Made by a program: the position numbers and the translations under genes. Of a stretch of DNA of 64,000 bases, positions 1 through 64,000 are shown piece by piece (position 1 is the first letter of the stretch; each line of letters opens with the position of its first letter). The notes beneath the pieces were generated by a model that saw nothing but the letters and a program-made list of their open reading frames with translations, was not told where the DNA came from and made no database searches. Where the stretch lies: positions 3,188,338-3,252,337 of the forward strand of contig OZ245758.1 in NCBI GenBank assembly GCA_965227405.1, written 5' to 3'. The stretch is from Polyangiales bacterium (GTDB lineage Bacteria; Myxococcota_A; Polyangia; Polyangiales; Houyiibacteriaceae).

Positions 1-221
1 CGACCTTCTTCATCCACAAGGGCGTCGACCTCGGCGACCTCGAAGTCGATGCTGGCGGGTTCAAAGATGGTGTTGGCGCGAGCGATTTGTTCGTCGATCC
101 ACGCTCGGTCGCGCACCGGTGAACCTTCGACTTGGGCGACGCTAAATCGAACCCGAAAGGTCGTGTCGGCGAGGGCTGTGGAGCTCACACAAAGCGTGAT
201 GAAGAGGGCGACGAGCTTCAT
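1..221 (-). CDS. Hypothetical secreted protein, 5' part only (gene runs off the window start); alternative in-frame ATG at 233
   Basis: Minus-strand open frame from ATG (revcomp of cat at 219-221). It encodes MKLVALFITLCVSSTALADTTFRVRF..., a classic signal peptide, and has no stop before the window edge. It is absent from the ORF track, presumably because it is truncated. Confidence 0.35.
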   Translation of the reverse strand, partial: MKLVALFITLCVSSTALADTTFRVRFSVAQVEGSPVRDRAWIDEQIARANTIFEPASIDFEVAEVDALVDEEG

Positions 222-281
222 CTCGACGCTCATTGTTACCCGTCTCGCGCACCCTGCATAGATGTGCTCTAGTCGGGGGGC

Positions 282-1562
282 ATGACCCAGCCTGAAGTGA
301 AGCGCGTCGGGATTGTTTTCTCGGGCGGACCCGCGCCCGGAGCCAATGCAGTCATCGGTGCCGCGGCCAGCGCATTTGTGGGAGAAGGCCACGAGGTAGT
401 GGGCTTCTTTCATGGGTTCTCCAACTTGCAGGAGTACCACCCGGTCTCGCGCCGACTCTTGCCAGACGAGCACTACCGCATCTTTGAGCCGCGGGATTTT
501 TCGGGGCTGCGCAACGCACGCGGCGTGTTGATCGGGACTGCGCGCGCGCATCCCGGTCAGGGACTGACGTCGTTTGATGATCTCGATGATCCCATCAAGT
601 CCGAGAAGCTTCGCAACGTGTACAAAGCGCTCGTTGATTTGGAGATCGACGCGCTGATCACGATTGGTGGAGACGGCACGCTCACCACAGCGAACTTCCT
701 GTACGAACTGCAGAATCGTCTTCCCGACGACGCGCGGCGGGTTCGCATCGTTCACATTCCCAAGACCATCGACAACGACTACGGCGGGATCGACTTCACG
801 TTTGGGTTCTTTACGGCCGTGGATGTGCTCACGAAGGAGCTGCTCAACCTGCGCGCCGATGCGATCGCCACCAGCAGCTACTTCATCGTGGAGACCATGG
901 GTCGCAAGTCGGGGTGGGTGTCGTACGGCGTTTCGATTGCCGGCGAAGCCAATCTGGTGGTGGCACCCGAAGACGTGGATGCCTCGCTGAGCGACGAGGA
1001 GGGCAAGCTTTCGATGACCGCGTTGTGCGACCGAATCATCAGTTTGATTCGTCATCGCGAACAACTCGGAAAGCACTACGGAACGATTGTGCTGGCGGAG
1101 GGGCTCGCAGAACTGTTGCCCGAAGCGATGCTCGAACGTTTACCGCGCGATCAGCACGGACACGTTGCGCACGGCAAACTGGATCTGGGCAAGCTCGTCG
1201 CGCAGAGAGTGTCGGAGCGCTACATGGAGCTGCACGATCAGCGCAAGAAGATCAGTGGTGTGCAGCTAGGTTACGAGAGCCGTTGTTCACCGCCGCACGC
1301 GTTTGACGTGATGTTGGGGGCGCAGCTGGGCGTGGGTTCGTATCGTGCGTTGGTCGAGGAAGGTCTCGACGGGCACATGATTAGCGTGTCGGGGCAGCTG
1401 GATCTCCGGTACGTGCCCTTTGGTGATCTGATCGATCCGAAGTCGATGTTGGCGAAGGTTCGCTACATCGAGTCGCAGAGCGATTTCTTCCGTCTTGCGC
1501 GCTTTTTGGAAACACGAACCGATCGCATTCTGGATTGGTCGCCGGGTCGGCGTATTGAGTAG
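282..1562 (+). CDS. 6-phosphofructokinase (PFK-A family; architecture suggests a PPi-dependent type)
   Basis: 426 aa. GGPAPGANAVIGAAA nucleotide loop, GGDGTL, PKTIDNDYGGIDFTFGF and MGRKSGW motifs of the PFK family. The length and sequence features fit PPi-PFK better than the 320-aa ATP-PFK. Confidence 0.7.
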   Translation: MTQPEVKRVGIVFSGGPAPGANAVIGAAASAFVGEGHEVVGFFHGFSNLQEYHPVSRRLLPDEHYRIFEPRDFSGLRNARGVLIGTARAHPGQGLTSFDDLDDPIKSEKLRNVYKALVDLEIDALITIGGDGTLTTANFLYELQNRLPDDARRVRIVHIPKTIDNDYGGIDFTFGFFTAVDVLTKELLNLRADAIATSSYFIVETMGRKSGWVSYGVSIAGEANLVVAPEDVDASLSDEEGKLSMTALCDRIISLIRHREQLGKHYGTIVLAEGLAELLPEAMLERLPRDQHGHVAHGKLDLGKLVAQRVSERYMELHDQRKKISGVQLGYESRCSPPHAFDVMLGAQLGVGSYRALVEEGLDGHMISVSGQLDLRYVPFGDLIDPKSMLAKVRYIESQSDFFRLARFLETRTDRILDWSPGRRIE

Positions 1563-1663
1563 GCTTTGGTCCGCTTTGGTCCGCCATTCTGCTCGTCGCT
1601 CGATCACGCAAGAATGAAATTTCAAGTTTCAAAATTTCCCACTAAAAAGGTCGCCCCCGCGTA

Positions 1664-1700
1664 GCGGCCACAAAAAAGCCCCGCTCCGAAGAGCAGGGCT
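1664..1700 (-). terminator. Rho-independent terminator downstream of rpsU (read on the minus strand: GCCCTGCTC-TTCG-GAGCGGGGC followed by TTTTTTGT)
   Basis: GC-rich 9-bp stem with a 4-nt loop, followed by a T-tract on the minus strand, directly 3' of the rpsU stop at 1724. Confidence 0.6.
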
Positions 1701-1723
1701 TAGTGCATTAAGCGTTTGGCGGT

Positions 1724-1963
1724 TTAGAAGCGCTCGCGACCGGTATCGATCTGCTTGAGGCGCTTACGACGACGGCGGGAAGCTTCGGCTTCCTTCTTCC
1801 GACGGCGAACCGAGGGCTTCATGTAGTGACGACGACGCTTGAGCTCACGAAGGATGCCCTCCGCCGCCATCTTGCGCTTGAGGTGCTTGACCGCACGCTC
1901 GACACCTTTTTCGCCGACCTGAACCTCGACCGGCTTGCACTGAATCGCTTCACCAACGCTCAT
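1724..1963 (-). CDS. rpsU: 30S ribosomal protein S21
   Basis: Basic about 80-aa protein with ...VEKGVERAVKHLKRKMAAEGILRELKRRRHYMKPSVRRRKKEAEASRRRRKR, matching the S21 pattern. Start chosen at the internal Met (MSVGEAIQ...); the ORF-track start at 2002 is probably an N-terminal over-extension. Confidence 0.75.
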   Translation of the reverse strand: MSVGEAIQCKPVEVQVGEKGVERAVKHLKRKMAAEGILRELKRRRHYMKPSVRRRKKEAEASRRRRKRLKQIDTGRERF

Positions 1964-2029
1964 AAGGACCGGCAACCTGACATGCGGGAGGGGACCCGGC
2001 AAGGACTTATCGAGGGCTCGGGTCCAGTC

Positions 2030-2977
2030 CTAGAGATCGAGCTGTTCCAGGACGGCATTGGCCGCTTTTGCACTGCTCATCACGTAGAAATGAACGCTCG
2101 GGACGCCCTTATCGAGCAGCTCTCGACTCTGTTGAACCGCCCACTGAACACCGATCTCGAACACGTGCTTTTTGTCCGCGTTCTCGAGTTCTTTGGACAG
2201 AGCCTCGGGGATCTCGCAGTGGAACGTGCGCGGGATGCTCTTGAGCTGACGACGCGCCGTCAGGACCTTGAGACCCGGAATGATGGGCACGTTGATGCCC
2301 GCCGCACGACACGCTTCGACGTAGCGGAAGTAGTGGCGGTTATCGAAAAACATCTGCGTCACGATGTACTCGGCGCCCGCATCGACCTTCTCTTTGGTGC
2401 GGCGGATGTCCGATTCGATGTTCGGCGACTCGAAGTGCTTCTCGGGGTAGCCCGAGCAACCCACGCAAAACTCGGTGGGCGCAGCGTCGAGGTACGCGTC
2501 GAGATACTTGCCCTTGTTCATGGCCGCGACCTGTTCGATCAGGTCTTTGGCGTAGGTGTTGCGCGTGCGACCGCCGGTGAGCGGCTTGCGGTATCCGCTG
2601 TCATCGCCGCGGATTGCGAGGATGTTGTCGATGCCCAAGTAGCGCAGCTCGATGAGGAAGTCCTCGGTCTCTTGCTGCGTGAACCCGTTGCAGAGCACGT
2701 GGGGAACGGCGTCAACGTCGTACTTGTTCTGGATCAGGGCGCAGACACCAAGTGTTCCGGGTCGCTTGCGCTTGATCGTGCGTTGAATGCCCTCGGGTGT
2801 TTCGTCGTACACCACCTCAGCCGGATGGCTGGTGATGTCGATGAAGGGAGGGTCGTGCTTCATCAGATCGTCGATCACCGTCATCAAGTCGCGGACGTTG
2901 CCGCCGCGCTTGGGCGGGATGAGCTCGAAACTGATGAGCGGGCGCTTTGCTTGGGCGAGGTGTTCAGTGACCTTCAT
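2030..2977 (-). CDS. metF: 5,10-methylenetetrahydrofolate reductase
   Basis: 315 aa, ...ISFELIPPKRGGN... through the TIM-barrel MTHFR family. Lies upstream of and co-directional with rpsU. Confidence 0.8.
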   Translation of the reverse strand: MKVTEHLAQAKRPLISFELIPPKRGGNVRDLMTVIDDLMKHDPPFIDITSHPAEVVYDETPEGIQRTIKRKRPGTLGVCALIQNKYDVDAVPHVLCNGFTQQETEDFLIELRYLGIDNILAIRGDDSGYRKPLTGGRTRNTYAKDLIEQVAAMNKGKYLDAYLDAAPTEFCVGCSGYPEKHFESPNIESDIRRTKEKVDAGAEYIVTQMFFDNRHYFRYVEACRAAGINVPIIPGLKVLTARRQLKSIPRTFHCEIPEALSKELENADKKHVFEIGVQWAVQQSRELLDKGVPSVHFYVMSSAKAANAVLEQLDL

Positions 2978-3030
2978 GATCCGGGCGGGAGCATAGCGCC
3001 GTCATCCGATCCGGCCACCCGTCGGGCTTG

Positions 3031-3049
3031 TCTTGGTCTTGGTCTTGGG
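3031..3049. repeat. Microsatellite (TCTTGG)x3
   Basis: tcttggtcttggtcttggg, read directly from the sequence. Confidence 0.8.
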
Positions 3050-3092
3050 AAGACGCTTGCGCCCACGTTCCTCGAATCGCTTCGGGGGAAAA

Positions 3093-3366
3093 GGAAGAGG
3101 AAGAGGAAAGGGCTAGCCGTGGCTGTGCGGGTGGCTCGCTGCTCCAAACGGCCCTTTCCTCTTCCTATTCCTCTTCCCTAGAAGCAGATATCGATAGGTC
3201 CAGCGCTTCGCTTCCCAAGCCGACGAACTGCAAGCGACGCGAAGCAGAGCACGTTCGTTTCCATTCCCTTTCCCATTCCCTTTCCCGTCCAGCAATCAGG
3301 GACCCGCTCACGCGCGGAGAGCCCACCTGCAGCTCGGCGGGAATGGGAAAGGGAAAGGGAATGGAA
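3093..3366. repeat. Two long polypurine/polypyrimidine inverted-repeat hairpins ((GGAA/GAGGAA)n arms) in the metF upstream region
   Basis: Hairpin 1: ggaagaggaagaggaaaggg (3093-3112) pairs with ccctttcctcttcctattcctcttccc (3152-3178). Hairpin 2: ttccattccctttcccattccctttccc (3259-3286) pairs with gggaatgggaaagggaaagggaatggaa (3339-3366). A related element lies at 49142-49217. Confidence 0.85.
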
Positions 3367-3424
3367 AAGTCGGTCCGCGTTGGTCGAACGCTCGAACGGC
3401 TTCGCGGGAAAGGGGAAGAAGGGA

Positions 3425-3754
3425 TCAGCGGCCAAAGCTATGTGACGGCCACTCCGTAGCGGCAACCCCATACAACCCTCCAAGCTCCCGCAAGAATTCG
3501 AAGGTGTATATCCCGCTCGCGTGACCATCTCCCCAGGTCAAGCGCAACGCGTACTGACCCTCTTCTCCCAAGTCTTTGAGTTCGAGGTTCTTCGGCTCCA
3601 CCCAACGCACGGGTCCATGATGACCCTGGCACTCGGCGCAGGGACAAAACCCTCGCAGCAACGCGTGCGGAAGATGCGAGACGACACCGTCATCCCACTC
3701 GATCTCCATCATGCGCGCACCTTCCGGAGCGCGAACTTCAACGGGCTCGGGCAT
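3425..3754 (-). CDS. DUF971 domain protein (gamma-butyrobetaine-hydroxylase N-terminal-like)
   Basis: 109 aa with IEWDDG...CPCAEC...YALRLTWGDGHASGIYTFEFLREL, the DUF971 signature. Its start overlaps the kinase stop (TGATG). Confidence 0.7.
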   Translation of the reverse strand: MPEPVEVRAPEGARMMEIEWDDGVVSHLPHALLRGFCPCAECQGHHGPVRWVEPKNLELKDLGEEGQYALRLTWGDGHASGIYTFEFLRELGGLYGVAATEWPSHSFGR

Positions 3755-5397
3755 CAGTCCATGTCGAAGGCGTCAAACTCACCGACGCCACGAAGAACCA
3801 TTCGAGTCATGGGTGCATCCATGGCTTCTGTCATCGCGGGGGTCATCGCAGGCGCCATCGCTGCAGCGGTCGTGGGTGACATGTTCGGTACCATGGTCGC
3901 TTCCATAGTCACCGGCTCCATCGTCGTCATGCCGACCATGCCGTTGCGCATCCCACGCCCGCGCCAACGGTTGCGCATCTCAGTGGCCATGGTGTCGACC
4001 GGTTCCGGATCAGGAAGTTCACCGTCTGGAAGTTCGCCAACCGGGATTTCAGTCTCAGTCGTCTCCGTTTGCGCGACAGTCTCAACCGTATCGACGGGGT
4101 CGACAGTCTCGGTGGTTTGAGTTTCCCCGGATTGCGCTGGCGGTTCCGCCACGTTCACCGCTTCGGCTGGTGCATCGTCGCCACTCGTGAACGCGACCAC
4201 ACCCCCGACGAGTGCAGCGACGAGCATGACGGCGGCCGCGTACCACTTGGTGTTGTTGCTCTTTGGAGCAACATCCATCGTGATCGGTGTGCCTGTCGTG
4301 CTCGCGACGATCTGCGACTGCGAGAGCGGCGTCCGCTCCATGCTTTGCGAGTCGGTATTGCCGCTGATCGGAGGCAGTGCGTCGAGTTCCTCGTCGTCGC
4401 CCGTCAGCGCCATCTTCAGCCCGGTTTCGAGCTTCCGAAGCGATTCTCCGCCGTTGGCCTGCACGTAGGCGCCGATTTGAACGGCGGTGGGCTTCTCGCC
4501 CGACGCGGCCCGAAGTGCTTGAGCAAACTCGCGACAGGTGGAGTAGCGTTGTTCAGGATCACGCCGCAGCGCTTTCGCCACACAAATCGAAAGCTTGGGC
4601 GAAATCGTCGGACGGACATCCAAGAGCGTGGGAATCGGCTCCTGCGTAATCTTCTGCAACGTGTGAAGCGGGTTCTCCGTCTTGAAGAGACGACGTCCGC
4701 TCAGCGTTTCCCAGGCGACAACACCCAGCGCCCAGATATCGACGCGCCGATCCAGCGGTGCGCCAGTGGCCTGCTCCGGTGCGAAGTAGGCCATCTTGCC
4801 TTTCACCTCACCGGTTTGGGTGTGGGAGCTGCGCTGCATCGCTCGGGCGACACCAAAGTCCAAGATGCGTGTGCGACCTGCGCGGTCGACGAGAATGTTC
4901 TGCGGAGAGACATCGCGGTGCACGATATGGAGCGGGTCCCCCATGGGCGTTGTCGCTTCGTGCGCATCGTGAAGACCCTGCGCGGCTTGCGCGAGAATCT
5001 CTGCTGCGATGGGTGTCTCGACGTGCTTGCCACTCTTGAGCACCTCGCGAAGCAGTCGCGAGAGCGGCACGCCCACCACGAGTTCCATCACCAGGTAGAG
5101 CGAGTCGTCTTCGGCGCGTCCAAGGTCGAGCGTTTGAACAACGTTGGGGCTGCTGATGTTGGCCGCGACGCGTCCTTCGTCGAGGAACATCGTGACGAAG
5201 CGATCATCCTCCGCCAAGGTCGGAAGCATGCGCTTGAGCGCGACGACCTTCTCGAATCCACCTTCACCGAGAATGCGCGCGGCGTACACCTCTGCCATGC
5301 CACCACCAGCGATCCGAAAAAGGGTCTGGTAGCGCCCAAACCGTTGTCGTACAGACGACCCCGTCAACGAGCGTTTAGCGCTGGTGTCGATGCTCAC
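3754..5397 (-). CDS. Membrane Ser/Thr protein kinase with an acidic, Met-rich extracytoplasmic tail
   Basis: Hanks kinase motifs (VALKRM, HRDVSPQNILV, DFGVA, APE), one TM helix (WYAAAVMLVAALVGGVVAF) and a C-terminal low-complexity region with MxxxM-type repeats (MAPAMTPAMTEAMDAPMT). Confidence 0.8.
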   Translation of the reverse strand: MSIDTSAKRSLTGSSVRQRFGRYQTLFRIAGGGMAEVYAARILGEGGFEKVVALKRMLPTLAEDDRFVTMFLDEGRVAANISSPNVVQTLDLGRAEDDSLYLVMELVVGVPLSRLLREVLKSGKHVETPIAAEILAQAAQGLHDAHEATTPMGDPLHIVHRDVSPQNILVDRAGRTRILDFGVARAMQRSSHTQTGEVKGKMAYFAPEQATGAPLDRRVDIWALGVVAWETLSGRRLFKTENPLHTLQKITQEPIPTLLDVRPTISPKLSICVAKALRRDPEQRYSTCREFAQALRAASGEKPTAVQIGAYVQANGGESLRKLETGLKMALTGDDEELDALPPISGNTDSQSMERTPLSQSQIVASTTGTPITMDVAPKSNNTKWYAAAVMLVAALVGGVVAFTSGDDAPAEAVNVAEPPAQSGETQTTETVDPVDTVETVAQTETTETEIPVGELPDGELPDPEPVDTMATEMRNRWRGRGMRNGMVGMTTMEPVTMEATMVPNMSPTTAAAMAPAMTPAMTEAMDAPMTRMVLRGVGEFDAFDMD

Positions 5398-6077
5398 GTC
5401 TCACAGATGTGAATCTCTTCCCCAGAGGGCAGGGTGTCACAATAGTCGGACGGAGTGCCACTGATGCAGCCTTCAATAGAGCATTTGTCGACTTCACAAC
5501 GCCACGTGGGACGTCGCGAAGACATGTCTGTGCAGTCAGACATGACCGGGTTCTGAACACAGGTTCCGGGGCTGGTTTCGCACAAGTTGGTTAGCGAGTT
5601 GCACGTGCCCGTCGTGCAAAGCCCTGTATTACAAGGCTCGCAGCGCGGAATGTCTTCGATCGTCTGCTGCCAGCGAGTCTGACTGTCCCCCGCTCCGTCG
5701 TTCAAATAGAAGGGTTGTTCGACGAAGTACCAAATCTCGGATTGAGGATCGGCGGGCGAAGCAGAATCGGGGTCGAGAAAGTCACAACTACGTGTGCGAC
5801 AAAATCGCACCTTTACGTGCAGATCGCCCTCAGGCGTCTCCGTCTTCACACTAAACAAGTACGGCTGACGTGCGTTGGTCAGCTGCATCGGTTCGAGTGC
5901 AGTGCCCGCCCACTCTTCTTCGAAGGGTGTCGACGAACGCATGACTTCAACCGAGACCCAAAGATCGTCGTACTGCTCGGGGCGAGGGGGAACGCTGAGG
6001 TCGCCTTCAAGGATGGCGACACAGTTGCACCCAGCGGAAGCCGCGGCGAGCGAGAGAAGAAGTACGAAGCGCATCAC
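5394..6077 (-). CDS. Secreted Cys-rich lipoprotein (hypothetical)
   Basis: Signal peptide MMRFVLLLSLAAASAGC and a C-terminal Cys-rich module (CEPCNTGLCTTGTCNSLTNLCE...). Has a 4-nt overlap with the kinase start. Confidence 0.55.
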   Translation of the reverse strand: MMRFVLLLSLAAASAGCNCVAILEGDLSVPPRPEQYDDLWVSVEVMRSSTPFEEEWAGTALEPMQLTNARQPYLFSVKTETPEGDLHVKVRFCRTRSCDFLDPDSASPADPQSEIWYFVEQPFYLNDGAGDSQTRWQQTIEDIPRCEPCNTGLCTTGTCNSLTNLCETSPGTCVQNPVMSDCTDMSSRRPTWRCEVDKCSIEGCISGTPSDYCDTLPSGEEIHICET

Positions 6078-6793
6078 GGATCCAGGTTCACGACGTTATC
6101 AGTCTCAGGTTCGAGCTGAGCACCTCGCTGCAACAAGATGCCAGTCAGCACAGCGGCACCGACGATCACCACGCCGGTAATGATCCAAAACGCCGGACTC
6201 TGACGAATAGGCCGTCGTGCCTCGCGTTGGATCTCTTCCATGACGACTTCGATGCGGCGTCGTTCACCGTCTCGAATCGAGCCATCCCAGGTGAAGGTCT
6301 CGTACCCCTCCCGCTCGGCTTCGATGTTGTGACTCCCTGCGTCGGTTTCGATGTCTGCCGTGGCCCCGCGGTCGACTTCAACGCGTCGTCCGTCGAGTCG
6401 AACGGTGTAATCAACTTGGGGGTCAAGACTGGCGAGTTCGAAGATCGCGACGCGCGCAGCTTCTTCGCGGCGCAGCGTTTCCGCTTCTTCGCGGCCCTCG
6501 TAGTCCGGGTGATCCCGAAGCAAGCGGTCGAATGCATCCCGTGCATCTTTGTGGCGACCGATGGCGCGCAACACCATCGCGGCGTTGTAGAGCGCGACTG
6601 GAACGCCACTCAGGACATAGGCTTGTTCGAATCCTTGAAGGGCATCCGCCCAGCGTTCCTCTTCAGCAGCCTGAGCGGCACGCACGAACGCTTCACGTGC
6701 TTCGGTTCGGGACTCGTCGGCAGACTGCGCGTTGGAGAGCGAAGGAAGAAGAAGTCCGAGTGCGATGGCTAGGGCTAGGCCGCGACAATCCAA
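6074..6793 (-). CDS. Secreted TPR-like/PEGA-like domain protein with a C-terminal TM anchor
   Basis: Signal peptide, a TPR-like helical N-terminus, a PEGA-like beta segment (YTVRLDGRRVEV...GSHNIEAEREGYETF) and a C-terminal hydrophobic helix. Overlaps the downstream gene by 4 nt. Confidence 0.5.
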   Translation of the reverse strand: MDCRGLALAIALGLLLPSLSNAQSADESRTEAREAFVRAAQAAEEERWADALQGFEQAYVLSGVPVALYNAAMVLRAIGRHKDARDAFDRLLRDHPDYEGREEAETLRREEAARVAIFELASLDPQVDYTVRLDGRRVEVDRGATADIETDAGSHNIEAEREGYETFTWDGSIRDGERRRIEVVMEEIQREARRPIRQSPAFWIITGVVIVGAAVLTGILLQRGAQLEPETDNVVNLDP

Positions 6794-6842
6794 AGCGACC
6801 GGAGGATACCACGAGGTTGCGAAGGGTCCTCAATTCGCCGGC

Positions 6843-7988
6843 TTAGCGGCGGCAGCGCTCGTCGGTTTCGGGGCATGTAAACCGGACATGTGCGTGGTCT
6901 CGGTGCTTGCGGAAGTGCCGCACGATGCCGTGTGGAAACGAGGGTCCGCGCGGATACTGAATCCAACGGCTCAGCTGCGCCCGTGAGTAGCCGGCTCGTC
7001 GTGCAGCCCGATACAGCGGTTCCTGCAGGCTGTAGTCCATGAAGATCGCGTCGACCTGGTCGTTCTTGAGCCAATGCTCGAACAACGCCCACTGCCGGTT
7101 GGCGTCGAGGTCTTGGGGCCGGAGGTTGCGAAACACACAGGGGCGACCACCGCAACGACGTTGGTAGTAGGCCAAGTCCACGTCGCGACCGCTCTGGTGG
7201 CTGCGGTGTCCAGTCATGGGACCGCCACGTCGACGGCTAATATCGTGTACGCGAACGCGCGGTGCGCCAGGAAAGCGGGCACGCAAGTGATCGAACGCGT
7301 CCTGCATCCACAGAATGGTTTCCAGCGTTCCCCATGCGCGGTTGCGATCGCGAACCACGAAACCTGGATGGTTGGGAAGTCGCTCGCCGCGTTCCAGCGA
7401 ACCGCGATTCGGTGCTCCGATCGACTCGGACACGCTTTCGGGAATGTCGCTCCAGATCGTGATCTCTTGTCCGATGCGAATTCGATCGCGACGCAAACGG
7501 CGGTTCCAGCGCATCAGGTCACGAACACTGACGCGGTGGCGTGCGGCCAAGCGCGAAAGGTTGTCGCCACGGCGGATCCGGTACCGAATGCGTTCACGTC
7601 CGTCGGATTCACCCACGACAAGGCGCTGACCCACACGAATGCGTTCGCCGCGAAGCCCACCGTTGAGTTCACGCAGCCGGTCCAAACTAATGTCGTGGCG
7701 CGAGGCGATGTGACTGAGCGTGTCGCCCTGCCGAACTTCGTACGAGGGACCGTCGCGCCGTGTTTCTGCAGCGCGCTGACCGCCGGCTTCCGGTCCAACG
7801 ATGAGTTCTTGACCGATGTTGATCTGGTCGCCTTCGAGTTCGTTCCAGGATCGAAGGTCGTCGACGCTGACATCAAAGCGTTCCGCCAGAACGCTTAGTG
7901 CGTCACCGGAGCGCACGCGCCAGATTCGGCGGTCGGCATGCACCGGAGCCGCGAAGGAGAGGGCGAGCAAAAGGATGGTGAGTCGCAC
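6843..7988 (-). CDS. 3xLysM peptidoglycan-binding protein fused to a penicillin-insensitive murein endopeptidase (MepA/M74-like) domain
   Basis: Three LysM repeats (e.g. YEVRQGDTLSHIASRHDISLDRLRELN) and a C-terminal MepA-like region (HRSHQSGRDVDLAYY...DAIFMDYSL). Start set at GTG 7988 in front of the signal peptide RLTILLLALSFAAPVHA; the ORF-track start at 8096 would read through the intergenic repeat. Confidence 0.65.
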   Translation of the reverse strand: MRLTILLLALSFAAPVHADRRIWRVRSGDALSVLAERFDVSVDDLRSWNELEGDQINIGQELIVGPEAGGQRAAETRRDGPSYEVRQGDTLSHIASRHDISLDRLRELNGGLRGERIRVGQRLVVGESDGRERIRYRIRRGDNLSRLAARHRVSVRDLMRWNRRLRRDRIRIGQEITIWSDIPESVSESIGAPNRGSLERGERLPNHPGFVVRDRNRAWGTLETILWMQDAFDHLRARFPGAPRVRVHDISRRRGGPMTGHRSHQSGRDVDLAYYQRRCGGRPCVFRNLRPQDLDANRQWALFEHWLKNDQVDAIFMDYSLQEPLYRAARRAGYSRAQLSRWIQYPRGPSFPHGIVRHFRKHRDHAHVRFTCPETDERCRR

Positions 7989-8045
7989 GTCTTCCTCGGT
8001 ATCGCGCCGGGCTCCATGGGCCAAAAAAGTGGCAACTTCGTGGAC

Positions 8046-8200
8046 AATTTGAACGCAACTAGCAACTGAGAGCACGGCCCAGAGAACAAACAACACGAAC
8101 CGTCGGAGCGCTCATGTCCGTCTTCGTGCGATCCGTGTTCTGAATCCTCTGCTCCGTGTTCTCAGCTGCTCGTTGCGTGAAAGTCGGCGAAGCTGTTCCG
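8046..8200. repeat. REP/MITE-like intergenic element: inverted pair of an about 30-60-bp unit (AACGCAACTAGNAGCTGAGAGCACGG...) flanked by GTCCGCGAAGCTGTT-type motifs
   Basis: The unit sits in + orientation at 8052-8077 and in - orientation at about 8117-8177. It is about 88% identical to the copy at 23144-23203. The flank motif gtcggcgaagctgtt lies at 8183-8197, and the inverted motif caacttcgtggac at 8033-8045. Confidence 0.8.
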
Positions 8201-8466
8201 CTCTATTCATTAATTTTGGTGGAAGATTCGAAGGCGAAAGACGAAAGAGCGGGGTGGCCGATTATTTTTCGGGTGTCGTGGCTCCGAGGCACCCATGAAA
8301 ATGACAGCTCCCCTTGAGTCTTGCGCCTTCGAAACTTCCACAAAAAAGGAATAAAGCGGAACCGCGCCCGGAACTTCGAAGGTGGAGGTCCGCGAAGCTG
8401 TTGCACTGCAATGCGCAATGACGAAAAGACTTTGTGTCCGGTATCTGTCCGAACGACTCTCTGTTC

Positions 8467-9039
8467 ATGCGAGTTTCTGTCGTCCTTGTATTGCTCCTGT
8501 CGTCGACCGCGTTTGCCGATGACGTACCTCCGCCGCAAGACGACTGCCCTTCGGGCTCGGCCGGAGAAACCGATCACCACGGGCAGTACTGCGCACCCTT
8601 GCGCTGTCGTAACGATGAAGCGTGCAGCGGACGTCGTTACATTCCCGCGGGACGGGTTTGTCGACCTGCTGCGTTTTGCGTCGAGACTCGCCACTATCGA
8701 AGTCACCGTGGGCACGAAGGTGACTACGAGGTGTTCCAAGGACCCTGCGATGCCTCGGGTGCCTGCGAAACCGGAGAGTGTGTCCGCGCAGACTTTTGTG
8801 TGGATGCCGACGACCCGTTGGAGCCAGCCGCCACGGTGACGATGATGTCCACGTCGATGACGTCTGCCTCCATGGAGACGTCTGCTTCCATGGAGCCTTC
8901 GGAAGCATCCGAGACGTCGGCTTCCGCCGAAGGTGAAAGTAGTTGCTCTGCCGGTCACGCGACCGACGGAACATGGCTCGTGTTGCTGTGCTTGGTGTGG
9001 GGTCAGCGCAAGTCGAGGTCGCGCGCTTCGATCGCGTAG
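8467..9039 (+). CDS. Secreted Cys-rich protein with a MYXO-CTERM-like C-terminal sorting tail
   Basis: Signal peptide MRVSVVLVLLLSSTAFADD, a Cys-rich middle, a Ser/Thr/Met/Glu low-complexity linker and a C-terminus ...SCSAGHATDGTWLVLLCLVWGQRKSRSR (Gly/Cys-Ser, then hydrophobic, then basic). Confidence 0.55.
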   Translation: MRVSVVLVLLLSSTAFADDVPPPQDDCPSGSAGETDHHGQYCAPLRCRNDEACSGRRYIPAGRVCRPAAFCVETRHYRSHRGHEGDYEVFQGPCDASGACETGECVRADFCVDADDPLEPAATVTMMSTSMTSASMETSASMEPSEASETSASAEGESSCSAGHATDGTWLVLLCLVWGQRKSRSRASIA

Positions 9040-12000
9040 GTCGCCCACGGTTCGGACGTGTCGTAGCCCACGATGGCCAGACCTCGTGTCTCTCCCGCTC
9101 CGCTCCAGCGAACCGGCAAGGGAACGCGCGCCGATGCTCCCGCGTTCATCGGCTCGAGTTGGATTCGCACCATGCCTTCACGATCCGGAGCGTGCACCCG
9201 CTTGACGATATCGGTTCGTCCGACGCGGATCCGCGATGCACGATCCAAAAGAGCTCCTGGAGGCAGTTGCACGAGTAGCTCTGGATGCGGACTGTCGGCG
9301 TCTGCGGCCACGAGTATTTCAAGCGCGGAGGTGGAGTTTGCCGTGCCCACGTCCCCTTCGAGCGAGAGTTCGAGCGGGCCCTCTTGCTGTGCCGAGATGG
9401 GTCGGTCGTAGCGCACGCGTACTCGCGCAAGGCCCAACCCTTGTCCGCGTACGTCGAAGTCGACGTCGTCGTCGGTGGTGAACCGGTGTCGCCCGACACC
9501 CTCGTCGAGTTCGAGAGCCGTTCCATCCACGCGCGCCTGTGCTTCCCCCGAACCGAGCGCGCCGTAGCTCGAGGCGGCGATCAGCCAAAACGCGCTGTCG
9601 CCTTCGCGTAGCAAACCCAACCATGCGCGGGTCCCCAACGCTCGACGAAGATCGTCGCGCAGTTCGTGCTCGCCCACAATGTTTGCGGCGATGGCGAGAG
9701 CTGCGGTTGCGGCGAGACCGTCCTCGACTCCCTCGCCTGGAATCCAACGTCCACCACGTTCGTGGTCCACCACGGCACGACGTGCAGCGACGAAGAGTGC
9801 TCGACCGCTCGCATCGCCTTCATCGGCCAGGAGCAACGCCGCGGATGCACGCGCCATGAGCTCAGGTTGCTCGGCGTGTGTACGCATGGCGTTCCACAGT
9901 GCGTTGCGCATCGAGTCGATGCGCTGCTGAAGCGCGCTGTGATCGGTGACGACCGGCGCTCCACCAGCGACGGGAGCCAGCGCGGCGAGGGTCGCAGCGG
10001 ACTGACGCGTGTCGCCCAGTTCACCCCGCGTCACGCGACCCAGTGCGCGCCGGTAACCGGCATGCCAGCGGACTCCCTCTTCATCCGAGAGTGCGGTCCA
10101 CGCCAAGAGTGCACACGCAGCCTCGACCGGTTCGGGAAGATCACCACGCACGTCGAGCGACGCACGCATGGTTTCATCCGGCAGTTGACCGACGAGTGCC
10201 GCGGCCCAACCCCGCAGCGCAGTGGAATCCCAGCGACGAACCAGAGGATCTTGAAAGAGTCGATCGTGCGCCACGACGACGAGTTCGCCGCGTCCGTTCC
10301 GTGCGTCGTCGGGGAGATCGAAGTCGGGATTCCACGCGCGACCGACCCACGCACCCGCCCATTGCGTTCGGTCTACCGTCGCGTCGTGAACCGGTAGCCG
10401 CATGCGATGAGTCCACAGCGCAGTGCCGTTGCTCTCAATCCGAAGGTCTACCGATGCCTCCCGTCCAGCTCCGCCGAGGATCGTGATCGGAACAGCTTGG
10501 GATTCACCCGCACGAAGCGTGATCGTTGCGGCATCCACGTTTACGCGTGCGCCTCGCGCACTCGCCACAACGCGAACGTTATCGAGCGCATCAAACGCCA
10601 CGATCTGAGGCTGCAGTTGCCATGCGGTACGCCCCAAGCGTTCGGGCCAATCCGCAGCCAACATCACACCATGACCATGTCGATAAGGTTGGATGCGAGC
10701 CACGCGGTGCGCTCCGTGCCAACCCATCGCGATGAGGGTGTAGTTGGCCGGGTACGAAGGAAGCTCGGGCTCGATGGATCCGCTGTGTTGCTGCACGACA
10801 CGAACATCGGTTCCGCGGGCCTTGAGACGGGAGGGGTCGATCGGTGCAGCCATCGGGCGAGGCAGATCGAATCCGCTCACACCCTCGACGCTTGTGTCGA
10901 TCGCACGTGCTTCGACGTCGAACAAATCCGCCAACGTTTGGAGAGTTGCGCGACCCAGTGCGACGCCGTTGAGCCTCGCAAGAAGTCCATCTTCATCCAT
11001 CGCGTCGGCGTAGAGGCTTCCGCTTGGAACCACGCGCGCCGTGAAATCGCTCAGGTCGTCACCGTTTCCGAACCGACCGTCTGGGCCGGCACTCGTGAGC
11101 TTCCATCCCGGGACGACGTCGAACTCACTGGCGCGTGCAGATTGGGTCAAGCGAATCGCGCGGCCCCACGCATCGCGAAAGAGTGCTTCGTTTTCGTCAA
11201 CCGCAAACGCGGTGATCCAATCGGCCGGGGTTCCGCGTCGACCAAACGCCAGATCGAGGTTGCGCTGCCGAACTTGTTGTCGCAACAGCACGAAGGCACG
11301 CAAGAGTCGCTCACGCGTGATGCGGCGAGCCATGCGATCGAAGGTCAGCGACGCATCCATTGCCTCCAACGCTTCGATCCCTAACGGAAGACCACCCAGA
11401 TCGCGTGCGCCTTCGGGCCCGATCTCCGCATCACCCGCGATGGCGTCGAGCAGCGCACGATTGAAACGCCATCGCCCGCGCTCTTGCACAGCGACGTCGG
11501 CAATGTCGGACGACGCCACGAAACTCTCGAGCGCGCGAATCACCAACGCCAAGCGCCCGGTTCGATAGCGCGCCCGCTGGCGCCACGGATCGCGCAGGAC
11601 GCCGACCGACACAGGTTCGGCGGTGGCCGGCAAAGGCAGAATTTGTCCGTCGCGAAGGATCGCGGGTGCGGCTTCGTCGCGCGGTGTGCGCATGGCGACG
11701 AGCGTGTTCCAGTACGCGTCGGTGCTGGCTGGGAAGCGTTCGAACGCAAACATCAGCGAGTGCGCGACAGCGGGCGGAACGGCAGCCACGATGGTGGTGG
11801 TAGGCGTCTGAAGCGAGTTGTCTTGCCAGCGCAGTTCCGGTTGGGGTCGAGTCGTCCGCACCCAGGCCATGCCACCTCGAACTTCATGCAATCCCGGTCC
11901 GATCAACGGACGCACGCGCACCAGTAGTTCGCCTTCGGGAACGGTCGGCCATGCTGCGTTGTGCTCACCCGCCGGAAGCACACGCTGGTCGATGGGAAGC

Positions 12001-13478
12001 AGTCGGCCTCGATCTTGGCGCACCAACGTGACCAACATCGGTGTATTGCGAACAGGCGTGCGCGGTGAGAGTTGCACCTGCAGACCCTCTTGTTCGATGT
12101 GCGCTCGCACGCGAACCATCCCGTCGGGATCCACAGGAGCACACAACGTTTGGCTGGTCGGACCCGCCATGTTCTCGTCATCGTCGAACACCAGGCTGCT
12201 GTTCACTGCGAGCGCCGTGGCACCGCCACACTCATCCGGCACCGCGTTGCCTTCTTCGGCCAAGGTGACCTCGACGTGAGCGACACCATCTGCGTTCGTC
12301 GTGGCGGTGTGCGTGCCGATTCGTGGAGCTGCGATCGACACGCGTTGGTTGGCACGAGGCCGACCGTCGGTGGTGACGTAGCGAACGTAGAGTTCCGTCG
12401 GAACACCGGGAATCAGAGCGCCGCCTTCGGGAACCACTTCGGCGTGGACCCCTGCACGTGAAACGCGGATCGACACTTGAGCATCTCGCTCTCCCACGCC
12501 TGGTGCGACGACGTGCAGACGCGCCGTCCGGTCTTCGAAGCGTTGTCGCGTGCTCTGAATGAACCAGGGAATCGTGGCATGCCCGCGCGCATCGGTTTGG
12601 GCACGCGGCGCTTCCTCTTGGCGTGGATGTCTCGGCAAACCGGTGATCACCGCACCCTGAAGCGGTCTCCCCGCAGAATCCCGCACGTACACCGTGACGG
12701 GAATGCTCTCTCCGGGACGCGCGACCTGACGACTCGGCGCTGCACGCACCTGCATCCTGCGAATCGGCGCCGGTGTGGTTTGAACGTGGGTGGTTGCAGA
12801 GACACCGGACTCGACGTGTGAGACTTCGATCCGAGCGTTGCCGATGTATGCCTCGGGCAACGTGAAGGGAATCGCGTAGGAGCCGTCGGGCGCCGACTGC
12901 GCGTGCATCGGCCCAACGAGTACGCGGCCATCTTCCTGTGCACGTGCGAACAACCGCAGTTCACCTTGAAGACCCAGGTTTCGCACATCGCGCAGCTCGC
13001 CGTAGACCGCGTTGCTCTCACCTGCCCGCAAACGAGCCAGCACTACTGCGGTGCCGAGGCTCGGCTGGTCCTCGGCCTGTACGTAGACACGAAAGCGTCG
13101 TCGGATGAGCCGTTGTGTCGAGCGTGCGTCGATCAGGAGTTCGAACCCGTCGGCATCTTCGGGCACGTCCATACTCAAGACGCTTCGGCCTTGCGCATCG
13201 GTGGTGGCCTCGGCGACCGGTTCATCGCGCTGCAACGATGCAAACATCCGAATCGCGATGCCTGCAGCGGGACGAAAGTCGCGATCACGATGGATCTCAT
13301 GCGCTGCGATCAACCAGCGAGCAGTTTCTCCTGGGCGCACCTGTTGAGGACCTTCAATGGTCATCTCCAACCCGGTGATGTTGCCGCCGGGCAGCGCGGT
13401 GCGTGTTTGCTGTGCCGACGCCGGGCCAGAAAACGTGGCCAGCAGCACGCAGCTGAGAACGCAAATGGCGCGGTTCAT
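9003..13478 (-). CDS. Giant secreted alpha-2-macroglobulin-like protein (MG2 domains plus an alpha/alpha-toroid TED-like region; no CxEQ thioester seen)
   Basis: 1491 aa with a signal peptide and several approximately 100-aa beta-sandwich repeats carrying the RPGETxxW MG2 signature (QQVRPGETARWLIAAHE, ARPGESIPVTVYVRD). Has a helical TED-like segment. Paralog of the upstream gene, and its ATG overlaps that gene's TGA (ATGA). Confidence 0.5.
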   Translation of the reverse strand: MNRAICVLSCVLLATFSGPASAQQTRTALPGGNITGLEMTIEGPQQVRPGETARWLIAAHEIHRDRDFRPAAGIAIRMFASLQRDEPVAEATTDAQGRSVLSMDVPEDADGFELLIDARSTQRLIRRRFRVYVQAEDQPSLGTAVVLARLRAGESNAVYGELRDVRNLGLQGELRLFARAQEDGRVLVGPMHAQSAPDGSYAIPFTLPEAYIGNARIEVSHVESGVSATTHVQTTPAPIRRMQVRAAPSRQVARPGESIPVTVYVRDSAGRPLQGAVITGLPRHPRQEEAPRAQTDARGHATIPWFIQSTRQRFEDRTARLHVVAPGVGERDAQVSIRVSRAGVHAEVVPEGGALIPGVPTELYVRYVTTDGRPRANQRVSIAAPRIGTHTATTNADGVAHVEVTLAEEGNAVPDECGGATALAVNSSLVFDDDENMAGPTSQTLCAPVDPDGMVRVRAHIEQEGLQVQLSPRTPVRNTPMLVTLVRQDRGRLLPIDQRVLPAGEHNAAWPTVPEGELLVRVRPLIGPGLHEVRGGMAWVRTTRPQPELRWQDNSLQTPTTTIVAAVPPAVAHSLMFAFERFPASTDAYWNTLVAMRTPRDEAAPAILRDGQILPLPATAEPVSVGVLRDPWRQRARYRTGRLALVIRALESFVASSDIADVAVQERGRWRFNRALLDAIAGDAEIGPEGARDLGGLPLGIEALEAMDASLTFDRMARRITRERLLRAFVLLRQQVRQRNLDLAFGRRGTPADWITAFAVDENEALFRDAWGRAIRLTQSARASEFDVVPGWKLTSAGPDGRFGNGDDLSDFTARVVPSGSLYADAMDEDGLLARLNGVALGRATLQTLADLFDVEARAIDTSVEGVSGFDLPRPMAAPIDPSRLKARGTDVRVVQQHSGSIEPELPSYPANYTLIAMGWHGAHRVARIQPYRHGHGVMLAADWPERLGRTAWQLQPQIVAFDALDNVRVVASARGARVNVDAATITLRAGESQAVPITILGGAGREASVDLRIESNGTALWTHRMRLPVHDATVDRTQWAGAWVGRAWNPDFDLPDDARNGRGELVVVAHDRLFQDPLVRRWDSTALRGWAAALVGQLPDETMRASLDVRGDLPEPVEAACALLAWTALSDEEGVRWHAGYRRALGRVTRGELGDTRQSAATLAALAPVAGGAPVVTDHSALQQRIDSMRNALWNAMRTHAEQPELMARASAALLLADEGDASGRALFVAARRAVVDHERGGRWIPGEGVEDGLAATAALAIAANIVGEHELRDDLRRALGTRAWLGLLREGDSAFWLIAASSYGALGSGEAQARVDGTALELDEGVGRHRFTTDDDVDFDVRGQGLGLARVRVRYDRPISAQQEGPLELSLEGDVGTANSTSALEILVAADADSPHPELLVQLPPGALLDRASRIRVGRTDIVKRVHAPDREGMVRIQLEPMNAGASARVPLPVRWSGAGETRGLAIVGYDTSEPWATYAIEARDLDLR

Positions 13479-16400
13479 TGGGCACCTCCAATCTCGAGCG
13501 TGCGTGGGGCAATGACGATGGCGCGATCCGGTCGAGGCGCGGCATGCGCGCTAACACCAAGCCCGCGCACGCGACCTGCAACGGTCCAACGCAAGCGGAG
13601 GGGAATCTCAATGCTGCGACCTGGCAACAACGTGCGCAGGTTCATCCGCACGGTCTTCTGTTCGTGAACCGGTCGACGGACCAACCGACGTTCCAGATGG
13701 GCAAAGGCGGTCTCGTCGAGTTCCGCACCCGTGGGGAGGTCGATTTCCAGCACCGCGTGTCGCAACGTCTGAGGCCGCGCGTTGTGAACTCGAACCGTGT
13801 ACGTGTCGACGCGGTCGACGCGATGGTGTGCTTCGTCAGGTGGTGTGACGGTCACGCGGAACGGGCCACGACGTTCACCGGTGGAACGCCACGGAAGCGC
13901 GTATTCGGTTTGCGCGCGGATGTGGACGGGTCCGTCAAAGTCGGTGATGCGAACGCGGTGGTTTCCAGGACGGTCGAGCTCGAGTTCACTGACCTCACCA
14001 CGACCGTGGTGCAGCTCGACCGTGTGTGACGTGCCGTCGATGTCCAGTGTGACTGAGTCGCGCGTCGGTCCCATGATCAGACGCGCGGCTGCAGTGGCGA
14101 GGTCCTTTTCGAATCGCGAGAAACCGCGCCAGCGAGGCACGGCCGCACGGCTCGCCATCGAACGAACTCCCAGTGTGCGAACCAACTCGAACGCAGGTTC
14201 GCGGCGATCCAATCCGGCGTACGCGATCGCGAGTGCCGCGGAAGGCGCCAGATTCTGCGAGCGGTCCAAGTGTTCGCTTCCACGAGCTTGCAGCCAGACG
14301 CCATCGGCAAAGCGAACCACCGCGCGATGTGCGCGACGAAGGTGCTCGCGCGCACGGGTGGGTTCACCCGTCCAGGCCAGTGCAGCACCAGCCACAGCGT
14401 GCAACGCGGGCGCATCGGAGATGGCCGTCGCGCCGCGCTCGACCGTGGCGCGCAACGACTCGGCCAACGTGCGTAGCGTTGCGCCTTGTGGCCGATCCCC
14501 GGCGTGTCGCAACGCCGGAGCGATGGCGAGCAACCCCAACGCCGCGTACTCCGTTTGTGCTTCACTCGGTTCGGACGCGACCATCCGCTCGGTGATGCCC
14601 GCCAGTACCGCGTTGACTCGTGCGGGACTCAGTGCGCGGGTCTTCCAGAGCACGCCCAGTGCGAGTGCGGCGTCGAGTGGATCGCCCAAGAGTTCGTCGC
14701 GGTCGAACAGGTCGCCGACGTGGTCTGAGGCGTTCCCGATCGCATCGGCGGAGGCTTCACCGGTCAGGGCTTCAGCCCAACCGAGCCAGGGCGAGTATCC
14801 GCCGAACATGGCGTGCCCAGTTGTGACAATCACCCGCCCACCACGACGCGGTTGAGCGTGCTGCGGGACGTTGAGCTGCAGCGCGCGTCCACTTGCCAGC
14901 AAACGATCCATCTCACGCACAACCCGGCGCGCGTTGGGCAACACCTGGAACGGTCGGCGGGTCGCATCGTCCACGTTGGCAGAACGTCCCTCGACGCGAA
15001 GATGACCCTCGCCACCGCGCGCGACCAACTCCACTTCACTCACGTGTGCGTCCTGCGCGCCAACGGTGGCTGGCTCGGCGGATTGTGACTCGATCTGGAG
15101 CTCTCCCTCCGCATGAACAGAGAGCGCCACTTCCATCGGCGCGTTGGTGCGATTGGCTGCACGCAGAGGCAACCGAATGGTGTCGCCTTCGGTCACGTAG
15201 CGCGGCACCGGTGCATCCACGACCAAGTCCTGATCGACGCGAATGCGCGTCGTGGTCGACCAGACCCATCCGTCCGGTCGCCAGTGCACGATCTCCACCA
15301 AGTAGGTCGTTGCAGCGTGCGCCAGAGGAATGGCAACCGAGGTCGTACCCGACGCGTCGACCGGCATCGTTGGAACGAAGTGCAGCGTGCCGGGGAACTC
15401 TTCGCGAACCAATCCCCGCAGCGAACCGTGTCCGATTGTCGAAGCGTTTCCGAGTCGAATTCGGGGCGTACGCGAACTGCGACCCCGCAAGGATCCCGCG
15501 CCGCGACCGTAGCCACTTCCACCGCCGCCTCGACCCGTTCCACGTAGACCAAGCCCGCCGTATCCAAACGACTCACCGATCTGATCCCCCGCCAACATGC
15601 CCATCGACGCTTCGGCTGTGACCGCATCTCCGGTTTGCGCGTCCAACTGTGCCTGCGTCATTCGCTCGTGTGCAGCGATCATCTCTTGCAGTGCCTCGGG
15701 CCCTGGCGCGATCACCGAGAGCGAGCGCATCAGCTGATCTTCTCCCGACGCCTGTGCGTACGGAGTGCCCGTGCGAACAACCCGTTCGAAGGGGTTGAGA
15801 ATATCGTCGCGCGTGTTGAGCCGACCGTCGGGACCAGGAAACGCAAGCGTTTGTCCCGGCGCGTTGGGTGCGACGGAGAGAGTGTCGGTGGGTCGAGGGC
15901 GAACACCCAACGTGCCGCCCCAGGGATCGCGCAAGTCTGTGGTGTCCAGCATGCCGGCTTGCACCAAGCGCGAGACCCAGCGGCTGGGAACCTCGTCGGT
16001 GTTGCGGTTCTCGTCGGAGAGAAACGTTCCGAGTGCCACGAGTGCGCGCACTAAGCGAAGTCGAGTCACGCGACGCGCAACCGTGTTGAAGTTGAACGAC
16101 GCGTCGGCGTCTTCAAGGGCCGCGATCGTGACTGCTTCGCCACCTTGGGTGCGAATCCGCGTGTCCGGTGCAACATCGGCCAGGATGTCCGCGCGAAACG
16201 TGCGTCGCGCGCCTCGACCTCTCACGAGTGTCTCGACGTCGTCCGCGTTCAGGAGCGCGCGCTCAACGGCGGTCATCAAAGGCTGCAAACCACGGCGTCG
16301 AAGCTCGTTCGCCGCGGCAATCGGGTCGCGCAGATCGCCAATAGCGGCATTCGGTCCGGAGTAGCGATCGTTTTCTGCACGACCGAACTCGTCGATCACA

Positions 16401-18280
16401 GCTGCCGCAACGCGTGGTTCCGAGGGCGCAGCGAGTGTCGCGAGAGACGCTCGAGCGAGACGATCCAGACTCGCAGTGTCGGGATCAAAGAGTGCTTTGC
16501 GGACACGCGCTCGTAGAAAGAACATCTCAAAGGGTCGTTCGCCGCCGTGTTGGGCGAGGTCGCGAACATCCACCGCAAGCCAACCCCCACTTCCTGCGCG
16601 GGTCTGGACGTCGACCGTGGCCTCCGAACCGATGGAGTAGACGTCACGTTGGGGGCTGGCTTCGGGAAACGACGGATTCGCGGGACGAACGAGCACAGGC
16701 GCCATGCCTGGGAATGACTCCGCGCTCTCACCGCGACCGGGATCCGACACGACGCGTGCGCGCGCGTACACCAATCCCAGCGCGTTGGGCGTTTCGAAAC
16801 GAACCTCATTGGCGCGCGTGGTGCGTGACTCGAGCAACGTTCCGTTTCGGATGAGCGAGACCGAAACGAGTGCACGACGCGCGTCGGGGCGACGGCTCAA
16901 GCGAACGACGAGCGGTTCACCAGGTGCGCGCACCGTGGAGCTCACCACAGGTCGGACACGCACGGCCGGCCAGACCGGAACGCAGAAACGTGCGTGGCGT
17001 GCGCGTGGACCCTCGATTTCGACATCAAACGACGCGGCGGTCGCGCCGTTGCACTCGCCTGCTTGATGCCGTGCGGCATCTCCACGGCGCAAGGTGACAC
17101 CAACTTCGACCAGTCCATGTTCGTCGGTGGTGTGTGATGCGGTGCGTACGCCTGGCCCACGCACGGTGACTCGTGTTCCTGCCGGCGGAGGATCGCCCGC
17201 AGCGTCGAGAACGTGGACGTAGAGTTCGGAGGGGACCTCCGGAACGAGACCACCTGCGCCCGCAATTCCTTCGACGACGAGCGACAGGGGCATCGCCAAA
17301 CGCAGCGTGCGGCTCGTCTCCGCAGTTCCGTGTGCCGGATGTCGGACTTCTGCACGGATGGTGACCGTTCCGGTTTCGTTGGCGAGGTACGCCGGCGTTT
17401 CGGTAGTGAATTGCGCAACGCCGTCGGCGTCGGTCCTCATCGTCAGCACGTCGCGCTCCCCAACCCGCAGTTGGACTTGAGCGTTTCGAACTCGTGCACC
17501 ACTCGGCGCCGTGACGCGCACCCGCGGCTCGAAACGCTGGCCTGGCGCAAACTGTGTCCCGTCCCACTCGAGGTCCGCCATCAGTCGTTCTTGAGTGCGG
17601 CGTCCAACGGAAACGTCCAAGACTTCGTGCACAACTTCGCCGATGCGGGCGCGAACGGCGTAGCTTCCAGGCGACTCGTCGGGACTCAGCGCAACACGCA
17701 GATGCGCGACACCCGAAGCGTCCGTTCGAAGCGCTTCTTGCGACATGCGACCCGCGCGATCCATTTCGAGCGTGACGGCGTGATTGGCGAGTGGTGCCAG
17801 TGTTCGACGGTCTCTCAAGAGAACCCACGCGTGCACGGTTTCCCCCGGTTCGTAGAACGCGCGATCCGTTTGCAGACGCATCGTGAAGGGCTGCGCGAGC
17901 TGAAGTCCTTGCACGATGCGTCGCATACGCTCGCCGTCTCCGACTTCGACTTCGAGGTGAGAAGGACCGCGAGCACCCGTCGGGATCTGCACGTGGAGCG
18001 TGAACGCACCGTCTCGATCGGCTCGGGTTTCCACCCACGGGCCGTCTTGCACGTCCGGGGCATCACCGACGTACCGAGCGCGCACGGTCGCGTTGTTGAA
18101 CGGCTGCAAGGTCGCGAGTCCCCGAACACGAAAGGCGCGCCCACGCAATCGATGTTCAGCGCCGATCGTCGCTGTGTTGCTTCCATGAAGGGCAACATCG
18201 AAACCGTTTCCTGAGGGCGTTTGGGCAAACGCCAGGGTCGGCACCACGCAGAGCACCGCCAACAAAGCTCTATTCATCAT
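13475..18280 (-). CDS. Giant secreted alpha-2-macroglobulin-like protein (paralog of 9003..13478)
   Basis: About 1600 aa. Start set at ATG 18280/18277 (MMNRALLAVLCVVPTLAFAQ signal peptide, GGGAG Shine-Dalgarno-like sequence upstream). MG2 signature FYEPGETVHAWVLLRD, a Gly-rich GLRGTGRGGGGSGYGRGAG linker and a TED-like helical region. Shares RRxTRxRLxRAxV with its paralog. Confidence 0.5.
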   Translation of the reverse strand: MMNRALLAVLCVVPTLAFAQTPSGNGFDVALHGSNTATIGAEHRLRGRAFRVRGLATLQPFNNATVRARYVGDAPDVQDGPWVETRADRDGAFTLHVQIPTGARGPSHLEVEVGDGERMRRIVQGLQLAQPFTMRLQTDRAFYEPGETVHAWVLLRDRRTLAPLANHAVTLEMDRAGRMSQEALRTDASGVAHLRVALSPDESPGSYAVRARIGEVVHEVLDVSVGRRTQERLMADLEWDGTQFAPGQRFEPRVRVTAPSGARVRNAQVQLRVGERDVLTMRTDADGVAQFTTETPAYLANETGTVTIRAEVRHPAHGTAETSRTLRLAMPLSLVVEGIAGAGGLVPEVPSELYVHVLDAAGDPPPAGTRVTVRGPGVRTASHTTDEHGLVEVGVTLRRGDAARHQAGECNGATAASFDVEIEGPRARHARFCVPVWPAVRVRPVVSSTVRAPGEPLVVRLSRRPDARRALVSVSLIRNGTLLESRTTRANEVRFETPNALGLVYARARVVSDPGRGESAESFPGMAPVLVRPANPSFPEASPQRDVYSIGSEATVDVQTRAGSGGWLAVDVRDLAQHGGERPFEMFFLRARVRKALFDPDTASLDRLARASLATLAAPSEPRVAAAVIDEFGRAENDRYSGPNAAIGDLRDPIAAANELRRRGLQPLMTAVERALLNADDVETLVRGRGARRTFRADILADVAPDTRIRTQGGEAVTIAALEDADASFNFNTVARRVTRLRLVRALVALGTFLSDENRNTDEVPSRWVSRLVQAGMLDTTDLRDPWGGTLGVRPRPTDTLSVAPNAPGQTLAFPGPDGRLNTRDDILNPFERVVRTGTPYAQASGEDQLMRSLSVIAPGPEALQEMIAAHERMTQAQLDAQTGDAVTAEASMGMLAGDQIGESFGYGGLGLRGTGRGGGGSGYGRGAGSLRGRSSRTPRIRLGNASTIGHGSLRGLVREEFPGTLHFVPTMPVDASGTTSVAIPLAHAATTYLVEIVHWRPDGWVWSTTTRIRVDQDLVVDAPVPRYVTEGDTIRLPLRAANRTNAPMEVALSVHAEGELQIESQSAEPATVGAQDAHVSEVELVARGGEGHLRVEGRSANVDDATRRPFQVLPNARRVVREMDRLLASGRALQLNVPQHAQPRRGGRVIVTTGHAMFGGYSPWLGWAEALTGEASADAIGNASDHVGDLFDRDELLGDPLDAALALGVLWKTRALSPARVNAVLAGITERMVASEPSEAQTEYAALGLLAIAPALRHAGDRPQGATLRTLAESLRATVERGATAISDAPALHAVAGAALAWTGEPTRAREHLRRAHRAVVRFADGVWLQARGSEHLDRSQNLAPSAALAIAYAGLDRREPAFELVRTLGVRSMASRAAVPRWRGFSRFEKDLATAAARLIMGPTRDSVTLDIDGTSHTVELHHGRGEVSELELDRPGNHRVRITDFDGPVHIRAQTEYALPWRSTGERRGPFRVTVTPPDEAHHRVDRVDTYTVRVHNARPQTLRHAVLEIDLPTGAELDETAFAHLERRLVRRPVHEQKTVRMNLRTLLPGRSIEIPLRLRWTVAGRVRGLGVSAHAAPRPDRAIVIAPRTLEIGGAQ

Positions 18281-18394
18281 CACTCCCCACAGGCCGACAC
18301 CCTCGATTCGCAGAAGTTTCGGCGCGTGTTGCGAGGGAAGCTCCCACAACAATCGAACGTACGAGAGAGGTTTCTTCGCTATACCCTCGAGACG

Positions 18395-19213
18395 ATGCGA
18401 GAAGACCAAGCGAGCTTTACCGCACGGATCGTGGCGCTCGCGCGTGCACTGGCTTCCGATGCGTCAGGCCCACTCGACTCGACGGCGAGCACCATGTTGG
18501 ATGCACGCTGGCTCGACCGCGCACGGCCTCGAGGGTTGTCGCGCCGCGTCGTTTCGCTTCTCAGCGCCGGCGTGTTCGACCACGTTGCGCTGCGCACGCG
18601 ACGAATCGACGATGCTGTCTCCGAAGCCGGCTCGCCTCAGTTGGTGATCCTCGGCGCGGGGTTGGACGGTCGTGCATGGCGACTCGACTCGTTGAACGAC
18701 GCGGTCGTGTACGAGGTGGACCACCCTGCGACGCAACGGCTCAAGCGGAAGCGCTTGGGCACGATGGATCCCGTGGCTCGCGAGGTGCGCTTTGTGAGTG
18801 TCGACTTCGAGCGTGACTCGTTGTTGGAAGAGTTGATCCGTGCCGGCTTCGATCCTCAGCGCAAAGCCACGTGGATTTGGGAAGGCGTGACCATGTATCT
18901 CGAGCCCGAGACGGTGCGGGGCACACTGCGGATCTTGGGTGAGCTCAGCGCACCCGGCAGCACGTTGGTGGTGACCTACGCGACGCGTCAGTCGGTGATC
19001 TTCCGAGCCGGACTTGAGCGTGTGGTCGACCTGGCGTTCGGAGTGCTTGGTGAACCTCTTCCTGGTCTGACCACAAAGTCGGATTTTCAGGCGATGGTGC
19101 ATCGCGCCGGGTGGACGCCCATCCACGATGAGAACGACCGGGACATGCAACGTCGCTATCCCGAGTGGCGACCTGCGCCGTGGGAAGAGCGCGTGATGAT
19201 CGCGACCTGCTGA
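18395..19213 (+). CDS. Class I SAM-dependent methyltransferase (LCMT/TIGR00027 O-methyltransferase family)
   Basis: VILGAGLDGRAW glycine loop and the overall pattern of the leucine-carboxyl/Omt methyltransferase family. Start moved to the internal ATG (MREDQASF...). Confidence 0.6.
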   Translation: MREDQASFTARIVALARALASDASGPLDSTASTMLDARWLDRARPRGLSRRVVSLLSAGVFDHVALRTRRIDDAVSEAGSPQLVILGAGLDGRAWRLDSLNDAVVYEVDHPATQRLKRKRLGTMDPVAREVRFVSVDFERDSLLEELIRAGFDPQRKATWIWEGVTMYLEPETVRGTLRILGELSAPGSTLVVTYATRQSVIFRAGLERVVDLAFGVLGEPLPGLTTKSDFQAMVHRAGWTPIHDENDRDMQRRYPEWRPAPWEERVMIATC

Positions 19214-19232
19214 CAACGCCGTACGTGGAGTA

Positions 19233-20957
19233 CTACGCAGCTGCGAAAGCGAGTTGGTGTTCGACCAACCGGTGGTAGAGACCGCGCGCGCTCATCAGTT
19301 GGTCGTGTTGTCCGCTTTCAACCACCTTGCCCGCTTCGAACACGATGATTCGGTCGGCGTCGCGCACGGTGCTGAGACGATGCGCAATGATCAGCGTGGT
19401 TCGATCGCGCGTGGCTTGACTCAGCGCTTCCTGAATCAGCGCTTCACTCTCGGCGTCCAGGTTCGAGGTCGCCTCATCCAAGATCAGAATGCGCGGGTCC
19501 GTAATCAACGCGCGCGCCAACGCGATTCGCTGCCGTTGTCCGCCACTGAGCTGAACACCGCGCTCGCCGCACAAGGTCTCGTAGCCATCGGGCAGGTCCA
19601 GCACGAAGTTGTGCGCATTGGCGGCTTTGGCCGCGCGTTCGATGTCGATGCGTGTGGCGTCCGGTGCGCCGTACGCGATGTTCTCGGCGATGGTGCCGCT
19701 GAAGAGAACCGGATCCTGCGGCACTAACGACATGGTGCTCCGCAGGTCCTCCACATCCAGATCGCGAATGTCGACGCCACCGAGTCGGATCACGCCTTTG
19801 CTGGGGTCAAAGAAGCGCGGCACCAAACTGATAAAGGTGCTCTTGCCGGCGCCGCTGGGCCCGACCAGCGCCACGGTCTCACCTTGTTTGATGTCGATCG
19901 TGACATCGGTGAGCACTTCCACATCAGGACGCGTGGGATAGGTGAATCCCACACCCTCGAAGCGCAGGTCTGAACGGATCGGCAACGCCTCGGGGTCGTC
20001 GGGACTTTGCACGTCGGGCACGGTGTCGATCATCTCGAACAAGCGTTTCGTCGCACCGGCTGCGCGCATCAACGCTGCCCACAAACTCGCCAGGCTACCG
20101 AGCGCCACCGCCACGATCGTCGTGTAGAGCAGAAACGCGGTCAGGCTGCCGGGGGTCATTTCGCCAAGCGCCACGCGACGGCCGCCCATCCAGATGATCG
20201 TTCCAATCGCAAGGAAGCCGGAGAGCGAAGCTCCGCTCATGAACGTTGCGCGCCAACGCGCAAGTCGGATGGCGTGGTCAAAAGCGTGTTCCACACCTTG
20301 GCCATAGGTTTCGGTTTCATCGGCTTCACGACGAAACGCTTGTACGGTGGCGATCGCACCAAACACCTCTTGGATGCGTGCGTTCGTTTTGGCGATCGCG
20401 TCCTGCACGCCAGTGCTCATCCGACGAATGGCCCTGCCAAACACCACAACGCCAATGCTTAGCGGCGGGACGATCGCGAGCATCACGAGTGTGAGCGTGG
20501 GATCGACGACGAAGAGCAGCGCCAACCCACCCAGCAACTGCGCGCCGTTACGAAGTGCCAAGCTCAGTTCAGAGCCCACCGCACCTTCGAGAATGGTGAC
20601 GTCGCCGGAAATACGACCGACAAGTTCACCGCTACGACGTTCGTGGAACCAACCCGGTGGAAGTTTGATGAGCTGTTGGATGACGCGTCGGCGCATGTCT
20701 GCGACCGCGCGTTCACCGAGCCAGCTCATCAGGTAGTGACGCAGCCACGTGAACACGGCTTGCACCAAGAACAAGGCCAGTAGCGCGATGGCCATCTGGT
20801 CGAGTTCCTCGAGGGAGCCTTCGCTCAGACCTCGGTCGACAGCGATCTTGACAGCCTGCGGGTAGATCAATCCGATCGCGCTTCCCAAGAATAGGAAGAG
20901 CGTCGCCAGCGCAAAGCGACCCTTGTAGGGCCGAATGAGCTGGATCAGGCGTTTCAT
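19233..20957 (-). CDS. ABC transporter, fused permease/ATP-binding (MsbA-like exporter)
   Basis: Six-TM N-terminal domain plus an NBD with Walker A GPSGAGKST, signature LSGGQRQR and Walker B ILILDEATS. Confidence 0.8.
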   Translation of the reverse strand: MKRLIQLIRPYKGRFALATLFLFLGSAIGLIYPQAVKIAVDRGLSEGSLEELDQMAIALLALFLVQAVFTWLRHYLMSWLGERAVADMRRRVIQQLIKLPPGWFHERRSGELVGRISGDVTILEGAVGSELSLALRNGAQLLGGLALLFVVDPTLTLVMLAIVPPLSIGVVVFGRAIRRMSTGVQDAIAKTNARIQEVFGAIATVQAFRREADETETYGQGVEHAFDHAIRLARWRATFMSGASLSGFLAIGTIIWMGGRRVALGEMTPGSLTAFLLYTTIVAVALGSLASLWAALMRAAGATKRLFEMIDTVPDVQSPDDPEALPIRSDLRFEGVGFTYPTRPDVEVLTDVTIDIKQGETVALVGPSGAGKSTFISLVPRFFDPSKGVIRLGGVDIRDLDVEDLRSTMSLVPQDPVLFSGTIAENIAYGAPDATRIDIERAAKAANAHNFVLDLPDGYETLCGERGVQLSGGQRQRIALARALITDPRILILDEATSNLDAESEALIQEALSQATRDRTTLIIAHRLSTVRDADRIIVFEAGKVVESGQHDQLMSARGLYHRLVEHQLAFAAA

Positions 20958-20989
20958 GGCGTCGGGCTCACGGCGTCAGGCTCACGGCG

Positions 20990-21952
20990 TCAGGCTCTCT
21001 GGTCGAGGACGTCATCCATGAACGCAAAAGCGTCGCGCCAGCACTGCCGAGCGTTACGACGGAACACAAACGCATGGAACGCGTGCGGTTCCTTGTCGTA
21101 GTGGGGGCTTTGGTGTTCGACACCGCGTTTTTCGAGCGCGCGACTCAGGCGAATTGTGTCGTCGAGTACCGGGTCACCGGTTCCGCAGGGTGCGAAGAAG
21201 GGCGGTAACGCGTGAATGGGGTTGGTGTCGCTCTCCAACACGACCAAGGGATCGGCCAACGTGCCGCTCTGACGAGGTCCGTCACCGAGGTAGGCGATTT
21301 CGATCTGTCGCATCCGGTCCTGCACGATCTGCGGAACGCTGTCGAAGTAGCGCTCCAAGTTGGATGCTTGCAGCAGTCCGCAAAAGGGCATGCTCGCGAT
21401 CGGTCGCACGTCGAGTTCGTGGACGTCGCGCGCATAGGGTTCGTCCCGTTCGAAGTGCGTGGCGACCGTGAGTCCCGTGATCAAGTTGGCGCCTGCGGAC
21501 TCGCCCGCGAGAAAGAGTCGGGAGATGTCACCACCGTACTCGTGCGCGTGTTCGACGACCCACCGGTAGGCGTCGCATGCGTCTTGGAGTGCAGCGGGGA
21601 AACTGTGCGCTGGAGCCAATCGGTAGTTGATGTTGAACACGACGTAGCCCCGATCGGCGAACGCGAGACCCATCAACCAGTGCGTGTCCTTGGACAGGAT
21701 TCGGAAGCCGCCGCCATGTACGTGAAGCACGACGGGCAAGGGTCCAGACGCGTTCTTGGGCCGATACACATCCAGTAAATGCGCTGAATCGTGACTGTGG
21801 AGGTACGGAATGTTGCGGCTGATCTCGAGCCGCGATTCCACCTCTCGCGCCTTCGGATGAAGCTTGGCACTTGCCGAAAGTCCTCGGAAAAAGGCCTCGA
21901 TCGCGAACCCACTCGCGTTTTGACGCAGCTTGGCAAGACGTGTGCTCATCAC
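20990..21952 (-). CDS. Alpha/beta hydrolase fold-3 esterase/lipase (HSL family)
   Basis: HGGGF oxyanion motif and GESAGANL nucleophile elbow. Confidence 0.7.
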   Translation of the reverse strand: MMSTRLAKLRQNASGFAIEAFFRGLSASAKLHPKAREVESRLEISRNIPYLHSHDSAHLLDVYRPKNASGPLPVVLHVHGGGFRILSKDTHWLMGLAFADRGYVVFNINYRLAPAHSFPAALQDACDAYRWVVEHAHEYGGDISRLFLAGESAGANLITGLTVATHFERDEPYARDVHELDVRPIASMPFCGLLQASNLERYFDSVPQIVQDRMRQIEIAYLGDGPRQSGTLADPLVVLESDTNPIHALPPFFAPCGTGDPVLDDTIRLSRALEKRGVEHQSPHYDKEPHAFHAFVFRRNARQCWRDAFAFMDDVLDQRA

Positions 21953-21994
21953 GTTTCACCATGACTCAGAAGGGTCAATCGCGCGACGTGCCTT

Positions 21995-22630
21995 ATGCAC
22001 AACCCAAATTCACTGGTAAACTCAACTCTGAGAGGAGCAGGACCCATTTCGGCCAAGGTATTTGTTGGCAATCTCAACTATCGAACGACCAAGGAGGAGC
22101 TCATCGCTTTCCTGTCGCCCGCTGGTGAGATTGTAGATGCGTTTCTTCCCACCGATCGCGAGACCGGACGACCCCGAGGTTTCGGATTCGTGACGTTCGC
22201 GAGCGAGGAACAAGCGCAGGCGTGCATCGAGCAGTTCGACGGAGTCGAAATGGGCGGACGGCGTCTGAACATTAACAAAGCGGACGACCGTGGTCGGAAG
22301 CCGCGGCGCAGCGAACCCGCAACGGAGTTCAAGCGTGGCGGTCGAGGACGCGGAGGCCCCGGTGGTGGTGGCGGCGGTGGACGTCGCGACGATCGCCGTG
22401 GAGGTGGAGGGGGTCGAGGAGGACCTCGCCCACCGCGCCCGCCTCGTGGTGCAGCAGCACCGCCGCCTCCTGAACCGGAGTACACGACTGAAGATCGACG
22501 AGATCCCGACGCGACGGATGAGTCCCACGAGACTGATGAATGGGGTAAGTCGTCGCAGCCTTGGAAGAAGAAGAAGAAGAAGTCCAAGGGCAGTCGTCGC
22601 GGTTTGCGCTCCAAGAAGCGCAGCCTCTAG
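21995..22630 (+). CDS. RRM-type RNA-binding protein with an RGG/Gly-Arg-Pro-rich tail
   Basis: RNP1/RNP2 motifs (KVFVGNLNY, RGFGFVTF) followed by GGRGRGGPGGGGGGGRRDDRRGGGGGRGGPRPPRPP. Confidence 0.75.
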   Translation: MHNPNSLVNSTLRGAGPISAKVFVGNLNYRTTKEELIAFLSPAGEIVDAFLPTDRETGRPRGFGFVTFASEEQAQACIEQFDGVEMGGRRLNINKADDRGRKPRRSEPATEFKRGGRGRGGPGGGGGGGRRDDRRGGGGGRGGPRPPRPPRGAAAPPPPEPEYTTEDRRDPDATDESHETDEWGKSSQPWKKKKKKSKGSRRGLRSKKRSL

Positions 22631-22663
22631 CGTTTCTCAAAACCGCGTTTTCTTCGGAGCCAT

Positions 22664-23089
22664 ATGCGCTTTCTGCACTCGATGATCCGCGTCCGCGATC
22701 TGGACGCGGCACTCGAATTCTTCTGCAACCAACTGGGACTCCGCGAAGTTCGTCGGCGTGATCACGAAGGCGGGCGGTTTACGCTCGTCTTCCTGGAAAC
22801 CGGTTCGGATGGCGATGCCGCGCAAATCGAGCTGACCCACAACTGGGACCAAGACGAGCCCTACACCGGTGGGCGCAACTTCGGACATCTCGCGTTTGAG
22901 GTGGAGGACATCTACGCGTTGTGTGAGTCGTTGCAGAAGAGTGGCGTGACGATTCTTCGTCCACCGCGCGATGGTCGAATGGCGTTTGTGCGTTCGCCGG
23001 ATCAGATCAGCGTGGAGCTACTGCAACGGGGCGAAGCCTTGCCGCCGAAGGAGCCCTGGGCGTCGATGCCGTCCACGGGTGAGTGGTAG
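22664..23089 (+). CDS. gloA: Lactoylglutathione lyase (glyoxalase I)
   Basis: 141 aa starting [14 protein letters not shown]..., with the IELTHNW and HLAFEV VOC metal-binding pattern typical of GloA. Confidence 0.75.
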
Positions 23090-23097
23090 CGGTCCGT

Positions 23098-23298
23098 CAT
23101 TGCGCGTTGCGCAATGGCTGTCCGCGAAGCTGTTTGCGCGATGAACGCAACTAGGAGCTGAGAGCACGGAACAGAGGACTCAGAACACGGATCGCACGAA
23201 GACCGACACACGCGATCCGGCGGTCCATGTTGTTAATGTTAATTCTCTGGTCCGTGCTCCCAGTTGCTAGTTGCGTTCAACTCGTCCGCGAAGCTGTT
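23098..23298. repeat. Second copy of the REP/MITE-like element (see 8046-8200), with an 8-bp palindrome and GTCCGCGAAGCTGTT flanks
   Basis: Palindrome cattgcgc-gtt-gcgcaatg (23098-23116). Motif at 23120-23134, + unit at 23144-23203, - unit at 23252-23280, motif again at 23284-23298 and a further copy at 23446-23460. Confidence 0.8.
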
Positions 23299-23474
23299 GC
23301 CCAGCCGAACAAGAGATGCGCATTGCGAAACTTAAACTGGATCTAAAATGAGTTGGCTCGGGTAGGAGACCGGAAAGGAATGTTCTCTGCAGGCTCCGAG
23401 CCTCCACGTCTCCCACTAAAATTCAAATCCAGCTCTGCGCCTCGTGTCCGCGAAGCCGTTGCGCACGCGCCAAC

Positions 23475-24440
23475 TCACGGTCCCGCGTCGAACAGACACG
23501 TCACTTCCTCCGCGTCCATCGAACGATCGTAAATCGCAACGCGATGGACTTGTCCGTCGTAGCCGCGTTCACCACCAAGCTCATCTCCGATCGCGAAGCG
23601 GTATGACCCAGGCGTCCAACCCAGTGTGTTCATCCCACACGGCCAATCCCCGTCCACGACCAAGCCGTTGAAGTACACCCGCGGCTCGCCGAGCGTGCCG
23701 CTAAACACCAACACGATGTGCTTCGGCGGATCGAGCGCTGTAAACACGGCGGGCTCGCTCACTGCAGCGCGTGTCATGTCGACGTCGTTGCAGCGTGTGC
23801 CTTGCTCATTGGTGCCATCGGTCTGAAGCCGGACCACACCGCTTCCCTCGTCGTGTCCGATCGTGAATGCCCGCTCGCTGCTATCGAGCGAAAGCGTCAC
23901 GATTCGTTCCGGTCCAAACTCCTCTTCCTGAACCAGGTCGAGTGCGCGGGTCCAAACCTCGACCGTGAACGACCCCGCGTCCAGCAGTGCGTTCATCAGC
24001 GCATCGCTGTCTTCTTGCGAAGCGGCCAATTGTCCGTTGCGTACTTCCACCAAACTCGCGGCTTCGACAATGGTGACCTCGCCGGTGATGTCGGTGAGTG
24101 GCACATCGGGTTCCGCAGGTGCGCGGTCCACGATCCGTGTCGTGTCGTCACCCTCTTCGAACTCGTAGAGAACAATCGGTGCGTCCGTCGTGCACATCTC
24201 GCCAACATCCGGAACGTCGGGTTGTGCGTCGTTGACGTCAGCATCGTTGACATCTGCAGCGGCATCGGTTGCATCGACGTTTGCGTCGGGTCCGGCGTCT
24301 TCCCCCATTACGCAGTTGCCCGCCAAGCACACTTCGCCTTCGTCGCAGTCGGTGATGATCTCGCATTCAACTGCCGGAAGGTCGTCGCCCCCGCAGGCGA
24401 TGAGCAACATCAAGCCGAGCCAACCACGCAAGGCGATCAC
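23475..24440 (-). CDS. Lipoprotein with a LamG/concanavalin-A-like lectin domain
   Basis: Lipobox LLIACGGDD, a Cys-rich stalk and a C-terminal region (FAIGDELGG...YDGQVHRVAIYDRSMDAEEV) typical of LamG_3 domains. Confidence 0.5.
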   Translation of the reverse strand: MIALRGWLGLMLLIACGGDDLPAVECEIITDCDEGEVCLAGNCVMGEDAGPDANVDATDAAADVNDADVNDAQPDVPDVGEMCTTDAPIVLYEFEEGDDTTRIVDRAPAEPDVPLTDITGEVTIVEAASLVEVRNGQLAASQEDSDALMNALLDAGSFTVEVWTRALDLVQEEEFGPERIVTLSLDSSERAFTIGHDEGSGVVRLQTDGTNEQGTRCNDVDMTRAAVSEPAVFTALDPPKHIVLVFSGTLGEPRVYFNGLVVDGDWPCGMNTLGWTPGSYRFAIGDELGGERGYDGQVHRVAIYDRSMDAEEVTCLFDAGP

Positions 24441-24465
24441 GATATCACCGCGATCGCGGGTGGGC

Positions 24466-25341
24466 TCAGTTCTCGACGACCCCGCGACTCTCCGCGCTCA
24501 CATCACGGCCGCGTTCGTAGTTCAAACGCTGCTCCCATGCGCGCATCGGTTCCAACCCAAGCGATTCAAGCTTCGGAAAGATTTCGTCTTCCAAGGTAGC
24601 GAAGAAGATCGCGGCAAACTCTTCCTTGGTCAGCGTGCCCAAGTTCGCGGGACCTTGTTCGATCACGACCTCTCGCTCTTGGAGATCTTCGACCGTCACA
24701 CCGCCGCACGTCGTTCGTTCGAAACCCGCAAACGACTGTGCCAACTCCGTGTTCAGCGCGTTGCGTTGCACGTCGTCGAGGTCGGGTACCAACACCGAAG
24801 CGGCCTCCCACCCAAAGCTCGCGTGAAAGCGTTCGTCGCGAAGGATCTGTTGTGCGCACGCGTGCGGTAACGCGTCGGTGGACACGACAGCGACGGCGTC
24901 CAACATCGGTTTGGACAACGTCTCGCCCAAACAACACGCAACGACGATCGCGCGGGCAGTCCATCCACGAAGCTCCATCTCTGTCGCTCTGCCATCGGGT
25001 GGGAGGATCGGTGCATCGGGCCATGGTGCGCGAGGTCGTCGCCACCGATAGAACGCATCGTCGCCTTCGGGATAGAACGCCAATGCGGCCCGTGCGCAGA
25101 GTTCGACGTGGCGAACCTCGTCGGTGATCAGTCGGGCGACTGCGCCGAGCAGTTCGATCGGAGCGCGGAGCTCCGTGAGGGCTCGCGCGACAGCCGCAAA
25201 CTGATGCACGGATCCATGTTCGGCTTGTGCACGCCCGGTCCACTGCCACGCGGCTTCACGGCGCAGGTCGAGTTCGTACGCATCGGTTTGAAACGCGTCG
25301 AAGTCTGGCCAGGGTTCCCGCCGAACTTGATGCCGATGCAT
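24466..25341 (-). CDS. Ferritin-like domain protein (hypothetical)
   Basis: Helical protein with spaced E..H pairs (EVRHVELCARAAL, RDERFHASFGWE) reminiscent of ferritin-like di-iron folds. Weak call. Confidence 0.35.
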   Translation of the reverse strand: MHRHQVRREPWPDFDAFQTDAYELDLRREAAWQWTGRAQAEHGSVHQFAAVARALTELRAPIELLGAVARLITDEVRHVELCARAALAFYPEGDDAFYRWRRPRAPWPDAPILPPDGRATEMELRGWTARAIVVACCLGETLSKPMLDAVAVVSTDALPHACAQQILRDERFHASFGWEAASVLVPDLDDVQRNALNTELAQSFAGFERTTCGGVTVEDLQEREVVIEQGPANLGTLTKEEFAAIFFATLEDEIFPKLESLGLEPMRAWEQRLNYERGRDVSAESRGVVEN

Positions 25342-25388
25342 TGCGCCTAAGGCGTTGGTCGCCTTGCGCAGAAGTTCGCGCGCAGAAG

Positions 25389-25823
25389 TCAGAAGTCGAG
25401 GTCGTCGGGAACGGGGTTGGCTGTCGGACGAGGCCGAGGCGGGCGACGCCGGGTGTTGACCATGTGCGTTCGCATTCGCGGGTCGAGCCCAATCGTTCCC
25501 ATCGTCTCGCCCTCAACAGTCACGGCGTCCATGGTCTCAGCTTCCATGGTCTCGGCTTCCACGGCTTCGTCCATCCCAATCGCTTCGGTGCCCAACGCTT
25601 GGTCCACAGTCAGGTTGGTCCGCGCAGGCGGTGGCTCGGGCTGCATCACCGGTTCTTCCTGCATGATCGGGACGTTGATCGCCGGCGGTTCCTCGGGCCC
25701 AGGGTTGACCGCAATCGGTCGATCATCTCCGCACGCGATGCTCCCGATCAAAGGTGCCGAAACGAGCAGTGCGCTGCTGACACGGAAACGAAGCTTGCGG
25801 GGCTTGCGAAGCGGATCGGACAT
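25389..25823 (-). CDS. Small Pro/Glu/Met-rich lipoprotein (hypothetical)
   Basis: Start at the internal ATG giving MSDPLRKPRKLRFRVSSALLVSAPLIGSIACGDD (lipobox). Tail ETMEAETMDAVTVEGETMGT. Confidence 0.45.
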   Translation of the reverse strand: MSDPLRKPRKLRFRVSSALLVSAPLIGSIACGDDRPIAVNPGPEEPPAINVPIMQEEPVMQPEPPPARTNLTVDQALGTEAIGMDEAVEAETMEAETMDAVTVEGETMGTIGLDPRMRTHMVNTRRRPPRPRPTANPVPDDLDF

Positions 25824-25863
25824 GCGGCCTAGCCTACACCAATGCGCGTGGTAGATCCTCGGC

Positions 25864-26346
25864 ATGGAAATCGCCGACGGCAAGGTCGTCACTATCGACT
25901 ACGTGCTTCGAAACAAGGGTGGCGAGGAGATCGATCGGTCCAAACCGGACTCCCCGATGGTCTACCTGCACGGTCATCGGAACATCGTTGTCGGGCTGGA
26001 GAAGCAGCTCACCGGGAAGACCAAAGGCGATGAAGTCAAAGCTGTCGTTCCGCCGGAAGAAGGGTACGGCCCGAAGCAGAAGATCAAACCACTGCGTGTT
26101 CCGAAGTCGCAGCTACCTGACGACATCGACCTGAAGAAGGGTTCGCAGTTGATCATGCAGCAGGACGGAAAGCGCTACCCGGTGTGGGTGCAGAAGGTTC
26201 AGGGGCCGACGGTTGTGCTGACCCCGCAGCATCCACTCGCGGGCGAAGAACTGCACTTCGAGGTCACGGTGAAAGACATCCGTGATGCGACGGAGGAAGA
26301 GATCGCGCACGGTCACGTGCACGGCCCTGGTGGTCACGAACACTGA
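25864..26346 (+). CDS. slyD: FKBP-type peptidyl-prolyl isomerase SlyD
   Basis: IDYVLRNKGGEEIDRS...PMVYLHGHRNIVVGLEKQL... with the insert-in-flap domain and a His-rich C-terminus (EEEIAHGHVHGPGGHEH), as in E. coli SlyD. Confidence 0.8.
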   Translation: MEIADGKVVTIDYVLRNKGGEEIDRSKPDSPMVYLHGHRNIVVGLEKQLTGKTKGDEVKAVVPPEEGYGPKQKIKPLRVPKSQLPDDIDLKKGSQLIMQQDGKRYPVWVQKVQGPTVVLTPQHPLAGEELHFEVTVKDIRDATEEEIAHGHVHGPGGHEH

Positions 26347-26347
26347 C

Positions 26348-27145
26348 GTGGATCTGACGGGCAAGCGCGTCACGATCGCGGGCAAGCTCGCGGGCTATTG
26401 GGCGAAGGGGAACCTCGCCGGTCGGATCAAACAACTGGGCGGTGAGTTGACCGAGTCGTTTGATCGTACGGCCGACATCGTGGTGATCGCGAGCAAGGCG
26501 AAGGGGTTTCGAAAGCGCATCGCGAAGATGAACGCCGTGGAGATCACCGAGCAGCAGCTTGAGGAGATCGTCGCCGAACGTCCGCAACCCAAACCTGCGA
26601 AGCCGCCACCCAAGGCGGACAAGGATTCCTTTCGCAATGCGCTTGTGACGTCTGGTGACGCGGTAGGCCGCCGCGACGCGTTGGTCGAAGCGATCTGCGA
26701 TCACGTTGAGAGGGGCTTCGACGTGATCATGGACGCGTCGCGAGACGCGGTTCGCGCTTTGGATCCCAACGCGGAACCACAAACGCTGCTCGTGTGGATC
26801 GCGTGGTCCGAAGCGTCCGTATTCGTCGTGCCCAAGGACGTGCCCGATTGGCTGAAGCGAGACTTGAAGCTCGTCGACAAGATGGTCGTCTACTACGAGG
26901 TCGGAACCGAGCTGAAGTCGTACGGAGCGGCGATGCGTCTTCTCGTCGCAACGGGGGACGCGCCGCAATGGGTGTGGGACAAGATGCGTGGTGACTTGGA
27001 CGGCTTCGAAGAGTCAGGCCTGAACAGCGTCGAGGACCTTGTCGTGCTTGGTTCACCTCTCGCCGAACACCGGGTTCGGAGCGTCGGGGAACTGAACTTT
27101 CCAATCGACAGGCTCGTGGTGGTGAATGACCACATTCCCTGGTGA
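26348..27145 (+). CDS. BRCT domain-containing protein (hypothetical)
   Basis: N-terminal LTGKRVTIAGKLAGY... BRCT-like fold followed by an uncharacterised region. Start set at GTG 26348 immediately after the slyD stop; the exact start is uncertain. Confidence 0.4.
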   Translation: MDLTGKRVTIAGKLAGYWAKGNLAGRIKQLGGELTESFDRTADIVVIASKAKGFRKRIAKMNAVEITEQQLEEIVAERPQPKPAKPPPKADKDSFRNALVTSGDAVGRRDALVEAICDHVERGFDVIMDASRDAVRALDPNAEPQTLLVWIAWSEASVFVVPKDVPDWLKRDLKLVDKMVVYYEVGTELKSYGAAMRLLVATGDAPQWVWDKMRGDLDGFEESGLNSVEDLVVLGSPLAEHRVRSVGELNFPIDRLVVVNDHIPW

Positions 27146-27266
27146 AAAGAGAACGCTTTTCACGACTGACCAGAGTGTGACCAACGTGGAGACGAGTGGG
27201 GTCTCGCAATCCGTGCAACTTGGGTCGATGGACCCGCCGCGAGCACAGATCGTCGACGTTTTTGTC

Positions 27267-27282
27267 TGGCGCGACGTTTGCT
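27267..27282 (+). promoter_or_regulatory. Candidate sigma-54 promoter (TGGCGC-N5-TTGCT) about 12 nt upstream of the 27294 ATG
   Basis: tGGcgcgacgtttGCt has the GG-N10-GC spacing of -24/-12 promoters. It implies a near-leaderless transcript, so the call is weak. Confidence 0.2.
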
Positions 27283-27293
27283 CTTAGCGAGGT

Positions 27294-28691
27294 ATGCGTC
27301 CGCTCGCCGTCTCTGTACTTTTCTTGTTGGCCTGTTCTCCGAACTCCATCTCCACCCCGACCCGAGACTCCGGTCCAGGCGGCGGAACCGATACGGGCGG
27401 TGGCTTCTTCGACTCGGGTCCGCGACCTGACACCGGACCTCGGCCGGACACCGGACCTCCTCGACCCGGAGATGCCGATGGTGATGGCCTGCCCGATACA
27501 GACGAGACCGCACGCGGCACCGACCCTTCCAACCCGGACAGCGATGGGGACGGAATCAACGACGGCGTCGAGGTGCTCGCGGGCACGGATCCGACGGATG
27601 CGGGTTCGACCATTCCTTCGACCGACTTCTACGTCGTGTTGCCGATGGGGAGCGGACCCGACCTTCGCGAGATGGAGTTCAGCGCACGCCTTGGAAAGGG
27701 CGACGTCTTCTTCTTGGTCGACACGACCGGTTCGATGGGGACCGCGATCAACAACGTTCGTAGTTCGCTTCGCGACTCGATCGTTCCTGCAGTGGCGGAA
27801 GCGATTGCCGATGTGCGCATGGGTGTTGGCGACTACCGCGACTTCCCAAGTGGCGACTACGGCTCGCCCGGCGACTGGCCCTTCCGACTGCGCCAAGCGA
27901 TGACCGACGACGTTGCCGCTGTGCAAAGTGGATTGGGTGCATTGAGCGCCGGCGGTGGAGCGGACACTCCCGAAGCGTTGGTCGAAGGCATGTGGGAGTC
28001 GGTCGCAGGAAGCTGCGCTAGCGGAGCGGGTTTCGGCCAAGCGTGTTTCCGCCCGGATAGCCACCCGATCATCGTTGCGGTCACGGACGCACCCGGACAC
28101 AACGCGCCAGGTTCGGATCCCTATGTGGGCATCAGTGCACGTTCGTACGCAGAAACCATTTCATCGCTCAACGCACAAGGCGTGAAAATCGTGGGTGCGG
28201 CCGTGGAGATCTTCGGTGGCATCGGTGGCCTCTTCGGCGGTGGTGCACGCAACGATCTCGAAGACTTCGCGCGCGACACCAACTCTCGGTCGAGCACCGG
28301 TTCGCTTACGGTCTACGACAGCGATGGCGGCAACGTGAGCACGTCGATCGTCGACGGCATCATCGACTTGGTTGGAGCCGAAACGCAGGATGTGACTGCA
28401 CGTTCGATCGACGATCCGAGTGATGCCGTGGATGCGACCCGCTTCATCAAAGCGATTCGTCCGGTGCGTGCAACGCGCGCGACCGACTTTGACAGCACGA
28501 CGTTCTTCGGAGTCGCAGGAGGCACGACGATCACGTTCGAGGTTCACTTCGAAAACGACTTCCAACCCGAAGAGAACTTCGTGCAGCTCTACCGCGCGGA
28601 GATCGAGATCCACGACCTGCCCGGCGGAACACAGCTCGACATCCGTCAGGTCTACATCGTGATCCCGCGCTTGGACGGTGGCCTGATCTGA
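27294..28691 (+). CDS. Lipoprotein with thrombospondin-type-3-like Ca-binding Asp repeats and a VWA-like domain
   Basis: Lipobox [32 protein letters not shown] repeats and [10 protein letters not shown] (MIDAS-like DxSxS). Confidence 0.6.
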
Positions 28692-28716
28692 GTGAACAGC
28701 TTTCACAACGGTGAGC

Positions 28717-28744
28717 CATATGGGGGTTCATTTTGGGGACAGGG
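28717..28744. promoter_or_regulatory. Conserved G-tract motif CATWTGGGGGTTCAKYTTGGGGACRGGG (copy 1), upstream of the 28926 operon
   Basis: About 27/32 positions are identical to 45086-45113. Two G-tracts 10-11 bp apart, resembling a direct-repeat binding site. Confidence 0.4.
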
Positions 28745-28925
28745 TCAGATCTGAACCGCACTCCTCCAAAATCAGTCCAATTGTCTCGCAAATGCGCATG
28801 CATGGTCAGGGAGTCCAGGTCCCCCAACTGAACTCTCTTGGTTTGGCTCAGCCCTTTCAGCTGCGACCGAACAAGGCCGATCGTGCGCCGGCTCACGAGC
28901 ACGGGGACTTCTGTGCCCTACAACT

Positions 28926-30512
28926 GTGGACTCTTCTAGGAGTGTCCCCGTGGCTCGTCGTTCCGTTGCTTTGATCGCTCTGCTGGCTTTCGCGTGCAGT
29001 GACAACACACCTTCTTCCGATGCACCCGCCGGTGAGTCGCGCCCGCGCTCCGAACCGGTCGAGTGGGTTGGCTTGACGGCAACCGTTCCGATCAACTCGG
29101 TCGACGACGCGCGCAACTTCCTCGAACCCTTCTTTGGTGATCGCGCGCGTGCCGGCGAAGGCATGAACGACGTCGAGATCCAACCCGGCGTGTTCGTCAC
29201 GACGATCGGCGATGCACGCACGCCGGAACAAGCCGTGGTTCAGATGGAGATGGCCACGATCGCCGACGCAGAGCGCCGCGTGATTCTCCAGGTCCCGGCA
29301 TCGTTTGCGTACGGTCGCATCTTCATCGACACCGCGTTGGTTGCGTTGACGCGTGCCGCCGCAGTTGAAGCCGAAGAGGCCGGACGCATGGAGCCCTTCT
29401 TGCTCGAGTACCGCAGCCAGAGCGTCAACGGTGGAGCACTGAGCTTGGCCGTGCGTTTCGAAAACGGGCAGAGCCGCATCGAACTGCGCACCAACACACC
29501 GCAAACCTCGCTCGAACCGGGCTTCGTCAACGCACCGGCCTTCACGGGCGAACCACACGAAGTGCTTGCGGGAACCGTCTGGTTTGAGCTCACGCGTGAC
29601 GAGTTCGATTTCTTCTCGACGCGTGCGTACGGAATCACGGCGGGTGCCGCTCAGAATTTCGAAGACTTCCGACTGCTTCCCCACGATTGGTTGCGTTTGA
29701 CGGTCACTCCGCGGCTCGACGACGAGTTGATCGACGTTGGGTTCGAGGTTGTCGGCCTCGATGGCTCGCGACTTCAACTCGCACGTGCTCCGGCGTCTTT
29801 GGTGGCCGGCGATCAGTTCCGAGAGAACGTGTTCCGAATGGTCACCAACATGAACGACCAGGAGCGCAACGAGCCTGGTTCGTCGACGCCGTGGCAGGTG
29901 CCCTTCCACTACGACGATCCCGAAGGTGGCGGTGTGGTGCGCGTGATCGCGCAGGGCGACTCGGGCATTTTCCGGATCGCGTACGCGGTCGAGTCGCCGC
30001 GCCAGCGCTTGCAGGATGTCGACTTCCTTCCTTACCAAGGGGTCGTCGACATTCCTGACGTGCTCGAGCCCCCTGACACCTCGTGCGAAGAAGTGGGTTC
30101 GACCGACGCGATCCGAGGTCGCTTCCGCGTTCGCTTCGATGCGTCGCCCACAGTTCGTGAGAGCGATTTGTTGACCGACCCCTTGCGCGGGAACGTGTGG
30201 GGTTCGGTGTTCCGCGCCGAAGACGTGACCCTCGCGGGTCCGATCGAAGGTGCGGTCGCCGTGGCGAATTTCGAGTTCGCGGATGTGGACGCGACCGTGC
30301 CGGGCGAAGGCATGGAGTACCTCATCGATACCGAGTTGCCTCGCGGTACGTACCAACTGCTCGGGTTCATGGACATTGACAACAACGGGACGGAGACGAC
30401 TGATCCCGACGAAGGCGATCCTGTGACGCTTCCCATTGGTGGTTTCGATCTCGAGTGCGCGGAGCAGCCGATCGTGGTCGAGTTCGCGCTTCTTCTTCCG
30501 CCTGGGCGGTGA
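28926..30512 (+). CDS. Lipoprotein, hypothetical (first gene of the di-heme peroxidase operon)
   Basis: GTG start and lipobox LLAFACSDN. 528 aa with no recognisable domain; its stop overlaps the next start (GTGA). Confidence 0.5.
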   Translation: MDSSRSVPVARRSVALIALLAFACSDNTPSSDAPAGESRPRSEPVEWVGLTATVPINSVDDARNFLEPFFGDRARAGEGMNDVEIQPGVFVTTIGDARTPEQAVVQMEMATIADAERRVILQVPASFAYGRIFIDTALVALTRAAAVEAEEAGRMEPFLLEYRSQSVNGGALSLAVRFENGQSRIELRTNTPQTSLEPGFVNAPAFTGEPHEVLAGTVWFELTRDEFDFFSTRAYGITAGAAQNFEDFRLLPHDWLRLTVTPRLDDELIDVGFEVVGLDGSRLQLARAPASLVAGDQFRENVFRMVTNMNDQERNEPGSSTPWQVPFHYDDPEGGGVVRVIAQGDSGIFRIAYAVESPRQRLQDVDFLPYQGVVDIPDVLEPPDTSCEEVGSTDAIRGRFRVRFDASPTVRESDLLTDPLRGNVWGSVFRAEDVTLAGPIEGAVAVANFEFADVDATVPGEGMEYLIDTELPRGTYQLLGFMDIDNNGTETTDPDEGDPVTLPIGGFDLECAEQPIVVEFALLLPPGR

Positions 30513-32203
30513 AACGCGGCTTGCTGCTGATGTGTCTCGTCGCCTGTGGAGATTCCGCAGGCGAAGACGTCTTTGCGTCATCCACAACCAGCATCGCGTT
30601 CGACGACGCCGGGATGCTCTGGGTGACGTCGCCCGATGATGACCGAGTTGTGGTGGTCGATCCGGACACGCTTGATGTGGTTCGAAGCGTTGACGTCCAA
30701 GGCCAACCACAACACCTCGCCATCGTGGGCGAACAGGTTTGGGTCACGCTTGGACTCACCAACGAGGTTGCACGCGTCGACACCAACGCACGCTTCGAGA
30801 TCCCTTGTGGAGGCTCACGCGCGATCGTGCGCTTGCCGAACGGCAACGTTTTGGTGAGTTGTCCGCACGACGACCGCCTGGTCGAACTCAATGGAGATGG
30901 TGTCGTTGCGCAGTACGACGCGCCGGGACGACCAACTGCACTCGCCGTATCCGACAACACGATCTACGTGACGAGCTCACTGGGCAGTATTCGCAGCGCC
31001 GACTATCCACCCACTCGTTGGGAAAGCGTGGAGCTGGAAGAGCGCGCCGGGTTTGCGGCCAGTCAGGTCGACGTGCTCGCCGCAGGAAGCCGAGGCGGTG
31101 TCGTCGCGGCGTACCAGCGGGTCGATCACGATAGCGATCGGGATCGTGATCCGGCGCGTGGTGGATATGGCTCGGTGGTCGACGGAAACCCACGAATCGA
31201 ACCGCGTTTGGTTGCCCCCTGCGGAGGTCGCTATGCCGAGTTTGACGGCGGTTCACGCGTCTTTAGCGGTCCCAGCGCAATCGCCTACGACCAAGAGCGA
31301 GACGCGCTTTGGGTGGTCAACCAATACACCGACGACGTCGCACAGATTCGTTGTTCGGGAGGCGGCGGACTTGCATCACCCTCGAGTCGACGTGCGGATG
31401 TCACCGCGTCCTTTCGTGTCGGGCGCGGTCCGCGCGGCATCGTGGTCCGTGACGGAGTCGCCTGGGTCGATGTTGGTTTTGACCATGCGGTGGCTCGCTT
31501 AGGCGACGAAACCGAGCTCACGCGTACTCGCGAGCTTGGACCCACGCGGATGAGCGATGCCGCGCTACGAGGTCGGAGTCTCTTTCACGACGCCGACGAC
31601 ATTCACCTCACGCCAAGCGGCGTGGTGACGTGCGCTACCTGTCACCCTGGCGGCGGCGAAGATGGGATCGTTTGGTTCCTGCACACGGAAGGCGTGGCGG
31701 CGAAAGTGCGTCGCACTCCACCGGCGTGGGGCGCTCGCGATGCGTTTACACCCTTTCACTGGGATGGCGAGTTCACCGACGCTCGCGATCTCACCTCGAC
31801 GACCATTCGAGAACTCATGGAAGGCGACGGTCTGCTCATCGACCTCGATGCCATGGCTGCGTACATGGCCGAAGTTGCACCGCCTCCTGCGCACGGAACG
31901 CACGTCGAGGGCGAAGCGGTGTTCATGCGCGCCGGCTGCAACGAGTGTCATCCTGGTGGTGGCTCCGACGGAGTTGCTCATGCTGTGATCGCCGATAGCG
32001 ACGATGCGTTGGCAAACCTACCTGGCGTCGACACACCACCGCTTCATGGCGTTCGAGCACGAGCGCCCTATTTGCACGACGGACGTGCGTTGACCTTGCG
32101 CGACGTGTTCGAAGTCCATAACCCCGAAGACCAGCACGGCCTTACTTCCGACCTCAGCGGGTCGGAACGCGAGGCGTTGATCGAGTACCTGAGGACCTTG
32201 TGA
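30509..32203 (+). CDS. Lipoprotein with an N-terminal beta-propeller and a C-terminal di-heme cytochrome c peroxidase/MauG-family domain
   Basis: GTG start (KRGLLLMCLVACGD lipobox). Two CxxCH motifs (CATCHPGG, CNECHPGG) and the APYLHDG motif of the CCP/MauG family; beta-propeller-like repeats in the N-terminal half. Confidence 0.65.
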   Translation: MKRGLLLMCLVACGDSAGEDVFASSTTSIAFDDAGMLWVTSPDDDRVVVVDPDTLDVVRSVDVQGQPQHLAIVGEQVWVTLGLTNEVARVDTNARFEIPCGGSRAIVRLPNGNVLVSCPHDDRLVELNGDGVVAQYDAPGRPTALAVSDNTIYVTSSLGSIRSADYPPTRWESVELEERAGFAASQVDVLAAGSRGGVVAAYQRVDHDSDRDRDPARGGYGSVVDGNPRIEPRLVAPCGGRYAEFDGGSRVFSGPSAIAYDQERDALWVVNQYTDDVAQIRCSGGGGLASPSSRRADVTASFRVGRGPRGIVVRDGVAWVDVGFDHAVARLGDETELTRTRELGPTRMSDAALRGRSLFHDADDIHLTPSGVVTCATCHPGGGEDGIVWFLHTEGVAAKVRRTPPAWGARDAFTPFHWDGEFTDARDLTSTTIRELMEGDGLLIDLDAMAAYMAEVAPPPAHGTHVEGEAVFMRAGCNECHPGGGSDGVAHAVIADSDDALANLPGVDTPPLHGVRARAPYLHDGRALTLRDVFEVHNPEDQHGLTSDLSGSEREALIEYLRTL

Positions 32204-33591
32204 TGCGAGTTCTGTTGATTGCTGTCTTGTTGGTGGGGTGTGGTGACGATTCCGCTCCCGTGGATTCGGGCACGGACACGTCGACGGATGTGGGACCCGA
32301 AGAAGACGCGGGAACCGATGCGACGATGGACGCGGGTTTCGATAGCGGCGTGACTCCGATCGATCCCACCGATTGCGTTCCGATCGATGCTGCCAATGCG
32401 GTGACCGCAGCCGACGGCGACGAAGTCTTTCAAGGAATGCTGCGTTTCCTGTGCGACACCTGGGACGTCGAGCAGCTTGATGAGTGGCCGCCCGCTGAGT
32501 TCATGCTTGCGCTGATGGATGACGAACCGGACGTGTTTGGAAACCAGTTCGAGTCGTTTGGGTTTATCGCGGATCCCAACGATGAGTTTCCGGTGGGATT
32601 CAAGCGTGGCGAGGCTGACCCGACGGGCGTTCATCACACCTGCGCTCTGTGTCACGTGGGTGAGCTTCCGGACGGCCGGGTTTGGCTTGGTGCACCAAAC
32701 TCTGAGTTGTTGTTCGGGGCGTTTCGAAATGCGGTCAACGAGCGTTGGGTAGCCGCCGGCAACGCATCGTTGGTTTCCGAACTCTCGGAGATGAAAGCAG
32801 AGGTGCTCGGACCGGGCCGGACGAACGCCGAAAGTGCGAGCTACCCCCAGGCCGTTCCCGCGGACTTCCCGCCGTATTGGAATATGGGCGAGCAGTCGCA
32901 CTTCAACTATCTCGGCACCGGTCGTGAAGCGCGGACTGAGATCTACTTCTCAATCTTCACGTTTGGCGCGGGCGACCCCAACGACGAAGAAGCGTTGGTT
33001 CCCTTCCCGCCCCCGCAGCGCACAACTCCTGTGGTGATGTTTTACGAGTTCCTGCAGCCGCCCGAAGGTCCCGCTGAAGATCCCGACCTGGTCGCCATGG
33101 GCGAAGCGCTGTTCACGCGGGAGCGATGCAACGAGTGCCACAATCCCGACAACCTCGCGGACAACGGAATCATCCCTTTCGACGAAGAGGGCGTGGAGCG
33201 CTTCCCGGGAGACGACGATGCGTTTCCCGAGGGCACGATCGCGACGAGCGCATTGCACCGAATCTTGATCGAAGAAGGCGGTGGGGACGGCGGTCGTGAC
33301 CGACTCATCCAGTTCATCGTGCGCAATCGACTCGCGGTAGGAACGAGTGACGGATATCGAACCTCACAGCTTGCTGGCGTTTGGGCGACCGCACCGTATC
33401 TACACAACGGTTCGGTTCCGACACTTGAGGACTTGCTTCGACCCGCAGACGAACGTCCTGTCACGTTCGAACGTCATGGTTTTACGGTGGACACCACCGT
33501 CGGAGGCAACTCCAATGAGGGCCATGAGTTTGGGACCGACATCACCGACGAAGAACGCACTGCGCTGGCAGCGTACTTGAGGACCCTGTGA
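32203..33591 (+). CDS. Lipoprotein, di-heme cytochrome c peroxidase/MauG-family paralog
   Basis: Lipobox LLVGCGDD, CALCH and CNECH heme motifs, APYLHNGSVPTLEDL, and a C-terminus ERTALAAYLRTL that mirrors the upstream gene's EREALIEYLRTL. Has a TGATG overlap with the upstream gene. Confidence 0.65.
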   Translation: MRVLLIAVLLVGCGDDSAPVDSGTDTSTDVGPEEDAGTDATMDAGFDSGVTPIDPTDCVPIDAANAVTAADGDEVFQGMLRFLCDTWDVEQLDEWPPAEFMLALMDDEPDVFGNQFESFGFIADPNDEFPVGFKRGEADPTGVHHTCALCHVGELPDGRVWLGAPNSELLFGAFRNAVNERWVAAGNASLVSELSEMKAEVLGPGRTNAESASYPQAVPADFPPYWNMGEQSHFNYLGTGREARTEIYFSIFTFGAGDPNDEEALVPFPPPQRTTPVVMFYEFLQPPEGPAEDPDLVAMGEALFTRERCNECHNPDNLADNGIIPFDEEGVERFPGDDDAFPEGTIATSALHRILIEEGGGDGGRDRLIQFIVRNRLAVGTSDGYRTSQLAGVWATAPYLHNGSVPTLEDLLRPADERPVTFERHGFTVDTTVGGNSNEGHEFGTDITDEERTALAAYLRTL

Positions 33592-34367
33592 CCAAGGTTG
33601 ATCAACACGCGAATCCGACGCGCGAAGAACCGCTGACTCCGGACGACACCAAAGCTCCTTCGCATGCCGAACGTGCACGCACGATGGTCTCGATGTTGCG
33701 CACCGGAACTCTATCGACGCTCAACGCAGATGGCTACCCGCACGGTTCGTACGTCACGTTTGCGCTGGACGGGCCCGATCCGGTGTTCCTTGTGAGCACG
33801 TTGGCATCACACACCAAAAATCTCATGGGGAGTGCGCGTGCTTCGTTGATGGCGCACGAGAGCCATGCGGATGATCCCTTAGCGAATGGTCGCGTTACCT
33901 TGGTAGGCGATTGCGCCAAACTCGAAGCGCCGACGACTGCGCGCGAAGCGTTTCTCGCCGCACATCCGCAAGCGGAGTACTACGTCGACTTCAAAGACTT
34001 CTCGTTTTGGAAGCTGACGGTGGCTTCGATCCGCTACATCGGAGGCTATGGGCGGATGAGCTGGGTCGATCTCGACGGTTGGCAGAGCGCCGAACCCGAT
34101 CCGATTGCACCGCACGTCGCGGGGATCATTGAGCACATGAACGACGACCATGCCGATGCGCTCGTCGCATACGCACATGCGTTCACGCGTGCGAAAGACA
34201 CCGATCAAGCCGTGATGACCGGGATCGATCGCTACGGCTTCGAGATGAGCGTGAAGACCGCCAAAGGCATGCGCCCAGCTCGGATTGCATTCGACGAAGA
34301 GATCGCGACGCCGACCGAAGCGCGGAAGGCGCTTGTGGCGTTGGTGAAGCGCGCGCGATCGGTTTGA
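33588..34367 (+). CDS. PNPOx-like split-barrel plus DUF2470 protein (HugZ-like heme-utilisation/oxygenase family)
   Basis: N-terminal MVSMLRTGTLSTLNADGYPHGSYVTFALD (FMN-binding split-barrel-like) and C-terminal IIEHMNDDHADAL (DUF2470 signature). ATGA overlap with the upstream gene. No signal peptide. Confidence 0.55.
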   Translation: MTKVDQHANPTREEPLTPDDTKAPSHAERARTMVSMLRTGTLSTLNADGYPHGSYVTFALDGPDPVFLVSTLASHTKNLMGSARASLMAHESHADDPLANGRVTLVGDCAKLEAPTTAREAFLAAHPQAEYYVDFKDFSFWKLTVASIRYIGGYGRMSWVDLDGWQSAEPDPIAPHVAGIIEHMNDDHADALVAYAHAFTRAKDTDQAVMTGIDRYGFEMSVKTAKGMRPARIAFDEEIATPTEARKALVALVKRARSV

Positions 34368-34386
34368 TCTGCATTCCGCGAGGAAG

Positions 34387-34995
34387 CTACTCGACTTCGG
34401 CGATACGCCACTCACCGGCTTCACGAATCAAGTGAATGACTCGGCCGTTCGATGCACGCACAAGCGCTTCGTTCCCCTCGACCTCGATGTCGTAGTCAAG
34501 TTCGTCTTCGGTATCGTCGAGAAAGCGCTCGACCTCAGCTTCGAGCTGCGCACGTGGAGCACGCGACAACACCCTCAACACACCGGACATGCTTCGTCGC
34601 TGCAACGCATGTCGCATGGCACGAATCGCGTCTTCCGGAGTTTGGAGAGCCGGCGCGTCCAAGACGCCGCCGAGAATCTTCCACTCTCCATCTTCCAACG
34701 TGAGCACTGCGATCTCACCCGACGGAAGCCGAACGGTGGCGCGACTCTCCACACCGGCAAGCTGTTGTTGCGCGATCTCGGCGCGCTCGTTGAGCTCTTG
34801 TTGGTTTTCTTGAAGCAAGCGCGCCACATCGTCGGTCGCGACGGACTCACGCGACTCTTCGTCGAGAAGCGCGTGCACCGCTTCTGCATCCTGCGCTTGA
34901 ACCGCTCGCGCGTACGCTTCCACGGTGGGGCCCGGTCCTTCGATCACCGCAGCCGAAGCACACCCTGCCAACATCGCGAGCCAGATCACCCTCAT
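34387..34995 (-). CDS. Lipoprotein, hypothetical
   Basis: Start at the internal ATG giving MRVIWLAMLAGCAS (lipobox). Helical, Glu/Gln-rich. Confidence 0.45.
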   Translation of the reverse strand: MRVIWLAMLAGCASAAVIEGPGPTVEAYARAVQAQDAEAVHALLDEESRESVATDDVARLLQENQQELNERAEIAQQQLAGVESRATVRLPSGEIAVLTLEDGEWKILGGVLDAPALQTPEDAIRAMRHALQRRSMSGVLRVLSRAPRAQLEAEVERFLDDTEDELDYDIEVEGNEALVRASNGRVIHLIREAGEWRIAEVE

Positions 34996-35216
34996 CGGTT
35001 CGCGGACTCTATCGTGCCAACCCGCTCCATCTGCGCGTTTTTCGGGCGTGAACCCAAGTTCACGCGCGCGCCCGAGGTGCACGCTGGTTAACCCTCAACC
35101 TCCTGCACTCGCAGGGGAAAACTAGGGGTTTTCAAGCTTGATCCCCCCATGCAGCCTCAAAATGGCGCTGGCACGGATCGTGGATAACCTTTGGGCAAGA
35201 CCGAGGAAAATCATCG

Positions 35217-36197
35217 ATGCGTTTGGCTCTCACATCTCTCTTTGCATGCGCGCTTATGGCGCTTTCGGGTTGTTGTTCCGACAGCTACTTCTGCGACGAC
35301 ACCGGTTGCTTCTATTGCGATGGCCTGGGTTGTCGTGAAGTCGATCCGCCGGAGCGTCCGACCTGTCGTGGCGATTTCGAGTGCCCCGAAGGAACGATGT
35401 GCACCGACGTGGGTTGCGTCGAAGAGTGCTCGGAAGACTCGGACTGCCCGGATGGCACTGTCTGCCGTGACGCGATGTGTGTCGGCCCGACCGAGCCCGA
35501 TCCCGATCCGCGCCCCGGCACCTGCACGATGAACTCCGATTGCGGCGACGCGAGCCTCGTTTGCCGGGACGGAATGTGTGTTCCCAACGATGTCTCCTGC
35601 GGCGAGCTCGGTTGCAGCTGCGCAGATACCGGAATGTGCTCGGATGGATTTACCTGCCTTGATGGTGAGTGCCGCGCCGACGAAGACGTCTGCCAGTTCA
35701 ACTTCGAGTGCGGTGCCGGCAAGCTTTGTGTCGATGGACGCTGCACCACCGAGTGTGGTCCCGATGCGGGTCCGTGCCCCGAGGGTCAGCAGTGCGACGC
35801 TGGTTTCTGTCGCGACATCCCGCCGACTCCCGGCGAGTGCACGCGCGACGCCGAATGCACCATGGGCCACATCTGTGTCGACAGCAGCTGTGTAGACGGC
35901 TGTGAGCTTGACTCCGATTGCGGCGAAGGACGCTACTGCGCATACGGACGCTGTAAGGTCGACGACCGTCCCACCGACTTCTGTACCAGCGATGCTGACT
36001 GTCGCTTCATCTGTGTCGACGGGGTGTGCCGCACGCCGTGTGACACGAGCGAAGAGTGCGCACGAGTCGACGTTCAGTTCAGCGTGTGTCTCTCGCCCGA
36101 GGCCTACTGCGGAACCACCAACGAAGCCACGAGCGATTGCGCCATCTCGGCCGATTGCGGAAGTGGCGAGGAATGTATCGACGGCATCTGTCGTTGA
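35217..36197 (+). CDS. Cys-rich repeat lipoprotein (Myxococcus-type C-x-D-x-C-x-x-G-x-C repeats)
   Basis: Lipobox ALSGCCSD and at least 10 tandem approximately 25-aa repeats of the form CxxDxDCPxGxxCxDGxC. Confidence 0.65.
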   Translation: MRLALTSLFACALMALSGCCSDSYFCDDTGCFYCDGLGCREVDPPERPTCRGDFECPEGTMCTDVGCVEECSEDSDCPDGTVCRDAMCVGPTEPDPDPRPGTCTMNSDCGDASLVCRDGMCVPNDVSCGELGCSCADTGMCSDGFTCLDGECRADEDVCQFNFECGAGKLCVDGRCTTECGPDAGPCPEGQQCDAGFCRDIPPTPGECTRDAECTMGHICVDSSCVDGCELDSDCGEGRYCAYGRCKVDDRPTDFCTSDADCRFICVDGVCRTPCDTSEECARVDVQFSVCLSPEAYCGTTNEATSDCAISADCGSGEECIDGICR

Positions 36198-36246
36198 AGA
36201 GTCGGATCGGAACCAACCGACTCCATCCACCACCCATCCCACCCTG

Positions 36247-36290
36247 TCTGGGGGTACGGCAGCAGCCGTGCCCCCAGGCTCTTTTAAGCA
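36247..36290 (+). terminator. Rho-independent terminator after the Cys-rich repeat gene
   Basis: ctgggggtacggc-agca-gccgtgcccccag (13-bp stem with 1 mismatch) followed by gctctttta. Confidence 0.55.
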
Positions 36291-36350
36291 ATCCGAACGA
36301 ACGACCCGAGCTTTTCGCTTTCGTACTGAGGCGTTGATAGAATCATCGGC

Positions 36351-38228
36351 ATGCGTGTTTGGCTTGGGGTTGCGCTCGCCCTTGCGGTGGCGTGTGGGGA
36401 TGATGACGGTTCGACGGACGCGGGTACCGATTCAGGTGGGTCGGACAGCGGGATGCTGGACGCCACCAGCGACGTTGGAGGCGACGACGCAGGCGATCCC
36501 GACGCAGGCGATCCCGACGCGGGCGATGCAGGTTGTCCCGACGATGACGGCGACGGCGTCTGCAACGATGAAGATCAGTGCATCAACGGTGACGATGCTG
36601 CGGACGCGGACGGTGATGGCGTTGCCGATGCCTGCGACGCGTGTCTTGGGAGCGATGACGCCATGGACGACGATGGCGACACGGTTCCCGATGGCTGTGA
36701 TTGCGACACCAGCGCGGACATGTGCGATGCCAACGCAACCTGTGCGGAGGCGATGACAGGTGTAGAGTGCACTTGCAACGACGGATACATGGGCGACGGT
36801 GCGACGTGTGATCCAGTCGACTGCGGCATGTTGGATCCGCCCGACGACGGTAGCGTCGACGCGGCAGTGACCACGTTCGAGTCGGAGGCAACGTACTCAT
36901 GCGACACGGGATTCACGCTGGCTGGCGAACCCACCCGCACATGCCAGGCAGATGGAACGTGGTCTGGCGATGCGCCGATTTGTTCGTCGATCGATTGCGG
37001 CGCCTTGACTCCTCCGGCTGACGGAATGGTGGACGTGCCATCGACAGGGTTCAGCTCCGTCGCCACCTACACTTGCAACGACGGCTACGTGTTGATGGGC
37101 GATACAACGCGTACCTGTCAGAACGACTCGATGTGGAGTGGTGCCGAGCCCACCTGCATGTTCGTGGACTGCGGTTCCTTGCCACCATTGCCTGAAGGCA
37201 TGGTCACCACCGATCGAACTTCGTTTGGCGGAACGGCGACGTACACGTGCAATCCCGGGTTTACGTTGACTGGCGCACCCACTCGAACGTGTCGTGCAGG
37301 GGGTAGTTGGAGCGGCAGTGCACCGACTTGCGATCCGGTCGACTGCGGTGCACTCACGCCACCCGCGAACGGCGACGTGGTCGCACCGACAACGACGCTG
37401 GGATCGATCGCGAGCTACTTCTGCGACGCCGGATTCATGATGTCGGGCGGGACCGCATCCAGGACCTGCCAAACCGACGGGACGTGGGATGGGACGCCGC
37501 CGATGTGTGTCCCAGAGATCATTGACTGTGGAGCACCCCCTTCGCCGACGAACGGCAGCGTGAGTGCGCCGGACACGACCGCGGGTAACTTTGCGACGTA
37601 CAGTTGCAACTCGGGCTTCCGTCAGTTCACGGGCGAGTATGCGATTTGCCAAGCAGACGGAACGTGGCTTGGTCGTGCACCGGAGTGCTTGCCGCTGCTG
37701 ACGTGCGCGTGTGACCAGTTCGCCGAAGATGAGCGCGTGCAAGCGGCAGTTGCCATGCCGGGCGGGGCTGCGGGCGTCACACAGGGTCAACTCGGAACCG
37801 TGATCGCCGCCAGCACGACGCGTGACCTCATTCAATGGGACGGTTGGACGGGCGGCCACGACGGCAACTGTTCGTTCGCTTCCTGTGGAACGTGCATGGA
37901 CCTGCCCGTCGACCAAGGTCGTTGGTACACCACGTGTGGAGACATCGGTGAATACCGGCTCACGTGTTCATGCGGTGGTATTTGGTATCCCGGAGATCGC
38001 GTCGTCGCTCTCGTCGACAATCCGCGCGGTGCGACTGGCATTCTTCGCGGACGACAGGGGACCGTCGTCGCCGGTGGCGGCGCTTCGGGTGGAACAGACA
38101 TCCTGATCCAATGGGACGCATGGTCCGATGGGCATGACGGGAACTGTTCGTTCTCCGATTGCGGCACGTGTGTCGATAGCGGTGATAGTCGCTGGTACAC
38201 GGATTGCGACGAAATCGGACGTCCGTAA
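36351..38228 (+). CDS. Lipoprotein with TSP3-like Asp repeats, an EGF-like module, five tandem Sushi/CCP (SCR) domains and two copies of a novel approximately 85-aa Cys-containing C-terminal repeat
   Basis: Lipobox LAVACGDDDG. EGF-like CDANATCAEAMTGVECTCNDGYMGDGATC. Five repeats of DCGxLxPPxxGxV...ATYxCxxGFxLxGxxTRTCQxDGTWSGxAPxC (Cys1-4 spacing, GF/GY, W..P.C of Sushi domains). C-terminal repeat LGTVIAASTTRDLIQWDGWTGGHDGNCSF.SCGTC...RWYT.C occurs twice. Confidence 0.7.
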   Translation: MRVWLGVALALAVACGDDDGSTDAGTDSGGSDSGMLDATSDVGGDDAGDPDAGDPDAGDAGCPDDDGDGVCNDEDQCINGDDAADADGDGVADACDACLGSDDAMDDDGDTVPDGCDCDTSADMCDANATCAEAMTGVECTCNDGYMGDGATCDPVDCGMLDPPDDGSVDAAVTTFESEATYSCDTGFTLAGEPTRTCQADGTWSGDAPICSSIDCGALTPPADGMVDVPSTGFSSVATYTCNDGYVLMGDTTRTCQNDSMWSGAEPTCMFVDCGSLPPLPEGMVTTDRTSFGGTATYTCNPGFTLTGAPTRTCRAGGSWSGSAPTCDPVDCGALTPPANGDVVAPTTTLGSIASYFCDAGFMMSGGTASRTCQTDGTWDGTPPMCVPEIIDCGAPPSPTNGSVSAPDTTAGNFATYSCNSGFRQFTGEYAICQADGTWLGRAPECLPLLTCACDQFAEDERVQAAVAMPGGAAGVTQGQLGTVIAASTTRDLIQWDGWTGGHDGNCSFASCGTCMDLPVDQGRWYTTCGDIGEYRLTCSCGGIWYPGDRVVALVDNPRGATGILRGRQGTVVAGGGASGGTDILIQWDAWSDGHDGNCSFSDCGTCVDSGDSRWYTDCDEIGRP

Positions 38229-38299
38229 TCCCCCGACAACCAGGTGTAGACTCAGTGTCACGTTCGCGTCGAGCGTCCGATCCTCGTATACTTCTAAGC

Positions 38300-39160
38300 A
38301 TGCGAGGATTGGTGGCCTTCGCGATGTGCGGTTTTGTGGGCTGCACACTTCCGGCGGAAGACGTCGACGGACGCACCGAAGCGCTGCGTAACCTCGACGC
38401 CGTTGAAACCGAGTTCCTCGGTTTACTCAATGAGCACCGCGCAGGTGACGGGCTGATGCCGGTGTTCGATGAACGCGCCTGCAACACCGCGGCACGCGAC
38501 TACAGCCAACTCATGGGCGAGATGAACTGGTTTGACCACACCGGTCCCGATGGTTCGTCGCCGTGGGATCGCATGTGTGATGCTGGCTACAACCCTGCCT
38601 GTGGTCCGAGTACTGCGGTCGGTGAGAACATCGCCGCCGGCAACGGAAGCGCAGCGGCCACGTTCGAACAGTGGCGCACCAGCCCGGGTCACAACCGCAA
38701 CATGCTGGACAGTCGATACCGCGTTGTGGGTATTGGTCGCGCAGAGGTTCCGGGATCGCGTTATCGCTTTTACTGGACCAACGTGTTTGGTGGACAGATC
38801 ACCGACGAGACCAACATGGGTGGACCGATGCCGGATCCCGACGCGGGTCCGCCGCCTGATCCCGATGCCGGTCCGCCGCCTACCGACGCCGGTCCCGGAC
38901 CCCAACCCGATGCGGGTCCAGGCAACGACGCAGGTCCGCCTCCGCCCGATCCGGATGCAGGGCCAGGGTTTGATGGTGGACCGGGCTTTGACGCTGGACC
39001 GCCTCGAATGGACGCGGGTCCTGGAAACGATTCGGGTACTGCCATGCCGCCTGCGGCAAGCAGCGACACCTATCTTGTCGGCGACTGTGCAGCGGGTGGA
39101 TCCGGTGCAGGCGCGGCTTGGGTGATGCTTGCGTTGCTCTGCATTCGTCGCCGACGCTAG
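38300..39160 (+). CDS. CAP/SCP/PR-1-like domain lipoprotein with a Pro-rich linker and MYXO-CTERM sorting signal
   Basis: Lipobox FVGCTLPAE. CAP motifs (GENIAAGNGSAAATFEQWRTSPGHNRNML...VGIG). A (DAGPPP)n linker. C-terminus GDCAAGGSGAGAAWVMLALLCIRRRR. Confidence 0.65.
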   Translation: MRGLVAFAMCGFVGCTLPAEDVDGRTEALRNLDAVETEFLGLLNEHRAGDGLMPVFDERACNTAARDYSQLMGEMNWFDHTGPDGSSPWDRMCDAGYNPACGPSTAVGENIAAGNGSAAATFEQWRTSPGHNRNMLDSRYRVVGIGRAEVPGSRYRFYWTNVFGGQITDETNMGGPMPDPDAGPPPDPDAGPPPTDAGPGPQPDAGPGNDAGPPPPDPDAGPGFDGGPGFDAGPPRMDAGPGNDSGTAMPPAASSDTYLVGDCAAGGSGAGAAWVMLALLCIRRRR

Positions 39161-39172
39161 CGGCGTCGCACC

Positions 39173-40057
39173 ATGGACTGGAAGCGAACGAGCCTGCTCG
39201 CGTGGGCATTCGTGTGCGGTGCCGCGAGCGCGCACGCGGATGACACAGACGTTGCACCGGACGCGGCGCCCGATGTCGCACCCGACGGACCCAAAGGATA
39301 CGCGTGGGCGGAGTCGGCTGTATTTGTGGAGCAGAATCGCGGGCCGCGCATCACTGCGATCAGTCCGCTGATCGGTGCTGAGTATTGGATCGCACATGCA
39401 GTCGAAGTGCGCGCGCGTTTCGGTTGGACGGGCGTACGGCTTGCGGAATCGGAGTTCACCGATCGTCGTTGGCGGTGGAGCAACTTGGAACTCGGTGCGT
39501 CGTTTCGACGCGAGATCCCGACGTACTACCCCTACGTGTTTGAGCTTGCTGTGGGGTTGAACGTGGAGATCCCAACCTCGGTTGCACGCAGAGACACGAC
39601 CATGGCCGGCGATCTCGCCGACGAGACGGTGCTTCGCTCGGCGTCGGTGATGCGCGGTCGACGTGACCCTTGGTTGTGGGCGCCCGAGACGTTGAGCATC
39701 GTCGTTCCGCTGAGTGCCCAGCTCGTGCACGACTACGCGCACGTGAAACTCGCCGGTGATCTTGGTTTTCTGTTTGCGCTGGATGACCCCGATTCGACTG
39801 TGGCGATTCAGGTCCTGGGCGAAGCCGGGTACTGGGTGCAGCGCAAGCTCTTGCTCGCTCTCGCACTTTCGGTCGTGACGACTGCAGGCAACGCCCTCGA
39901 GGGTGCGTCAGCCTCGGGTGCGTTTCGCGCAATCGCCAAGCTCGAACCGGTGCGATTCCATTTCGACGTGTGGTTGAACTTGGACGATCCCTTGGGCTTT
40001 ACACTTGTCGGTAGTCGTTGGGGGGTTGTTCTTGGGATCGGCGTCGCGTTGCCATGA
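39173..40057 (+). CDS. Secreted hypothetical protein (possible outer-membrane beta-barrel-like)
   Basis: Signal peptide MDWKRTSLLAWAFVCGAASAHA with alternating hydrophobic beta-strand-like segments. No recognisable domain. Confidence 0.45.
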   Translation: MDWKRTSLLAWAFVCGAASAHADDTDVAPDAAPDVAPDGPKGYAWAESAVFVEQNRGPRITAISPLIGAEYWIAHAVEVRARFGWTGVRLAESEFTDRRWRWSNLELGASFRREIPTYYPYVFELAVGLNVEIPTSVARRDTTMAGDLADETVLRSASVMRGRRDPWLWAPETLSIVVPLSAQLVHDYAHVKLAGDLGFLFALDDPDSTVAIQVLGEAGYWVQRKLLLALALSVVTTAGNALEGASASGAFRAIAKLEPVRFHFDVWLNLDDPLGFTLVGSRWGVVLGIGVALP

Positions 40058-40121
40058 GGGGTTTCCCGCGTTTTTACGAGAGCGGTGGATGTTCCGGCTC
40101 GTTCGCGCGTAAGTAGGGCGC

Positions 40122-41432
40122 ATGGGAGCGAAAACCGCGGCGCAGCGACTTGGCCAGCGCATGCGAGCAGGAGAGTCGATCGGGTTTCGTGCGGCCTTTG
40201 GGAGCGACGACTCGTTCTACGAGCTGCATGTGTTCGGTGAACTGAGCGACGGCCGCCCAAGCGTGAACCTGCGTGTGATGTGGTGCGGAGAGCGCGCCAT
40301 CGATGCTGTGCTCGCCGGAACGGCGAAGGCGCCGCAGGGCGCGTTTCCGAAGGTGTACCAAAGCAACCATCCATCGTTTGGTTTGGCGTTGAAGCGCTTC
40401 GCCAAGAGTGTTCGAAGCGGGGATTTGCCTGCGATCACCAAACTCGAGCCTCGCTTCGGCAGCATCGCGCTCCTTCGGGGCAGTGAAGAACTTCTGTCGG
40501 AAGTGCTGCTCGCGTTTGCAGAGACGTTTGAATCCGCAGTGCCTGCGGATCTGGATGCGCGACGGAGCGCATGGAAAGAGATCGTGCACAACGCGAACCA
40601 AGCGCTCGTGTTGGCCGGCAAGAAGCTCGAGGAAGCCCGCAACCCTTCGCCGGAGACCCAAGGCCAGCGTGAGTGGGATCGCATCGCGTCTCCAGAAGGG
40701 GATCGGATTCGCATTGCGCACGACGACCCAGACATCCCTCCGGACTTAGAACTCTTGGTGAAGAGCAAGAGTTACCAGGCGCTCGAATCTGTTTGGGTGA
40801 CGAGGTGGGTGTCGCACGAACACGACAGCGACTTTCGGCCTTGGTTCGAATGTTTGACGACGTATCCACCCAAGCAGCTTCGAGCAGTCGAAGTGGGAAC
40901 GTACTCGGGTCGCTACGACAAGCTTGGACCCGTTGCGCCGATGGTGGGTGCAAACCCCAGTTTGCGTTCGCTCTTTCTGACTGGCGTGATGGACAGCGTG
41001 GCTCCGTTTGGAAACGAGAGTCTTGAGTCGTTTCAGGTCCAAACCGGCAAGTGGAGCGCCACGCCCATGAAACGTTTCATTGATTGGACGAAGTTCGATC
41101 ATCTGCACACGTTCATCGCGACCGGTGAAGTCTGCGATGCGCGCGGTCTGACGCGTCTGTGGAAGCTCCCCGCGCTGCAGACCCTGGAGCTTTCGCTGTT
41201 CGAACTGCACCCAGAGTTCTTCGCGCTGTCTCAAGACACCCGGATTCGAGAAGCGGACTTGGGAAGTTGCCGTTGGCCGATCGAGCCAGACGCGGAGAAT
41301 GCGATCATCGAAGCCGTGGTGTCGGCTGCGCCCTACCTTCAACAGGTGTCGCTCATCCTTCCTGTGGATGCTCAAGACGCAGCCGAACGTTTCGAGGCCG
41401 CAGGCCTTTCTTGCGAGTATGGGAGCTACTGA
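40122..41432 (+). CDS. Cytoplasmic hypothetical protein, paralog A (possible LRR-like C-terminus)
   Basis: 436 aa with no signal peptide. About 40% identical in the N-terminal 180 aa to the next gene (MxxKTAAQRLGxRxRxGESIxxRxAFG...FGSIxLLxGSxxLLxEVxLAFAExFE). Confidence 0.5.
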   Translation: MGAKTAAQRLGQRMRAGESIGFRAAFGSDDSFYELHVFGELSDGRPSVNLRVMWCGERAIDAVLAGTAKAPQGAFPKVYQSNHPSFGLALKRFAKSVRSGDLPAITKLEPRFGSIALLRGSEELLSEVLLAFAETFESAVPADLDARRSAWKEIVHNANQALVLAGKKLEEARNPSPETQGQREWDRIASPEGDRIRIAHDDPDIPPDLELLVKSKSYQALESVWVTRWVSHEHDSDFRPWFECLTTYPPKQLRAVEVGTYSGRYDKLGPVAPMVGANPSLRSLFLTGVMDSVAPFGNESLESFQVQTGKWSATPMKRFIDWTKFDHLHTFIATGEVCDARGLTRLWKLPALQTLELSLFELHPEFFALSQDTRIREADLGSCRWPIEPDAENAIIEAVVSAAPYLQQVSLILPVDAQDAAERFEAAGLSCEYGSY

Positions 41433-42856
41433 TGTCCAAAACCGCAGCACAACGATTGGGCAAGCGGGTTCGTGGAGGCGAGAGCATCGCGTTGCGAGGT
41501 GCATTCGGCGATGAGACTTCGTTCTACGAACTCGAGGTGGCTGCTGCGACAGGCAACCCGCGTCCGGACGTGCATCTGCTCGTGCGTTGGTGCGGAACTC
41601 AAGTGTTGAAAGGCATGACCGAAGGAACCACGGACGCACTGCGCCAAGCTGCGGCACAGAAAGCGTTTCCGGTGGTGTACCGGAGCCAACACAAGTCGTT
41701 TGGTCAGGCTCTAAAGCGCTACGCCAAGTGCGTTGGCAACGGCGATCTGCCGGAAGTCTCCGCGTTGGAACCTCAGTTCGGCAGCATCGAGTTGCTTGAG
41801 GGCAGCGACGATCTGTTGGAGGAAGTGGTGCTGGCGTTCGCGGAAATCTTTGAAGCGGAGGCGCCCGGTGATCTCGAGACGCTTCGTGCGGCGTGGTCCA
41901 AGACCCGAACGAGTGTCTTTGCCACCGTCGAACCTGCGTTGGACAAAGCGCGTGCCGATGCCGTGGCGGCGGCAGAGCAAGCGGATCGGGAGCGTGCCCA
42001 AGCAGCAGCGCGGAATCTCGAACAACAGCTGATCAAGCGGCAAGGCGTGCACATGTCTATCGACACAAGCAAGACGCCGTATCGCGATGGTCCGAAGATC
42101 GACGAAGCCGCAATGTTCGCGAAACACGCCGATGCAGAGAAGCTCTTGCTGATGGGCGACGCGTTGGGATCGTGGATGTATCACTTGGAGGAGGCAAAGC
42201 CGAAAGCGCTCACCGCACTGATCATCGATACGTATTGGCAGACCATTACGCGTACGGCCGCTGTGCCGCTTGGCAGCGTTTGCTCGTTGATCAACGCATG
42301 TCCAAACCTCGCGTCCGCGTTCATGATCGGAGACTTCGTCGTCTCTCAGTCGATTACCAGTCAGTCGCTCGAATCGCTGACCCTTCTGGCGGACCCCTTC
42401 GATCCCAAGTCGGCACGCAGGATCTTGGAGAGTCCGGCGCCCGTGCTGCGGCAACTCACTCTCGGGCTTCGGTACGAGTACGGATCGAAAGCGGATGCCG
42501 ACATTGCGTCGGCCATCAACGACAAGGCGTTGCCATCACTCCAAGAGTTGACGATTGCCAACGCGGACGACCCTGTTCCGATTTTTCGGCAGGTGATGTC
42601 ATCTGGGCTGCTCGCGCGACTTGAGGTGCTGCATTTCATTCTCGAAGATGAAGAGCACATTGATGCATGTGCCGAGATCGTGTTCACGAATCCCGAAGCG
42701 TTTGCTCACCTTCGCGAACTCGGACTCGAGAGCGAGAACATGTCGGCGTCGCCAGAGGTGCTCGAGCAACTGCAGAAGCACGTTCCTGGCTACACGTTTT
42801 GCGGCAATCCGTTTGCGCCCACCGCGTACAATCGAACCGCGTTCGTGCCTGACTAA
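41432..42856 (+). CDS. Cytoplasmic hypothetical protein, paralog B
   Basis: ATG overlaps the upstream TGA (TGATG). Same N-terminal family as 40122..41432, with leucine-rich C-terminal repeats. Confidence 0.5.
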   Translation: MSKTAAQRLGKRVRGGESIALRGAFGDETSFYELEVAAATGNPRPDVHLLVRWCGTQVLKGMTEGTTDALRQAAAQKAFPVVYRSQHKSFGQALKRYAKCVGNGDLPEVSALEPQFGSIELLEGSDDLLEEVVLAFAEIFEAEAPGDLETLRAAWSKTRTSVFATVEPALDKARADAVAAAEQADRERAQAAARNLEQQLIKRQGVHMSIDTSKTPYRDGPKIDEAAMFAKHADAEKLLLMGDALGSWMYHLEEAKPKALTALIIDTYWQTITRTAAVPLGSVCSLINACPNLASAFMIGDFVVSQSITSQSLESLTLLADPFDPKSARRILESPAPVLRQLTLGLRYEYGSKADADIASAINDKALPSLQELTIANADDPVPIFRQVMSSGLLARLEVLHFILEDEEHIDACAEIVFTNPEAFAHLRELGLESENMSASPEVLEQLQKHVPGYTFCGNPFAPTAYNRTAFVPD

Positions 42857-42864
42857 CGCGGTGA

Positions 42865-43275
42865 CTACCGCGCGCGCAGTGAGCGGCTCTCGCGCACGGA
42901 GCCATCCATCTCGTTGAACGACACCACGGAGTAGAGCCACTCGCGCTCGCCTTCGCGAGCAACATACGTTGCACCACTTCCGCCGTAGCTGCCGTCTTCG
43001 TTCTCGACCGTTTCCGCTTCGATCGGTTCCGCTTCGACAGTGAGCTGAGCAAACCGAGTCTCAAACGTGGCTCGATCGACTTCTTCGCCCTCGATGAAGT
43101 AGCTCGTCGGAATCGCAGGCTCGGTTGCAGGATCTTCAGTCACAGGCTCGTCGGAAGGCTCCGTTGCAGGTTCTGGTGTGACAGGTTCTTCCGTCGCCGG
43201 CTCGACGGGATCCGACGTCGCCGTTGCGCTCGAGGTTGCGCATCCGACGAGAGCACAGAGGACAAACGCTCGCAC
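42865..43275 (-). CDS. Small lipoprotein, hypothetical (tandem paralog 1)
   Basis: Lipobox LCALVGCATS, PEPxTEP linker and a conserved C-terminal domain YFIEGEEVDRATFETRF...DGSYGGSGATYVAREG. Confidence 0.5.
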   Translation of the reverse strand: MRAFVLCALVGCATSSATATSDPVEPATEEPVTPEPATEPSDEPVTEDPATEPAIPTSYFIEGEEVDRATFETRFAQLTVEAEPIEAETVENEDGSYGGSGATYVAREGEREWLYSVVSFNEMDGSVRESRSLRAR

Positions 43276-43310
43276 TCGTGGAGCCTATCAAACGTGGGCG
43301 CAGGGCGTCG

Positions 43311-43637
43311 CTAGCGCGGCCGAAGCGAACGGCTCTGGTGGACGGAGCCGTCCTCTTCGTTGAATGTCACGACTGTGTAGGCCCAATCCCCAAAGAGTCC
43401 GCGTGCGACATAGGTTGCACCGCTGCCACCGTAGCTTCCGTCGGAATTGAGGACGCTCTCGGTTTCGATCGGTTCGGCCTCAAACGAGTACTCGGCAACG
43501 CGCGAATCGAACGTCTCACGGTCGACCTCTTCGCCTTCTATGAAGTACTGCGTGGGAGTGTCAGGGTTCGCAGCGGGAACGGGTGCGGTGTTCGACGACC
43601 CGCACGCCAGCACAAACACGAGTCCGAGGGTGCGCAC
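43311..43637 (-). CDS. Small lipoprotein, hypothetical (tandem paralog 2)
   Basis: Lipobox VFVLACGSS; C-terminal domain YFIEGEEVDRETFDSRV...DGSYGGSGATYVARG shared with 42865..43275. Confidence 0.5.
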   Translation of the reverse strand: MRTLGLVFVLACGSSNTAPVPAANPDTPTQYFIEGEEVDRETFDSRVAEYSFEAEPIETESVLNSDGSYGGSGATYVARGLFGDWAYTVVTFNEEDGSVHQSRSLRPR

Positions 43638-43649
43638 CTGGACAGGCTA

Positions 43650-44231
43650 TCACGCAGCCTTCTTGCTCGGAGGCGGAGGCGCGCTGGGACGTTCCGGCGT
43701 TGCCACGACCTTGGCTTCTTTCAACCGGCGACGACGCTCTCGACGTTCGATGTCTCGACGCTCACGCTCCGTAAACGCGTAGGGAACACGCGTGCCCATG
43801 AGTTCGTCCATCCACGGCTTGGTCACGCACCAGTTCGCGTCCTGCTTCGGACCCATGTGGTGGTCGTAGTGCCAAGTGAGATTCTCGCGCGCCCATTTCG
43901 GATCCTCGTGACTGCGCTTGTGCACTCGGTAGTAGTTCCACACGCAGTACCAGGTCGTGCCCACGAAGAAGGGTGCGACTGGGAAGAGCGGAGCAACCGC
44001 GAGACCGGTAGCAAGCAGGAGCCCGGCTTCCTTGCCTTGCGAGTGACGTCCCCAAACCGGGCGCTCGTAGTGGCTGTCCCGCATTCCGTGGCGTCGAGCT
44101 TCGCGATGGTGTTCGTGCCAGTGAAACGAGAAGAAACTGTCCTTCTTTTTCCCTGCACCATGGAGCACATACTTGTGCACTAACCATTCGGTGGCATTTG
44201 CTGCGAGGAGAGCGACAGGAATTCCAATCAT
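43650..44231 (-). CDS. Fatty acid hydroxylase/sterol-desaturase superfamily membrane protein
   Basis: His-box motifs HWHEHH and HYDHHM, hydrophobic segments and a basic C-terminal tail. Confidence 0.55.
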   Translation of the reverse strand: MIGIPVALLAANATEWLVHKYVLHGAGKKKDSFFSFHWHEHHREARRHGMRDSHYERPVWGRHSQGKEAGLLLATGLAVAPLFPVAPFFVGTTWYCVWNYYRVHKRSHEDPKWARENLTWHYDHHMGPKQDANWCVTKPWMDELMGTRVPYAFTERERRDIERRERRRRLKEAKVVATPERPSAPPPPSKKAA

Positions 44232-44254
44232 TTTCAGTGCCTACGAGATTTGAA

Positions 44255-44330
44255 ACCGTGACCTATACGTCACACTAATAAACATGACCATTCAGTCATG
44301 GTTGCGCAAGCGAAAACGTGACGACTCGTT
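44255..44330. promoter_or_regulatory. AT-rich divergent promoter region with short palindromes (candidate TetR operator)
   Basis: gtgac-ctatac-gtcac and catgac-cattca-gtcatg inverted repeats between the divergent hydroxylase and TetR genes. Locally AT-rich in a GC-rich genome. Confidence 0.3.
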
Positions 44331-44366
44331 CACTCTTGTGAGCATCCACAGGACACCCACGTTTGG

Positions 44367-45080
44367 GTGCTAAAGTCCGGCCTTCGATCGTCCGAAAACC
44401 AATCGGCTGTCGACCCAACTCCAGTGACGCGCCGCGGACCGAAAACACCTGAGCACCGCCCCGGAAAAGAAGGGGGCAAGCGTGCACTCAATCGACAGAA
44501 ACGAATCGCCGACATTCAGGCGGCGGGTTTGCGGCTCTTCCTCGAGAAGGGGATCGCGAGTGTCAGTATCGACGACATCGCGAAAGAGTCGAAGATGGCG
44601 AAGGGCAACTTCTATCGCTACTTCGACGACAAGCGTGCGTTGATCGACTCGCTCTTGAACGAACCCGCGAGTGCCGTGCGTCGAACGATGCGACGAACCG
44701 CCATTTCGCTCGCCAAGGCCAAAGACGACAAAGCGCTTGCCGCGGCGTACACGGAACTTGCTGCTGGTCTTGCGATGGTGGCGATGAGTCACCTCGACGT
44801 GATGCGTTTGTACCTGCAGGAAAACCGCGCACCGGCAACAGCCGAAACTGCTGGGCTTCGTGCACTTGCGAACGAGTTGAACTCCGGTGCGGTCCAGTTG
44901 ACCGAAGTCGCGGTTGAGCATGGTTTGCTTCGCGTGAAGAACGCGAGCGTGAGTGGCTTGGCTGTCGTCGGTGCTGTGGAGCAACTCGCGATGGCGATCT
45001 TTCGCGAAGAGCTGGATGTTCCTCCGGCGGAAGTCGCGCAGATCGTGGTGAACATGGTCCTGCACGGCATCACCAAGTAG
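44367..45080 (+). CDS. TetR/AcrR family transcriptional regulator
   Basis: N-terminal HTH (RIADIQAAGLRLFLEKGIASVSIDDIAKESKMAKGNFYRYFDDKRAL) and a helical ligand-binding domain. The true start may lie downstream of the ORF-track start. Confidence 0.65.
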   Translation: MLKSGLRSSENQSAVDPTPVTRRGPKTPEHRPGKEGGKRALNRQKRIADIQAAGLRLFLEKGIASVSIDDIAKESKMAKGNFYRYFDDKRALIDSLLNEPASAVRRTMRRTAISLAKAKDDKALAAAYTELAAGLAMVAMSHLDVMRLYLQENRAPATAETAGLRALANELNSGAVQLTEVAVEHGLLRVKNASVSGLAVVGAVEQLAMAIFREELDVPPAEVAQIVVNMVLHGITK

Positions 45081-45085
45081 CCGCA

Positions 45086-45113
45086 CATTTGGGGGTTCAG
45101 CTTGGGGACGGGG
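45086..45113. promoter_or_regulatory. Conserved G-tract motif (copy 2), upstream of the enoyl-CoA hydratase gene
   Basis: catttgggggttcagcttggggacggg; see 28717-28744. Confidence 0.4.
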
Positions 45114-45166
45114 GTTTTGGCGCGTGCAGCCCATCGCAGGTGAGTACTCGTCGCTAGCGTGACGAC

Positions 45167-45862
45167 ATGTCTCTCGTATCAGTTGCTGCTTTGGATCACG
45201 CCACGCTCATCGCCATGGACGATGGGAAGGTCAACGCGCTCTCCCACGCAATGCTCGACGCTCTTGCTCGCGCGTTCGACGAGGCACCAAAGAAGAACCC
45301 GATCATCCTCGCCGGGCGGGGAGGAGTGTTCTCAGCCGGGTTCTCTCTCCAAACGATGATGGCAAGTCCAGACGCAGCCGTGGACCTCACTCGGCATGGG
45401 TTCGAGTTGATGCTTCGGGTGTACGAAGACCCACGTCCGGTCATCGCGGCGTGCACGGGGCACGCGGTTGCAGGTGGCGCGCTCTTGCTCTTATGCGCCG
45501 ATGTTCGCGTCGGGACACGTGGGACGTTTCGGATCGGGCTTACCGAAGTGTCGATCGGGATTCCGCTGCCGACGTTTGCACGCTTGCTGGCCGAAGAGCG
45601 ATTGGCACGACCGTACTTGCTCGAGGCAACGTTGGGCGCGCGCATCTTCCCGCCGATGGAAGCGCTTGCGGCGGGCTTCTTCACGCGCACGATCGACGGA
45701 CCGCAGCTGATGGAGATCGCCCAAGAAGAAGCCGAGCGCTTGGCCGGGTTTTCTCCACGTGCATACGCCAGTACCAAACGCGTGATGTGTGAAAGCTTGG
45801 TCGGTCGATCGCGGGCAGAGCTGGAAGGCGATCTCGCCCGCGCACTCGCCAGTGTGTCCTAG
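45167..45862 (+). CDS. Enoyl-CoA hydratase/isomerase (crotonase) family protein
   Basis: Crotonase-fold motifs (ILAGRGGVFSAGFSL, AACTGHAVAGGALLLLCADVRV). Confidence 0.65.
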   Translation: MSLVSVAALDHATLIAMDDGKVNALSHAMLDALARAFDEAPKKNPIILAGRGGVFSAGFSLQTMMASPDAAVDLTRHGFELMLRVYEDPRPVIAACTGHAVAGGALLLLCADVRVGTRGTFRIGLTEVSIGIPLPTFARLLAEERLARPYLLEATLGARIFPPMEALAAGFFTRTIDGPQLMEIAQEEAERLAGFSPRAYASTKRVMCESLVGRSRAELEGDLARALASVS

Positions 45863-46902
45863 CGCTTCGGTTCGCGAAGCTCTCGCGTTGTGCGTGGCTG
45901 TTTGCCCGTCGCGCGCCGATACGCCCGCGCAAACGCGCTGTGATCGCTGTACGCAAGCAGCAGTGCGATCTGTCCGATCGTCAGCCGCGAATCCATCAGG
46001 TAGCGGTCGGCTAACGTAATGCGAATGGACTCCACCAGTTCGCGATAGGTCGTGCCCCGCTTCTGTAGACGACGCTGAATCGTTCGTGCCGACATGCGAG
46101 TGGCATCCGCGACGTCCGCCAGCGAAGGCGGGGAACCCTTTGCCAACAGCTGTGCAATCGCTTCGCCGATTCGGTCGTGTTCGTCGCGGCTGATCGTTGA
46201 AGTTTCGAGCTGTTCGAGATGCCGCTTTGCGATCTCAGCGATGGCTCGGTTTCGCGTGTGTTGCGGAGTCTCCAAAATGCGATGCGAAACCTGGATGGAG
46301 TCTCGCTTGGCTTCGAAACACGGCGTCATCCCAAACAGGTCCACGTAGCCGCGCAAGTTGCCAAGCGCTTGGTGGCGCATCACGACTTTCGCGACGGGTG
46401 GTTCAAGCGTCGTCGTGCGTCGAATCGTCATCGCCAACGACGCAAACAGAAACTCGATGACCACAGCGTGTCCGAGTGTTGCGGGGGTTCCGCGTTCACC
46501 GGGCGCCGGTCGGTAGTGAAACCAATCTGCGTGCTCTCCTCGCTCACGCACGATCGCTTGCTTCCCATGGAACACTTGCTCGTGCTCCAGCAAGCGGTCG
46601 AGCCCTTCACCGAGTGTGGGTGCGCTTGTCGCCAGCAGACCTGGAAGATGTCGCTCCAGGTGCGCGGTCGCGAGCTTCGCCACGTCGCGTCCGACGCTTG
46701 GACGAACGCGCGCAAGTTGCGCCCACATATGCCGTACGTCCGAACTGCGCACACGGGTCTCGTCCGGAGGCTCCAAGCGAACACCCATCGTCGAAGCCAT
46801 CTTGGCTAACACCCTGGCGAGTTCGGGCTGATTGGTGCGCTCCACGAACACCAAACTAACCGCCGCTCTTTGAAGCGCACGCGTTGGTGGCGCGTTCTGC
46901 AC
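45859..46902 (-). CDS. AraC family transcriptional regulator
   Basis: C-terminal dual HTH (ADVADATRMSARTIQRRLQ... and IGQIALLLAYSDHSAFARAYRRATGKQP). The N-terminal extent is uncertain. Confidence 0.6.
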   Translation of the reverse strand: MQNAPPTRALQRAAVSLVFVERTNQPELARVLAKMASTMGVRLEPPDETRVRSSDVRHMWAQLARVRPSVGRDVAKLATAHLERHLPGLLATSAPTLGEGLDRLLEHEQVFHGKQAIVRERGEHADWFHYRPAPGERGTPATLGHAVVIEFLFASLAMTIRRTTTLEPPVAKVVMRHQALGNLRGYVDLFGMTPCFEAKRDSIQVSHRILETPQHTRNRAIAEIAKRHLEQLETSTISRDEHDRIGEAIAQLLAKGSPPSLADVADATRMSARTIQRRLQKRGTTYRELVESIRITLADRYLMDSRLTIGQIALLLAYSDHSAFARAYRRATGKQPRTTRELREPKR

Positions 46903-46957
46903 AACCGGGCGTCGTGACGAGTCCGAGTGTCGTGTAACCGGCTGCGTATCACTTCAC

Positions 46958-48001
46958 ATGATGCGCAATGTTGTTCTGGTTTTCGGTCTGCTCGTCGCCA
47001 ACGGTGCCGCTGCGCAGACGACACTTACCTACGATCCGCTCTTCGTTTGGTACGAACTCGAGTCGCACTCGAGCAGTCGAAACGGCAGGCCTGTCGACGA
47101 GGGCTACACGATCAGCGGTCGACACCGGATGATGGGGCAAGCACCCGCAGGCAGCTTCTTTCGAGTTGTGGTGCGCGCAGGTCGGCGACGCTTGGCTGAG
47201 ATGCGCTGTCCGACGCAGAACCGCTTCGGAGACAACCCCTTCTCGCATACGCCAACGTGTCACGACCGTGACCAGAAGTTGCGGCACGTGGGTGCGTTGA
47301 CGATCGAGGTGTACTTCGTGGACGGCGCCACAGATCAGGAAGCGTTGCAGGCACGGCACAACGTACGCGTGGCGCGAAAGACGCGGGTTAGGGGTGGCGG
47401 TGAGCGCGATGCACCGCGCTATCACGTGGAGTACGCGACTGAGTTGCACACGGGCGTCTTAGAGGTCGCGCAGCAGGGAACCGCGTATATTCCTGGGTCG
47501 CGTGTGTATGGAGGAGAAGGCCGACTTGCGTTGATTCTGAACGTGAAGCGAGCCGAAGATGCACCGCGCTTGTACGCATCGACGCTGCGATGTTCCGTGG
47601 ACGGTCAGGTGATCGGTGCGGAACGGATCGATCGCGAGGAGCTCAACAGCGTGGCCGTGGTGGAGACGCGCATGGCACGCCGCCAGATGCAGCGAACCGA
47701 CCATCGGTACATTCGCTATCGCTTGGGTCTACCGATCGTGTGGGGTGTGGACGAGCATCGAACCGGTGTGATGCGTCTGCGTGCTGGACAGTGGCAGTGC
47801 GATTGGCGGATTGCGGGAGAGACGTTGCGCAGTTTCGCGTTCACCGTGGACAGCGAACTGAACGTGACCGGCCGAAGCGCGAACCTGCCAAGCCCGTTGC
47901 AACTGGTCGATCTGGAAGTTCCACGGAGAACGCCCTTGGACGCAGCGAACACGCCACGAAATCTGGGTCGCGGAACCGCGTTCTGGGGCTCGGTGCGCTA
48001 A
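46958..48001 (+). CDS. Secreted hypothetical protein
   Basis: Signal peptide MMRNVVLVFGLLVANGAAAQ. No recognisable domain. Confidence 0.45.
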   Translation: MMRNVVLVFGLLVANGAAAQTTLTYDPLFVWYELESHSSSRNGRPVDEGYTISGRHRMMGQAPAGSFFRVVVRAGRRRLAEMRCPTQNRFGDNPFSHTPTCHDRDQKLRHVGALTIEVYFVDGATDQEALQARHNVRVARKTRVRGGGERDAPRYHVEYATELHTGVLEVAQQGTAYIPGSRVYGGEGRLALILNVKRAEDAPRLYASTLRCSVDGQVIGAERIDREELNSVAVVETRMARRQMQRTDHRYIRYRLGLPIVWGVDEHRTGVMRLRAGQWQCDWRIAGETLRSFAFTVDSELNVTGRSANLPSPLQLVDLEVPRRTPLDAANTPRNLGRGTAFWGSVR

Positions 48002-48008
48002 CCGGGTT

Positions 48009-48160
48009 GGTCCGTGCGGGGACGTAGTCCGTACGGACCCGAACCTGCTCTCAACGAGTCGGAATTTGCGAGGGTTTTGGATCGCCGAGTAAATCCACGA
48101 ACAGAACGGGGCGTATTCGGGCAGGTGTGTGTCCGTACGGACTACGTCCCTACACGGACC
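48009..48160. repeat. Large inverted repeat (30-bp arms, 20 bp perfect, each arm containing the 12-bp palindrome GTCCGTACGGAC) between convergent genes
   Basis: Left arm ggtccgtgcggggacgtagtccgtacggac (48009-48038) and right arm gtccgtacggactacgtccctacacggacc (48131-48160), separated by about 90 bp. Confidence 0.8.
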
Positions 48161-48170
48161 ATCTCCGCTA

Positions 48171-49073
48171 CTAGCGTCCGAGTCGACCTAAGAGCTTGGT
48201 GTACGAGCCCAGGAGGTCGCTTCGCAGGGGGCCAGTGCAAGCCTTGTGCAGGTAACGCAGGTCAAGCATCTCCGCACGATGAGGGTCCTTGGTGAGGCGC
48301 TCGATCAGCCGTGTGAAGTCCGCGAGTGCTGACGATCTTTCTCCGGCACGAAGACGGCAATACGCGAGTGCTTCCAACACGATGTCCACGCGCCATGCTC
48401 TCGGACCCTTGAACGTTTCGAGTGGGACGGCGCTATAGGCAGCAGCCGCTTCACTCCAACGTTCTTGATCGTGCAGACAGTGCGCACGAAACAACGCCGC
48501 CCAGCCAAAGTCAGGCTCGATCTGCAACGCACGGTCAAACTCAAGTGCGGCGTCTTCGGTCGTACCAAACTCGTAGTGCCACTTTCCCAGGGCGTACGCG
48601 ATCGATGCGTCGTCGGGAGCGAGCTGCTCAGCGCGTTGCAGATACCGCAGCGCCAACCGCACGAAACGCTTTTGTGTTGCTTCCGCTTGCGCGACAAGCG
48701 CGACGAACTTGGCCGAGATGCCGCGCGAATGCCAAACCACCGCATCGTTTTCGTTCAAGCGAACTGCTGCAGCATAGACGCGGTCGAGAGCATCGGGAGC
48801 GAGTGAACCGAAGGTCGACTCCACAAACATCGCCAGTTGTCGCAACCGTTCTTCCGGCCGCATCTCGATGTGTCCGGTTTGTGCCAGGTACGCATCGGTG
48901 TCGAAGCGCAACATCTCGCGGTCACTTTCGAGTCCGATCTCTGACGCCTGGAGCCAAGACTGGATCTGCTGATAGGCGTCGGTTTCGCTTCGCGTCTTTC
49001 GGTCGTGACGACGTCGAACTTTAGCTCGATCGCGAGCGTCGAACTTACCAGTTAGTACGGCCGAACGAGCCAT
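48171..49073 (-). CDS. TPR repeat protein (cytoplasmic)
   Basis: TPR-like helical repeats (AYALGKWHYEFGTTEDAALEFDRALQIEPDFGWAALFRAHC...). Start set at the internal ATG 49073; the longer ORF would translate the GGAA hairpin as EEEQEEEG. Confidence 0.5.
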   Translation of the reverse strand: MARSAVLTGKFDARDRAKVRRRHDRKTRSETDAYQQIQSWLQASEIGLESDREMLRFDTDAYLAQTGHIEMRPEERLRQLAMFVESTFGSLAPDALDRVYAAAVRLNENDAVVWHSRGISAKFVALVAQAEATQKRFVRLALRYLQRAEQLAPDDASIAYALGKWHYEFGTTEDAALEFDRALQIEPDFGWAALFRAHCLHDQERWSEAAAAYSAVPLETFKGPRAWRVDIVLEALAYCRLRAGERSSALADFTRLIERLTKDPHRAEMLDLRYLHKACTGPLRSDLLGSYTKLLGRLGR

Positions 49074-49141
49074 GAACAACCAGTAACCATCGGTTGGGTC
49101 TTGGGAAGACGCGTCCGCAGGCCTGAGTCGATCGGCCTCTT

Positions 49142-49217
49142 GGGAACAGGAAGAGGAACAGGAATGGGCATGTGGGACGGTGGAAACCGCCCCTTCCTCT
49201 TCCTGTTCCTCTTCCCC
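49142..49217. repeat. GGAA/TTCC polypurine-polypyrimidine inverted-repeat hairpin, related to 3093-3366, in the divergent TPR/ACAD promoter region
   Basis: gggaacaggaagaggaacaggaatggg (49142-49168) pairs with cccttcctcttcctgttcctcttcccc (49191-49217). Confidence 0.8.
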
Positions 49218-49388
49218 TGTTGCAGTGCGAGGGACCTCGGCGCCTGAGTCAGTTGCGGAGCGGCGCGTAGCGTCACGACTCGCAGTCGCGGAACGCGACG
49301 AGAATCGAGGGGGCAAAAGGTTCCATACAGAAGTCTTCCCAGGACCAAATACCAATTGGCTTCGCCTCGATCATGCGGATCATCCCCA

Positions 49389-51168
49389 CGTGACCAACCC
49401 CCTCATCGACGATCGCCTCGTCGACTTCCTCCTCCACGAACTCGTCGACATCTCCGATCCAAAGCTGGTCCCGCCCGGCGCGGATCACGACGTCGAAACC
49501 TATTCGCTTTACCTCGCTGGTGCGCGACGCCTCGCTCGCGAGAAGCTCTTTCCCACGTACCGCGCGATGGATCTCGATCCTCCCGAACTCGTCGATGGAC
49601 GCGTGGTCGTGCACCCGTCCATGCAAGAGCTTTGGCCTCTGCTCGTGGACCTCGGCTGCCTCGCCGCGACTCGTCCCGAAGACGTCGGCGGTCAAGACTT
49701 CCCGCACACGGTTCAACTCGCCGCCACCGCATATCTAATGGCCGGCAACTTGTGCGCGTACGGTTACGCAGGTCTCACTACGGGTGCCGCACACTTGATC
49801 GAAGCGTTTGGTTCCGACGCGCTCAAGGAAACGTACTTGGAACGCATGTACGACGGCACATGGACCGGAACGATGGCGCTTACCGAGCCCGACGCCGGAA
49901 GCGGCCTGGGCGACTTACGCAGCACGGCCAAACCCAACGACGACGGTTCGTACTCACTGCGCGGCAGCAAGATCTTCATCTCGGGCGGCGATCAAAACTT
50001 CACCGACAACGTTGTGCACCTGATGTTGGCGCGCATCGAAGGCGCACCAAGCGGTACCAAAGGCATCAGCCTCTTTGTGGTTCCGCGCGTTCGACCGGAC
50101 GGAACCCACAACGACGTGAGCGTTGCGGGGGTGATTCACAAAATCGGTTGGAAGGGCCTGCCCTCACTCGCGCTCAACTTTGGCGAACGTGGCGAGTGCA
50201 AAGGTTGGCTGGTGGGCGAAGCCAACCGCGGCCTTCGCTACATGTTTCAGATGATGAACGAGGCGCGTTTGATGGTCGGCGTCAACGCCGTGGCCACCTC
50301 ATCGGCCGCGTATCACGAGTCGTTGCGCTATGCGCGCGAACGACGCCAAGGCCGCACATGGTCGGACCCCAAGGCCGACAGTGCGGTGTCGATCATCGAG
50401 CATCCCGATGTGCGTCGCATGTTGCTTCGTCAAAAAGCGATCTTTGAGGGCAGCTTTGGACTGGTGCTACTCGCAGGTCGCTACGCCGACATCGCACGAA
50501 GCTCCGAACATGAAGCCGAGCGCACCCGTGCCGAGCTGCTTCTCGATTTGCTCACGCCAGTTGCGAAAACGTACCCCTCGGAAAAGGGTTTCGATGCGAC
50601 CGCACTCGCGGTGCAGATTCTTGGCGGCTACGGCTACACCAACGAGTACTTGCCTGAGTCGTACCTGCGCGATCAAAAGCTGAACACGATCCACGAAGGC
50701 ACGACCGGAATCCAAAGCCTCGATCTTCTGGGTCGCAAGGTGATGGCCAAGAACGGTGCGGCGCTACGTGCGTTCCAAGAGGAAGTGAACAGCGCTGCAA
50801 CGTCGGCACATCAGCAGGGACTCGACGTTGAAGCCGATGCACTCACCGACGCGATGAAGCGTGTTGGCGCACTCACGATGGAACTCGGCATGAAGGGCAT
50901 GAAGGGTGATGTGGAAAGCATGCTTAGTCACAGTGCCGACTACCTGGAGCTCTTCGGAACGTTCGTGATGGCGTGGACCTGGTTGCGCATGATGAGCGCA
51001 GCGAAGAGTTCGCTGGACGAGAAGCGCGGAGACGAAGCGTTCCTTCGTGGGCTGCTTCAGGCCGGTCGCTACTACTTCGCGACTGAGCTTCCCCGAATCG
51101 AAGCGCTCGCGAACCTGGTTCAGAGTGGCGAGCGTTCGTATCTGGACATGCAGTCCGATTGGTTCTGA
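49389..51168 (+). CDS. Acyl-CoA dehydrogenase family protein (long, about 590-aa type)
   Basis: GTMALTEPDAGSGL, GSKIFISGGD and YGGYGYTNEYLPESYLRDQKLNTIHEGTTGIQ ACAD motifs. Start set at GTG 49389 (uncertain); the ORF-track start at 49180 runs through the hairpin. Confidence 0.65.
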
Positions 51169-51215
51169 GCGCCTAATAGACAGAGATCAGGACGCTTTTT
51201 GGCGTGAGCTGGCGC

Positions 51216-51245
51216 ATCGCCACAGATGACGCGATGCGCCATATT
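51216..51245 (+). terminator. Stem-loop (10-bp perfect stem ggcgcatcgc/gcgatgcgcc) after the ACAD gene
   Basis: ggcgcatcgc-cacagatgac-gcgatgcgcc followed by atatttacg. Confidence 0.4.
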
Positions 51246-51361
51246 TACGTTGAATTTCGGCGCGTTGACACGTCTCAACCGCCCACCTAGTTTCCGCCCA
51301 CGACGGCCTCGCCCACCTTTCACTACAGGTGTTGTCGAGGTGTCGGCCCTACGTAGTCCTC

Positions 51362-52309
51362 ATGACTCTTCCCGCCCGCAAACCGAGCTGGCTCCGTGTT
51401 CGTCTCCCCAACGAAGAGGGGCAGGCTCAGTTCACCAAGATCAAAGAGCAGATGCGTGGTTTGGATCTCCACACGGTCTGCGAAGAGGCACGTTGCCCCA
51501 ACATCTTTGAGTGCTGGGCGCAAGGTACTGCGACGATCATGATCCTCGGCGAAACCTGCACGCGTGGTTGCCGGTTCTGCTCCGTGAACACCGGCAACCC
51601 CGAAGGCTTTGTCGATCCGCGGGAACCGGAGAACGTCGCTCGCGCACTCGGCCAGATGGATCTGGCCTACGTGGTCGTGACCATGGTCGACCGCGACGAC
51701 ATCCTCGATGGTGGTGCAGCACACGTTGCACAGACGCTACAGCGCATCCGCCATCACGCACCGAAGCTTCTCGTCGAGACTCTCCTTGGCGACTTTCAGG
51801 GTGTGATGCGCGATGTCGAGACGGTAGTGCGTGACGGTGCCCCCGACGTGTTCGCCCACAACGTGGAAGTGGTGCCCAGTCTTCAGCGAAAGATCCGCGA
51901 TGCCCGTTGCTCGTGGCAGCGCAGCATCGACGTGTTGAAGCACGCGAAGGAGTCGGGCTCGAAGATCACCAAGTCGTCGCTGATGGTGGGCATTGGTGAG
52001 ACCGAAGACGAGATGTACGAGGCCATGCAGAGCCTTCGCGATGCAGACGTCGATGTGCTGACGATCGGGCAGTACCTGCGACCGACCAAGAAGCACGCAG
52101 ACGTGCAGCGCTACGTCGAACCCGAAGAGTTCGCGCGATACGAGAAGCGCGGTCTCGAGATGGGTTTTCAGTTTGTCGCGTCGGGGCCGCTTGTGCGGTC
52201 GAGCTACCGCGCGGCCGAAGCATTCCTCCACGGTGTCCTCAAGGGCGAGCACCAACCTGAGCAGGTCGACCGGTACGGCAAGAAGCGCGCACTTCGGGTC
52301 GTCACCTGA
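51362..52309 (+). CDS. lipA: Lipoyl synthase
   Basis: CEEARCPNIFEC and CTRGCRFCSV (radical-SAM CxxxCxxC plus the auxiliary cluster). Confidence 0.85.
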   Translation: MTLPARKPSWLRVRLPNEEGQAQFTKIKEQMRGLDLHTVCEEARCPNIFECWAQGTATIMILGETCTRGCRFCSVNTGNPEGFVDPREPENVARALGQMDLAYVVVTMVDRDDILDGGAAHVAQTLQRIRHHAPKLLVETLLGDFQGVMRDVETVVRDGAPDVFAHNVEVVPSLQRKIRDARCSWQRSIDVLKHAKESGSKITKSSLMVGIGETEDEMYEAMQSLRDADVDVLTIGQYLRPTKKHADVQRYVEPEEFARYEKRGLEMGFQFVASGPLVRSSYRAAEAFLHGVLKGEHQPEQVDRYGKKRALRVVT

Positions 52310-52328
52310 AGCGCAGAGAGAGCAAACT

Positions 52329-53465
52329 ATGCAAACGCAAGATCAAGTTGTTCCCATTCGCACTCCGGAGACCTCCATCTCCGATGATGTGCCCACGGTC
52401 ATCCAGCCCGATGGTTCGCTGAACCCGGAGCATGATCCGCGTCTTCCCTTGGAGAAGGTGCTGGAACTCTACCGCGGGATGGTTCGCACACGGGTGATCG
52501 ACGGACAGCTTGAGCGTTTGCAACGTCAGGGTCGCATCGGTTTTCACATCGGCTCGCTCGGTGAAGAAGCGTGCATCCTCGGGTCCGCGGCTGCCATGCG
52601 CAAAGACGACTGGATCATGCCCTGCTACCGCGAGTTCGGCGCACTGCTGTGGCGTGGCTTCCCGCTTCAGTCCTACTTGGACAACATGTACGGCAATGCC
52701 GACGACGTCGTGCGGGGTCGTCAGATGCCCGACCACTACACCGGTCGTCCGTATCGTTTTGGTTCGGTCAGCTCACCGATCGGAACGCAGATCAGCCAGG
52801 CCGTTGGCATGGCATGGGCCGCGCGCAAGAAGGGCCGCGACGAAGTGGTCAGCGTGTACTTCGGTGAAGGCGCGACCAGCAGCAACGACTTCCACACGGG
52901 ATTGAACTTTGCGGGCGTGATGAACGCGCCGGTGATTTTCCTGTGCCGCAACAACCGTTGGGCGATCAGCGTGCCCAGCGAGAAGCAAACGGCATCCGCG
53001 ACCTTTGCGCAGAAGGCCATCGCCTACGGCATGAAGGGTGTGCGCGTGGATGGAAACGACATCCTCGCCACCTACAAAGTGGTTCGGGACATGGTCGAGC
53101 GTGCGAGCCGTGGCGAAGGCCCCGTGCTCATCGAGATGCTGACCTATCGCGTAGGCGGTCACTCCACGTCGGACGATCCGCGTGCGTACCGACTTCAAGA
53201 CGAAGTCGAGCAGTGGCGTCGCACCGATCCGATTCTGCGTTTGCGCAAGCACCTCGAAACGCGCGGTGCGTGGAACGAGGCGCAGGACGAAGCGCTCAAG
53301 AAGAACATCGAGGCCGAACTCAAGGCCTGCATCGCGGTGGCGGAGAAGAAGCCGAAGCCCCCGCTCGAAACGATCTTCGATGGGGTGTTCGAGTCGAAGC
53401 CCTGGCATCTCGAAGAACAGCTCCAACAACTTCTCGACGGCCCGCGCGCCAAAGACCACCACTGA
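52329..53465 (+). CDS. 2-oxoacid (branched-chain keto acid/pyruvate type) dehydrogenase E1 alpha subunit, TPP-dependent
   Basis: YRVGGHSTSDDP, the GEGATSSNDFH TPP motif and IFLCRNNRWAIS. Context resembles the Myxococcus esg (BCKDH) locus. Confidence 0.75.
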   Translation: MQTQDQVVPIRTPETSISDDVPTVIQPDGSLNPEHDPRLPLEKVLELYRGMVRTRVIDGQLERLQRQGRIGFHIGSLGEEACILGSAAAMRKDDWIMPCYREFGALLWRGFPLQSYLDNMYGNADDVVRGRQMPDHYTGRPYRFGSVSSPIGTQISQAVGMAWAARKKGRDEVVSVYFGEGATSSNDFHTGLNFAGVMNAPVIFLCRNNRWAISVPSEKQTASATFAQKAIAYGMKGVRVDGNDILATYKVVRDMVERASRGEGPVLIEMLTYRVGGHSTSDDPRAYRLQDEVEQWRRTDPILRLRKHLETRGAWNEAQDEALKKNIEAELKACIAVAEKKPKPPLETIFDGVFESKPWHLEEQLQQLLDGPRAKDHH

Positions 53466-53478
53466 GAGGCGACACGAC

Positions 53479-54459
53479 ATGCCTGAAATGAATCTGGTCC
53501 AATCGATCAACTCCGCGCTGCGCTCCGAGATGCGCAGCGATCCCGATGTCGTCGTGCTTGGCGAAGACGTCGGCAAGGTCGGCGGAGTGTTCCGCGTCAC
53601 GCAAGGTCTCTACGACGAGTTCGGCGAAGACCGCGTCATCGACACCCCGCTTGCCGAAGGCGGCATCATCGGAACCGCAGTCGGTATGGCGCTCTACGGG
53701 TTGCGTCCCGTTCCTGAGATCCAGTTCGCCGACTTCATCTTTCCGGCGTACGACCAGATCGTCAGCGAGGTTGCCAAGTACCGCTACCGCAGTGGCGGCG
53801 AGTACAGCTGCCCTCTCGTGATTCGTACACCGGTGGGTGGTGGCATTCGCGGTGGTCACTATCACTCGCAGTCGCCCGAGAGCTTGTTCATCCACAACGC
53901 AGGCTTGAAGGTCGTCTGTCCTTCGAACCCGTACGACGCGAAGGGCTTGTTGATCAGCGCCATTCGCGACAACGACCCGGTGCTCTTCTTCGAGCCCAAG
54001 CGTGTGTACCGCGCGGTGAAGATGGACGTGCCCGAGGAGGACTACGAGCTTCCGATCGGCAAAGCCAAGGTGGTCAAGGAAGGCGAAGACGTCACCGTGA
54101 TCGCTTGGGGCGCGATGCTCTTTGAAGCGCTTGCGAGCGCCGAAGAAGTGGCGGGCGAAGGTGTGAGCGCCGAGGTCATCGATCTGCGCACCCTGTGGCC
54201 CGTCGACATCGACACGATCGTCGCGAGCGTGAAGAAGACCGGTCGCGTCGTCATCGTGCACGAAGCACCCAAGGCGTGTGGCTTTGGTGGTGAGCTCGTG
54301 TCGATGGTCATCGAGAAAGCGTTTGTGCATCTCGAAGCACCGCCCGTTCGCGTGACGGGTTGGGACACTCCCTTCCCCTACACGTTGGAGATGGAATACC
54401 TCCCGCTCCAGCACCGCATCACTCCCGCGCTGCTTGAAACCGCGCGCTACGTCCCCTGA
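53479..54459 (+). CDS. 2-oxoacid dehydrogenase E1 beta subunit
   Basis: Transketolase-like motifs (VVLGEDVGKVGGVFRVTQGL, EIQFADFIFPAYDQI). Confidence 0.75.
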   Translation: MPEMNLVQSINSALRSEMRSDPDVVVLGEDVGKVGGVFRVTQGLYDEFGEDRVIDTPLAEGGIIGTAVGMALYGLRPVPEIQFADFIFPAYDQIVSEVAKYRYRSGGEYSCPLVIRTPVGGGIRGGHYHSQSPESLFIHNAGLKVVCPSNPYDAKGLLISAIRDNDPVLFFEPKRVYRAVKMDVPEEDYELPIGKAKVVKEGEDVTVIAWGAMLFEALASAEEVAGEGVSAEVIDLRTLWPVDIDTIVASVKKTGRVVIVHEAPKACGFGGELVSMVIEKAFVHLEAPPVRVTGWDTPFPYTLEMEYLPLQHRITPALLETARYVP

Positions 54460-54467
54460 GGCCATCC

Positions 54468-55829
54468 ATGTCGACTTTTAAGTTCAAGCTGCCGGACATT
54501 GGCGAAGGCGTGACCGAAGGCGAAATCGTCGAATGGCACGTCAAGTTGGGCGACGTGGTCGCGGAAGACGATCCCATGGTCGAGGTCATGACCGACAAGG
54601 CGACCGTGACGATCGGTGCTCCTGCTGCAGGCACCATCTCGGCGATCAACTTCGACGTCGGTGCTGTCGCTCAGGTTGGTCAGGTGATCGTGGAGATCGC
54701 GGGTGATGGCGCAGCTGCAGCTCCTGCGAAGACCGAAGAGAAGGACGAAGGCCCTGCGGCGACTGCGGTCGGCGACATCAAAGATGGCCTGCCCGGTTCC
54801 AACTTCTTCAAGAACAGTGGCAACGGTGCGTCGAAGAAGCCCAACGGTACGGCGCCTTCCAAACCGGCTCCGCGAGCTGCGGCCGCCTCTTCGAGTGGTG
54901 GTCTGCAGCAGATCGACTTCTTCCAAGCCAAGCCGCTTGCGACACCCGCGACGCGTAAGCTCGCGCGTGATCTCGGTGTGGATCTTCGACGCATTCCGCC
55001 GACCGGTCCCTCGGGTCGCACCACGCGTGACGACGTGAAGGGCTTCGTGTCCTCGGTGGGTGCACAGACGCCTTCTGCGCAACCCGTTGCCCCTGCTCGC
55101 ACACCGACGCGCGTGGATGCTCAGCGTGGTGAAGAGCGCAAACCCTTCGTGGGAATCCGCCGCAAGATCGCGCAGCGGATGCAGATGACGAAGAACACCG
55201 CGGCGCACTTCACGTTCGTCGAAGAGTGCGACGTCACCGAGCTCAAGCGCGTGCGCAAGCGCCTCAAGAGTGTGGCTGCAGAGCAGGGTGTGAACCTTTC
55301 GTTCCTACCCTTCATCGTCAAGGCGGTGGTGAACTCGCTCAAGAAGCACCCGATTCTGAACACGGCACTCGACGAGTCCACCAACGAGTTGGTCTACCGC
55401 TACAACTACGACATCGGAATCGCTGCGGCGACGGATGCGGGACTGATGGTTCCGGTTGTGCGTGATGCCGACCGTCGTTCGATCTTGGACATTGCTCAAG
55501 AGATCGAGCGATTGGGCGAAGGTGCGCGTGCCGGTTCGTTGACCAAGGATGAACTGACCGGTTCGACGTTCACCATCACCTCGCTGGGTAAGCAGGGTGG
55601 GTTGTTTGCGACACCGATTCTCAACCACCCCGAGGTGGGCATCCTCGGCGTGCACCAAATGAAGCGGAAGCCCGTGGTGCGCGGCGATGAGATCGTGATC
55701 GGCGACGTGATGCTGCTCTCGTTGAGCTTCGACCACCGTATTGTGGACGGCCACGTTGGAGCCGCGTTTGCGTACGACGTGATTGCGTATCTCGAGCAGC
55801 CCGAGAGACTCTTGCTCGAAATGGCCTGA
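54468..55829 (+). CDS. Dihydrolipoamide acyltransferase E2 component
   Basis: Lipoyl domain (MVEVMTDKATVTI), Ala/Pro linker, E3-binding domain and the catalytic SLSFDHRIVDG motif. Confidence 0.8.
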   Translation: MSTFKFKLPDIGEGVTEGEIVEWHVKLGDVVAEDDPMVEVMTDKATVTIGAPAAGTISAINFDVGAVAQVGQVIVEIAGDGAAAAPAKTEEKDEGPAATAVGDIKDGLPGSNFFKNSGNGASKKPNGTAPSKPAPRAAAASSSGGLQQIDFFQAKPLATPATRKLARDLGVDLRRIPPTGPSGRTTRDDVKGFVSSVGAQTPSAQPVAPARTPTRVDAQRGEERKPFVGIRRKIAQRMQMTKNTAAHFTFVEECDVTELKRVRKRLKSVAAEQGVNLSFLPFIVKAVVNSLKKHPILNTALDESTNELVYRYNYDIGIAAATDAGLMVPVVRDADRRSILDIAQEIERLGEGARAGSLTKDELTGSTFTITSLGKQGGLFATPILNHPEVGILGVHQMKRKPVVRGDEIVIGDVMLLSLSFDHRIVDGHVGAAFAYDVIAYLEQPERLLLEMA

Positions 55830-56611
55830 TGTCGGATCGGGACGAGGTGCTCGATCGCGCGATCGAGCTCTGGGAGAAGGATCGTCAGCGTCAGCGCGAT
55901 TGCGATGACCAGCAAGTTCTCGAAGAAGCGGCCAAAGAACTCGGGGTTCCGGCTGAGTACATTCAGCATGCAGCGGACTCGATTGCGGCGGACAAACACC
56001 TTCATCGCCGCAGTCGCCAACTCTCACTGCAAAGCGCGCTGATCGTGGGCGCGCTCGTGCTTGGCGGATTCTCCGTTCATCGACTCGTGTCCCCACCCAT
56101 TCCGATGGCGGACGGTCCTTGGCATGCCACGTTCGACGATTCCAGGGGTTGGGTGCTTCGTAGCAATCCGGGTTCGCGCGCTCGATTCAGTACGGATCAC
56201 GACCCCGAACGCGGCGATGTCGCAACCATCCACGTCGATCACTTCGAGACGCCCCCAGATGGTCGTTACTACGTGAACCTTCGCGCGACGCCCGTTCCCG
56301 CCACGCTCGGCGGCTACCAGGTCATGCGTTTGTGGGTTCGCGGTGAAGGACTCGATGCAGTGCGTGTCTACCCGCGTGGGGATCGGCATGAACGCTGGCG
56401 TTCGCCGGAGATCCCAGTGACCAACGAATGGACCGAGCACGTCATCGAGCTGACTCGATTTGATCATCAGGTCGGGGGTCGAGCGAACTGGCGCACCAGG
56501 AGTTGGGAACCGCCCGGCAGCTTGGATCGCCTCCAGATCAAAGTTGGTTACTTCATCAACGATGTTTCAGCACAGGGGTACGTGAGTGTTGATGACCTAC
56601 GGTTTGAATGA
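55829..56611 (+). CDS. Membrane-anchored hypothetical protein (coupled to the E2 gene)
   Basis: TGATG overlap with E2. One TM helix (ALIVGALVLGGFSV) and a beta-rich C-terminal domain with no recognised family. Confidence 0.45.
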   Translation: MSDRDEVLDRAIELWEKDRQRQRDCDDQQVLEEAAKELGVPAEYIQHAADSIAADKHLHRRSRQLSLQSALIVGALVLGGFSVHRLVSPPIPMADGPWHATFDDSRGWVLRSNPGSRARFSTDHDPERGDVATIHVDHFETPPDGRYYVNLRATPVPATLGGYQVMRLWVRGEGLDAVRVYPRGDRHERWRSPEIPVTNEWTEHVIELTRFDHQVGGRANWRTRSWEPPGSLDRLQIKVGYFINDVSAQGYVSVDDLRFE

Positions 56612-57278
56612 GCCTGTCTGCAGGCCGCTTCAACAGGGCGCGTCGATTGGACTGACGGTGTGGGCCGAACGACACGTCCCCGCTGCGTCTGGAACGCACT
56701 TCGGGATCGTGTTGTCTGGTGACGCCAGCCTGGTCGCCGATGGAGGGACCTTCCCTTTGCGAACTGGGATGTACTTTTGCGTCCCGGGAGCATTCACGAT
56801 CGAAGGCGGCGCGGGTTTGCTGGTGCCCGTGAATGCGTACGAGGGGTTGTTCAGCGTCGGGGGGCCGATCGAGCAACACGGTCGTCTTCGGTACATGAAT
56901 GGGTGCACCGATACCGTTCTGATCGCGCCCGTCGTGCGCGGTGACCCTTGCCTGAATTTTCTGCACTTGCCCGCAGGAAGCGACCAAGCGCTGCATACGC
57001 ACCCTTCGGAGCGAATCGGAGCGGTTCTCAGCGGTACCGGCACCTGCATCACCGAGTCGGATTCTTTCCCGCTGCAAACAGGCGACGTTTTTCGGATCCC
57101 TGCGGGAGCGATTCACGCGTTTCGTCCGTTGGGCGAGGCCCTGCGTGTTGTCGCGTTTCATCCCGACTCGGACACCGGGCCCACGCATTTGGATCACCCG
57201 ATGGTGAACCGCACACTCGTTGAAGGTGAACCCGTCACTGAACGGCCCGACTTGCTGACGCAGCCGGTGACGTCATGA
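56592..57278 (+). CDS. Cupin (bicupin-like) domain protein
   Basis: Two cupin-like segments (GTHFGIVLSGDA... and LHTHPSERIGAVLSGTGTC...IPAGAIHAF). Overlaps the upstream gene by about 20 nt. Confidence 0.5.
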   Translation: MTYGLNEPVCRPLQQGASIGLTVWAERHVPAASGTHFGIVLSGDASLVADGGTFPLRTGMYFCVPGAFTIEGGAGLLVPVNAYEGLFSVGGPIEQHGRLRYMNGCTDTVLIAPVVRGDPCLNFLHLPAGSDQALHTHPSERIGAVLSGTGTCITESDSFPLQTGDVFRIPAGAIHAFRPLGEALRVVAFHPDSDTGPTHLDHPMVNRTLVEGEPVTERPDLLTQPVTS

Positions 57279-58243
57279 AGTGCCCGAAGTGTGGTTACGA
57301 CCAACGGCGCAAGTACGGATACACCTGCGGAAACTGTGGGCGACAGTTCGTATTCCAAGAGCGTGGGTCGATCACCGATGGGCAGTTCGCGGCCATCGTT
57401 CGCGCGGTGAGCGGCAACTCGACCTACTTCTACACAGACAACCAACTCTTCGCGCAGTGGTGTCGGCGGTTCCCTCAATCGACCGGCACGTGGCAGGTCG
57501 TGACTGGAAGCATCGCATCCGCCGCTGCGACTGCGGGCTTGCTTCTGTCCGATGCCACGTGGCCTGGGGTCGTCGGCCTAATCGGTGGTGGCCTTGTCCT
57601 GCTGGGCGTGGCGCTCAAACCGACCAGCGCGCCATCGCGAGCGACGATGAAGCTGGCCGCGGATCGTTGGTTGCGCGCTCAGCCCATGCCGAAACGGCTT
57701 TCGAAGCCGAATCTGCACAAGCCGCCTCCAGAGTGGAAAGAAGGAGACGTCTACGACTACGGCGCGGAGAAGATCTTGATCGTGGACGACGACATCCTTG
57801 TGGACTTCTTGGTGATGAACAACGTGCACGCCACAGAGCGTGTGTTGATCGTTTCGCAAACTGGGTACCCCGGCTACGTCGTACCTCTGGTGAAGCGAGT
57901 CTTAGAGGAGCAGCCCTCGGTGCCCGTGTTCTTGCTTCATCGAAGCGGCGAGGCAGGGCGCTTCATGCGACAGCTTGTCCTTCGTCAGGGCATTGACCTT
58001 GCCGAACGTGATGTTTTTGATCTCGGTTGGACGCGTGAGGAGGCGGAACGAATCAAGCGCCTGCGTCCGCTCTTTGTCGCGAACTGGGGTGAGAGCATTC
58101 CTGTTGACCTCTTGCACCCCAAGGCACTCACAGGTGCTCTTGGCGCTGCGATGCGTCACCGTGTTCCCATCGCTGTTCCGCTTGGAGGGAGTAGCGATGC
58201 CGGCGATGTTTCGCTTGTGATGGCGGAGAGCCATTTCGGGTGA
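57275..58243 (+). CDS. Zn-ribbon (CPKCG...CGNCG) membrane protein, hypothetical
   Basis: N-terminal CxxC...CxxC, two hydrophobic helices, and a C-terminal approximately 180-aa domain of unknown family. ATGA overlap with the cupin gene. Confidence 0.45.
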   Translation: MKCPKCGYDQRRKYGYTCGNCGRQFVFQERGSITDGQFAAIVRAVSGNSTYFYTDNQLFAQWCRRFPQSTGTWQVVTGSIASAAATAGLLLSDATWPGVVGLIGGGLVLLGVALKPTSAPSRATMKLAADRWLRAQPMPKRLSKPNLHKPPPEWKEGDVYDYGAEKILIVDDDILVDFLVMNNVHATERVLIVSQTGYPGYVVPLVKRVLEEQPSVPVFLLHRSGEAGRFMRQLVLRQGIDLAERDVFDLGWTREEAERIKRLRPLFVANWGESIPVDLLHPKALTGALGAAMRHRVPIAVPLGGSSDAGDVSLVMAESHFG

Positions 58244-59934
58244 GCGTGCTGTTCGGATTTCTCGGACCACCGTCGCCTGAACTGCGACAACACCTAGCCG
58301 GGATATTGCAGCACCGCGGGGAAGAGTGTCGGTGGATCGAGACACGCTGGGGCTCGATCGGTACCCGAGTCGATTTGAGAGACGACGCAGCAACTGCTCT
58401 CCTCGGACAGCATGGCTCAAACGCGGTTGGTCTCGCGGGACATGTGCTTGGCGATGCACCCGTCACGGATGTGCCTCAACGGCCGCCTTGGCGTGGTGCC
58501 TGGGTCGCCGCCTCCTTGGGTCCGGAGGGACTTGTTCTCGCACGGGATGGTGCGGGGGCGCGTTCGATCTATTGGGGTCGTCTCAAGGACCGCGTCATTT
58601 TCGGTTCTGAGCCCAAGGCTGTGAGCGCTGCACCGGGCTTCGATCGGCGGCTTCGCTTGGGTGGGTTGGCGCAGTACCTCGCGTTCAGTTTCATCCCCGT
58701 TGACGAGACGATCATCGAAGGTGTCTTTGCCGTGGGACCCGGAGAGAGAGTTCACTGCACCGCTGACACAATGAGCAAGCGCCGTTGGTTCGTGTACGAA
58801 GAGAACCCGGAGCGCACGCTCACAGATGGTGAGTGGGTCGAAGAGTTTCGTTCGGTCCACGCCGAAGCGATACGCGAGCGTCTTGTTGGGAGCGCGCCTT
58901 TAGCGTTTCTCTCCGGGGGAATTGACTCCAGCATCGTCGCAGCCGAGTTGCGCGCGCAGGGGGTGGATCCGCTTGATGCGCTCACTGTGCACTTTGGCGA
59001 GGGCTACCCCAGTGAACTCGAGTTTTCGCGGGAGGTGTCGAAGCGACTTGGTGTTCGTGCTCACGAAGTCCTCGTGAACCCTGACAGCTTTGTGCAGCGT
59101 CTCGAAAAGCTGGTGTGGCACTTGGACGATCCGATTGGTGATCCGGTGACGATGCCGAACTTCGAGCTTGCGAGAGAGGCGCGTCGTTTTGGACGCCATG
59201 TGTTCAACGGCGAAGGTGGTGATCCGCTGTTTGGCGGGCCGAAGAACCTGACGATGATGATGCATCACGTCTACGGTGGCGTGCCTCGTCCGAAAGGCTT
59301 TCGGGAGCGAGCGTATCTGTCATCGTACCGCCGCGCGTACAGCGAGCTGCCGTACCTCTTGACCGCCGAGGCGCTGGAGCAGATCAACCCCGAGCAAGAT
59401 CTCGAGTCGGTGTTGACGCCGTTCTTTGAGGATGATCGGTCCATGCTGCACAAGCTCTTGTTGATCAATGCGCGCCTCAAAGGAGCCCGGCTGATTCTCC
59501 CGAAAGTGGAGCGCATGCTCGGTGCCTGGGGGCTGGTGCCGATGTCGCCACTCTTCGACGAGCGCATCATGCGTTTGAGTCAACAGATGCCAGAGCGGCT
59601 CAAACTCTCAGCGGGCATGGAGAAGGTCGTGCTCAAGAAAGCGTATGCGAACAACCTGCCAGAGTCGGTTGTTGCACGCCCGAAGAGTGGAATGAGAGTA
59701 CCAGTGCACTTCTGGTTCGCCGGCGAGATGCAAACCCTCGCACGTGATGTGTTGAGCGAACGGATCGTGAAGTCACAAGGGTTGTTCCGATACGAACGCA
59801 TCCAACAGCTGTTGGACTACGACATTGAAGAGGGTCCAGGGCGGTATGGTCTTCGATTGTGGATGCTGATGACGTTTCAGCTATGGCGACAGACGCTTCT
59901 TGACGCACCTGCAAGCGCGCGGCTCACAGCGTGA
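58240..59934 (+). CDS. Asparagine synthase (AsnB)-like amidotransferase/adenylating protein lacking the N-terminal Cys nucleophile
   Basis: PP-loop LSGGIDSS and the AsnB C-terminal domain pattern. The N-terminus is MSVLFGF (no Cys2). GTGA overlap with the upstream gene. Confidence 0.6.
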   Translation: MSVLFGFLGPPSPELRQHLAGILQHRGEECRWIETRWGSIGTRVDLRDDAATALLGQHGSNAVGLAGHVLGDAPVTDVPQRPPWRGAWVAASLGPEGLVLARDGAGARSIYWGRLKDRVIFGSEPKAVSAAPGFDRRLRLGGLAQYLAFSFIPVDETIIEGVFAVGPGERVHCTADTMSKRRWFVYEENPERTLTDGEWVEEFRSVHAEAIRERLVGSAPLAFLSGGIDSSIVAAELRAQGVDPLDALTVHFGEGYPSELEFSREVSKRLGVRAHEVLVNPDSFVQRLEKLVWHLDDPIGDPVTMPNFELAREARRFGRHVFNGEGGDPLFGGPKNLTMMMHHVYGGVPRPKGFRERAYLSSYRRAYSELPYLLTAEALEQINPEQDLESVLTPFFEDDRSMLHKLLLINARLKGARLILPKVERMLGAWGLVPMSPLFDERIMRLSQQMPERLKLSAGMEKVVLKKAYANNLPESVVARPKSGMRVPVHFWFAGEMQTLARDVLSERIVKSQGLFRYERIQQLLDYDIEEGPGRYGLRLWMLMTFQLWRQTLLDAPASARLTA

Positions 59935-60459
59935 TCAACCGCAGAGCTTCTCGATATCCGCGGTGAACGTGGGGAACTCCGCGTGCGCTGCAGCAACGAC
60001 TTCCGCGGCTGTCTTTTTGCCGTCGGGAAAGTGTTTCGTCGCAAACGCAACGAACGGTTCTTCCGGGTTGGATTCGGGAGGTCCGAACTCTGCGTATTCG
60101 ACCGCTTCTTTGGGTCCGAGCCCGTCGGCAAGCATCCAGCAAAAGTCAGAAAAGTTACACGCGACCATGCCGACTTCGCCCTCGGACCCGAAGAATACGA
60201 GCGGTTGATCGAAGAGCTCTGCGTCCTCACGCACAAGCCAGAATCCCGCAAGACCACCCGAACCGTCGGCGCCGAAGAACCTGTATTCGCTCGCGTCGAG
60301 ATCTTGGTTGCCGGTCCACGCCTTGACCCAGTCTGCGTTCTCTTCGGCGTCTTGGAACCCTTCGTAGGCCTCGAAGTCGATGCCTCCGTCTTCTCGGTAC
60401 TCGAACTCGTGCGAAAGAAGTTCTGCGAGCAGGGGTGGAAACGTGGTCTCGTATGCCAT
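59935..60459 (-). CDS. SMI1/KNR4 (SUKH-1) family protein (immunity-protein-like)
   Basis: 174 aa. YRFFGADGSGGLAGFWLV and the overall SUKH pattern. Start at the internal ATG 60459; the longer ORF-track start is unlikely. Confidence 0.5.
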   Translation of the reverse strand: MAYETTFPPLLAELLSHEFEYREDGGIDFEAYEGFQDAEENADWVKAWTGNQDLDASEYRFFGADGSGGLAGFWLVREDAELFDQPLVFFGSEGEVGMVACNFSDFCWMLADGLGPKEAVEYAEFGPPESNPEEPFVAFATKHFPDGKKTAAEVVAAAHAEFPTFTADIEKLCG

Positions 60460-60552
60460 GCGGGGGAGCGTGGTTGATTCGTAAGAAAATTGCGACACCT
60501 CAGGCGCACGACCGTCGTTCGTAAGCGGGAGAGCTTGTCGGAGGAGAAGTAG

Positions 60553-62121
60553 ATGGACCGAGAACTCGCAAAACTCGTCAAAGAAGGAGATGCCGCCGGA
60601 ATCGCTGTGCATCTCGACGGGCTTCCCAAACGCCCACCCATTCACGATTTGTTGTGGTGCGCCTACTTTGCGAACGAGGCGTGCCAGAAGCTTCTGCTTG
60701 AGGTGGCCACCAAAAAGAAGATCACGCTGCCAAAGAAGAAGAATGCGTGGAAGTGGAACGACGCCCATGCCGCGGCACTCAGTGGCGACCCTGCTGCGAT
60801 TGCAAAAGCGGAGAAACGCGGTGCAGATTTTGAAGCCCTTACGCCATTCGGAACCCCGCTGACGATAGCGATTCGGCTCAAGCACTCGGACTTCGTGCGT
60901 GCGCTCTTGGACACGGGCGTCGACACGACGGCCAAGGTCAAGATGGCGCGTATTGGCGGTGTACGCGTCTTCGGCGGAAACATGTTCATGACCGATGCAA
61001 CACCGTTGGGAGTTGCGTTACGTGTCGCGGACGAAGCCACCACCGCAGTTCTTCTCGAGCACATCAAAGTCGAGCCTGATCACTTGGGTGACGCGGTGCA
61101 GGGCGCGAACGAGACCTTGTTGCGCCGAGTGCTCTCAGATCTGGGCGACGCTGCACCGCTCGAACCGAAGTTGTTCTGGAGCGTGCATGACCCGGCGATC
61201 CTTCCTGTCCTGAAGGAGCACGGGTTCGACCTTTCAAACTTGCCCACAGATACAGGGACCTGGGGCGGATCGGTCTGGTCGTGGTGGGGCTATTATCTCA
61301 AGGGCGGAGAGTCGCGCATCGAGTGTTTCAAGGCTCTGTTTGCCACGGGAGTCAAAGGGACAGCCGCAGGCTTGGGCGATGTGATCAAGGCGAACATTCA
61401 AGGGATTGCGTCCATCGAGATGATCGATCTCTTTCTCGACAATGGTGTCGATCTCTCCGACGAGATGGAGTGGAAGACGGAGGGTTGGGACGACGAGAAC
61501 GACTGCGAGATGAAGGCGCGAGGCTCACTCGCGGAGCGAATGCTAAAAAAGCACACGCTCGAGTTAGTTCAGCACGTCCACAGCAAGGGCGCAGAAATTC
61601 GTCCCACGCGTCCGGATCCAACCTGGCGAGACGCCGACGAAAAGAAGGAATGGTTGGAGAGCCTTGGGCTGATCAAGGAGCTCGATGCTTCGGCGTTTCC
61701 GTTCCTCGACTCGCCAAGCAACGATGAAGTGAAGAAGTTCCTGGCCACGGAAGGCGGGATCTACGGACTCAAGCTCGGCATGAGTCGCGACGCGACCAAG
61801 GGTTGGGATCTCGACGGCGGCGTGATTTCGGTCGACTTCGAGAAGGGCAAGATCGTCTACGTGTACCGTCAGTACTACGAGCCACCGAATGGAACGTTCG
61901 ATGCAATGCAAGAGGCGCTCGTGGCTGTGCATGGCGAACCCAAGAAGAAGGGCAAGAAGCTTGCCTGGGCGGTGCCCGGCGGCTGGATCTCGCTTCGTAA
62001 AGACTTCAACGATGCGGGGCTCACGGTGAGCGTCGACATGCAGTCCGATGAGCCGCCGGAAGACGACTACGACGACGACTACGACGACGACTACGACGAA
62101 GACTACGAAGACGACTACTAA
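60553..62121 (+). CDS. Ankyrin-repeat-like protein with a poly-acidic (DDYDDDY)n tail
   Basis: ANK-like helical repeats (TPLTIAIRLKHSDFVRALLDTGVDTT; ATPLGVALRVADEATTAVLLEH). C-terminus DDYDDDYDDDYDEDYEDDY. Lys-rich and apparently lower GC. Confidence 0.45.
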   Translation: MDRELAKLVKEGDAAGIAVHLDGLPKRPPIHDLLWCAYFANEACQKLLLEVATKKKITLPKKKNAWKWNDAHAAALSGDPAAIAKAEKRGADFEALTPFGTPLTIAIRLKHSDFVRALLDTGVDTTAKVKMARIGGVRVFGGNMFMTDATPLGVALRVADEATTAVLLEHIKVEPDHLGDAVQGANETLLRRVLSDLGDAAPLEPKLFWSVHDPAILPVLKEHGFDLSNLPTDTGTWGGSVWSWWGYYLKGGESRIECFKALFATGVKGTAAGLGDVIKANIQGIASIEMIDLFLDNGVDLSDEMEWKTEGWDDENDCEMKARGSLAERMLKKHTLELVQHVHSKGAEIRPTRPDPTWRDADEKKEWLESLGLIKELDASAFPFLDSPSNDEVKKFLATEGGIYGLKLGMSRDATKGWDLDGGVISVDFEKGKIVYVYRQYYEPPNGTFDAMQEALVAVHGEPKKKGKKLAWAVPGGWISLRKDFNDAGLTVSVDMQSDEPPEDDYDDDYDDDYDEDYEDDY

Positions 62122-62123
62122 TC

Positions 62124-63206
62124 ATGCGCATCGCTCTACTCGGTTGGTTCGTTGTCTTGGGATGCGGGGCGAAGTCGGCGCTGGAGGTCGAGCCAACCGA
62201 AGCGCGCGATGCCACGAGCGACGCTTCAACCGATACCTCAAGCGATGCACCGTTCGATGCATCGATCGACGTCTCTCTTTTCGATGTGCGTCCCGACATC
62301 GCGTTCGATGCCGGGGACGATCCAGCGCGTCCTCCTCGTCGTTGCCGTGAACGACCGCAACCGGTTGATGTGCTTCTGGTTCTCGACAGTAGCGGTTCGA
62401 TGCTGCACGACATTCCAGCGATTGGAGTCGAGGTGCCCGAGCTTCTTCGAAACCTGGTTCAACCGCCTGATCTCGACGGCGACGGGCGTGCCGATTGGGC
62501 GGCTGTAGAGGATTTCCATTTTGCGGTTGCGCTGACCGCAGACGATGGAGAGTTCAATCGTCAAGGAGATCGGGAGCGACCGCGTTGTCTGCCCGGGATT
62601 GAACCCTACGAACCTTGGCAAAGCTATCAGCGAGGCGACGATCTCGATTCGGTGTTGGAGGCGGCATCGTGCACCACTGCACACACCGGACTGGGTCGGG
62701 AAGATCTGATCTCGGTGGCGCTGCAATCGTTGCTTCCGCCCACATCCAGCTATCCCTACCGTCAGTCCGAAGAGCTCTACGCAGAACAAAGCGGATTTCT
62801 GCGCGACGAGAGTGTGTTGGTGATCCTCTTTCTCACCGACGAAGACGACGATTCGGAGTGCACGGGGTTACCCACGGACATGTGCATTGAGCGATGCCGG
62901 GAGTTTCGTGGCGAACGAACCTGCGAGCCTTCACTTGCGACCATGCCTGCACTGATCGATGGGTTTCGAGAACTTGGATCGCGTGAGGTCGTGATGGCTG
63001 GTGTCCTTGGAGTCGCCGAAGACGAAACCGACCCCACGCGAGCACTTGGATGCATGTTGGCCGACAGAGAGGCTGAACCTGCGCCGCGTATGGCGGAACT
63101 TCTCAGCTCCTACGAAGGGGCGCTGTATTCCATCTGCCAGCGAGACTATCGCCGCATTGCACGGGATATCGCAGGACGGGTCGGTGTGCTCGCCTGCGAT
63201 GAGTAG
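62124..63206 (+). CDS. Lipoprotein with a VWA-like domain
   Basis: Lipobox VVLGCGAKS, Asp/Ser-rich linker and LLVLDSSGSM (DxSxS MIDAS). Confidence 0.5.
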   Translation: MRIALLGWFVVLGCGAKSALEVEPTEARDATSDASTDTSSDAPFDASIDVSLFDVRPDIAFDAGDDPARPPRRCRERPQPVDVLLVLDSSGSMLHDIPAIGVEVPELLRNLVQPPDLDGDGRADWAAVEDFHFAVALTADDGEFNRQGDRERPRCLPGIEPYEPWQSYQRGDDLDSVLEAASCTTAHTGLGREDLISVALQSLLPPTSSYPYRQSEELYAEQSGFLRDESVLVILFLTDEDDDSECTGLPTDMCIERCREFRGERTCEPSLATMPALIDGFRELGSREVVMAGVLGVAEDETDPTRALGCMLADREAEPAPRMAELLSSYEGALYSICQRDYRRIARDIAGRVGVLACDE

Positions 63207-63314
63207 CCGTCAGGCGAAGTACGAGTGGAGGAGCCGTCAGGCGAACTACGAGTGGAGGAGCCGTCAGGCGAACTACGAGTGGAGGAGCCGTCAGGCGAAG
63301 TACGAGTGGAGAGC
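63207..63314. repeat. Tandem repeat, 27 bp x 4 (CCGTCAGGCGAA[G/C]TACGAGTGGAGGAG)
   Basis: Four near-identical head-to-tail copies that fill the gap between the convergent stop codons at 63206 and 63314. Confidence 0.9.
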
Positions 63315-64000
63315 TAGGGGCACATTAACGTCACGGGCGCGACGTTTCGGGTCAGTGTTCCATCGCGTTGGAGATAGCGAATGGCGCCCATGTTGATTTC
63401 CGTGGATGAACAGCTGGTCATCGCGGCCACGTTCGTTGCGGTGACGCCGCCCGTGAACGTGGGCTCGGTCGCGACGTTGCCAACACCCTGGCCCCAACAG
63501 AGCAGGCTGTTGTCGTCCATGATTGCGCATGCGCTCAGGTAGTTCACCTCGAGCCGTCGAACACCAGAGATCGCTGCATCTGTGGTGTCGATGACTTGAA
63601 CAGGCGAGAGTTCGCAGAAGTTGATGCAGCCGTCGCTTTCGCCTGCGAGATCTTCGGTGTAGCCCAGCCGACCCGCGCCGCTTGATCCCCAACAAAACAC
63701 GGTGTCGCCCGACCGAGCGCAGCTGAAGTCCGCACCGACGCCAATCTCATCGGCAGTCACATCTCCGGGAAGCGTTACCGCCGTGGGGTACTGACGTAGG
63801 ACCGCGTCACCCAAACCAAGTGGGCCCCCAACGTTCATGCCCCAACACGAGACCTGCCCACTTGAGTTGAGTGCGCACGCGTGACGAGTTCCGAGCGAGA
63901 TCTGCGAGATGCCGGTCAGGGGCACGCCATCCGACGCCTGCAGTTGGGTGGCGAATGCCCGAGTGCCGACACTGCCTAGCGTATAGAAGCTGCCGCCGCC
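63314..64000 (-). CDS. RCC1-repeat (beta-propeller) protein, C-terminal part (the gene continues beyond the window end)
   Basis: RCC1 signatures (HACALNSSGQVSCWGMNVGG, TVFCWGSSGAGRLG, NSLLCWGQGVGN). The frame is open to position 64000. Confidence 0.6.
   Translation of the reverse strand, partial: GGGSFYTLGSVGTRAFATQLQASDGVPLTGISQISLGTRHACALNSSGQVSCWGMNVGGPLGLGDAVLRQYPTAVTLPGDVTADEIGVGADFSCARSGDTVFCWGSSGAGRLGYTEDLAGESDGCINFCELSPVQVIDTTDAAISGVRRLEVNYLSACAIMDDNSLLCWGQGVGNVATEPTFTGGVTATNVAAMTSCSSTEINMGAIRYLQRDGTLTRNVAPVTLMCP

Follow-up and report, generated by a model that had tools for sequence, protein, structure and literature searches.

Strain-variable composite hairpin blocks in the intergenic DNA of a Polyangiales bacterium: probable non-autonomous repeat modules

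The repeats discussed here find their closest described counterparts in several systems of small extragenic repeats. With bacterial MITEs (Correia elements, ERIC/IRU and foldback derivatives of insertion sequences) they share a length of about 130 bp, terminal inverted repeats of 26-33 nt, the lack of an ORF, an intergenic position, insertion polymorphism and the ability to carry or displace promoters upstream of genes. Classical MITEs are flanked by a target-site duplication. Like the BIMEs of E. coli, our repeats are intergenic composites, mosaics of a short conserved motif and the conserved or variable segments between its copies, and like the IS200/IS605-derived PATEs they have hairpin-rich ends, show no target-site duplication and plausibly depend on an enzyme acting in trans. 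The REPINs and REP arrays that go with RAYTs in Pseudomonas fluorescens SBW25 and E. coli resemble them in being extragenic foldbacks of about 70-170 nt with inverted conserved ends around a pairing spacer and no coding capacity, in clustering beside or in older copies, in forming same-orientation arrays at fixed spacing, and in their presence or absence between close strains (PMC3116915). New REPINs insert into or next to older ones and so build up clusters, and the spacer of a REPIN is conserved less well than the REPs on either side (PMC3116915).

The window analysed here, a stretch of 64,000 nucleotides from a Polyangiales bacterium, carries repeats of this kind in two intergenic gaps, which we call loci A and B. 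We think it probable that the composite blocks in these gaps consist of repeat modules, neither coding nor autonomous, that entered intergenic DNA by insertion and belong to the broad MITE/REPIN/BIME class; the family is apparently undescribed and restricted to the species. Block A lies between the divergent genes for a LysM/peptidase M74 protein (6843-7988, minus strand) and a Cys-rich secreted protein (8467-9039, plus strand), and is made up as follows.

8034-8431, minus strand: block A, a 398-bp composite insertion; the orientation of the element is that of the minus strand
8033-8047, minus strand: degenerate 15-mer GTCCACGAAGTTGCC, which pairs with 8183-8197 and supplies, with its first 12 nt, one terminus of block A
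8052-8179, minus strand: el1 copy A, a 128-nt foldback with 26-nt terminal inverted repeats
8183-8197, plus strand: 15-mer GTCGGCGAAGCTGTT, one mismatch
8192-8365, no strand assigned: el2, an unrelated hairpin of about 170 nt between the two plus-strand 15-mers, with two inverted repeats
8388-8406, plus strand: 15-mer GTCCGCGAAGCTGTT with a TTGCAC tail, the 19-mer form (15-mer at 8388-8402)
8409-8423, minus strand: end motif CGTCATTGCGCATTG, within block A, with 8 nt between it and the other terminus, and without a counterpart in the empty site of strain L013

The one module that is demonstrably repeated is el1, a foldback of 128-134 bp with 26-nt terminal inverted repeats that stands at 8052-8179 and again, reversed in orientation, at 23144-23277. 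Within the 64-kb window there are these two copies, one per locus and 15 kb apart. The initial annotation, made from the letters of this DNA, had described inverted copies of a repeat unit and flanking 15-mers in the locus A gap, and all of them are present at the positions it gave and far beyond chance. The inverted-repeat unit AACGCAACTAGSAGCTGAGAGCACGG has four matches at three or fewer mismatches in the window, against 0.00 expected from shuffles.

8052-8077, plus strand: match to AACGCAACTAGSAGCTGAGAGCACGG, left arm at locus A
8154-8179, minus strand: match to AACGCAACTAGSAGCTGAGAGCACGG, right arm at locus A
23144-23169, plus strand: match to AACGCAACTAGSAGCTGAGAGCACGG, left arm at locus B
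23252-23277, minus strand: match to AACGCAACTAGSAGCTGAGAGCACGG, right arm at locus B

We likewise recovered the 15-mers at 8183-8197 and 8388-8402, together with the degenerate inverted copy, which occupies 8033-8047. The longer form of the unit had been put at about 88% identity to 23144-23203, and counting along the alignment gives about 90% over 60 nt. Taken as reverse complements, the two el1 copies are 84.2% identical over 133 nt; a comparison of 8033-8178 with 23296-23145, which spans el1, a 6-nt linker and the next 15-mer, gives 83.6% over 152 nt. The inverted pair seen at locus A proves on folding to be the two ends of a single 128-nt foldback, with z = -5.2 to -5.4 when folded as single-stranded DNA, and the locus B copy reaches z = -7.1 to -7.6. 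Beyond the 26-nt core match the arms of the inverted repeat lengthen to a total of 33-40 nt, and the extended ends read TG...CA. Block A folds as a whole with z = -8.4 and el2 with z = -5.25; a further copy of el2 was found neither in the window nor in the relatives' DNA that we compared. In each el1 copy, five of the six frames contain stop codons, the sole open frame runs to about 43 codons, and the gene tables list no called ORF over either copy. The predicted stems contain symmetric one-on-one mismatches only, without extrahelical bases, and the differences between arms, as read from the alignment, are one-sided and not compensatory, as one would expect of decaying DNA copies and not of a selected RNA.

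Several features lie beyond the initial annotation: the el2 hairpin, a palindromic motif (CGTCATTGCGCAWTG) at the outer end of both blocks, and locus B with both el1 arms and three 15-mers. Block B is flanked by the convergent genes for a GloA-like protein (22664-23089, plus strand) and a laminin-G protein (23475-24440, minus strand). To its parts we add a probable further member of the 15-mer family, found elsewhere in the window.

23090-23474, plus strand: block B, the entire 385-bp gap between the two convergent genes
23095-23116, plus strand: end motif CGTCATTGCGC(GTTGCGC)AATG, with a 7-nt tandem duplication that is missing in strain L004; the motif is present in L015
23120-23134, plus strand: 15-mer, exact
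23144-23277, plus strand: el1 copy B, a 134-nt foldback whose palindromy reaches 23137-23284
23284-23298, plus strand: 15-mer, exact
23299-23445, plus strand: seg3, a 147-nt unique spacer; fold z = +1.18, not a significant hairpin
23446-23464, plus strand: 15-mer GTCCGCGAAGCCGTT with GCGC, the right-hand terminus of the array that is missing in L015
3395-3409, minus strand: TCCCGCGAAGCCGTT, probable further 15-mer, with an exact 13-mer in common with 23448-23460

At one mismatch or fewer, the 15-mer GTCCGCGAAGCTGTT has five copies in the window (starting at 8183, 8388, 23120, 23284 and 23446), all on the plus strand and confined to the gaps of loci A and B, where we estimate that about 0.006 per window would arise by chance. 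The full motif is about 19 nt long, GTCCGCGAAGCTGTTGCGC, with a less conserved tail. It begins 6 nt after el1 and also punctuates the otherwise unrelated el2 and seg3, and probably a polypurine hairpin at 3258-3367 as well. A third strain-variable block, 3179-3448, holds this polypurine-armed hairpin and the 15-mer-like sequence at 3395-3409, whose 13-nt exact match has a chance expectation of about 0.002 per window by our own estimate; the core of the 15-mer is common to three separate strain-variable blocks. With block A read along the minus strand and block B along the plus strand, each starts 5-8 nt before CGTCATTGCGCAWTG, which lies at 8409-8423 (minus) and 23095-23116 (plus), and each ends exactly at the 3' end of a 15-mer; in that orientation the CGTCATTGCGCAATG palindrome opens both blocks and the 15-mer closes both. 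El1 followed by a plus-oriented 15-mer is likewise common to the two, and GTTGCG is recurrent at module junctions. We had considered seg3 and el2 as diverged tandem duplicates of el1 and rejected this candidate, because global alignment against shuffles showed no similarity. An enrichment of GCGAAGC in the blocks was also rejected, as its 37 copies are a genome-wide feature and a normal number for 7-mers of the same composition.

The punctuating 15-mers raise the question of whether this is a true REP/REPIN-RAYT system. The 15/19-mer would then be the REP, the inverted 15-mers around el1 at locus A would make a REPIN, the same-orientation 15-mers of locus B would form a tandem REP array, and all would be replicated by one RAYT gene, present as a single copy at another place in the genome. 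Several features fit. At locus A the 15-mers around el1 are inverted and pair, lengthening the el1 hairpin; the loci are extragenic, clustered and polymorphic between strains, and show no target-site duplication; and the GCGAAGC core is unchanged in the five good 15-mers and in the copy at 3395-3409, while in the degenerate copy it reads ACGAAGT, a change on both sides that keeps the two-base-pair stem. What a REPIN is, how REPINs cluster and how REPs form same-orientation arrays has been set out in the literature (PMC3116915). We nevertheless regard this reading as unlikely. The 15-mer is no obvious imperfect palindrome of 20-40 nt, the palindromy seen in it being the 2-bp mini-stem of GCGAAGC with no longer palindrome visible; at locus B the 15-mers around el1 are direct and not inverted, so that motif orientation, unlike in REPINs, differs between the loci; the would-be spacer, el1, is itself well conserved; and no RAYT is encoded in the window. 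The motif is not known to resemble any described REP family in sequence.

The blocks also depart from the other known systems. Unlike bacterial MITEs, they have no target-site duplication: no direct repeat abuts el1 at locus A or B, the boundaries of block A show GGG replaced instead, and those of block B show TC or ATC replaced. Moreover, the polymorphic unit is the whole 398-bp composite and not el1 alone, and no parent insertion sequence with the ends of el1 was found in the window. The likeness to REP, BIME or MITE families proposed in the initial annotation stands for the extragenic, non-coding, hairpin-forming and strain-variable nature of these repeats, but does not extend to target-site duplication or to a clear palindrome in the 15-mer. 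A 7-bp target duplication at locus B, TTGCGCA, was tried and rejected: the fit is loose, it fails at locus A, and the heptamer is more simply read as the tail end of that 19-nt motif. BIMEs combine palindromic REPs with short linkers, whereas in our blocks it is the modules between the short motifs that form long hairpins; lineage and sequences are also unrelated. PATEs have subterminal hairpins and a fixed target of 4-5 nt at the left flank, whereas el1 has true terminal inverted repeats, and the left flanks of the blocks (...ACACAA at A, ...TGCGCA at B) show no clear target in common.

The ends of el1 bring to mind another kind of foldback, the attC site of integrons. El1, with ends reading ACGCAAC...GTTGCGT, would on this account be an attC-like foldback, and the loci attC sites of the integron type or an integrase-less cluster of them. 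By our own reading ACGCAAC and GTTGCGT each agree with the core consensus RYYYAAC/GTTRRRY at 6 of 7 positions, the 128-134 nt of el1 fall within the size range of attC sites, and GTTGCG returns at the junctions between modules. The stems, however, carry symmetric mismatches and no extrahelical bases, each locus has one el1 with no gene cassettes between copies, and the window encodes no tyrosine recombinase or integrase domain. We consider this account extremely improbable; the integron reading fails on gene context and stem geometry. Retron msr/msd was rejected as well, given flanking genes for LysM/M74, Cys-rich, GloA and laminin-G proteins and the lack of a match in Rfam.

The main result is comparative: the corresponding sites are empty in other genomes. 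We compared two syntenic relatives with the same gene order and about 74% protein identity (L006 from ENA and L007-L012 from Logan). At locus A, 29-48 nt precede the ATG of the Cys-rich gene in L006 and L007, versus 433 nt in the window, and at locus B of L006 the two stop codons lie 1 nt apart, versus 385 nt. Upstream of the LysM gene, relatives and window have a common stretch, ...GGTATCGCG...CCAAAAAAGTGGC. The initial annotation had looked to related Myxococcota for further copies of the unit; el1, the 15-mer and the end motifs are absent from about 46 kb of syntenic DNA of two relatives, and that DNA has no long intergenic hairpins. Closer still is L013, a Logan contig from SRR23272279 with 98.5% DNA identity to the window over 19.7 kb. 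It differs by just two large indels, both on hairpin blocks (8034-8431 and 3179-3448), and at locus A it has GGG in place of the 398 bp of 8034-8431, with flanks that align base for base. Because GTGGCGGG is common to L013 and the relative L007, the empty state of locus A looks ancestral. At locus B, strain L015 (about 91% identical) reads ...CCGTCATTGCGCA-TC-GCGCACGCGTCAAC and runs straight into the laminin-G stop codon; it keeps the end palindrome and the right flank and lacks the array of 15-mers, el1 and seg3. The array at locus B is present at least in part in L003/L013 and L014 (both SRR23272279) and in L004. About 30 kb of DNA from other strains yielded no further copy of el1, and filled and empty sites were seen for the composite blocks, not for el1 alone. 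The empty sites in relatives and strains show that the blocks are discrete insertions and not ancient conserved intergenic DNA, and their presence or absence among strains of one species is what one sees of DNA that is mobile or has been inserted of late.

The insertion of block A is recent and post-dates a strain split of 1.5%. Since its el1 nevertheless differs from the locus B copy by 16%, locus B was not its donor, and the same divergence implies that another donor copy exists or existed, whether within this genome or in that of a donor. The three 15-mers of block A have decayed unequally, with 0, 1 and 4 mismatches, which together with the 16% divergence of el1 indicates that block A arrived as an already old composite from a different donor. 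These observations bear on the simplest alternative, that the similarity between the loci is the remnant of a local duplication, or chance, and that no family exists. As one might expect under that alternative, el1 is known from just two copies, 15 kb apart, and the public collections scanned yielded nothing related. But the repeat counts exclude chance, block A is younger than the 1.5% split and still 16% from B, so that B is not the source, and three separate strain-variable blocks have the 15-mer core in common. We judge this alternative very unlikely.

It is also conceivable that the blocks are not mobile at all. Break repair, recombination or horizontal exchange could generate fast-evolving intergenic DNA in which a host protein would bind the conserved 15/19-mer while the hairpins would serve as transcript-end, stability or insulator elements. 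Target bases are replaced without duplication, as such repair would have it. Around locus B the divergence forms a mosaic, with 0-2 mismatches per 100 nt next to the array and 5-13 farther out, which points to recombination between strains. The 15-mers are near-perfect while the sequence between them is unrelated, which fits selection on the site, and their spacing at locus B is regular, at 164 and 162 bp. On the other side, scans of the blocks for promoters and terminators gave no signal above background, so that terminator-like and promoter-like signals do not go beyond chance. The same modules lie between divergent genes at A and convergent genes at B, and such opposite settings speak against one role tied specifically to promoters or terminators. 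Relatives that have these flanking genes lack the blocks, so that the positions carry no conserved function, and the near-identical L013 does without block A. On balance we think that a non-mobile origin is unlikely, and we continue to favour inserted, non-autonomous repeat modules.

Searches beyond the window agree with a family of narrow distribution. In a collection of species-representative genomes, among which the source genome is not included, a degenerate pattern of the inverted repeat (20 specified bases) gave two isolated single matches, and in JGI metagenomes it gave one isolated match (L005), inside an apparent coding sequence and without a second arm. In neither collection did the unit that the initial annotation proposed to look for in related Myxococcota turn up beyond such isolated matches. 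Phage, plasmid and viral collections contained no match to the inverted repeat or to the el1 core; a 17-nt form of the motif had 16 isolated single matches there, with no el1 nearby, which is about the number expected by chance on our own estimate. A chimeric six-frame translation of both loci, compared with proteins in search of spurious ORFs called over other copies, found nothing at E <=10. The suggestion that the element is uncharacterised is borne out in Rfam 15, whose covariance models match nothing in the window at the gathering score; at E <=1 the sole match is EBER2 at 17 bits, which is meaningless. Among the 30 ORFs of the window none has a transposase or recombinase domain, Y1/HUH and tyrosine recombinase included, and none is listed in the gene tables of the contigs compared from other strains and relatives.

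How might such blocks arise? We infer that modules accumulate by insertion beside or into older modules, that the 15/19-mer and the TTGCGC-containing ends are the recognised sequences, and that entire composites may move as one unit. The mobilising enzyme would be encoded elsewhere in the genome and act in trans. If we were to guess at its kind, a single-strand-DNA transposase (HUH/Y1, IS200/IS605-like or RAYT-like) would be favoured over a DDE enzyme, a conjecture prompted by the lack of target-site duplication, the replacement of 2-3 target bases and the dominance of single-strand hairpins. That replacement of target bases is equally in keeping with DNA captured during the repair of a break. 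The 15-mers around el1 are oriented differently at A and B, such that no single transposition unit can be defined, and seg3 is not a hairpin. A bolder model, which we offer as unlikely though worth stating, is that an unrecognised system of recombination or transposition, proper to this Myxococcota lineage, uses GTCCGCGAAGCTGTTGCGC together with the palindromic TTGCGC-containing ends as its recognition site. Such a system would string unrelated non-coding hairpin 'cassettes' into arrays and move whole arrays without target duplication, making it a lineage-specific analogue of REPIN/RAYT or attC that uses a different enzyme.

The coming and going of the blocks between close strains also concerns the genes beside them. 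Block A lies 45 nt upstream of the start codon of the LysM gene and 35 nt upstream of that of the Cys-rich gene. In the empty-site strain the LysM and Cys-rich start codons are 83 nt apart, so the insertion of block A must have displaced or replaced at least one promoter, and block A offers a natural test case for regulatory change driven by an element. Should the family prove to be multi-copy, we would know of no earlier small non-autonomous repeat system in this Myxococcota lineage, and the family could serve as a marker for strain typing and would be a likely cause of assembly breaks. Apart from this possible value as a marker or in regulation, such a feature is ordinary for a bacterial genome. 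Four contig ends in the short-read Logan assemblies of two samples do lie in or beside hairpin blocks. Contigs of SRR23272279 end in the el1 inverted repeat (23169), in seg3 (23396) and inside another hairpin (about 48028), and a contig of SRR23272290 starts inside a copy of the right arm of that last hairpin. These ends hint at repeats, or else at a mixture of strains in the samples. We rejected them as proof of multi-copy status, because SRR23272279 possibly holds mixed strains, with contigs 94.5-99.7% identical to the window. As for the neighbourhood of the loci, an adjacent 1601-aa alpha-2-macroglobulin-like protein has its best named relatives at 40-46% identity, in Myxococcota or Sandaracinus sp.

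The insertion point of block A, a 398-bp insertion (8034-8431) between the LysM/peptidase M74 gene and the Cys-rich gene, coincides with the exact edge of a conserved stretch, GGTATCGCG...CCAAAAAAGTGGC, which lies directly 5' of the LysM/M74 start and is kept in three genomes with only ~74% shared protein identity. Its positions in these genomes are as follows.

Window, 7998-8033: conserved stretch before LysM/M74
Syntenic relative L006, 21835-21872: the same stretch
Syntenic relative L007, 16128-16166: the same stretch

A role as a leader, or as a regulatory element, is possible for this stretch.

The short 15-mer motif found in both locus A and locus B has a GCGAAGC core, which matches the sequence of a very stable DNA mini-hairpin. 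The core shows no variation across 6 copies, and in a degenerate 15-mer (8033-8047) it has become ACGAAGT, a change on both sides that keeps the 2-bp stem. On a rough estimate, the odds of such a two-sided, stem-keeping change arising by chance are ~0.04, a weak indication.

At locus B, the gap between the GloA-like and laminin-G genes, the palindromic end motif contains a 7-nt tandem duplication (TTGCGCG TTGCGCA, 23103-23109) that is missing from another strain (L004, 764-781), and the empty site in contig L015 carries a similar imperfect pair, TTGCGCA TCGCGCA. Either a footprint or plain slippage could account for the duplication. The empty site in L006 has CAGAGCACGG (5178-5190) after a 1-nt junction, and this sequence has 9 nt in common with the inner end of the inverted repeat (GAGAGCACGG) of el1, the 128-134 bp foldback present at loci A and B; this sharing is probably due to chance.

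A second family of intergenic hairpins has polypurine/polypyrimidine arms, GGAAGAGGAAGAGGAAAGGGC or GGGAATGGGAAAGGG, with members at these positions.

Window, 3079-3185: polypurine-arm hairpin
Window, 3258-3367: polypurine-arm hairpin
Window, 49141-49215: polypurine-arm hairpin
L013, 19395-19485: member in another strain
L015, 2229-2258: arm of this family in another strain

In L013, which is 98.5% identical to the window, 56 nt replace window 3179-3448, a segment that includes one of these hairpins, and in L015 an arm of the family adjoins the locus B palindrome at approximately the position of the window's GloA stop codon. Two copies of a direct repeat also run into polypurine hairpins, and upstream of what looks like a start codon on the minus strand, at a distance of a few tens of nt, lies each copy of the repeat.

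3041-3113 and 49097-49169: 73-nt direct repeat, 75% identical, beginning GGTCTTGGGAAGACGC
2977, minus strand: MTHFR ATG
~49072, minus strand: unannotated 'cat'

A separate hairpin of 172 bp lies near 48 kb.

Window, 47999-48170: 172-bp hairpin, 50-nt arms with GTCCGTACGGAC inside
Other-strain contig L016, end: left arm of this hairpin
Other-strain contig L017, 1-30: right arm of this hairpin

Its left arm is the end point of one Logan contig. In another sample, SRR23272290, ~35 nt separate its right arm from the ATG of the acyl-CoA dehydrogenase gene downstream (window 49370), and window 48216-49366 therefore appears, from this arrangement, to be missing from that strain. Gene content also differs in SRR23272279, where contig L014 (1586-4022) has ~2.4 kb, with three to four genes, one of them with HEAT repeats, in place of the window's ~0.47 kb (26698-27164). 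Identity between L014 and the window switches between 99.7% and 94.5% from one side of this segment to the other, a jump that suggests a recombination mosaic.

Several coding-region features were also seen, among them secreted proteins that carry domains typical of animals.

62059-62118: coding tandem repeat, 12-nt period, encoding the DDY-rich C-terminus of an ankyrin-repeat protein
63201-63308: coding tandem repeat, 27-nt period, near 63.2 kb, where the L017 alignment stops
36351-38228 and 35217-36197: the secreted proteins, with five Sushi/CCP repeats, EGF, a hormone-receptor domain and a Dickkopf-like Cys-rich domain

Follow-up and report, generated by a model that had tools for sequence, protein, structure and literature searches.

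A predicted surface lipoprotein with five Sushi/CCP modules and two predicted SH3-like C-terminal domains, conserved in uncultured myxobacteria of the Sandaracinaceae type

Introduction

The closest described relatives of the protein reported here are multi-CCP proteins of animals, namely the complement regulators CR1, CR2, factor H, DAF and MCP and the CSMD/SVEP1-like proteins of sponges, which have in common with it a tandem array of CCP modules, the pattern of four Cys plus one Trp in each module and linkers of 4-6 residues. In complement regulators, it is the CCP modules that bind C3b and C4b. Whereas the animal regulators are held by a C-terminal transmembrane segment or a GPI anchor, the protein studied here is bacterial, has a predicted N-terminal lipid anchor and ends in two predicted SH3-like domains, and nothing in it points to complement or to a host. 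Selectins, built as lectin head, EGF module, CCP stalk and C-terminal anchor, resemble it in the EGF module placed directly before the CCP array and in the common design of a binding head on a rigid stalk; in topology, however, our protein is an inverted selectin, with a predicted anchor at the N-terminus and its head at the other end, Pfam detected no C-type lectin domain and the sequence does not end in a transmembrane segment.

Within the myxobacteria, the protein may be likened to TraA and other MYXO-CTERM proteins with Cys-rich repeats, which display a terminal recognition domain on a disulfide-rich stalk at the cell surface. TraA consists of TIGR04201 repeats, a PA14-like head and a MYXO-CTERM anchor, as opposed to a Sushi/EGF stalk, an SH3-like head and an N-terminal lipid, and Cys-rich repeats and a MYXO-CTERM-like tail, as in TraA-type proteins, are encoded in the neighbouring genes. 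For the C-terminal domains the comparison is with the SH3-like families DUF4314, DUF4926, SH3_12 (Xrn1 SH3-like), CAP-Gly and CPH, although the two copies studied here have no Pfam match. Named structural relatives of this kind occur in Xrn1, Spt5, dynactin, HERC2 and phage proteins, whereas the domain described below is found in secreted multidomain proteins. Our literature search found nothing on bacterial Sushi lipoproteins or on DUF4314.

Results

Architecture of the Sushi protein

The gene was analysed within a window of 64,000 nucleotides, the whole stretch of DNA considered here. It is an open reading frame with an ATG start on the plus strand (36351..38228) that encodes 625 aa, with boundaries exactly as in the initial annotation. 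In the product, a lipobox is followed by an acidic linker, an Asp/Cys segment, an EGF_3 module, five Sushi modules and two copies of a C-terminal domain:

36351..36395, plus strand: signal peptide with the lipobox MRVWLGVALALAVA/C (LAVA/C), Cys15 being the predicted lipid-attachment residue; read from the sequence
36396..36533, plus strand: acidic low-complexity Asp/Gly/Ala/Pro linker, aa 16-61; from composition
36534..36701, plus strand: Asp/Cys-rich segment, aa 62-117, with three DxDxDGxxDxCDxC motifs at aa 66, 87 and 108
36702..36809, plus strand: EGF module with six Cys, aa 118-153; Pfam EGF_3 PF12947
36822..36983, plus strand: Sushi/CCP module 1, aa 158-211; Pfam Sushi, four Cys and Trp, PDB matches to CR1, CR2 and factor H
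36996..37157, plus strand: Sushi/CCP module 2, aa 216-269; Pfam, PDB and Cys/Trp pattern
37170..37331, plus strand: Sushi/CCP module 3, aa 274-327; Pfam, PDB and Cys/Trp pattern
37344..37508, plus strand: Sushi/CCP module 4, aa 332-386; Pfam, PDB and Cys/Trp pattern
37527..37688, plus strand: Sushi/CCP module 5, aa 393-446; Pfam, PDB and Cys/Trp pattern
37698..37958, plus strand: C-terminal domain copy A, aa 450-536, predicted Cys-braced SH3-like small barrel; identity to copy B and family profile match
37959..38225, plus strand: C-terminal domain copy B, aa 537-625, distal in the protein and likewise predicted to be a Cys-braced SH3-like small barrel

Met1 and Cys15 were invariant in 18 of 18 orthologues and position -1 of the lipobox was always Ala or Gly, features by which the sequence qualifies as that of a bacterial lipoprotein. 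The linker behind the lipobox was the least conserved segment of the protein (mean identity to the orthologues 39%, with many indels), and the Asp/Cys segment was conserved to 61%, one of its motifs being missing in one subgroup. With Pfam, the isolated Asp/Cys segment gave no match at E<=10, TSP_3 (PF02412) was not matched by any of the 18 orthologues at E<=1, and the PDB resemblances were confined to the type-3 repeats of thrombospondin-2 and COMP, which aligned in register with E=0.09-0.3 under a strong composition bias. Judged by its motifs, the segment is TSP type-3-like at the motif level only and possibly calcium-binding. The subsequent EGF module scored 34.2 bits with EGF_3, above the cut-off of 28.5 (Cys at 118, 125, 131, 140, 142 and 153) and was kept in all 18 orthologues.

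Five separate stretches matched Pfam Sushi (PF00084), with E=1e-53 and a score of 180 bits (cut-off 20.7), and the same model identified Sushi modules in 18 of 18 orthologues. Every module spans 54-55 aa from Cys1 to Cys4 with the Cys spacing C-x(25)-C-x(13-14)-C-x(12)-C and a Trp five residues after Cys3, and the five are 40-56% identical to each other. The top-scoring stretch was module 3, which covered profile positions 1-56 of 56; this module is absent from one orthologue (P0045). An additional Pfam match to HRM (aa 346-393) overlaps module 4, and presumably reflects a Sushi-like fold scored twice, by a related model. Searching the PDB with phmmer led to highly significant matches with CR1 (9e-148), CR2 (5e-85), factor H (3e-56) and the EGF plus CCP portion of E-selectin (4c16; 4e-16), and homology to these and other solved CCP proteins such as DAF suggests that the modules adopt the Sushi fold, a beta-sandwich with Cys1-Cys3 and Cys2-Cys4 disulfides. 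Single modules were 50-62% identical to modules from the sponges Halichondria, Geodia and Ephydatia, and 55-65% identical to Sushi modules in other metagenomic proteins with typically bacterial partner domains.

Thus, the lipoprotein character, the EGF module and the five tandem Sushi modules, all of which had been proposed in the initial annotation, were borne out, whereas its TSP3-like Asp repeats have to be reduced to the motif-level likeness given above. Its statement that Sushi domains are rare in bacteria has to be toned down for metagenomes, as dozens of non-orthologous proteins with typically bacterial partner domains were among the best matches.

The duplicated C-terminal domain

The two C-terminal copies are 49% identical to each other (E=6e-23), in agreement with the duplication postulated before, and neither had a Pfam match at E<=10. 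AlphaFold2 modelling of the domain with a 123-sequence alignment gave a pLDDT of 95 (a model from a 6-sequence alignment was discarded because of its pLDDT of 52), and according to this model the domain is a Cys-braced SH3-like small barrel. Foldseek with the modelled domain gave no match at E<=0.001; CAP-Gly structures reached TM values of 0.6-0.7 with E of about 0.02, and in a viral fold library all matches were weak and fell on small phage proteins that are uncharacterised or, in some cases, carry the annotation DUF4314. A PDB sequence search with the domain profile yielded only noise (best E=0.087). Some copies of the wider family weakly matched Pfam models of SH3-like families: DUF4314, DUF4926 and SH3_12 matched 11, 4 and 6 of 123 copies respectively (best E 4e-5), and SH3_12 matched 5 of the 18 orthologues with E>=2.7e-4. 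An identity as CAP-Gly domain was rejected, since the likeness is one of fold only: the CAP_GLY model matched 0 of 123 family copies, and the loop at the position of the GKNDG motif reads G-H-x-G-N.

The domain is about 88 aa long and begins with a CxC arm; 4-6 of its Cys are conserved, and it contains the loop W-D-x-W-x-x-G-H-x-G-N, a motif whose role could be structural. Six Cys were counted in 183 of 230 family copies and the Cys pairs co-vary, which is typical of extracellular disulfide-bonded modules and argues for an extracellular character of the domain. An exhaustive profile search retrieved at least 233 clusters from several phyla, with 1-6 copies per protein at variable positions. 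The carriers have signal peptides and combine the domain with S8, trypsin and C1 peptidases, beta-helix, fn3, CARDB, PMP repeats, dockerin, TSP1 and Sushi, the combination with Sushi recurring beyond the orthologue group. The domain therefore behaves as a mobile accessory module, and its reading as a C-terminal sorting signal was rejected because it is also N-terminal or internal in other family members. A near-orphan status, suggested by the two homologues obtained when a word-indexed search was run with the C-terminal region alone, was likewise dismissed as a word-index artefact; the same limit lay behind a poor profile query (4 matches), and full-length and exhaustive profile searches corrected this view. 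Of the novelty claimed for the domain in the initial annotation, the lack of a Pfam model for the copies stands, but the domain is neither new in its predicted fold nor an orphan.

Orthologues and selection

Full-length orthologues with 50-97% identity were found only in metagenome-assembled genomes (MAGs) of Myxococcota (Sandaracinaceae/Polyangia). A scan of reference genomes with the orthologue alignment detected 18 loci, all in MAGs, and the same scan with the single Sushi protein as query gave no match. The record titles of the carrier MAGs describe environmental isolates and bins and name no host organism. Comparison with the loci L023 and L001 resulted in dN/dS of 0.016/0.208 and 0.213/1.68 respectively, and the gene is thus under purifying selection (dN/dS of about 0.08-0.13). 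All folded modules are conserved to a similar degree (49-64%), copy A of the C-terminal domain being the least conserved with 49%. As orthologues within the Myxococcota have diverged to 50% identity while the architecture and position-specific features of the modules were retained, the gene is old and vertically inherited in this lineage. Its G+C content is 62.5% in the bin that holds most of the gene, compared to 58-66% across the window. A recent horizontal acquisition from an animal was rejected on account of this native G+C content, the deeply diverged yet collinear orthologues and the bacterial Sushi modules that are at least as similar as those of sponges. Taken together, the open reading frame is a real gene, and its product, a predicted surface lipoprotein, is conserved in uncultured myxobacteria of the Sandaracinaceae type.

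Neighbouring genes

The Sushi gene is flanked by the following elements:

34387..35082, minus strand: divergently oriented syntenic lipoprotein gene with no Pfam match
35217..36197, plus strand: Cys-rich lipoprotein of 326 aa with 53 Cys and DUF7107 repeats; Pfam DUF7107, E=1e-13
36246..36279, plus strand: terminator-like hairpin separating the Cys-rich from the Sushi gene, its 15-bp stem including 11 G-C pairs and TCTTTT following it; pattern scan
38300..39160, plus strand: lipoprotein of the CAP/YkwD type, with a linker rich in Pro, Asp and Gly and a tail resembling MYXO-CTERM; Pfam CAP

The Cys-rich neighbour scored 51.9 bits with DUF7107 against a cut-off of 24.6, and with TIGR04201 (Myxo_Cys_RPT) it remained below the cut-off (21.5 against 25 bits). 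Its description as a Myxococcus-type Cys-rich repeat lipoprotein therefore holds for the Cys-rich lipoprotein, not for the assignment to the Myxococcus repeat. Folding of the hairpin RNA gave -33.3 kcal/mol (z=-5.67), and 0 of 200 shuffled sequences were as stable. The true start of the divergent lipoprotein gene is likely the internal MRVIWLAMLAGC near 34995, as read from its sequence.

For the downstream gene, a CAP domain had been predicted and was recovered with E=4e-18 (PF00188; score 66.9 bits, cut-off 21.1). NCBIfam assigned it to YkwD (4e-20) and also matched its DalA model, and since these are models of bacterial proteins, CAP cannot be regarded as a eukaryote-specific module. The tail GDCAAGGSGAGAAWVMLALLCIRRRR, with a Cys, a Gly-rich part, a hydrophobic stretch and RRRR, looks MYXO-CTERM-like by eye, and the MXAN_5453 MYXO-CTERM family matched only weakly (23.8 bits against a cut-off of 500).

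At the orthologue with 55% identity, only the Cys-rich gene (67% identical) and the divergent lipoprotein gene (45% identical to its counterpart at L003, E=6e-53) are still syntenic and have kept their positions. The CAP gene is syntenic in close relatives only (79% identical at L001; same position at L023); a rhodanese gene takes its place at the 55%-identical orthologue, and there is no CAP gene beside the Sandaracinus orthologue. Consequently, the cluster of eukaryote-like adhesion and mimicry modules that had been envisaged here is not established: CAP is not specific to eukaryotes, the CAP gene is not syntenic in distant orthologues, and the hairpin separates the Cys-rich gene.

Discussion

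From the lipobox, the module order and the modelled C-terminal domain, the Sushi protein is on balance probably a lipid-anchored adhesin or recognition protein in which a stalk carries a head. Cleavage by signal peptidase II would leave Cys15 lipidated and the N-terminus held in a membrane, for which the Gly at position +2 makes the outer membrane or the cell surface the probable site, following the sorting of Myxococcus lipoproteins. The acidic flexible linker and the short, possibly calcium-binding Asp/Cys segment would serve as a spacer, from which the EGF module and the five Sushi/CCP modules may extend as a disulfide-stabilised rod of about 20 nm, assuming some 3.5-4 nm per CCP module, the value for complement regulators. 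The two tandem SH3-like barrels would then form the distal head and most likely the ligand-binding part, the putative ligand being a peptide or glycan of the extracellular matrix, of prey or of another cell. No catalytic domain was found in the protein, which argues for a role in adhesion or recognition, whereas the fold of the head does not establish binding by itself because SH3-like barrels are functionally very diverse. By analogy to complement regulators, the Sushi modules may themselves be binding surfaces instead of a passive spacer, since conservation is no lower in the stalk than in the heads.

A rival explanation is a receptor for the recognition of kin or partner cells, with the SH3-like head as a specificity determinant that is exchanged between strains, for which TraA with its variable head on a Cys-rich stalk would be the analogy. 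Compared to the nearest relative, in what is a comparison of one strain pair, codons 1-157 are identical, 52 of the 89 codons of copy B differ with all 13 amino-acid or indel changes of this copy located in aa 563-612, and identity in the flanks is 99.8% on the upstream side and 97.2% on the downstream side. The identical 5' part, the divergent copy B and the unequal identity of the flanks point to a recombination breakpoint inside the gene, and the low conservation of copy A among the folded modules as well as the syntenic Cys-rich lipoprotein with its weak TIGR04201 match would also fit such a receptor. The divergent tract is, however, mainly synonymous (39 against 13 non-synonymous codons), as expected for the import of a diverged allele under purifying and not diversifying selection, the downstream flank is more divergent too, so that the tract extends beyond the head, and we know of no homotypic binding by an SH3-like fold. 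We therefore regard this receptor as unlikely. A subunit of an envelope complex, in which the Sushi protein would form a structural or matrix-organising assembly with the DUF7107 Cys-rich and the divergent 206-231-aa lipoproteins, would explain why the three genes keep their position and orientation down to 55% identity, but the strong hairpin in front of the Sushi gene and the third gene on the opposite strand do not suggest a common unit, and synteny can persist at this phylogenetic range even if genes are not functionally coupled; this assembly is quite improbable in our opinion.

Two further explanations take the animal proteins as their guide. As the best-known examples of Sushi, EGF and TSP3-like modules come from animals, complement regulators are the PDB relatives and single modules approach those of sponges, an effector or adhesin could be imagined whose Sushi modules imitate complement-control or selectin proteins towards a host such as a sponge. 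Bacterial-type metagenomic proteins are equally or more similar, though, the gene is old, native in G+C content and has kept its architecture down to 50% identity, the MAG titles are environmental, and genes for secretion systems or host interaction were found neither near the gene in the window nor at the orthologue loci. Nothing in the analysis supports mimicry of a eukaryotic host, as it had been proposed in the initial annotation, and we consider it very unlikely. Least credible of all, and hardly to be expected, is a partner or regulator of two proteins of the alpha-2-macroglobulin family whose genes lie 18-27 kb upstream in the same window (adjacent MG2/MG4/A2M-domain genes, 9003..18409, minus strand), modelled on the pairing of CCP proteins with C3b/C4b in animals: these genes are about 18 kb apart from the Sushi gene on the opposite strand with unrelated genes between, none of the orthologues has an A2M-family gene within 6 kb, and neither A2M-like protein contains the CxEQ thioester motif.

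Returning to the lipid-anchored stalk-and-head protein, its boldest form would be an inverted selectin, in which an EGF/CCP stalk carries head alleles swapped by recombination for strain-specific recognition of cells or prey in uncultured Sandaracinaceae. We put this forward as a speculative and rather doubtful idea; if true, the head domain of about 88 aa, found in at least 233 clusters, would represent a new type of extracellular module for ligand recognition. The domain as such represents a curatable bacterial extracellular family outside the 2025 Pfam-A, with about 88 residues, a four-Cys core, the W-D-x-W-x-x-G-H motif and a predicted SH3-like fold. The single modules with up to 62% identity to those of sponges bear on the movement of Sushi domains between bacteria and early-branching animals. 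Moreover, an uncultured myxobacterial lineage keeps a predicted surface protein with a CCP stalk under purifying selection, and thereby offers a clean bacterial case for CCP function outside animals.

Domain architecture and conservation of the Sushi lipoprotein

The ATG-started ORF at 36351..38228 (+) encodes 625 aa, which the initial annotation had described as a bacterial lipoprotein with TSP3-like repeats, an EGF-like module, five Sushi (CCP) modules and a novel duplicated C-terminal domain. Behind the lipobox, its parts are:

aa 16-61, acidic low-complexity linker, the least conserved segment of the protein
aa 62-117, Asp/Cys segment with three DxDxDGxxDxCDxC motifs
aa 118-153, EGF_3 (Pfam, above its cut-off)
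aa 158-211, Sushi module 1 (Pfam)
aa 216-269, Sushi module 2 (Pfam)
aa 274-327, Sushi module 3 (Pfam)
aa 332-386, Sushi module 4 (Pfam)
aa 393-446, Sushi module 5 (Pfam)
aa 450-536, head domain copy A
aa 537-625, head domain copy B

The Sushi assignment was significant (PF00084, E=1e-53; 180 bits, with the gathering score at 20.7) and covered five separate stretches. Each of them has four Cys together with the diagnostic Trp, and their pairwise identities are 40-56%. An additional HRM match over Sushi 4 presumably reflects the Sushi-like fold scored twice, via a related model. When the protein was compared with the PDB by phmmer, CR1 (9e-148), CR2, factor H, DAF and MCP were matched, as was the EGF+CCP stretch of E-selectin. 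In an alignment of 18 sequences, M1, the lipobox LAVA|C with Cys15 (position -1 being Ala or Gly in all orthologues), the module order and all Cys of the EGF, Sushi and head domains were kept. The lipoprotein, EGF and Sushi claims were thus borne out. The description of the Asp/Cys segment as TSP3-like is fair at the level of the motif, but membership was not demonstrated, as Pfam gave no match at E<=10 and the sole PDB resemblances, to type-3 repeats of thrombospondin-2 and COMP, were in register at E=0.09-0.3.

Full-length homologues were detected at 50-97% identity; one Asp/Cys motif is missing from one subgroup of orthologues and Sushi 3 from a single orthologue, and additional Sushi modules occur in one relative. 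All folded modules are under strong constraint, with dN/dS of ~0.08 for the gene against its 97%-identical relative and ~0.13, at saturated dS, against an orthologue of 71% identity. Among one-genome-per-species reference genomes, the only carriers of the full-length protein were MAGs with the labels Sandaracinus, Sandaracinaceae, Polyangiaceae, Myxococcales, Myxococcota or 'Deltaproteobacteria', and no cultured carrier was among them. The G+C content is 62.5% in the 2-kb bin over most of the gene and 58-66% across the window. From the conservation of orthologues, the distribution of carriers and this window-like G+C content, the gene is old and has been inherited vertically in an uncultured lineage of the Sandaracinaceae type.

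Relation to animal Sushi modules

The best eukaryote matches to the Sushi array (36822..37688) were multi-Sushi proteins of the sponges Ephydatia, Geodia, Halichondria and Amphimedon. Single modules of the window share 50-62% identity with single sponge modules (Halichondria, Geodia, Ephydatia) and 55-65% with those of other metagenomic proteins that have typically bacterial partner domains; since these ranges overlap, identity between single modules draws no clean line between the two kingdoms. Taken alone, the high identity across kingdoms is no sign of recent transfer or of host mimicry: the matches are the best of billions of sequences, each module is short and near consensus, and the gene looks native. 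It nevertheless poses an interesting evolutionary question that merits a proper module phylogeny.

Gene neighbourhood

The elements next to the Sushi gene are:

35217..36197 (+), Cys-rich gene with DUF7107 repeats (E=1e-13, 53 Cys; Myxo_Cys_RPT score under the cut-off)
36246..36279 (+), hairpin with a 15-bp stem followed by TCTTTT (-33.3 kcal/mol, z=-5.7)
38300..39160 (+), CAP gene, CAP/YkwD-type (E=4e-18)

Both neighbours had been named before, and the descriptions broadly held: the first is Cys-rich, but not of Myxo_Cys_RPT type by score, and the second is a CAP protein whose MYXO-CTERM-like tail is recognizable by eye with weak profile support. The hairpin, 49 nt beyond the Cys-rich gene's stop codon and ahead of the Sushi gene, is a plausible intrinsic terminator, and no terminator-like site was found in the 71-nt spacer ahead of the CAP gene. 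Beside the 71%-identical orthologue, the Cys-rich, the divergent small lipoprotein (34387..35082 (-) in the window) and the CAP genes are all present. Around the Sandaracinus orthologue, at 55% identity, the Cys-rich (67% identical) and small lipoprotein (45% identical) genes are kept and a rhodanese gene takes the place of the CAP gene. The CAP module is not specific to eukaryotes, since NCBIfam places this protein with models built for bacterial ones (YkwD, DalA). With this, the hairpin between the Cys-rich and Sushi genes and a neighbourhood kept only in part, we do not accept the proposed cluster of eukaryote-like mimicry modules; a functional gene cluster exists only in part.

A 343-aa antisense ORF (35211..36242 (-)) shadows the Cys-rich gene, and on the Logan contig of the 97%-identical relative (L023:4827-5996) the gene caller chose the antisense ORF (389 aa, without a Pfam match) although Pfam and orthologues of 67% identity speak for the + strand DUF7107 gene; the antisense call is likely a mis-annotation in high-GC DNA. 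A 294-aa ORF (39173..40057 (+)) starts 12 nt after the CAP gene; its N-terminus resembles a signal peptide, and it belongs to no Pfam or NCBIfam family. The contig of the 97%-identical relative also has it, but it is absent beside the 71%-identical orthologue.

Elsewhere in the window, two adjacent overlapping genes (9003..13478 (-) and 13475..18409 (-)) encode alpha-2-macroglobulin-family proteins of 1491 and 1644 aa with MG2, MG4, A2M and Big_1 matches and signal-peptide-like N-termini. The CxEQ thioester motif is absent from both, and in this they resemble bacterial A2M proteins of the non-thioester type; their occurrence in one window with a CCP protein is probably a coincidence. Tandem genes at 40122..41432 (+) and 41159..42856 (+), without a Pfam family, share a similar N-terminal stretch (KTAAQRLGxRxRxGESIxxRxAFG...SFYEL) and appear to be paralogues, the second probably starting at an internal MSKTAAQRLG immediately past the stop codon of the first. 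Overlapping genes for RoxA-like/di-haem cytochrome c peroxidase-like proteins (30455..32203 (+) and 32200..33591 (+)) are followed by a CREG/PNPOx-like gene (33588..34367), an arrangement also seen in L023. A 522-aa protein (60553..62121 (+)) gave a weak Ank_2 ankyrin-repeat match below threshold (23.8 bits, cut-off 27.3).

The C-terminal head domain

Head copies A and B are 49% identical (E=6e-23), confirming the duplication, and neither matched any Pfam model at E<=10. A word-indexed search with the C-terminal region returned two matches, both with a Sushi module just upstream, and suggested a near-orphan domain; this was overturned by an exhaustive hmmsearch of 1.84 billion representatives with a six-copy profile, which yielded 233 clusters at E<=1e-3 (125 at E<=1e-10). 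The domain occurs in 1-6 copies per protein at varying positions, frequently in Phycisphaerales. In 85 other members it is combined with, among others, S8, trypsin and C1 peptidases, beta-helix, fn3, CARDB, PMP repeats, dockerin, TSP1 and Sushi, and the source names are 'hypothetical', 'C1 family peptidase' (Thiodictyon) or 'subtilisin family serine protease'. Conserved throughout the family are C3, C5, G12, R14, V15, P22, G31, G34-T-V, L49, W52-D53, W55, G58-H59, G61, C68, W80 and C84. Three Cys patterns were distinguished: a four-Cys core at 3, 5, 68 and 84 (20 copies), an extra pair 63 + 71 as in the window (93 copies; co-variation phi 0.91) and an extra pair 38 + 66 (60 copies). Six Cys are present in 183/230 copies, a pattern that marks the domain as an extracellular module held by disulfide bonds.

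An alignment of 123 sequences led to an AlphaFold2 model with five strands (pLDDT 95.2, pTM 0.87); a 6-sequence alignment gave an unusable one. Foldseek found nothing at E<=0.001 in the PDB or the viral library, its best full-length matches being CAP-Gly domains (TM 0.6-0.7), and the profile had no match among PDB sequences. Consistent with the fold search, isolated copies matched DUF4314 (11/123), SH3_12 (Xrn1 SH3-like; 6/123) and DUF4926 (4/123) weakly; SH3_12 also matched 5/18 orthologues of the Sushi protein. The head domain is therefore a distinct, uncurated, Cys-braced branch of SH3-like barrels, and the novelty claimed for it holds for the family but not for the fold, which is already known.

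Proposed function

The protein runs from lipobox, flexible acidic linker and Asp/Cys segment through EGF and five CCP modules to two SH3-like barrels, with no catalytic domain, and its head domain behaves elsewhere as an accessory module that moves among secreted proteins. CCP arrays are semi-rigid rods, and cell-wall peptides or glycans are often the targets of bacterial SH3-type domains. We therefore lean, with moderate confidence, towards a selectin-like logic of inverted polarity, in which the lipid would anchor the protein at the membrane, the stalk would project the two heads away from it, and the heads would bind a ligand, possibly with participation of the conserved W-D-x-W-x-x-G-H-x-G-N loop, located between strands 3 and 4 by its position in the model.

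Compared with the 97%-identical relative (L023:6001-7875), identity is 99.8% in the upstream flank and 97.2% in the downstream flank, and codons 1-157 show no change at all. In copy B, by contrast, 52/89 codons differ: 39 carry synonymous changes, and the 13 that change an amino acid or contain an indel all lie inside aa 563-612. The gene is a recombination mosaic with a breakpoint within it. Such a mosaic, with copy B changed in aa 563-612, leaves room for a recognition receptor; as synonymous changes dominate, however, the divergence is no evidence of positive selection, and we regard this role as improbable. With the anchored stalk and heads as the preferred reading, the protein would be an adhesin-like, multidomain lipoprotein of the bacterial surface whose stalk of Sushi modules is unusual and whose heads belong to an uncurated SH3-like family, a tidy domain-family discovery rather than something categorically new.
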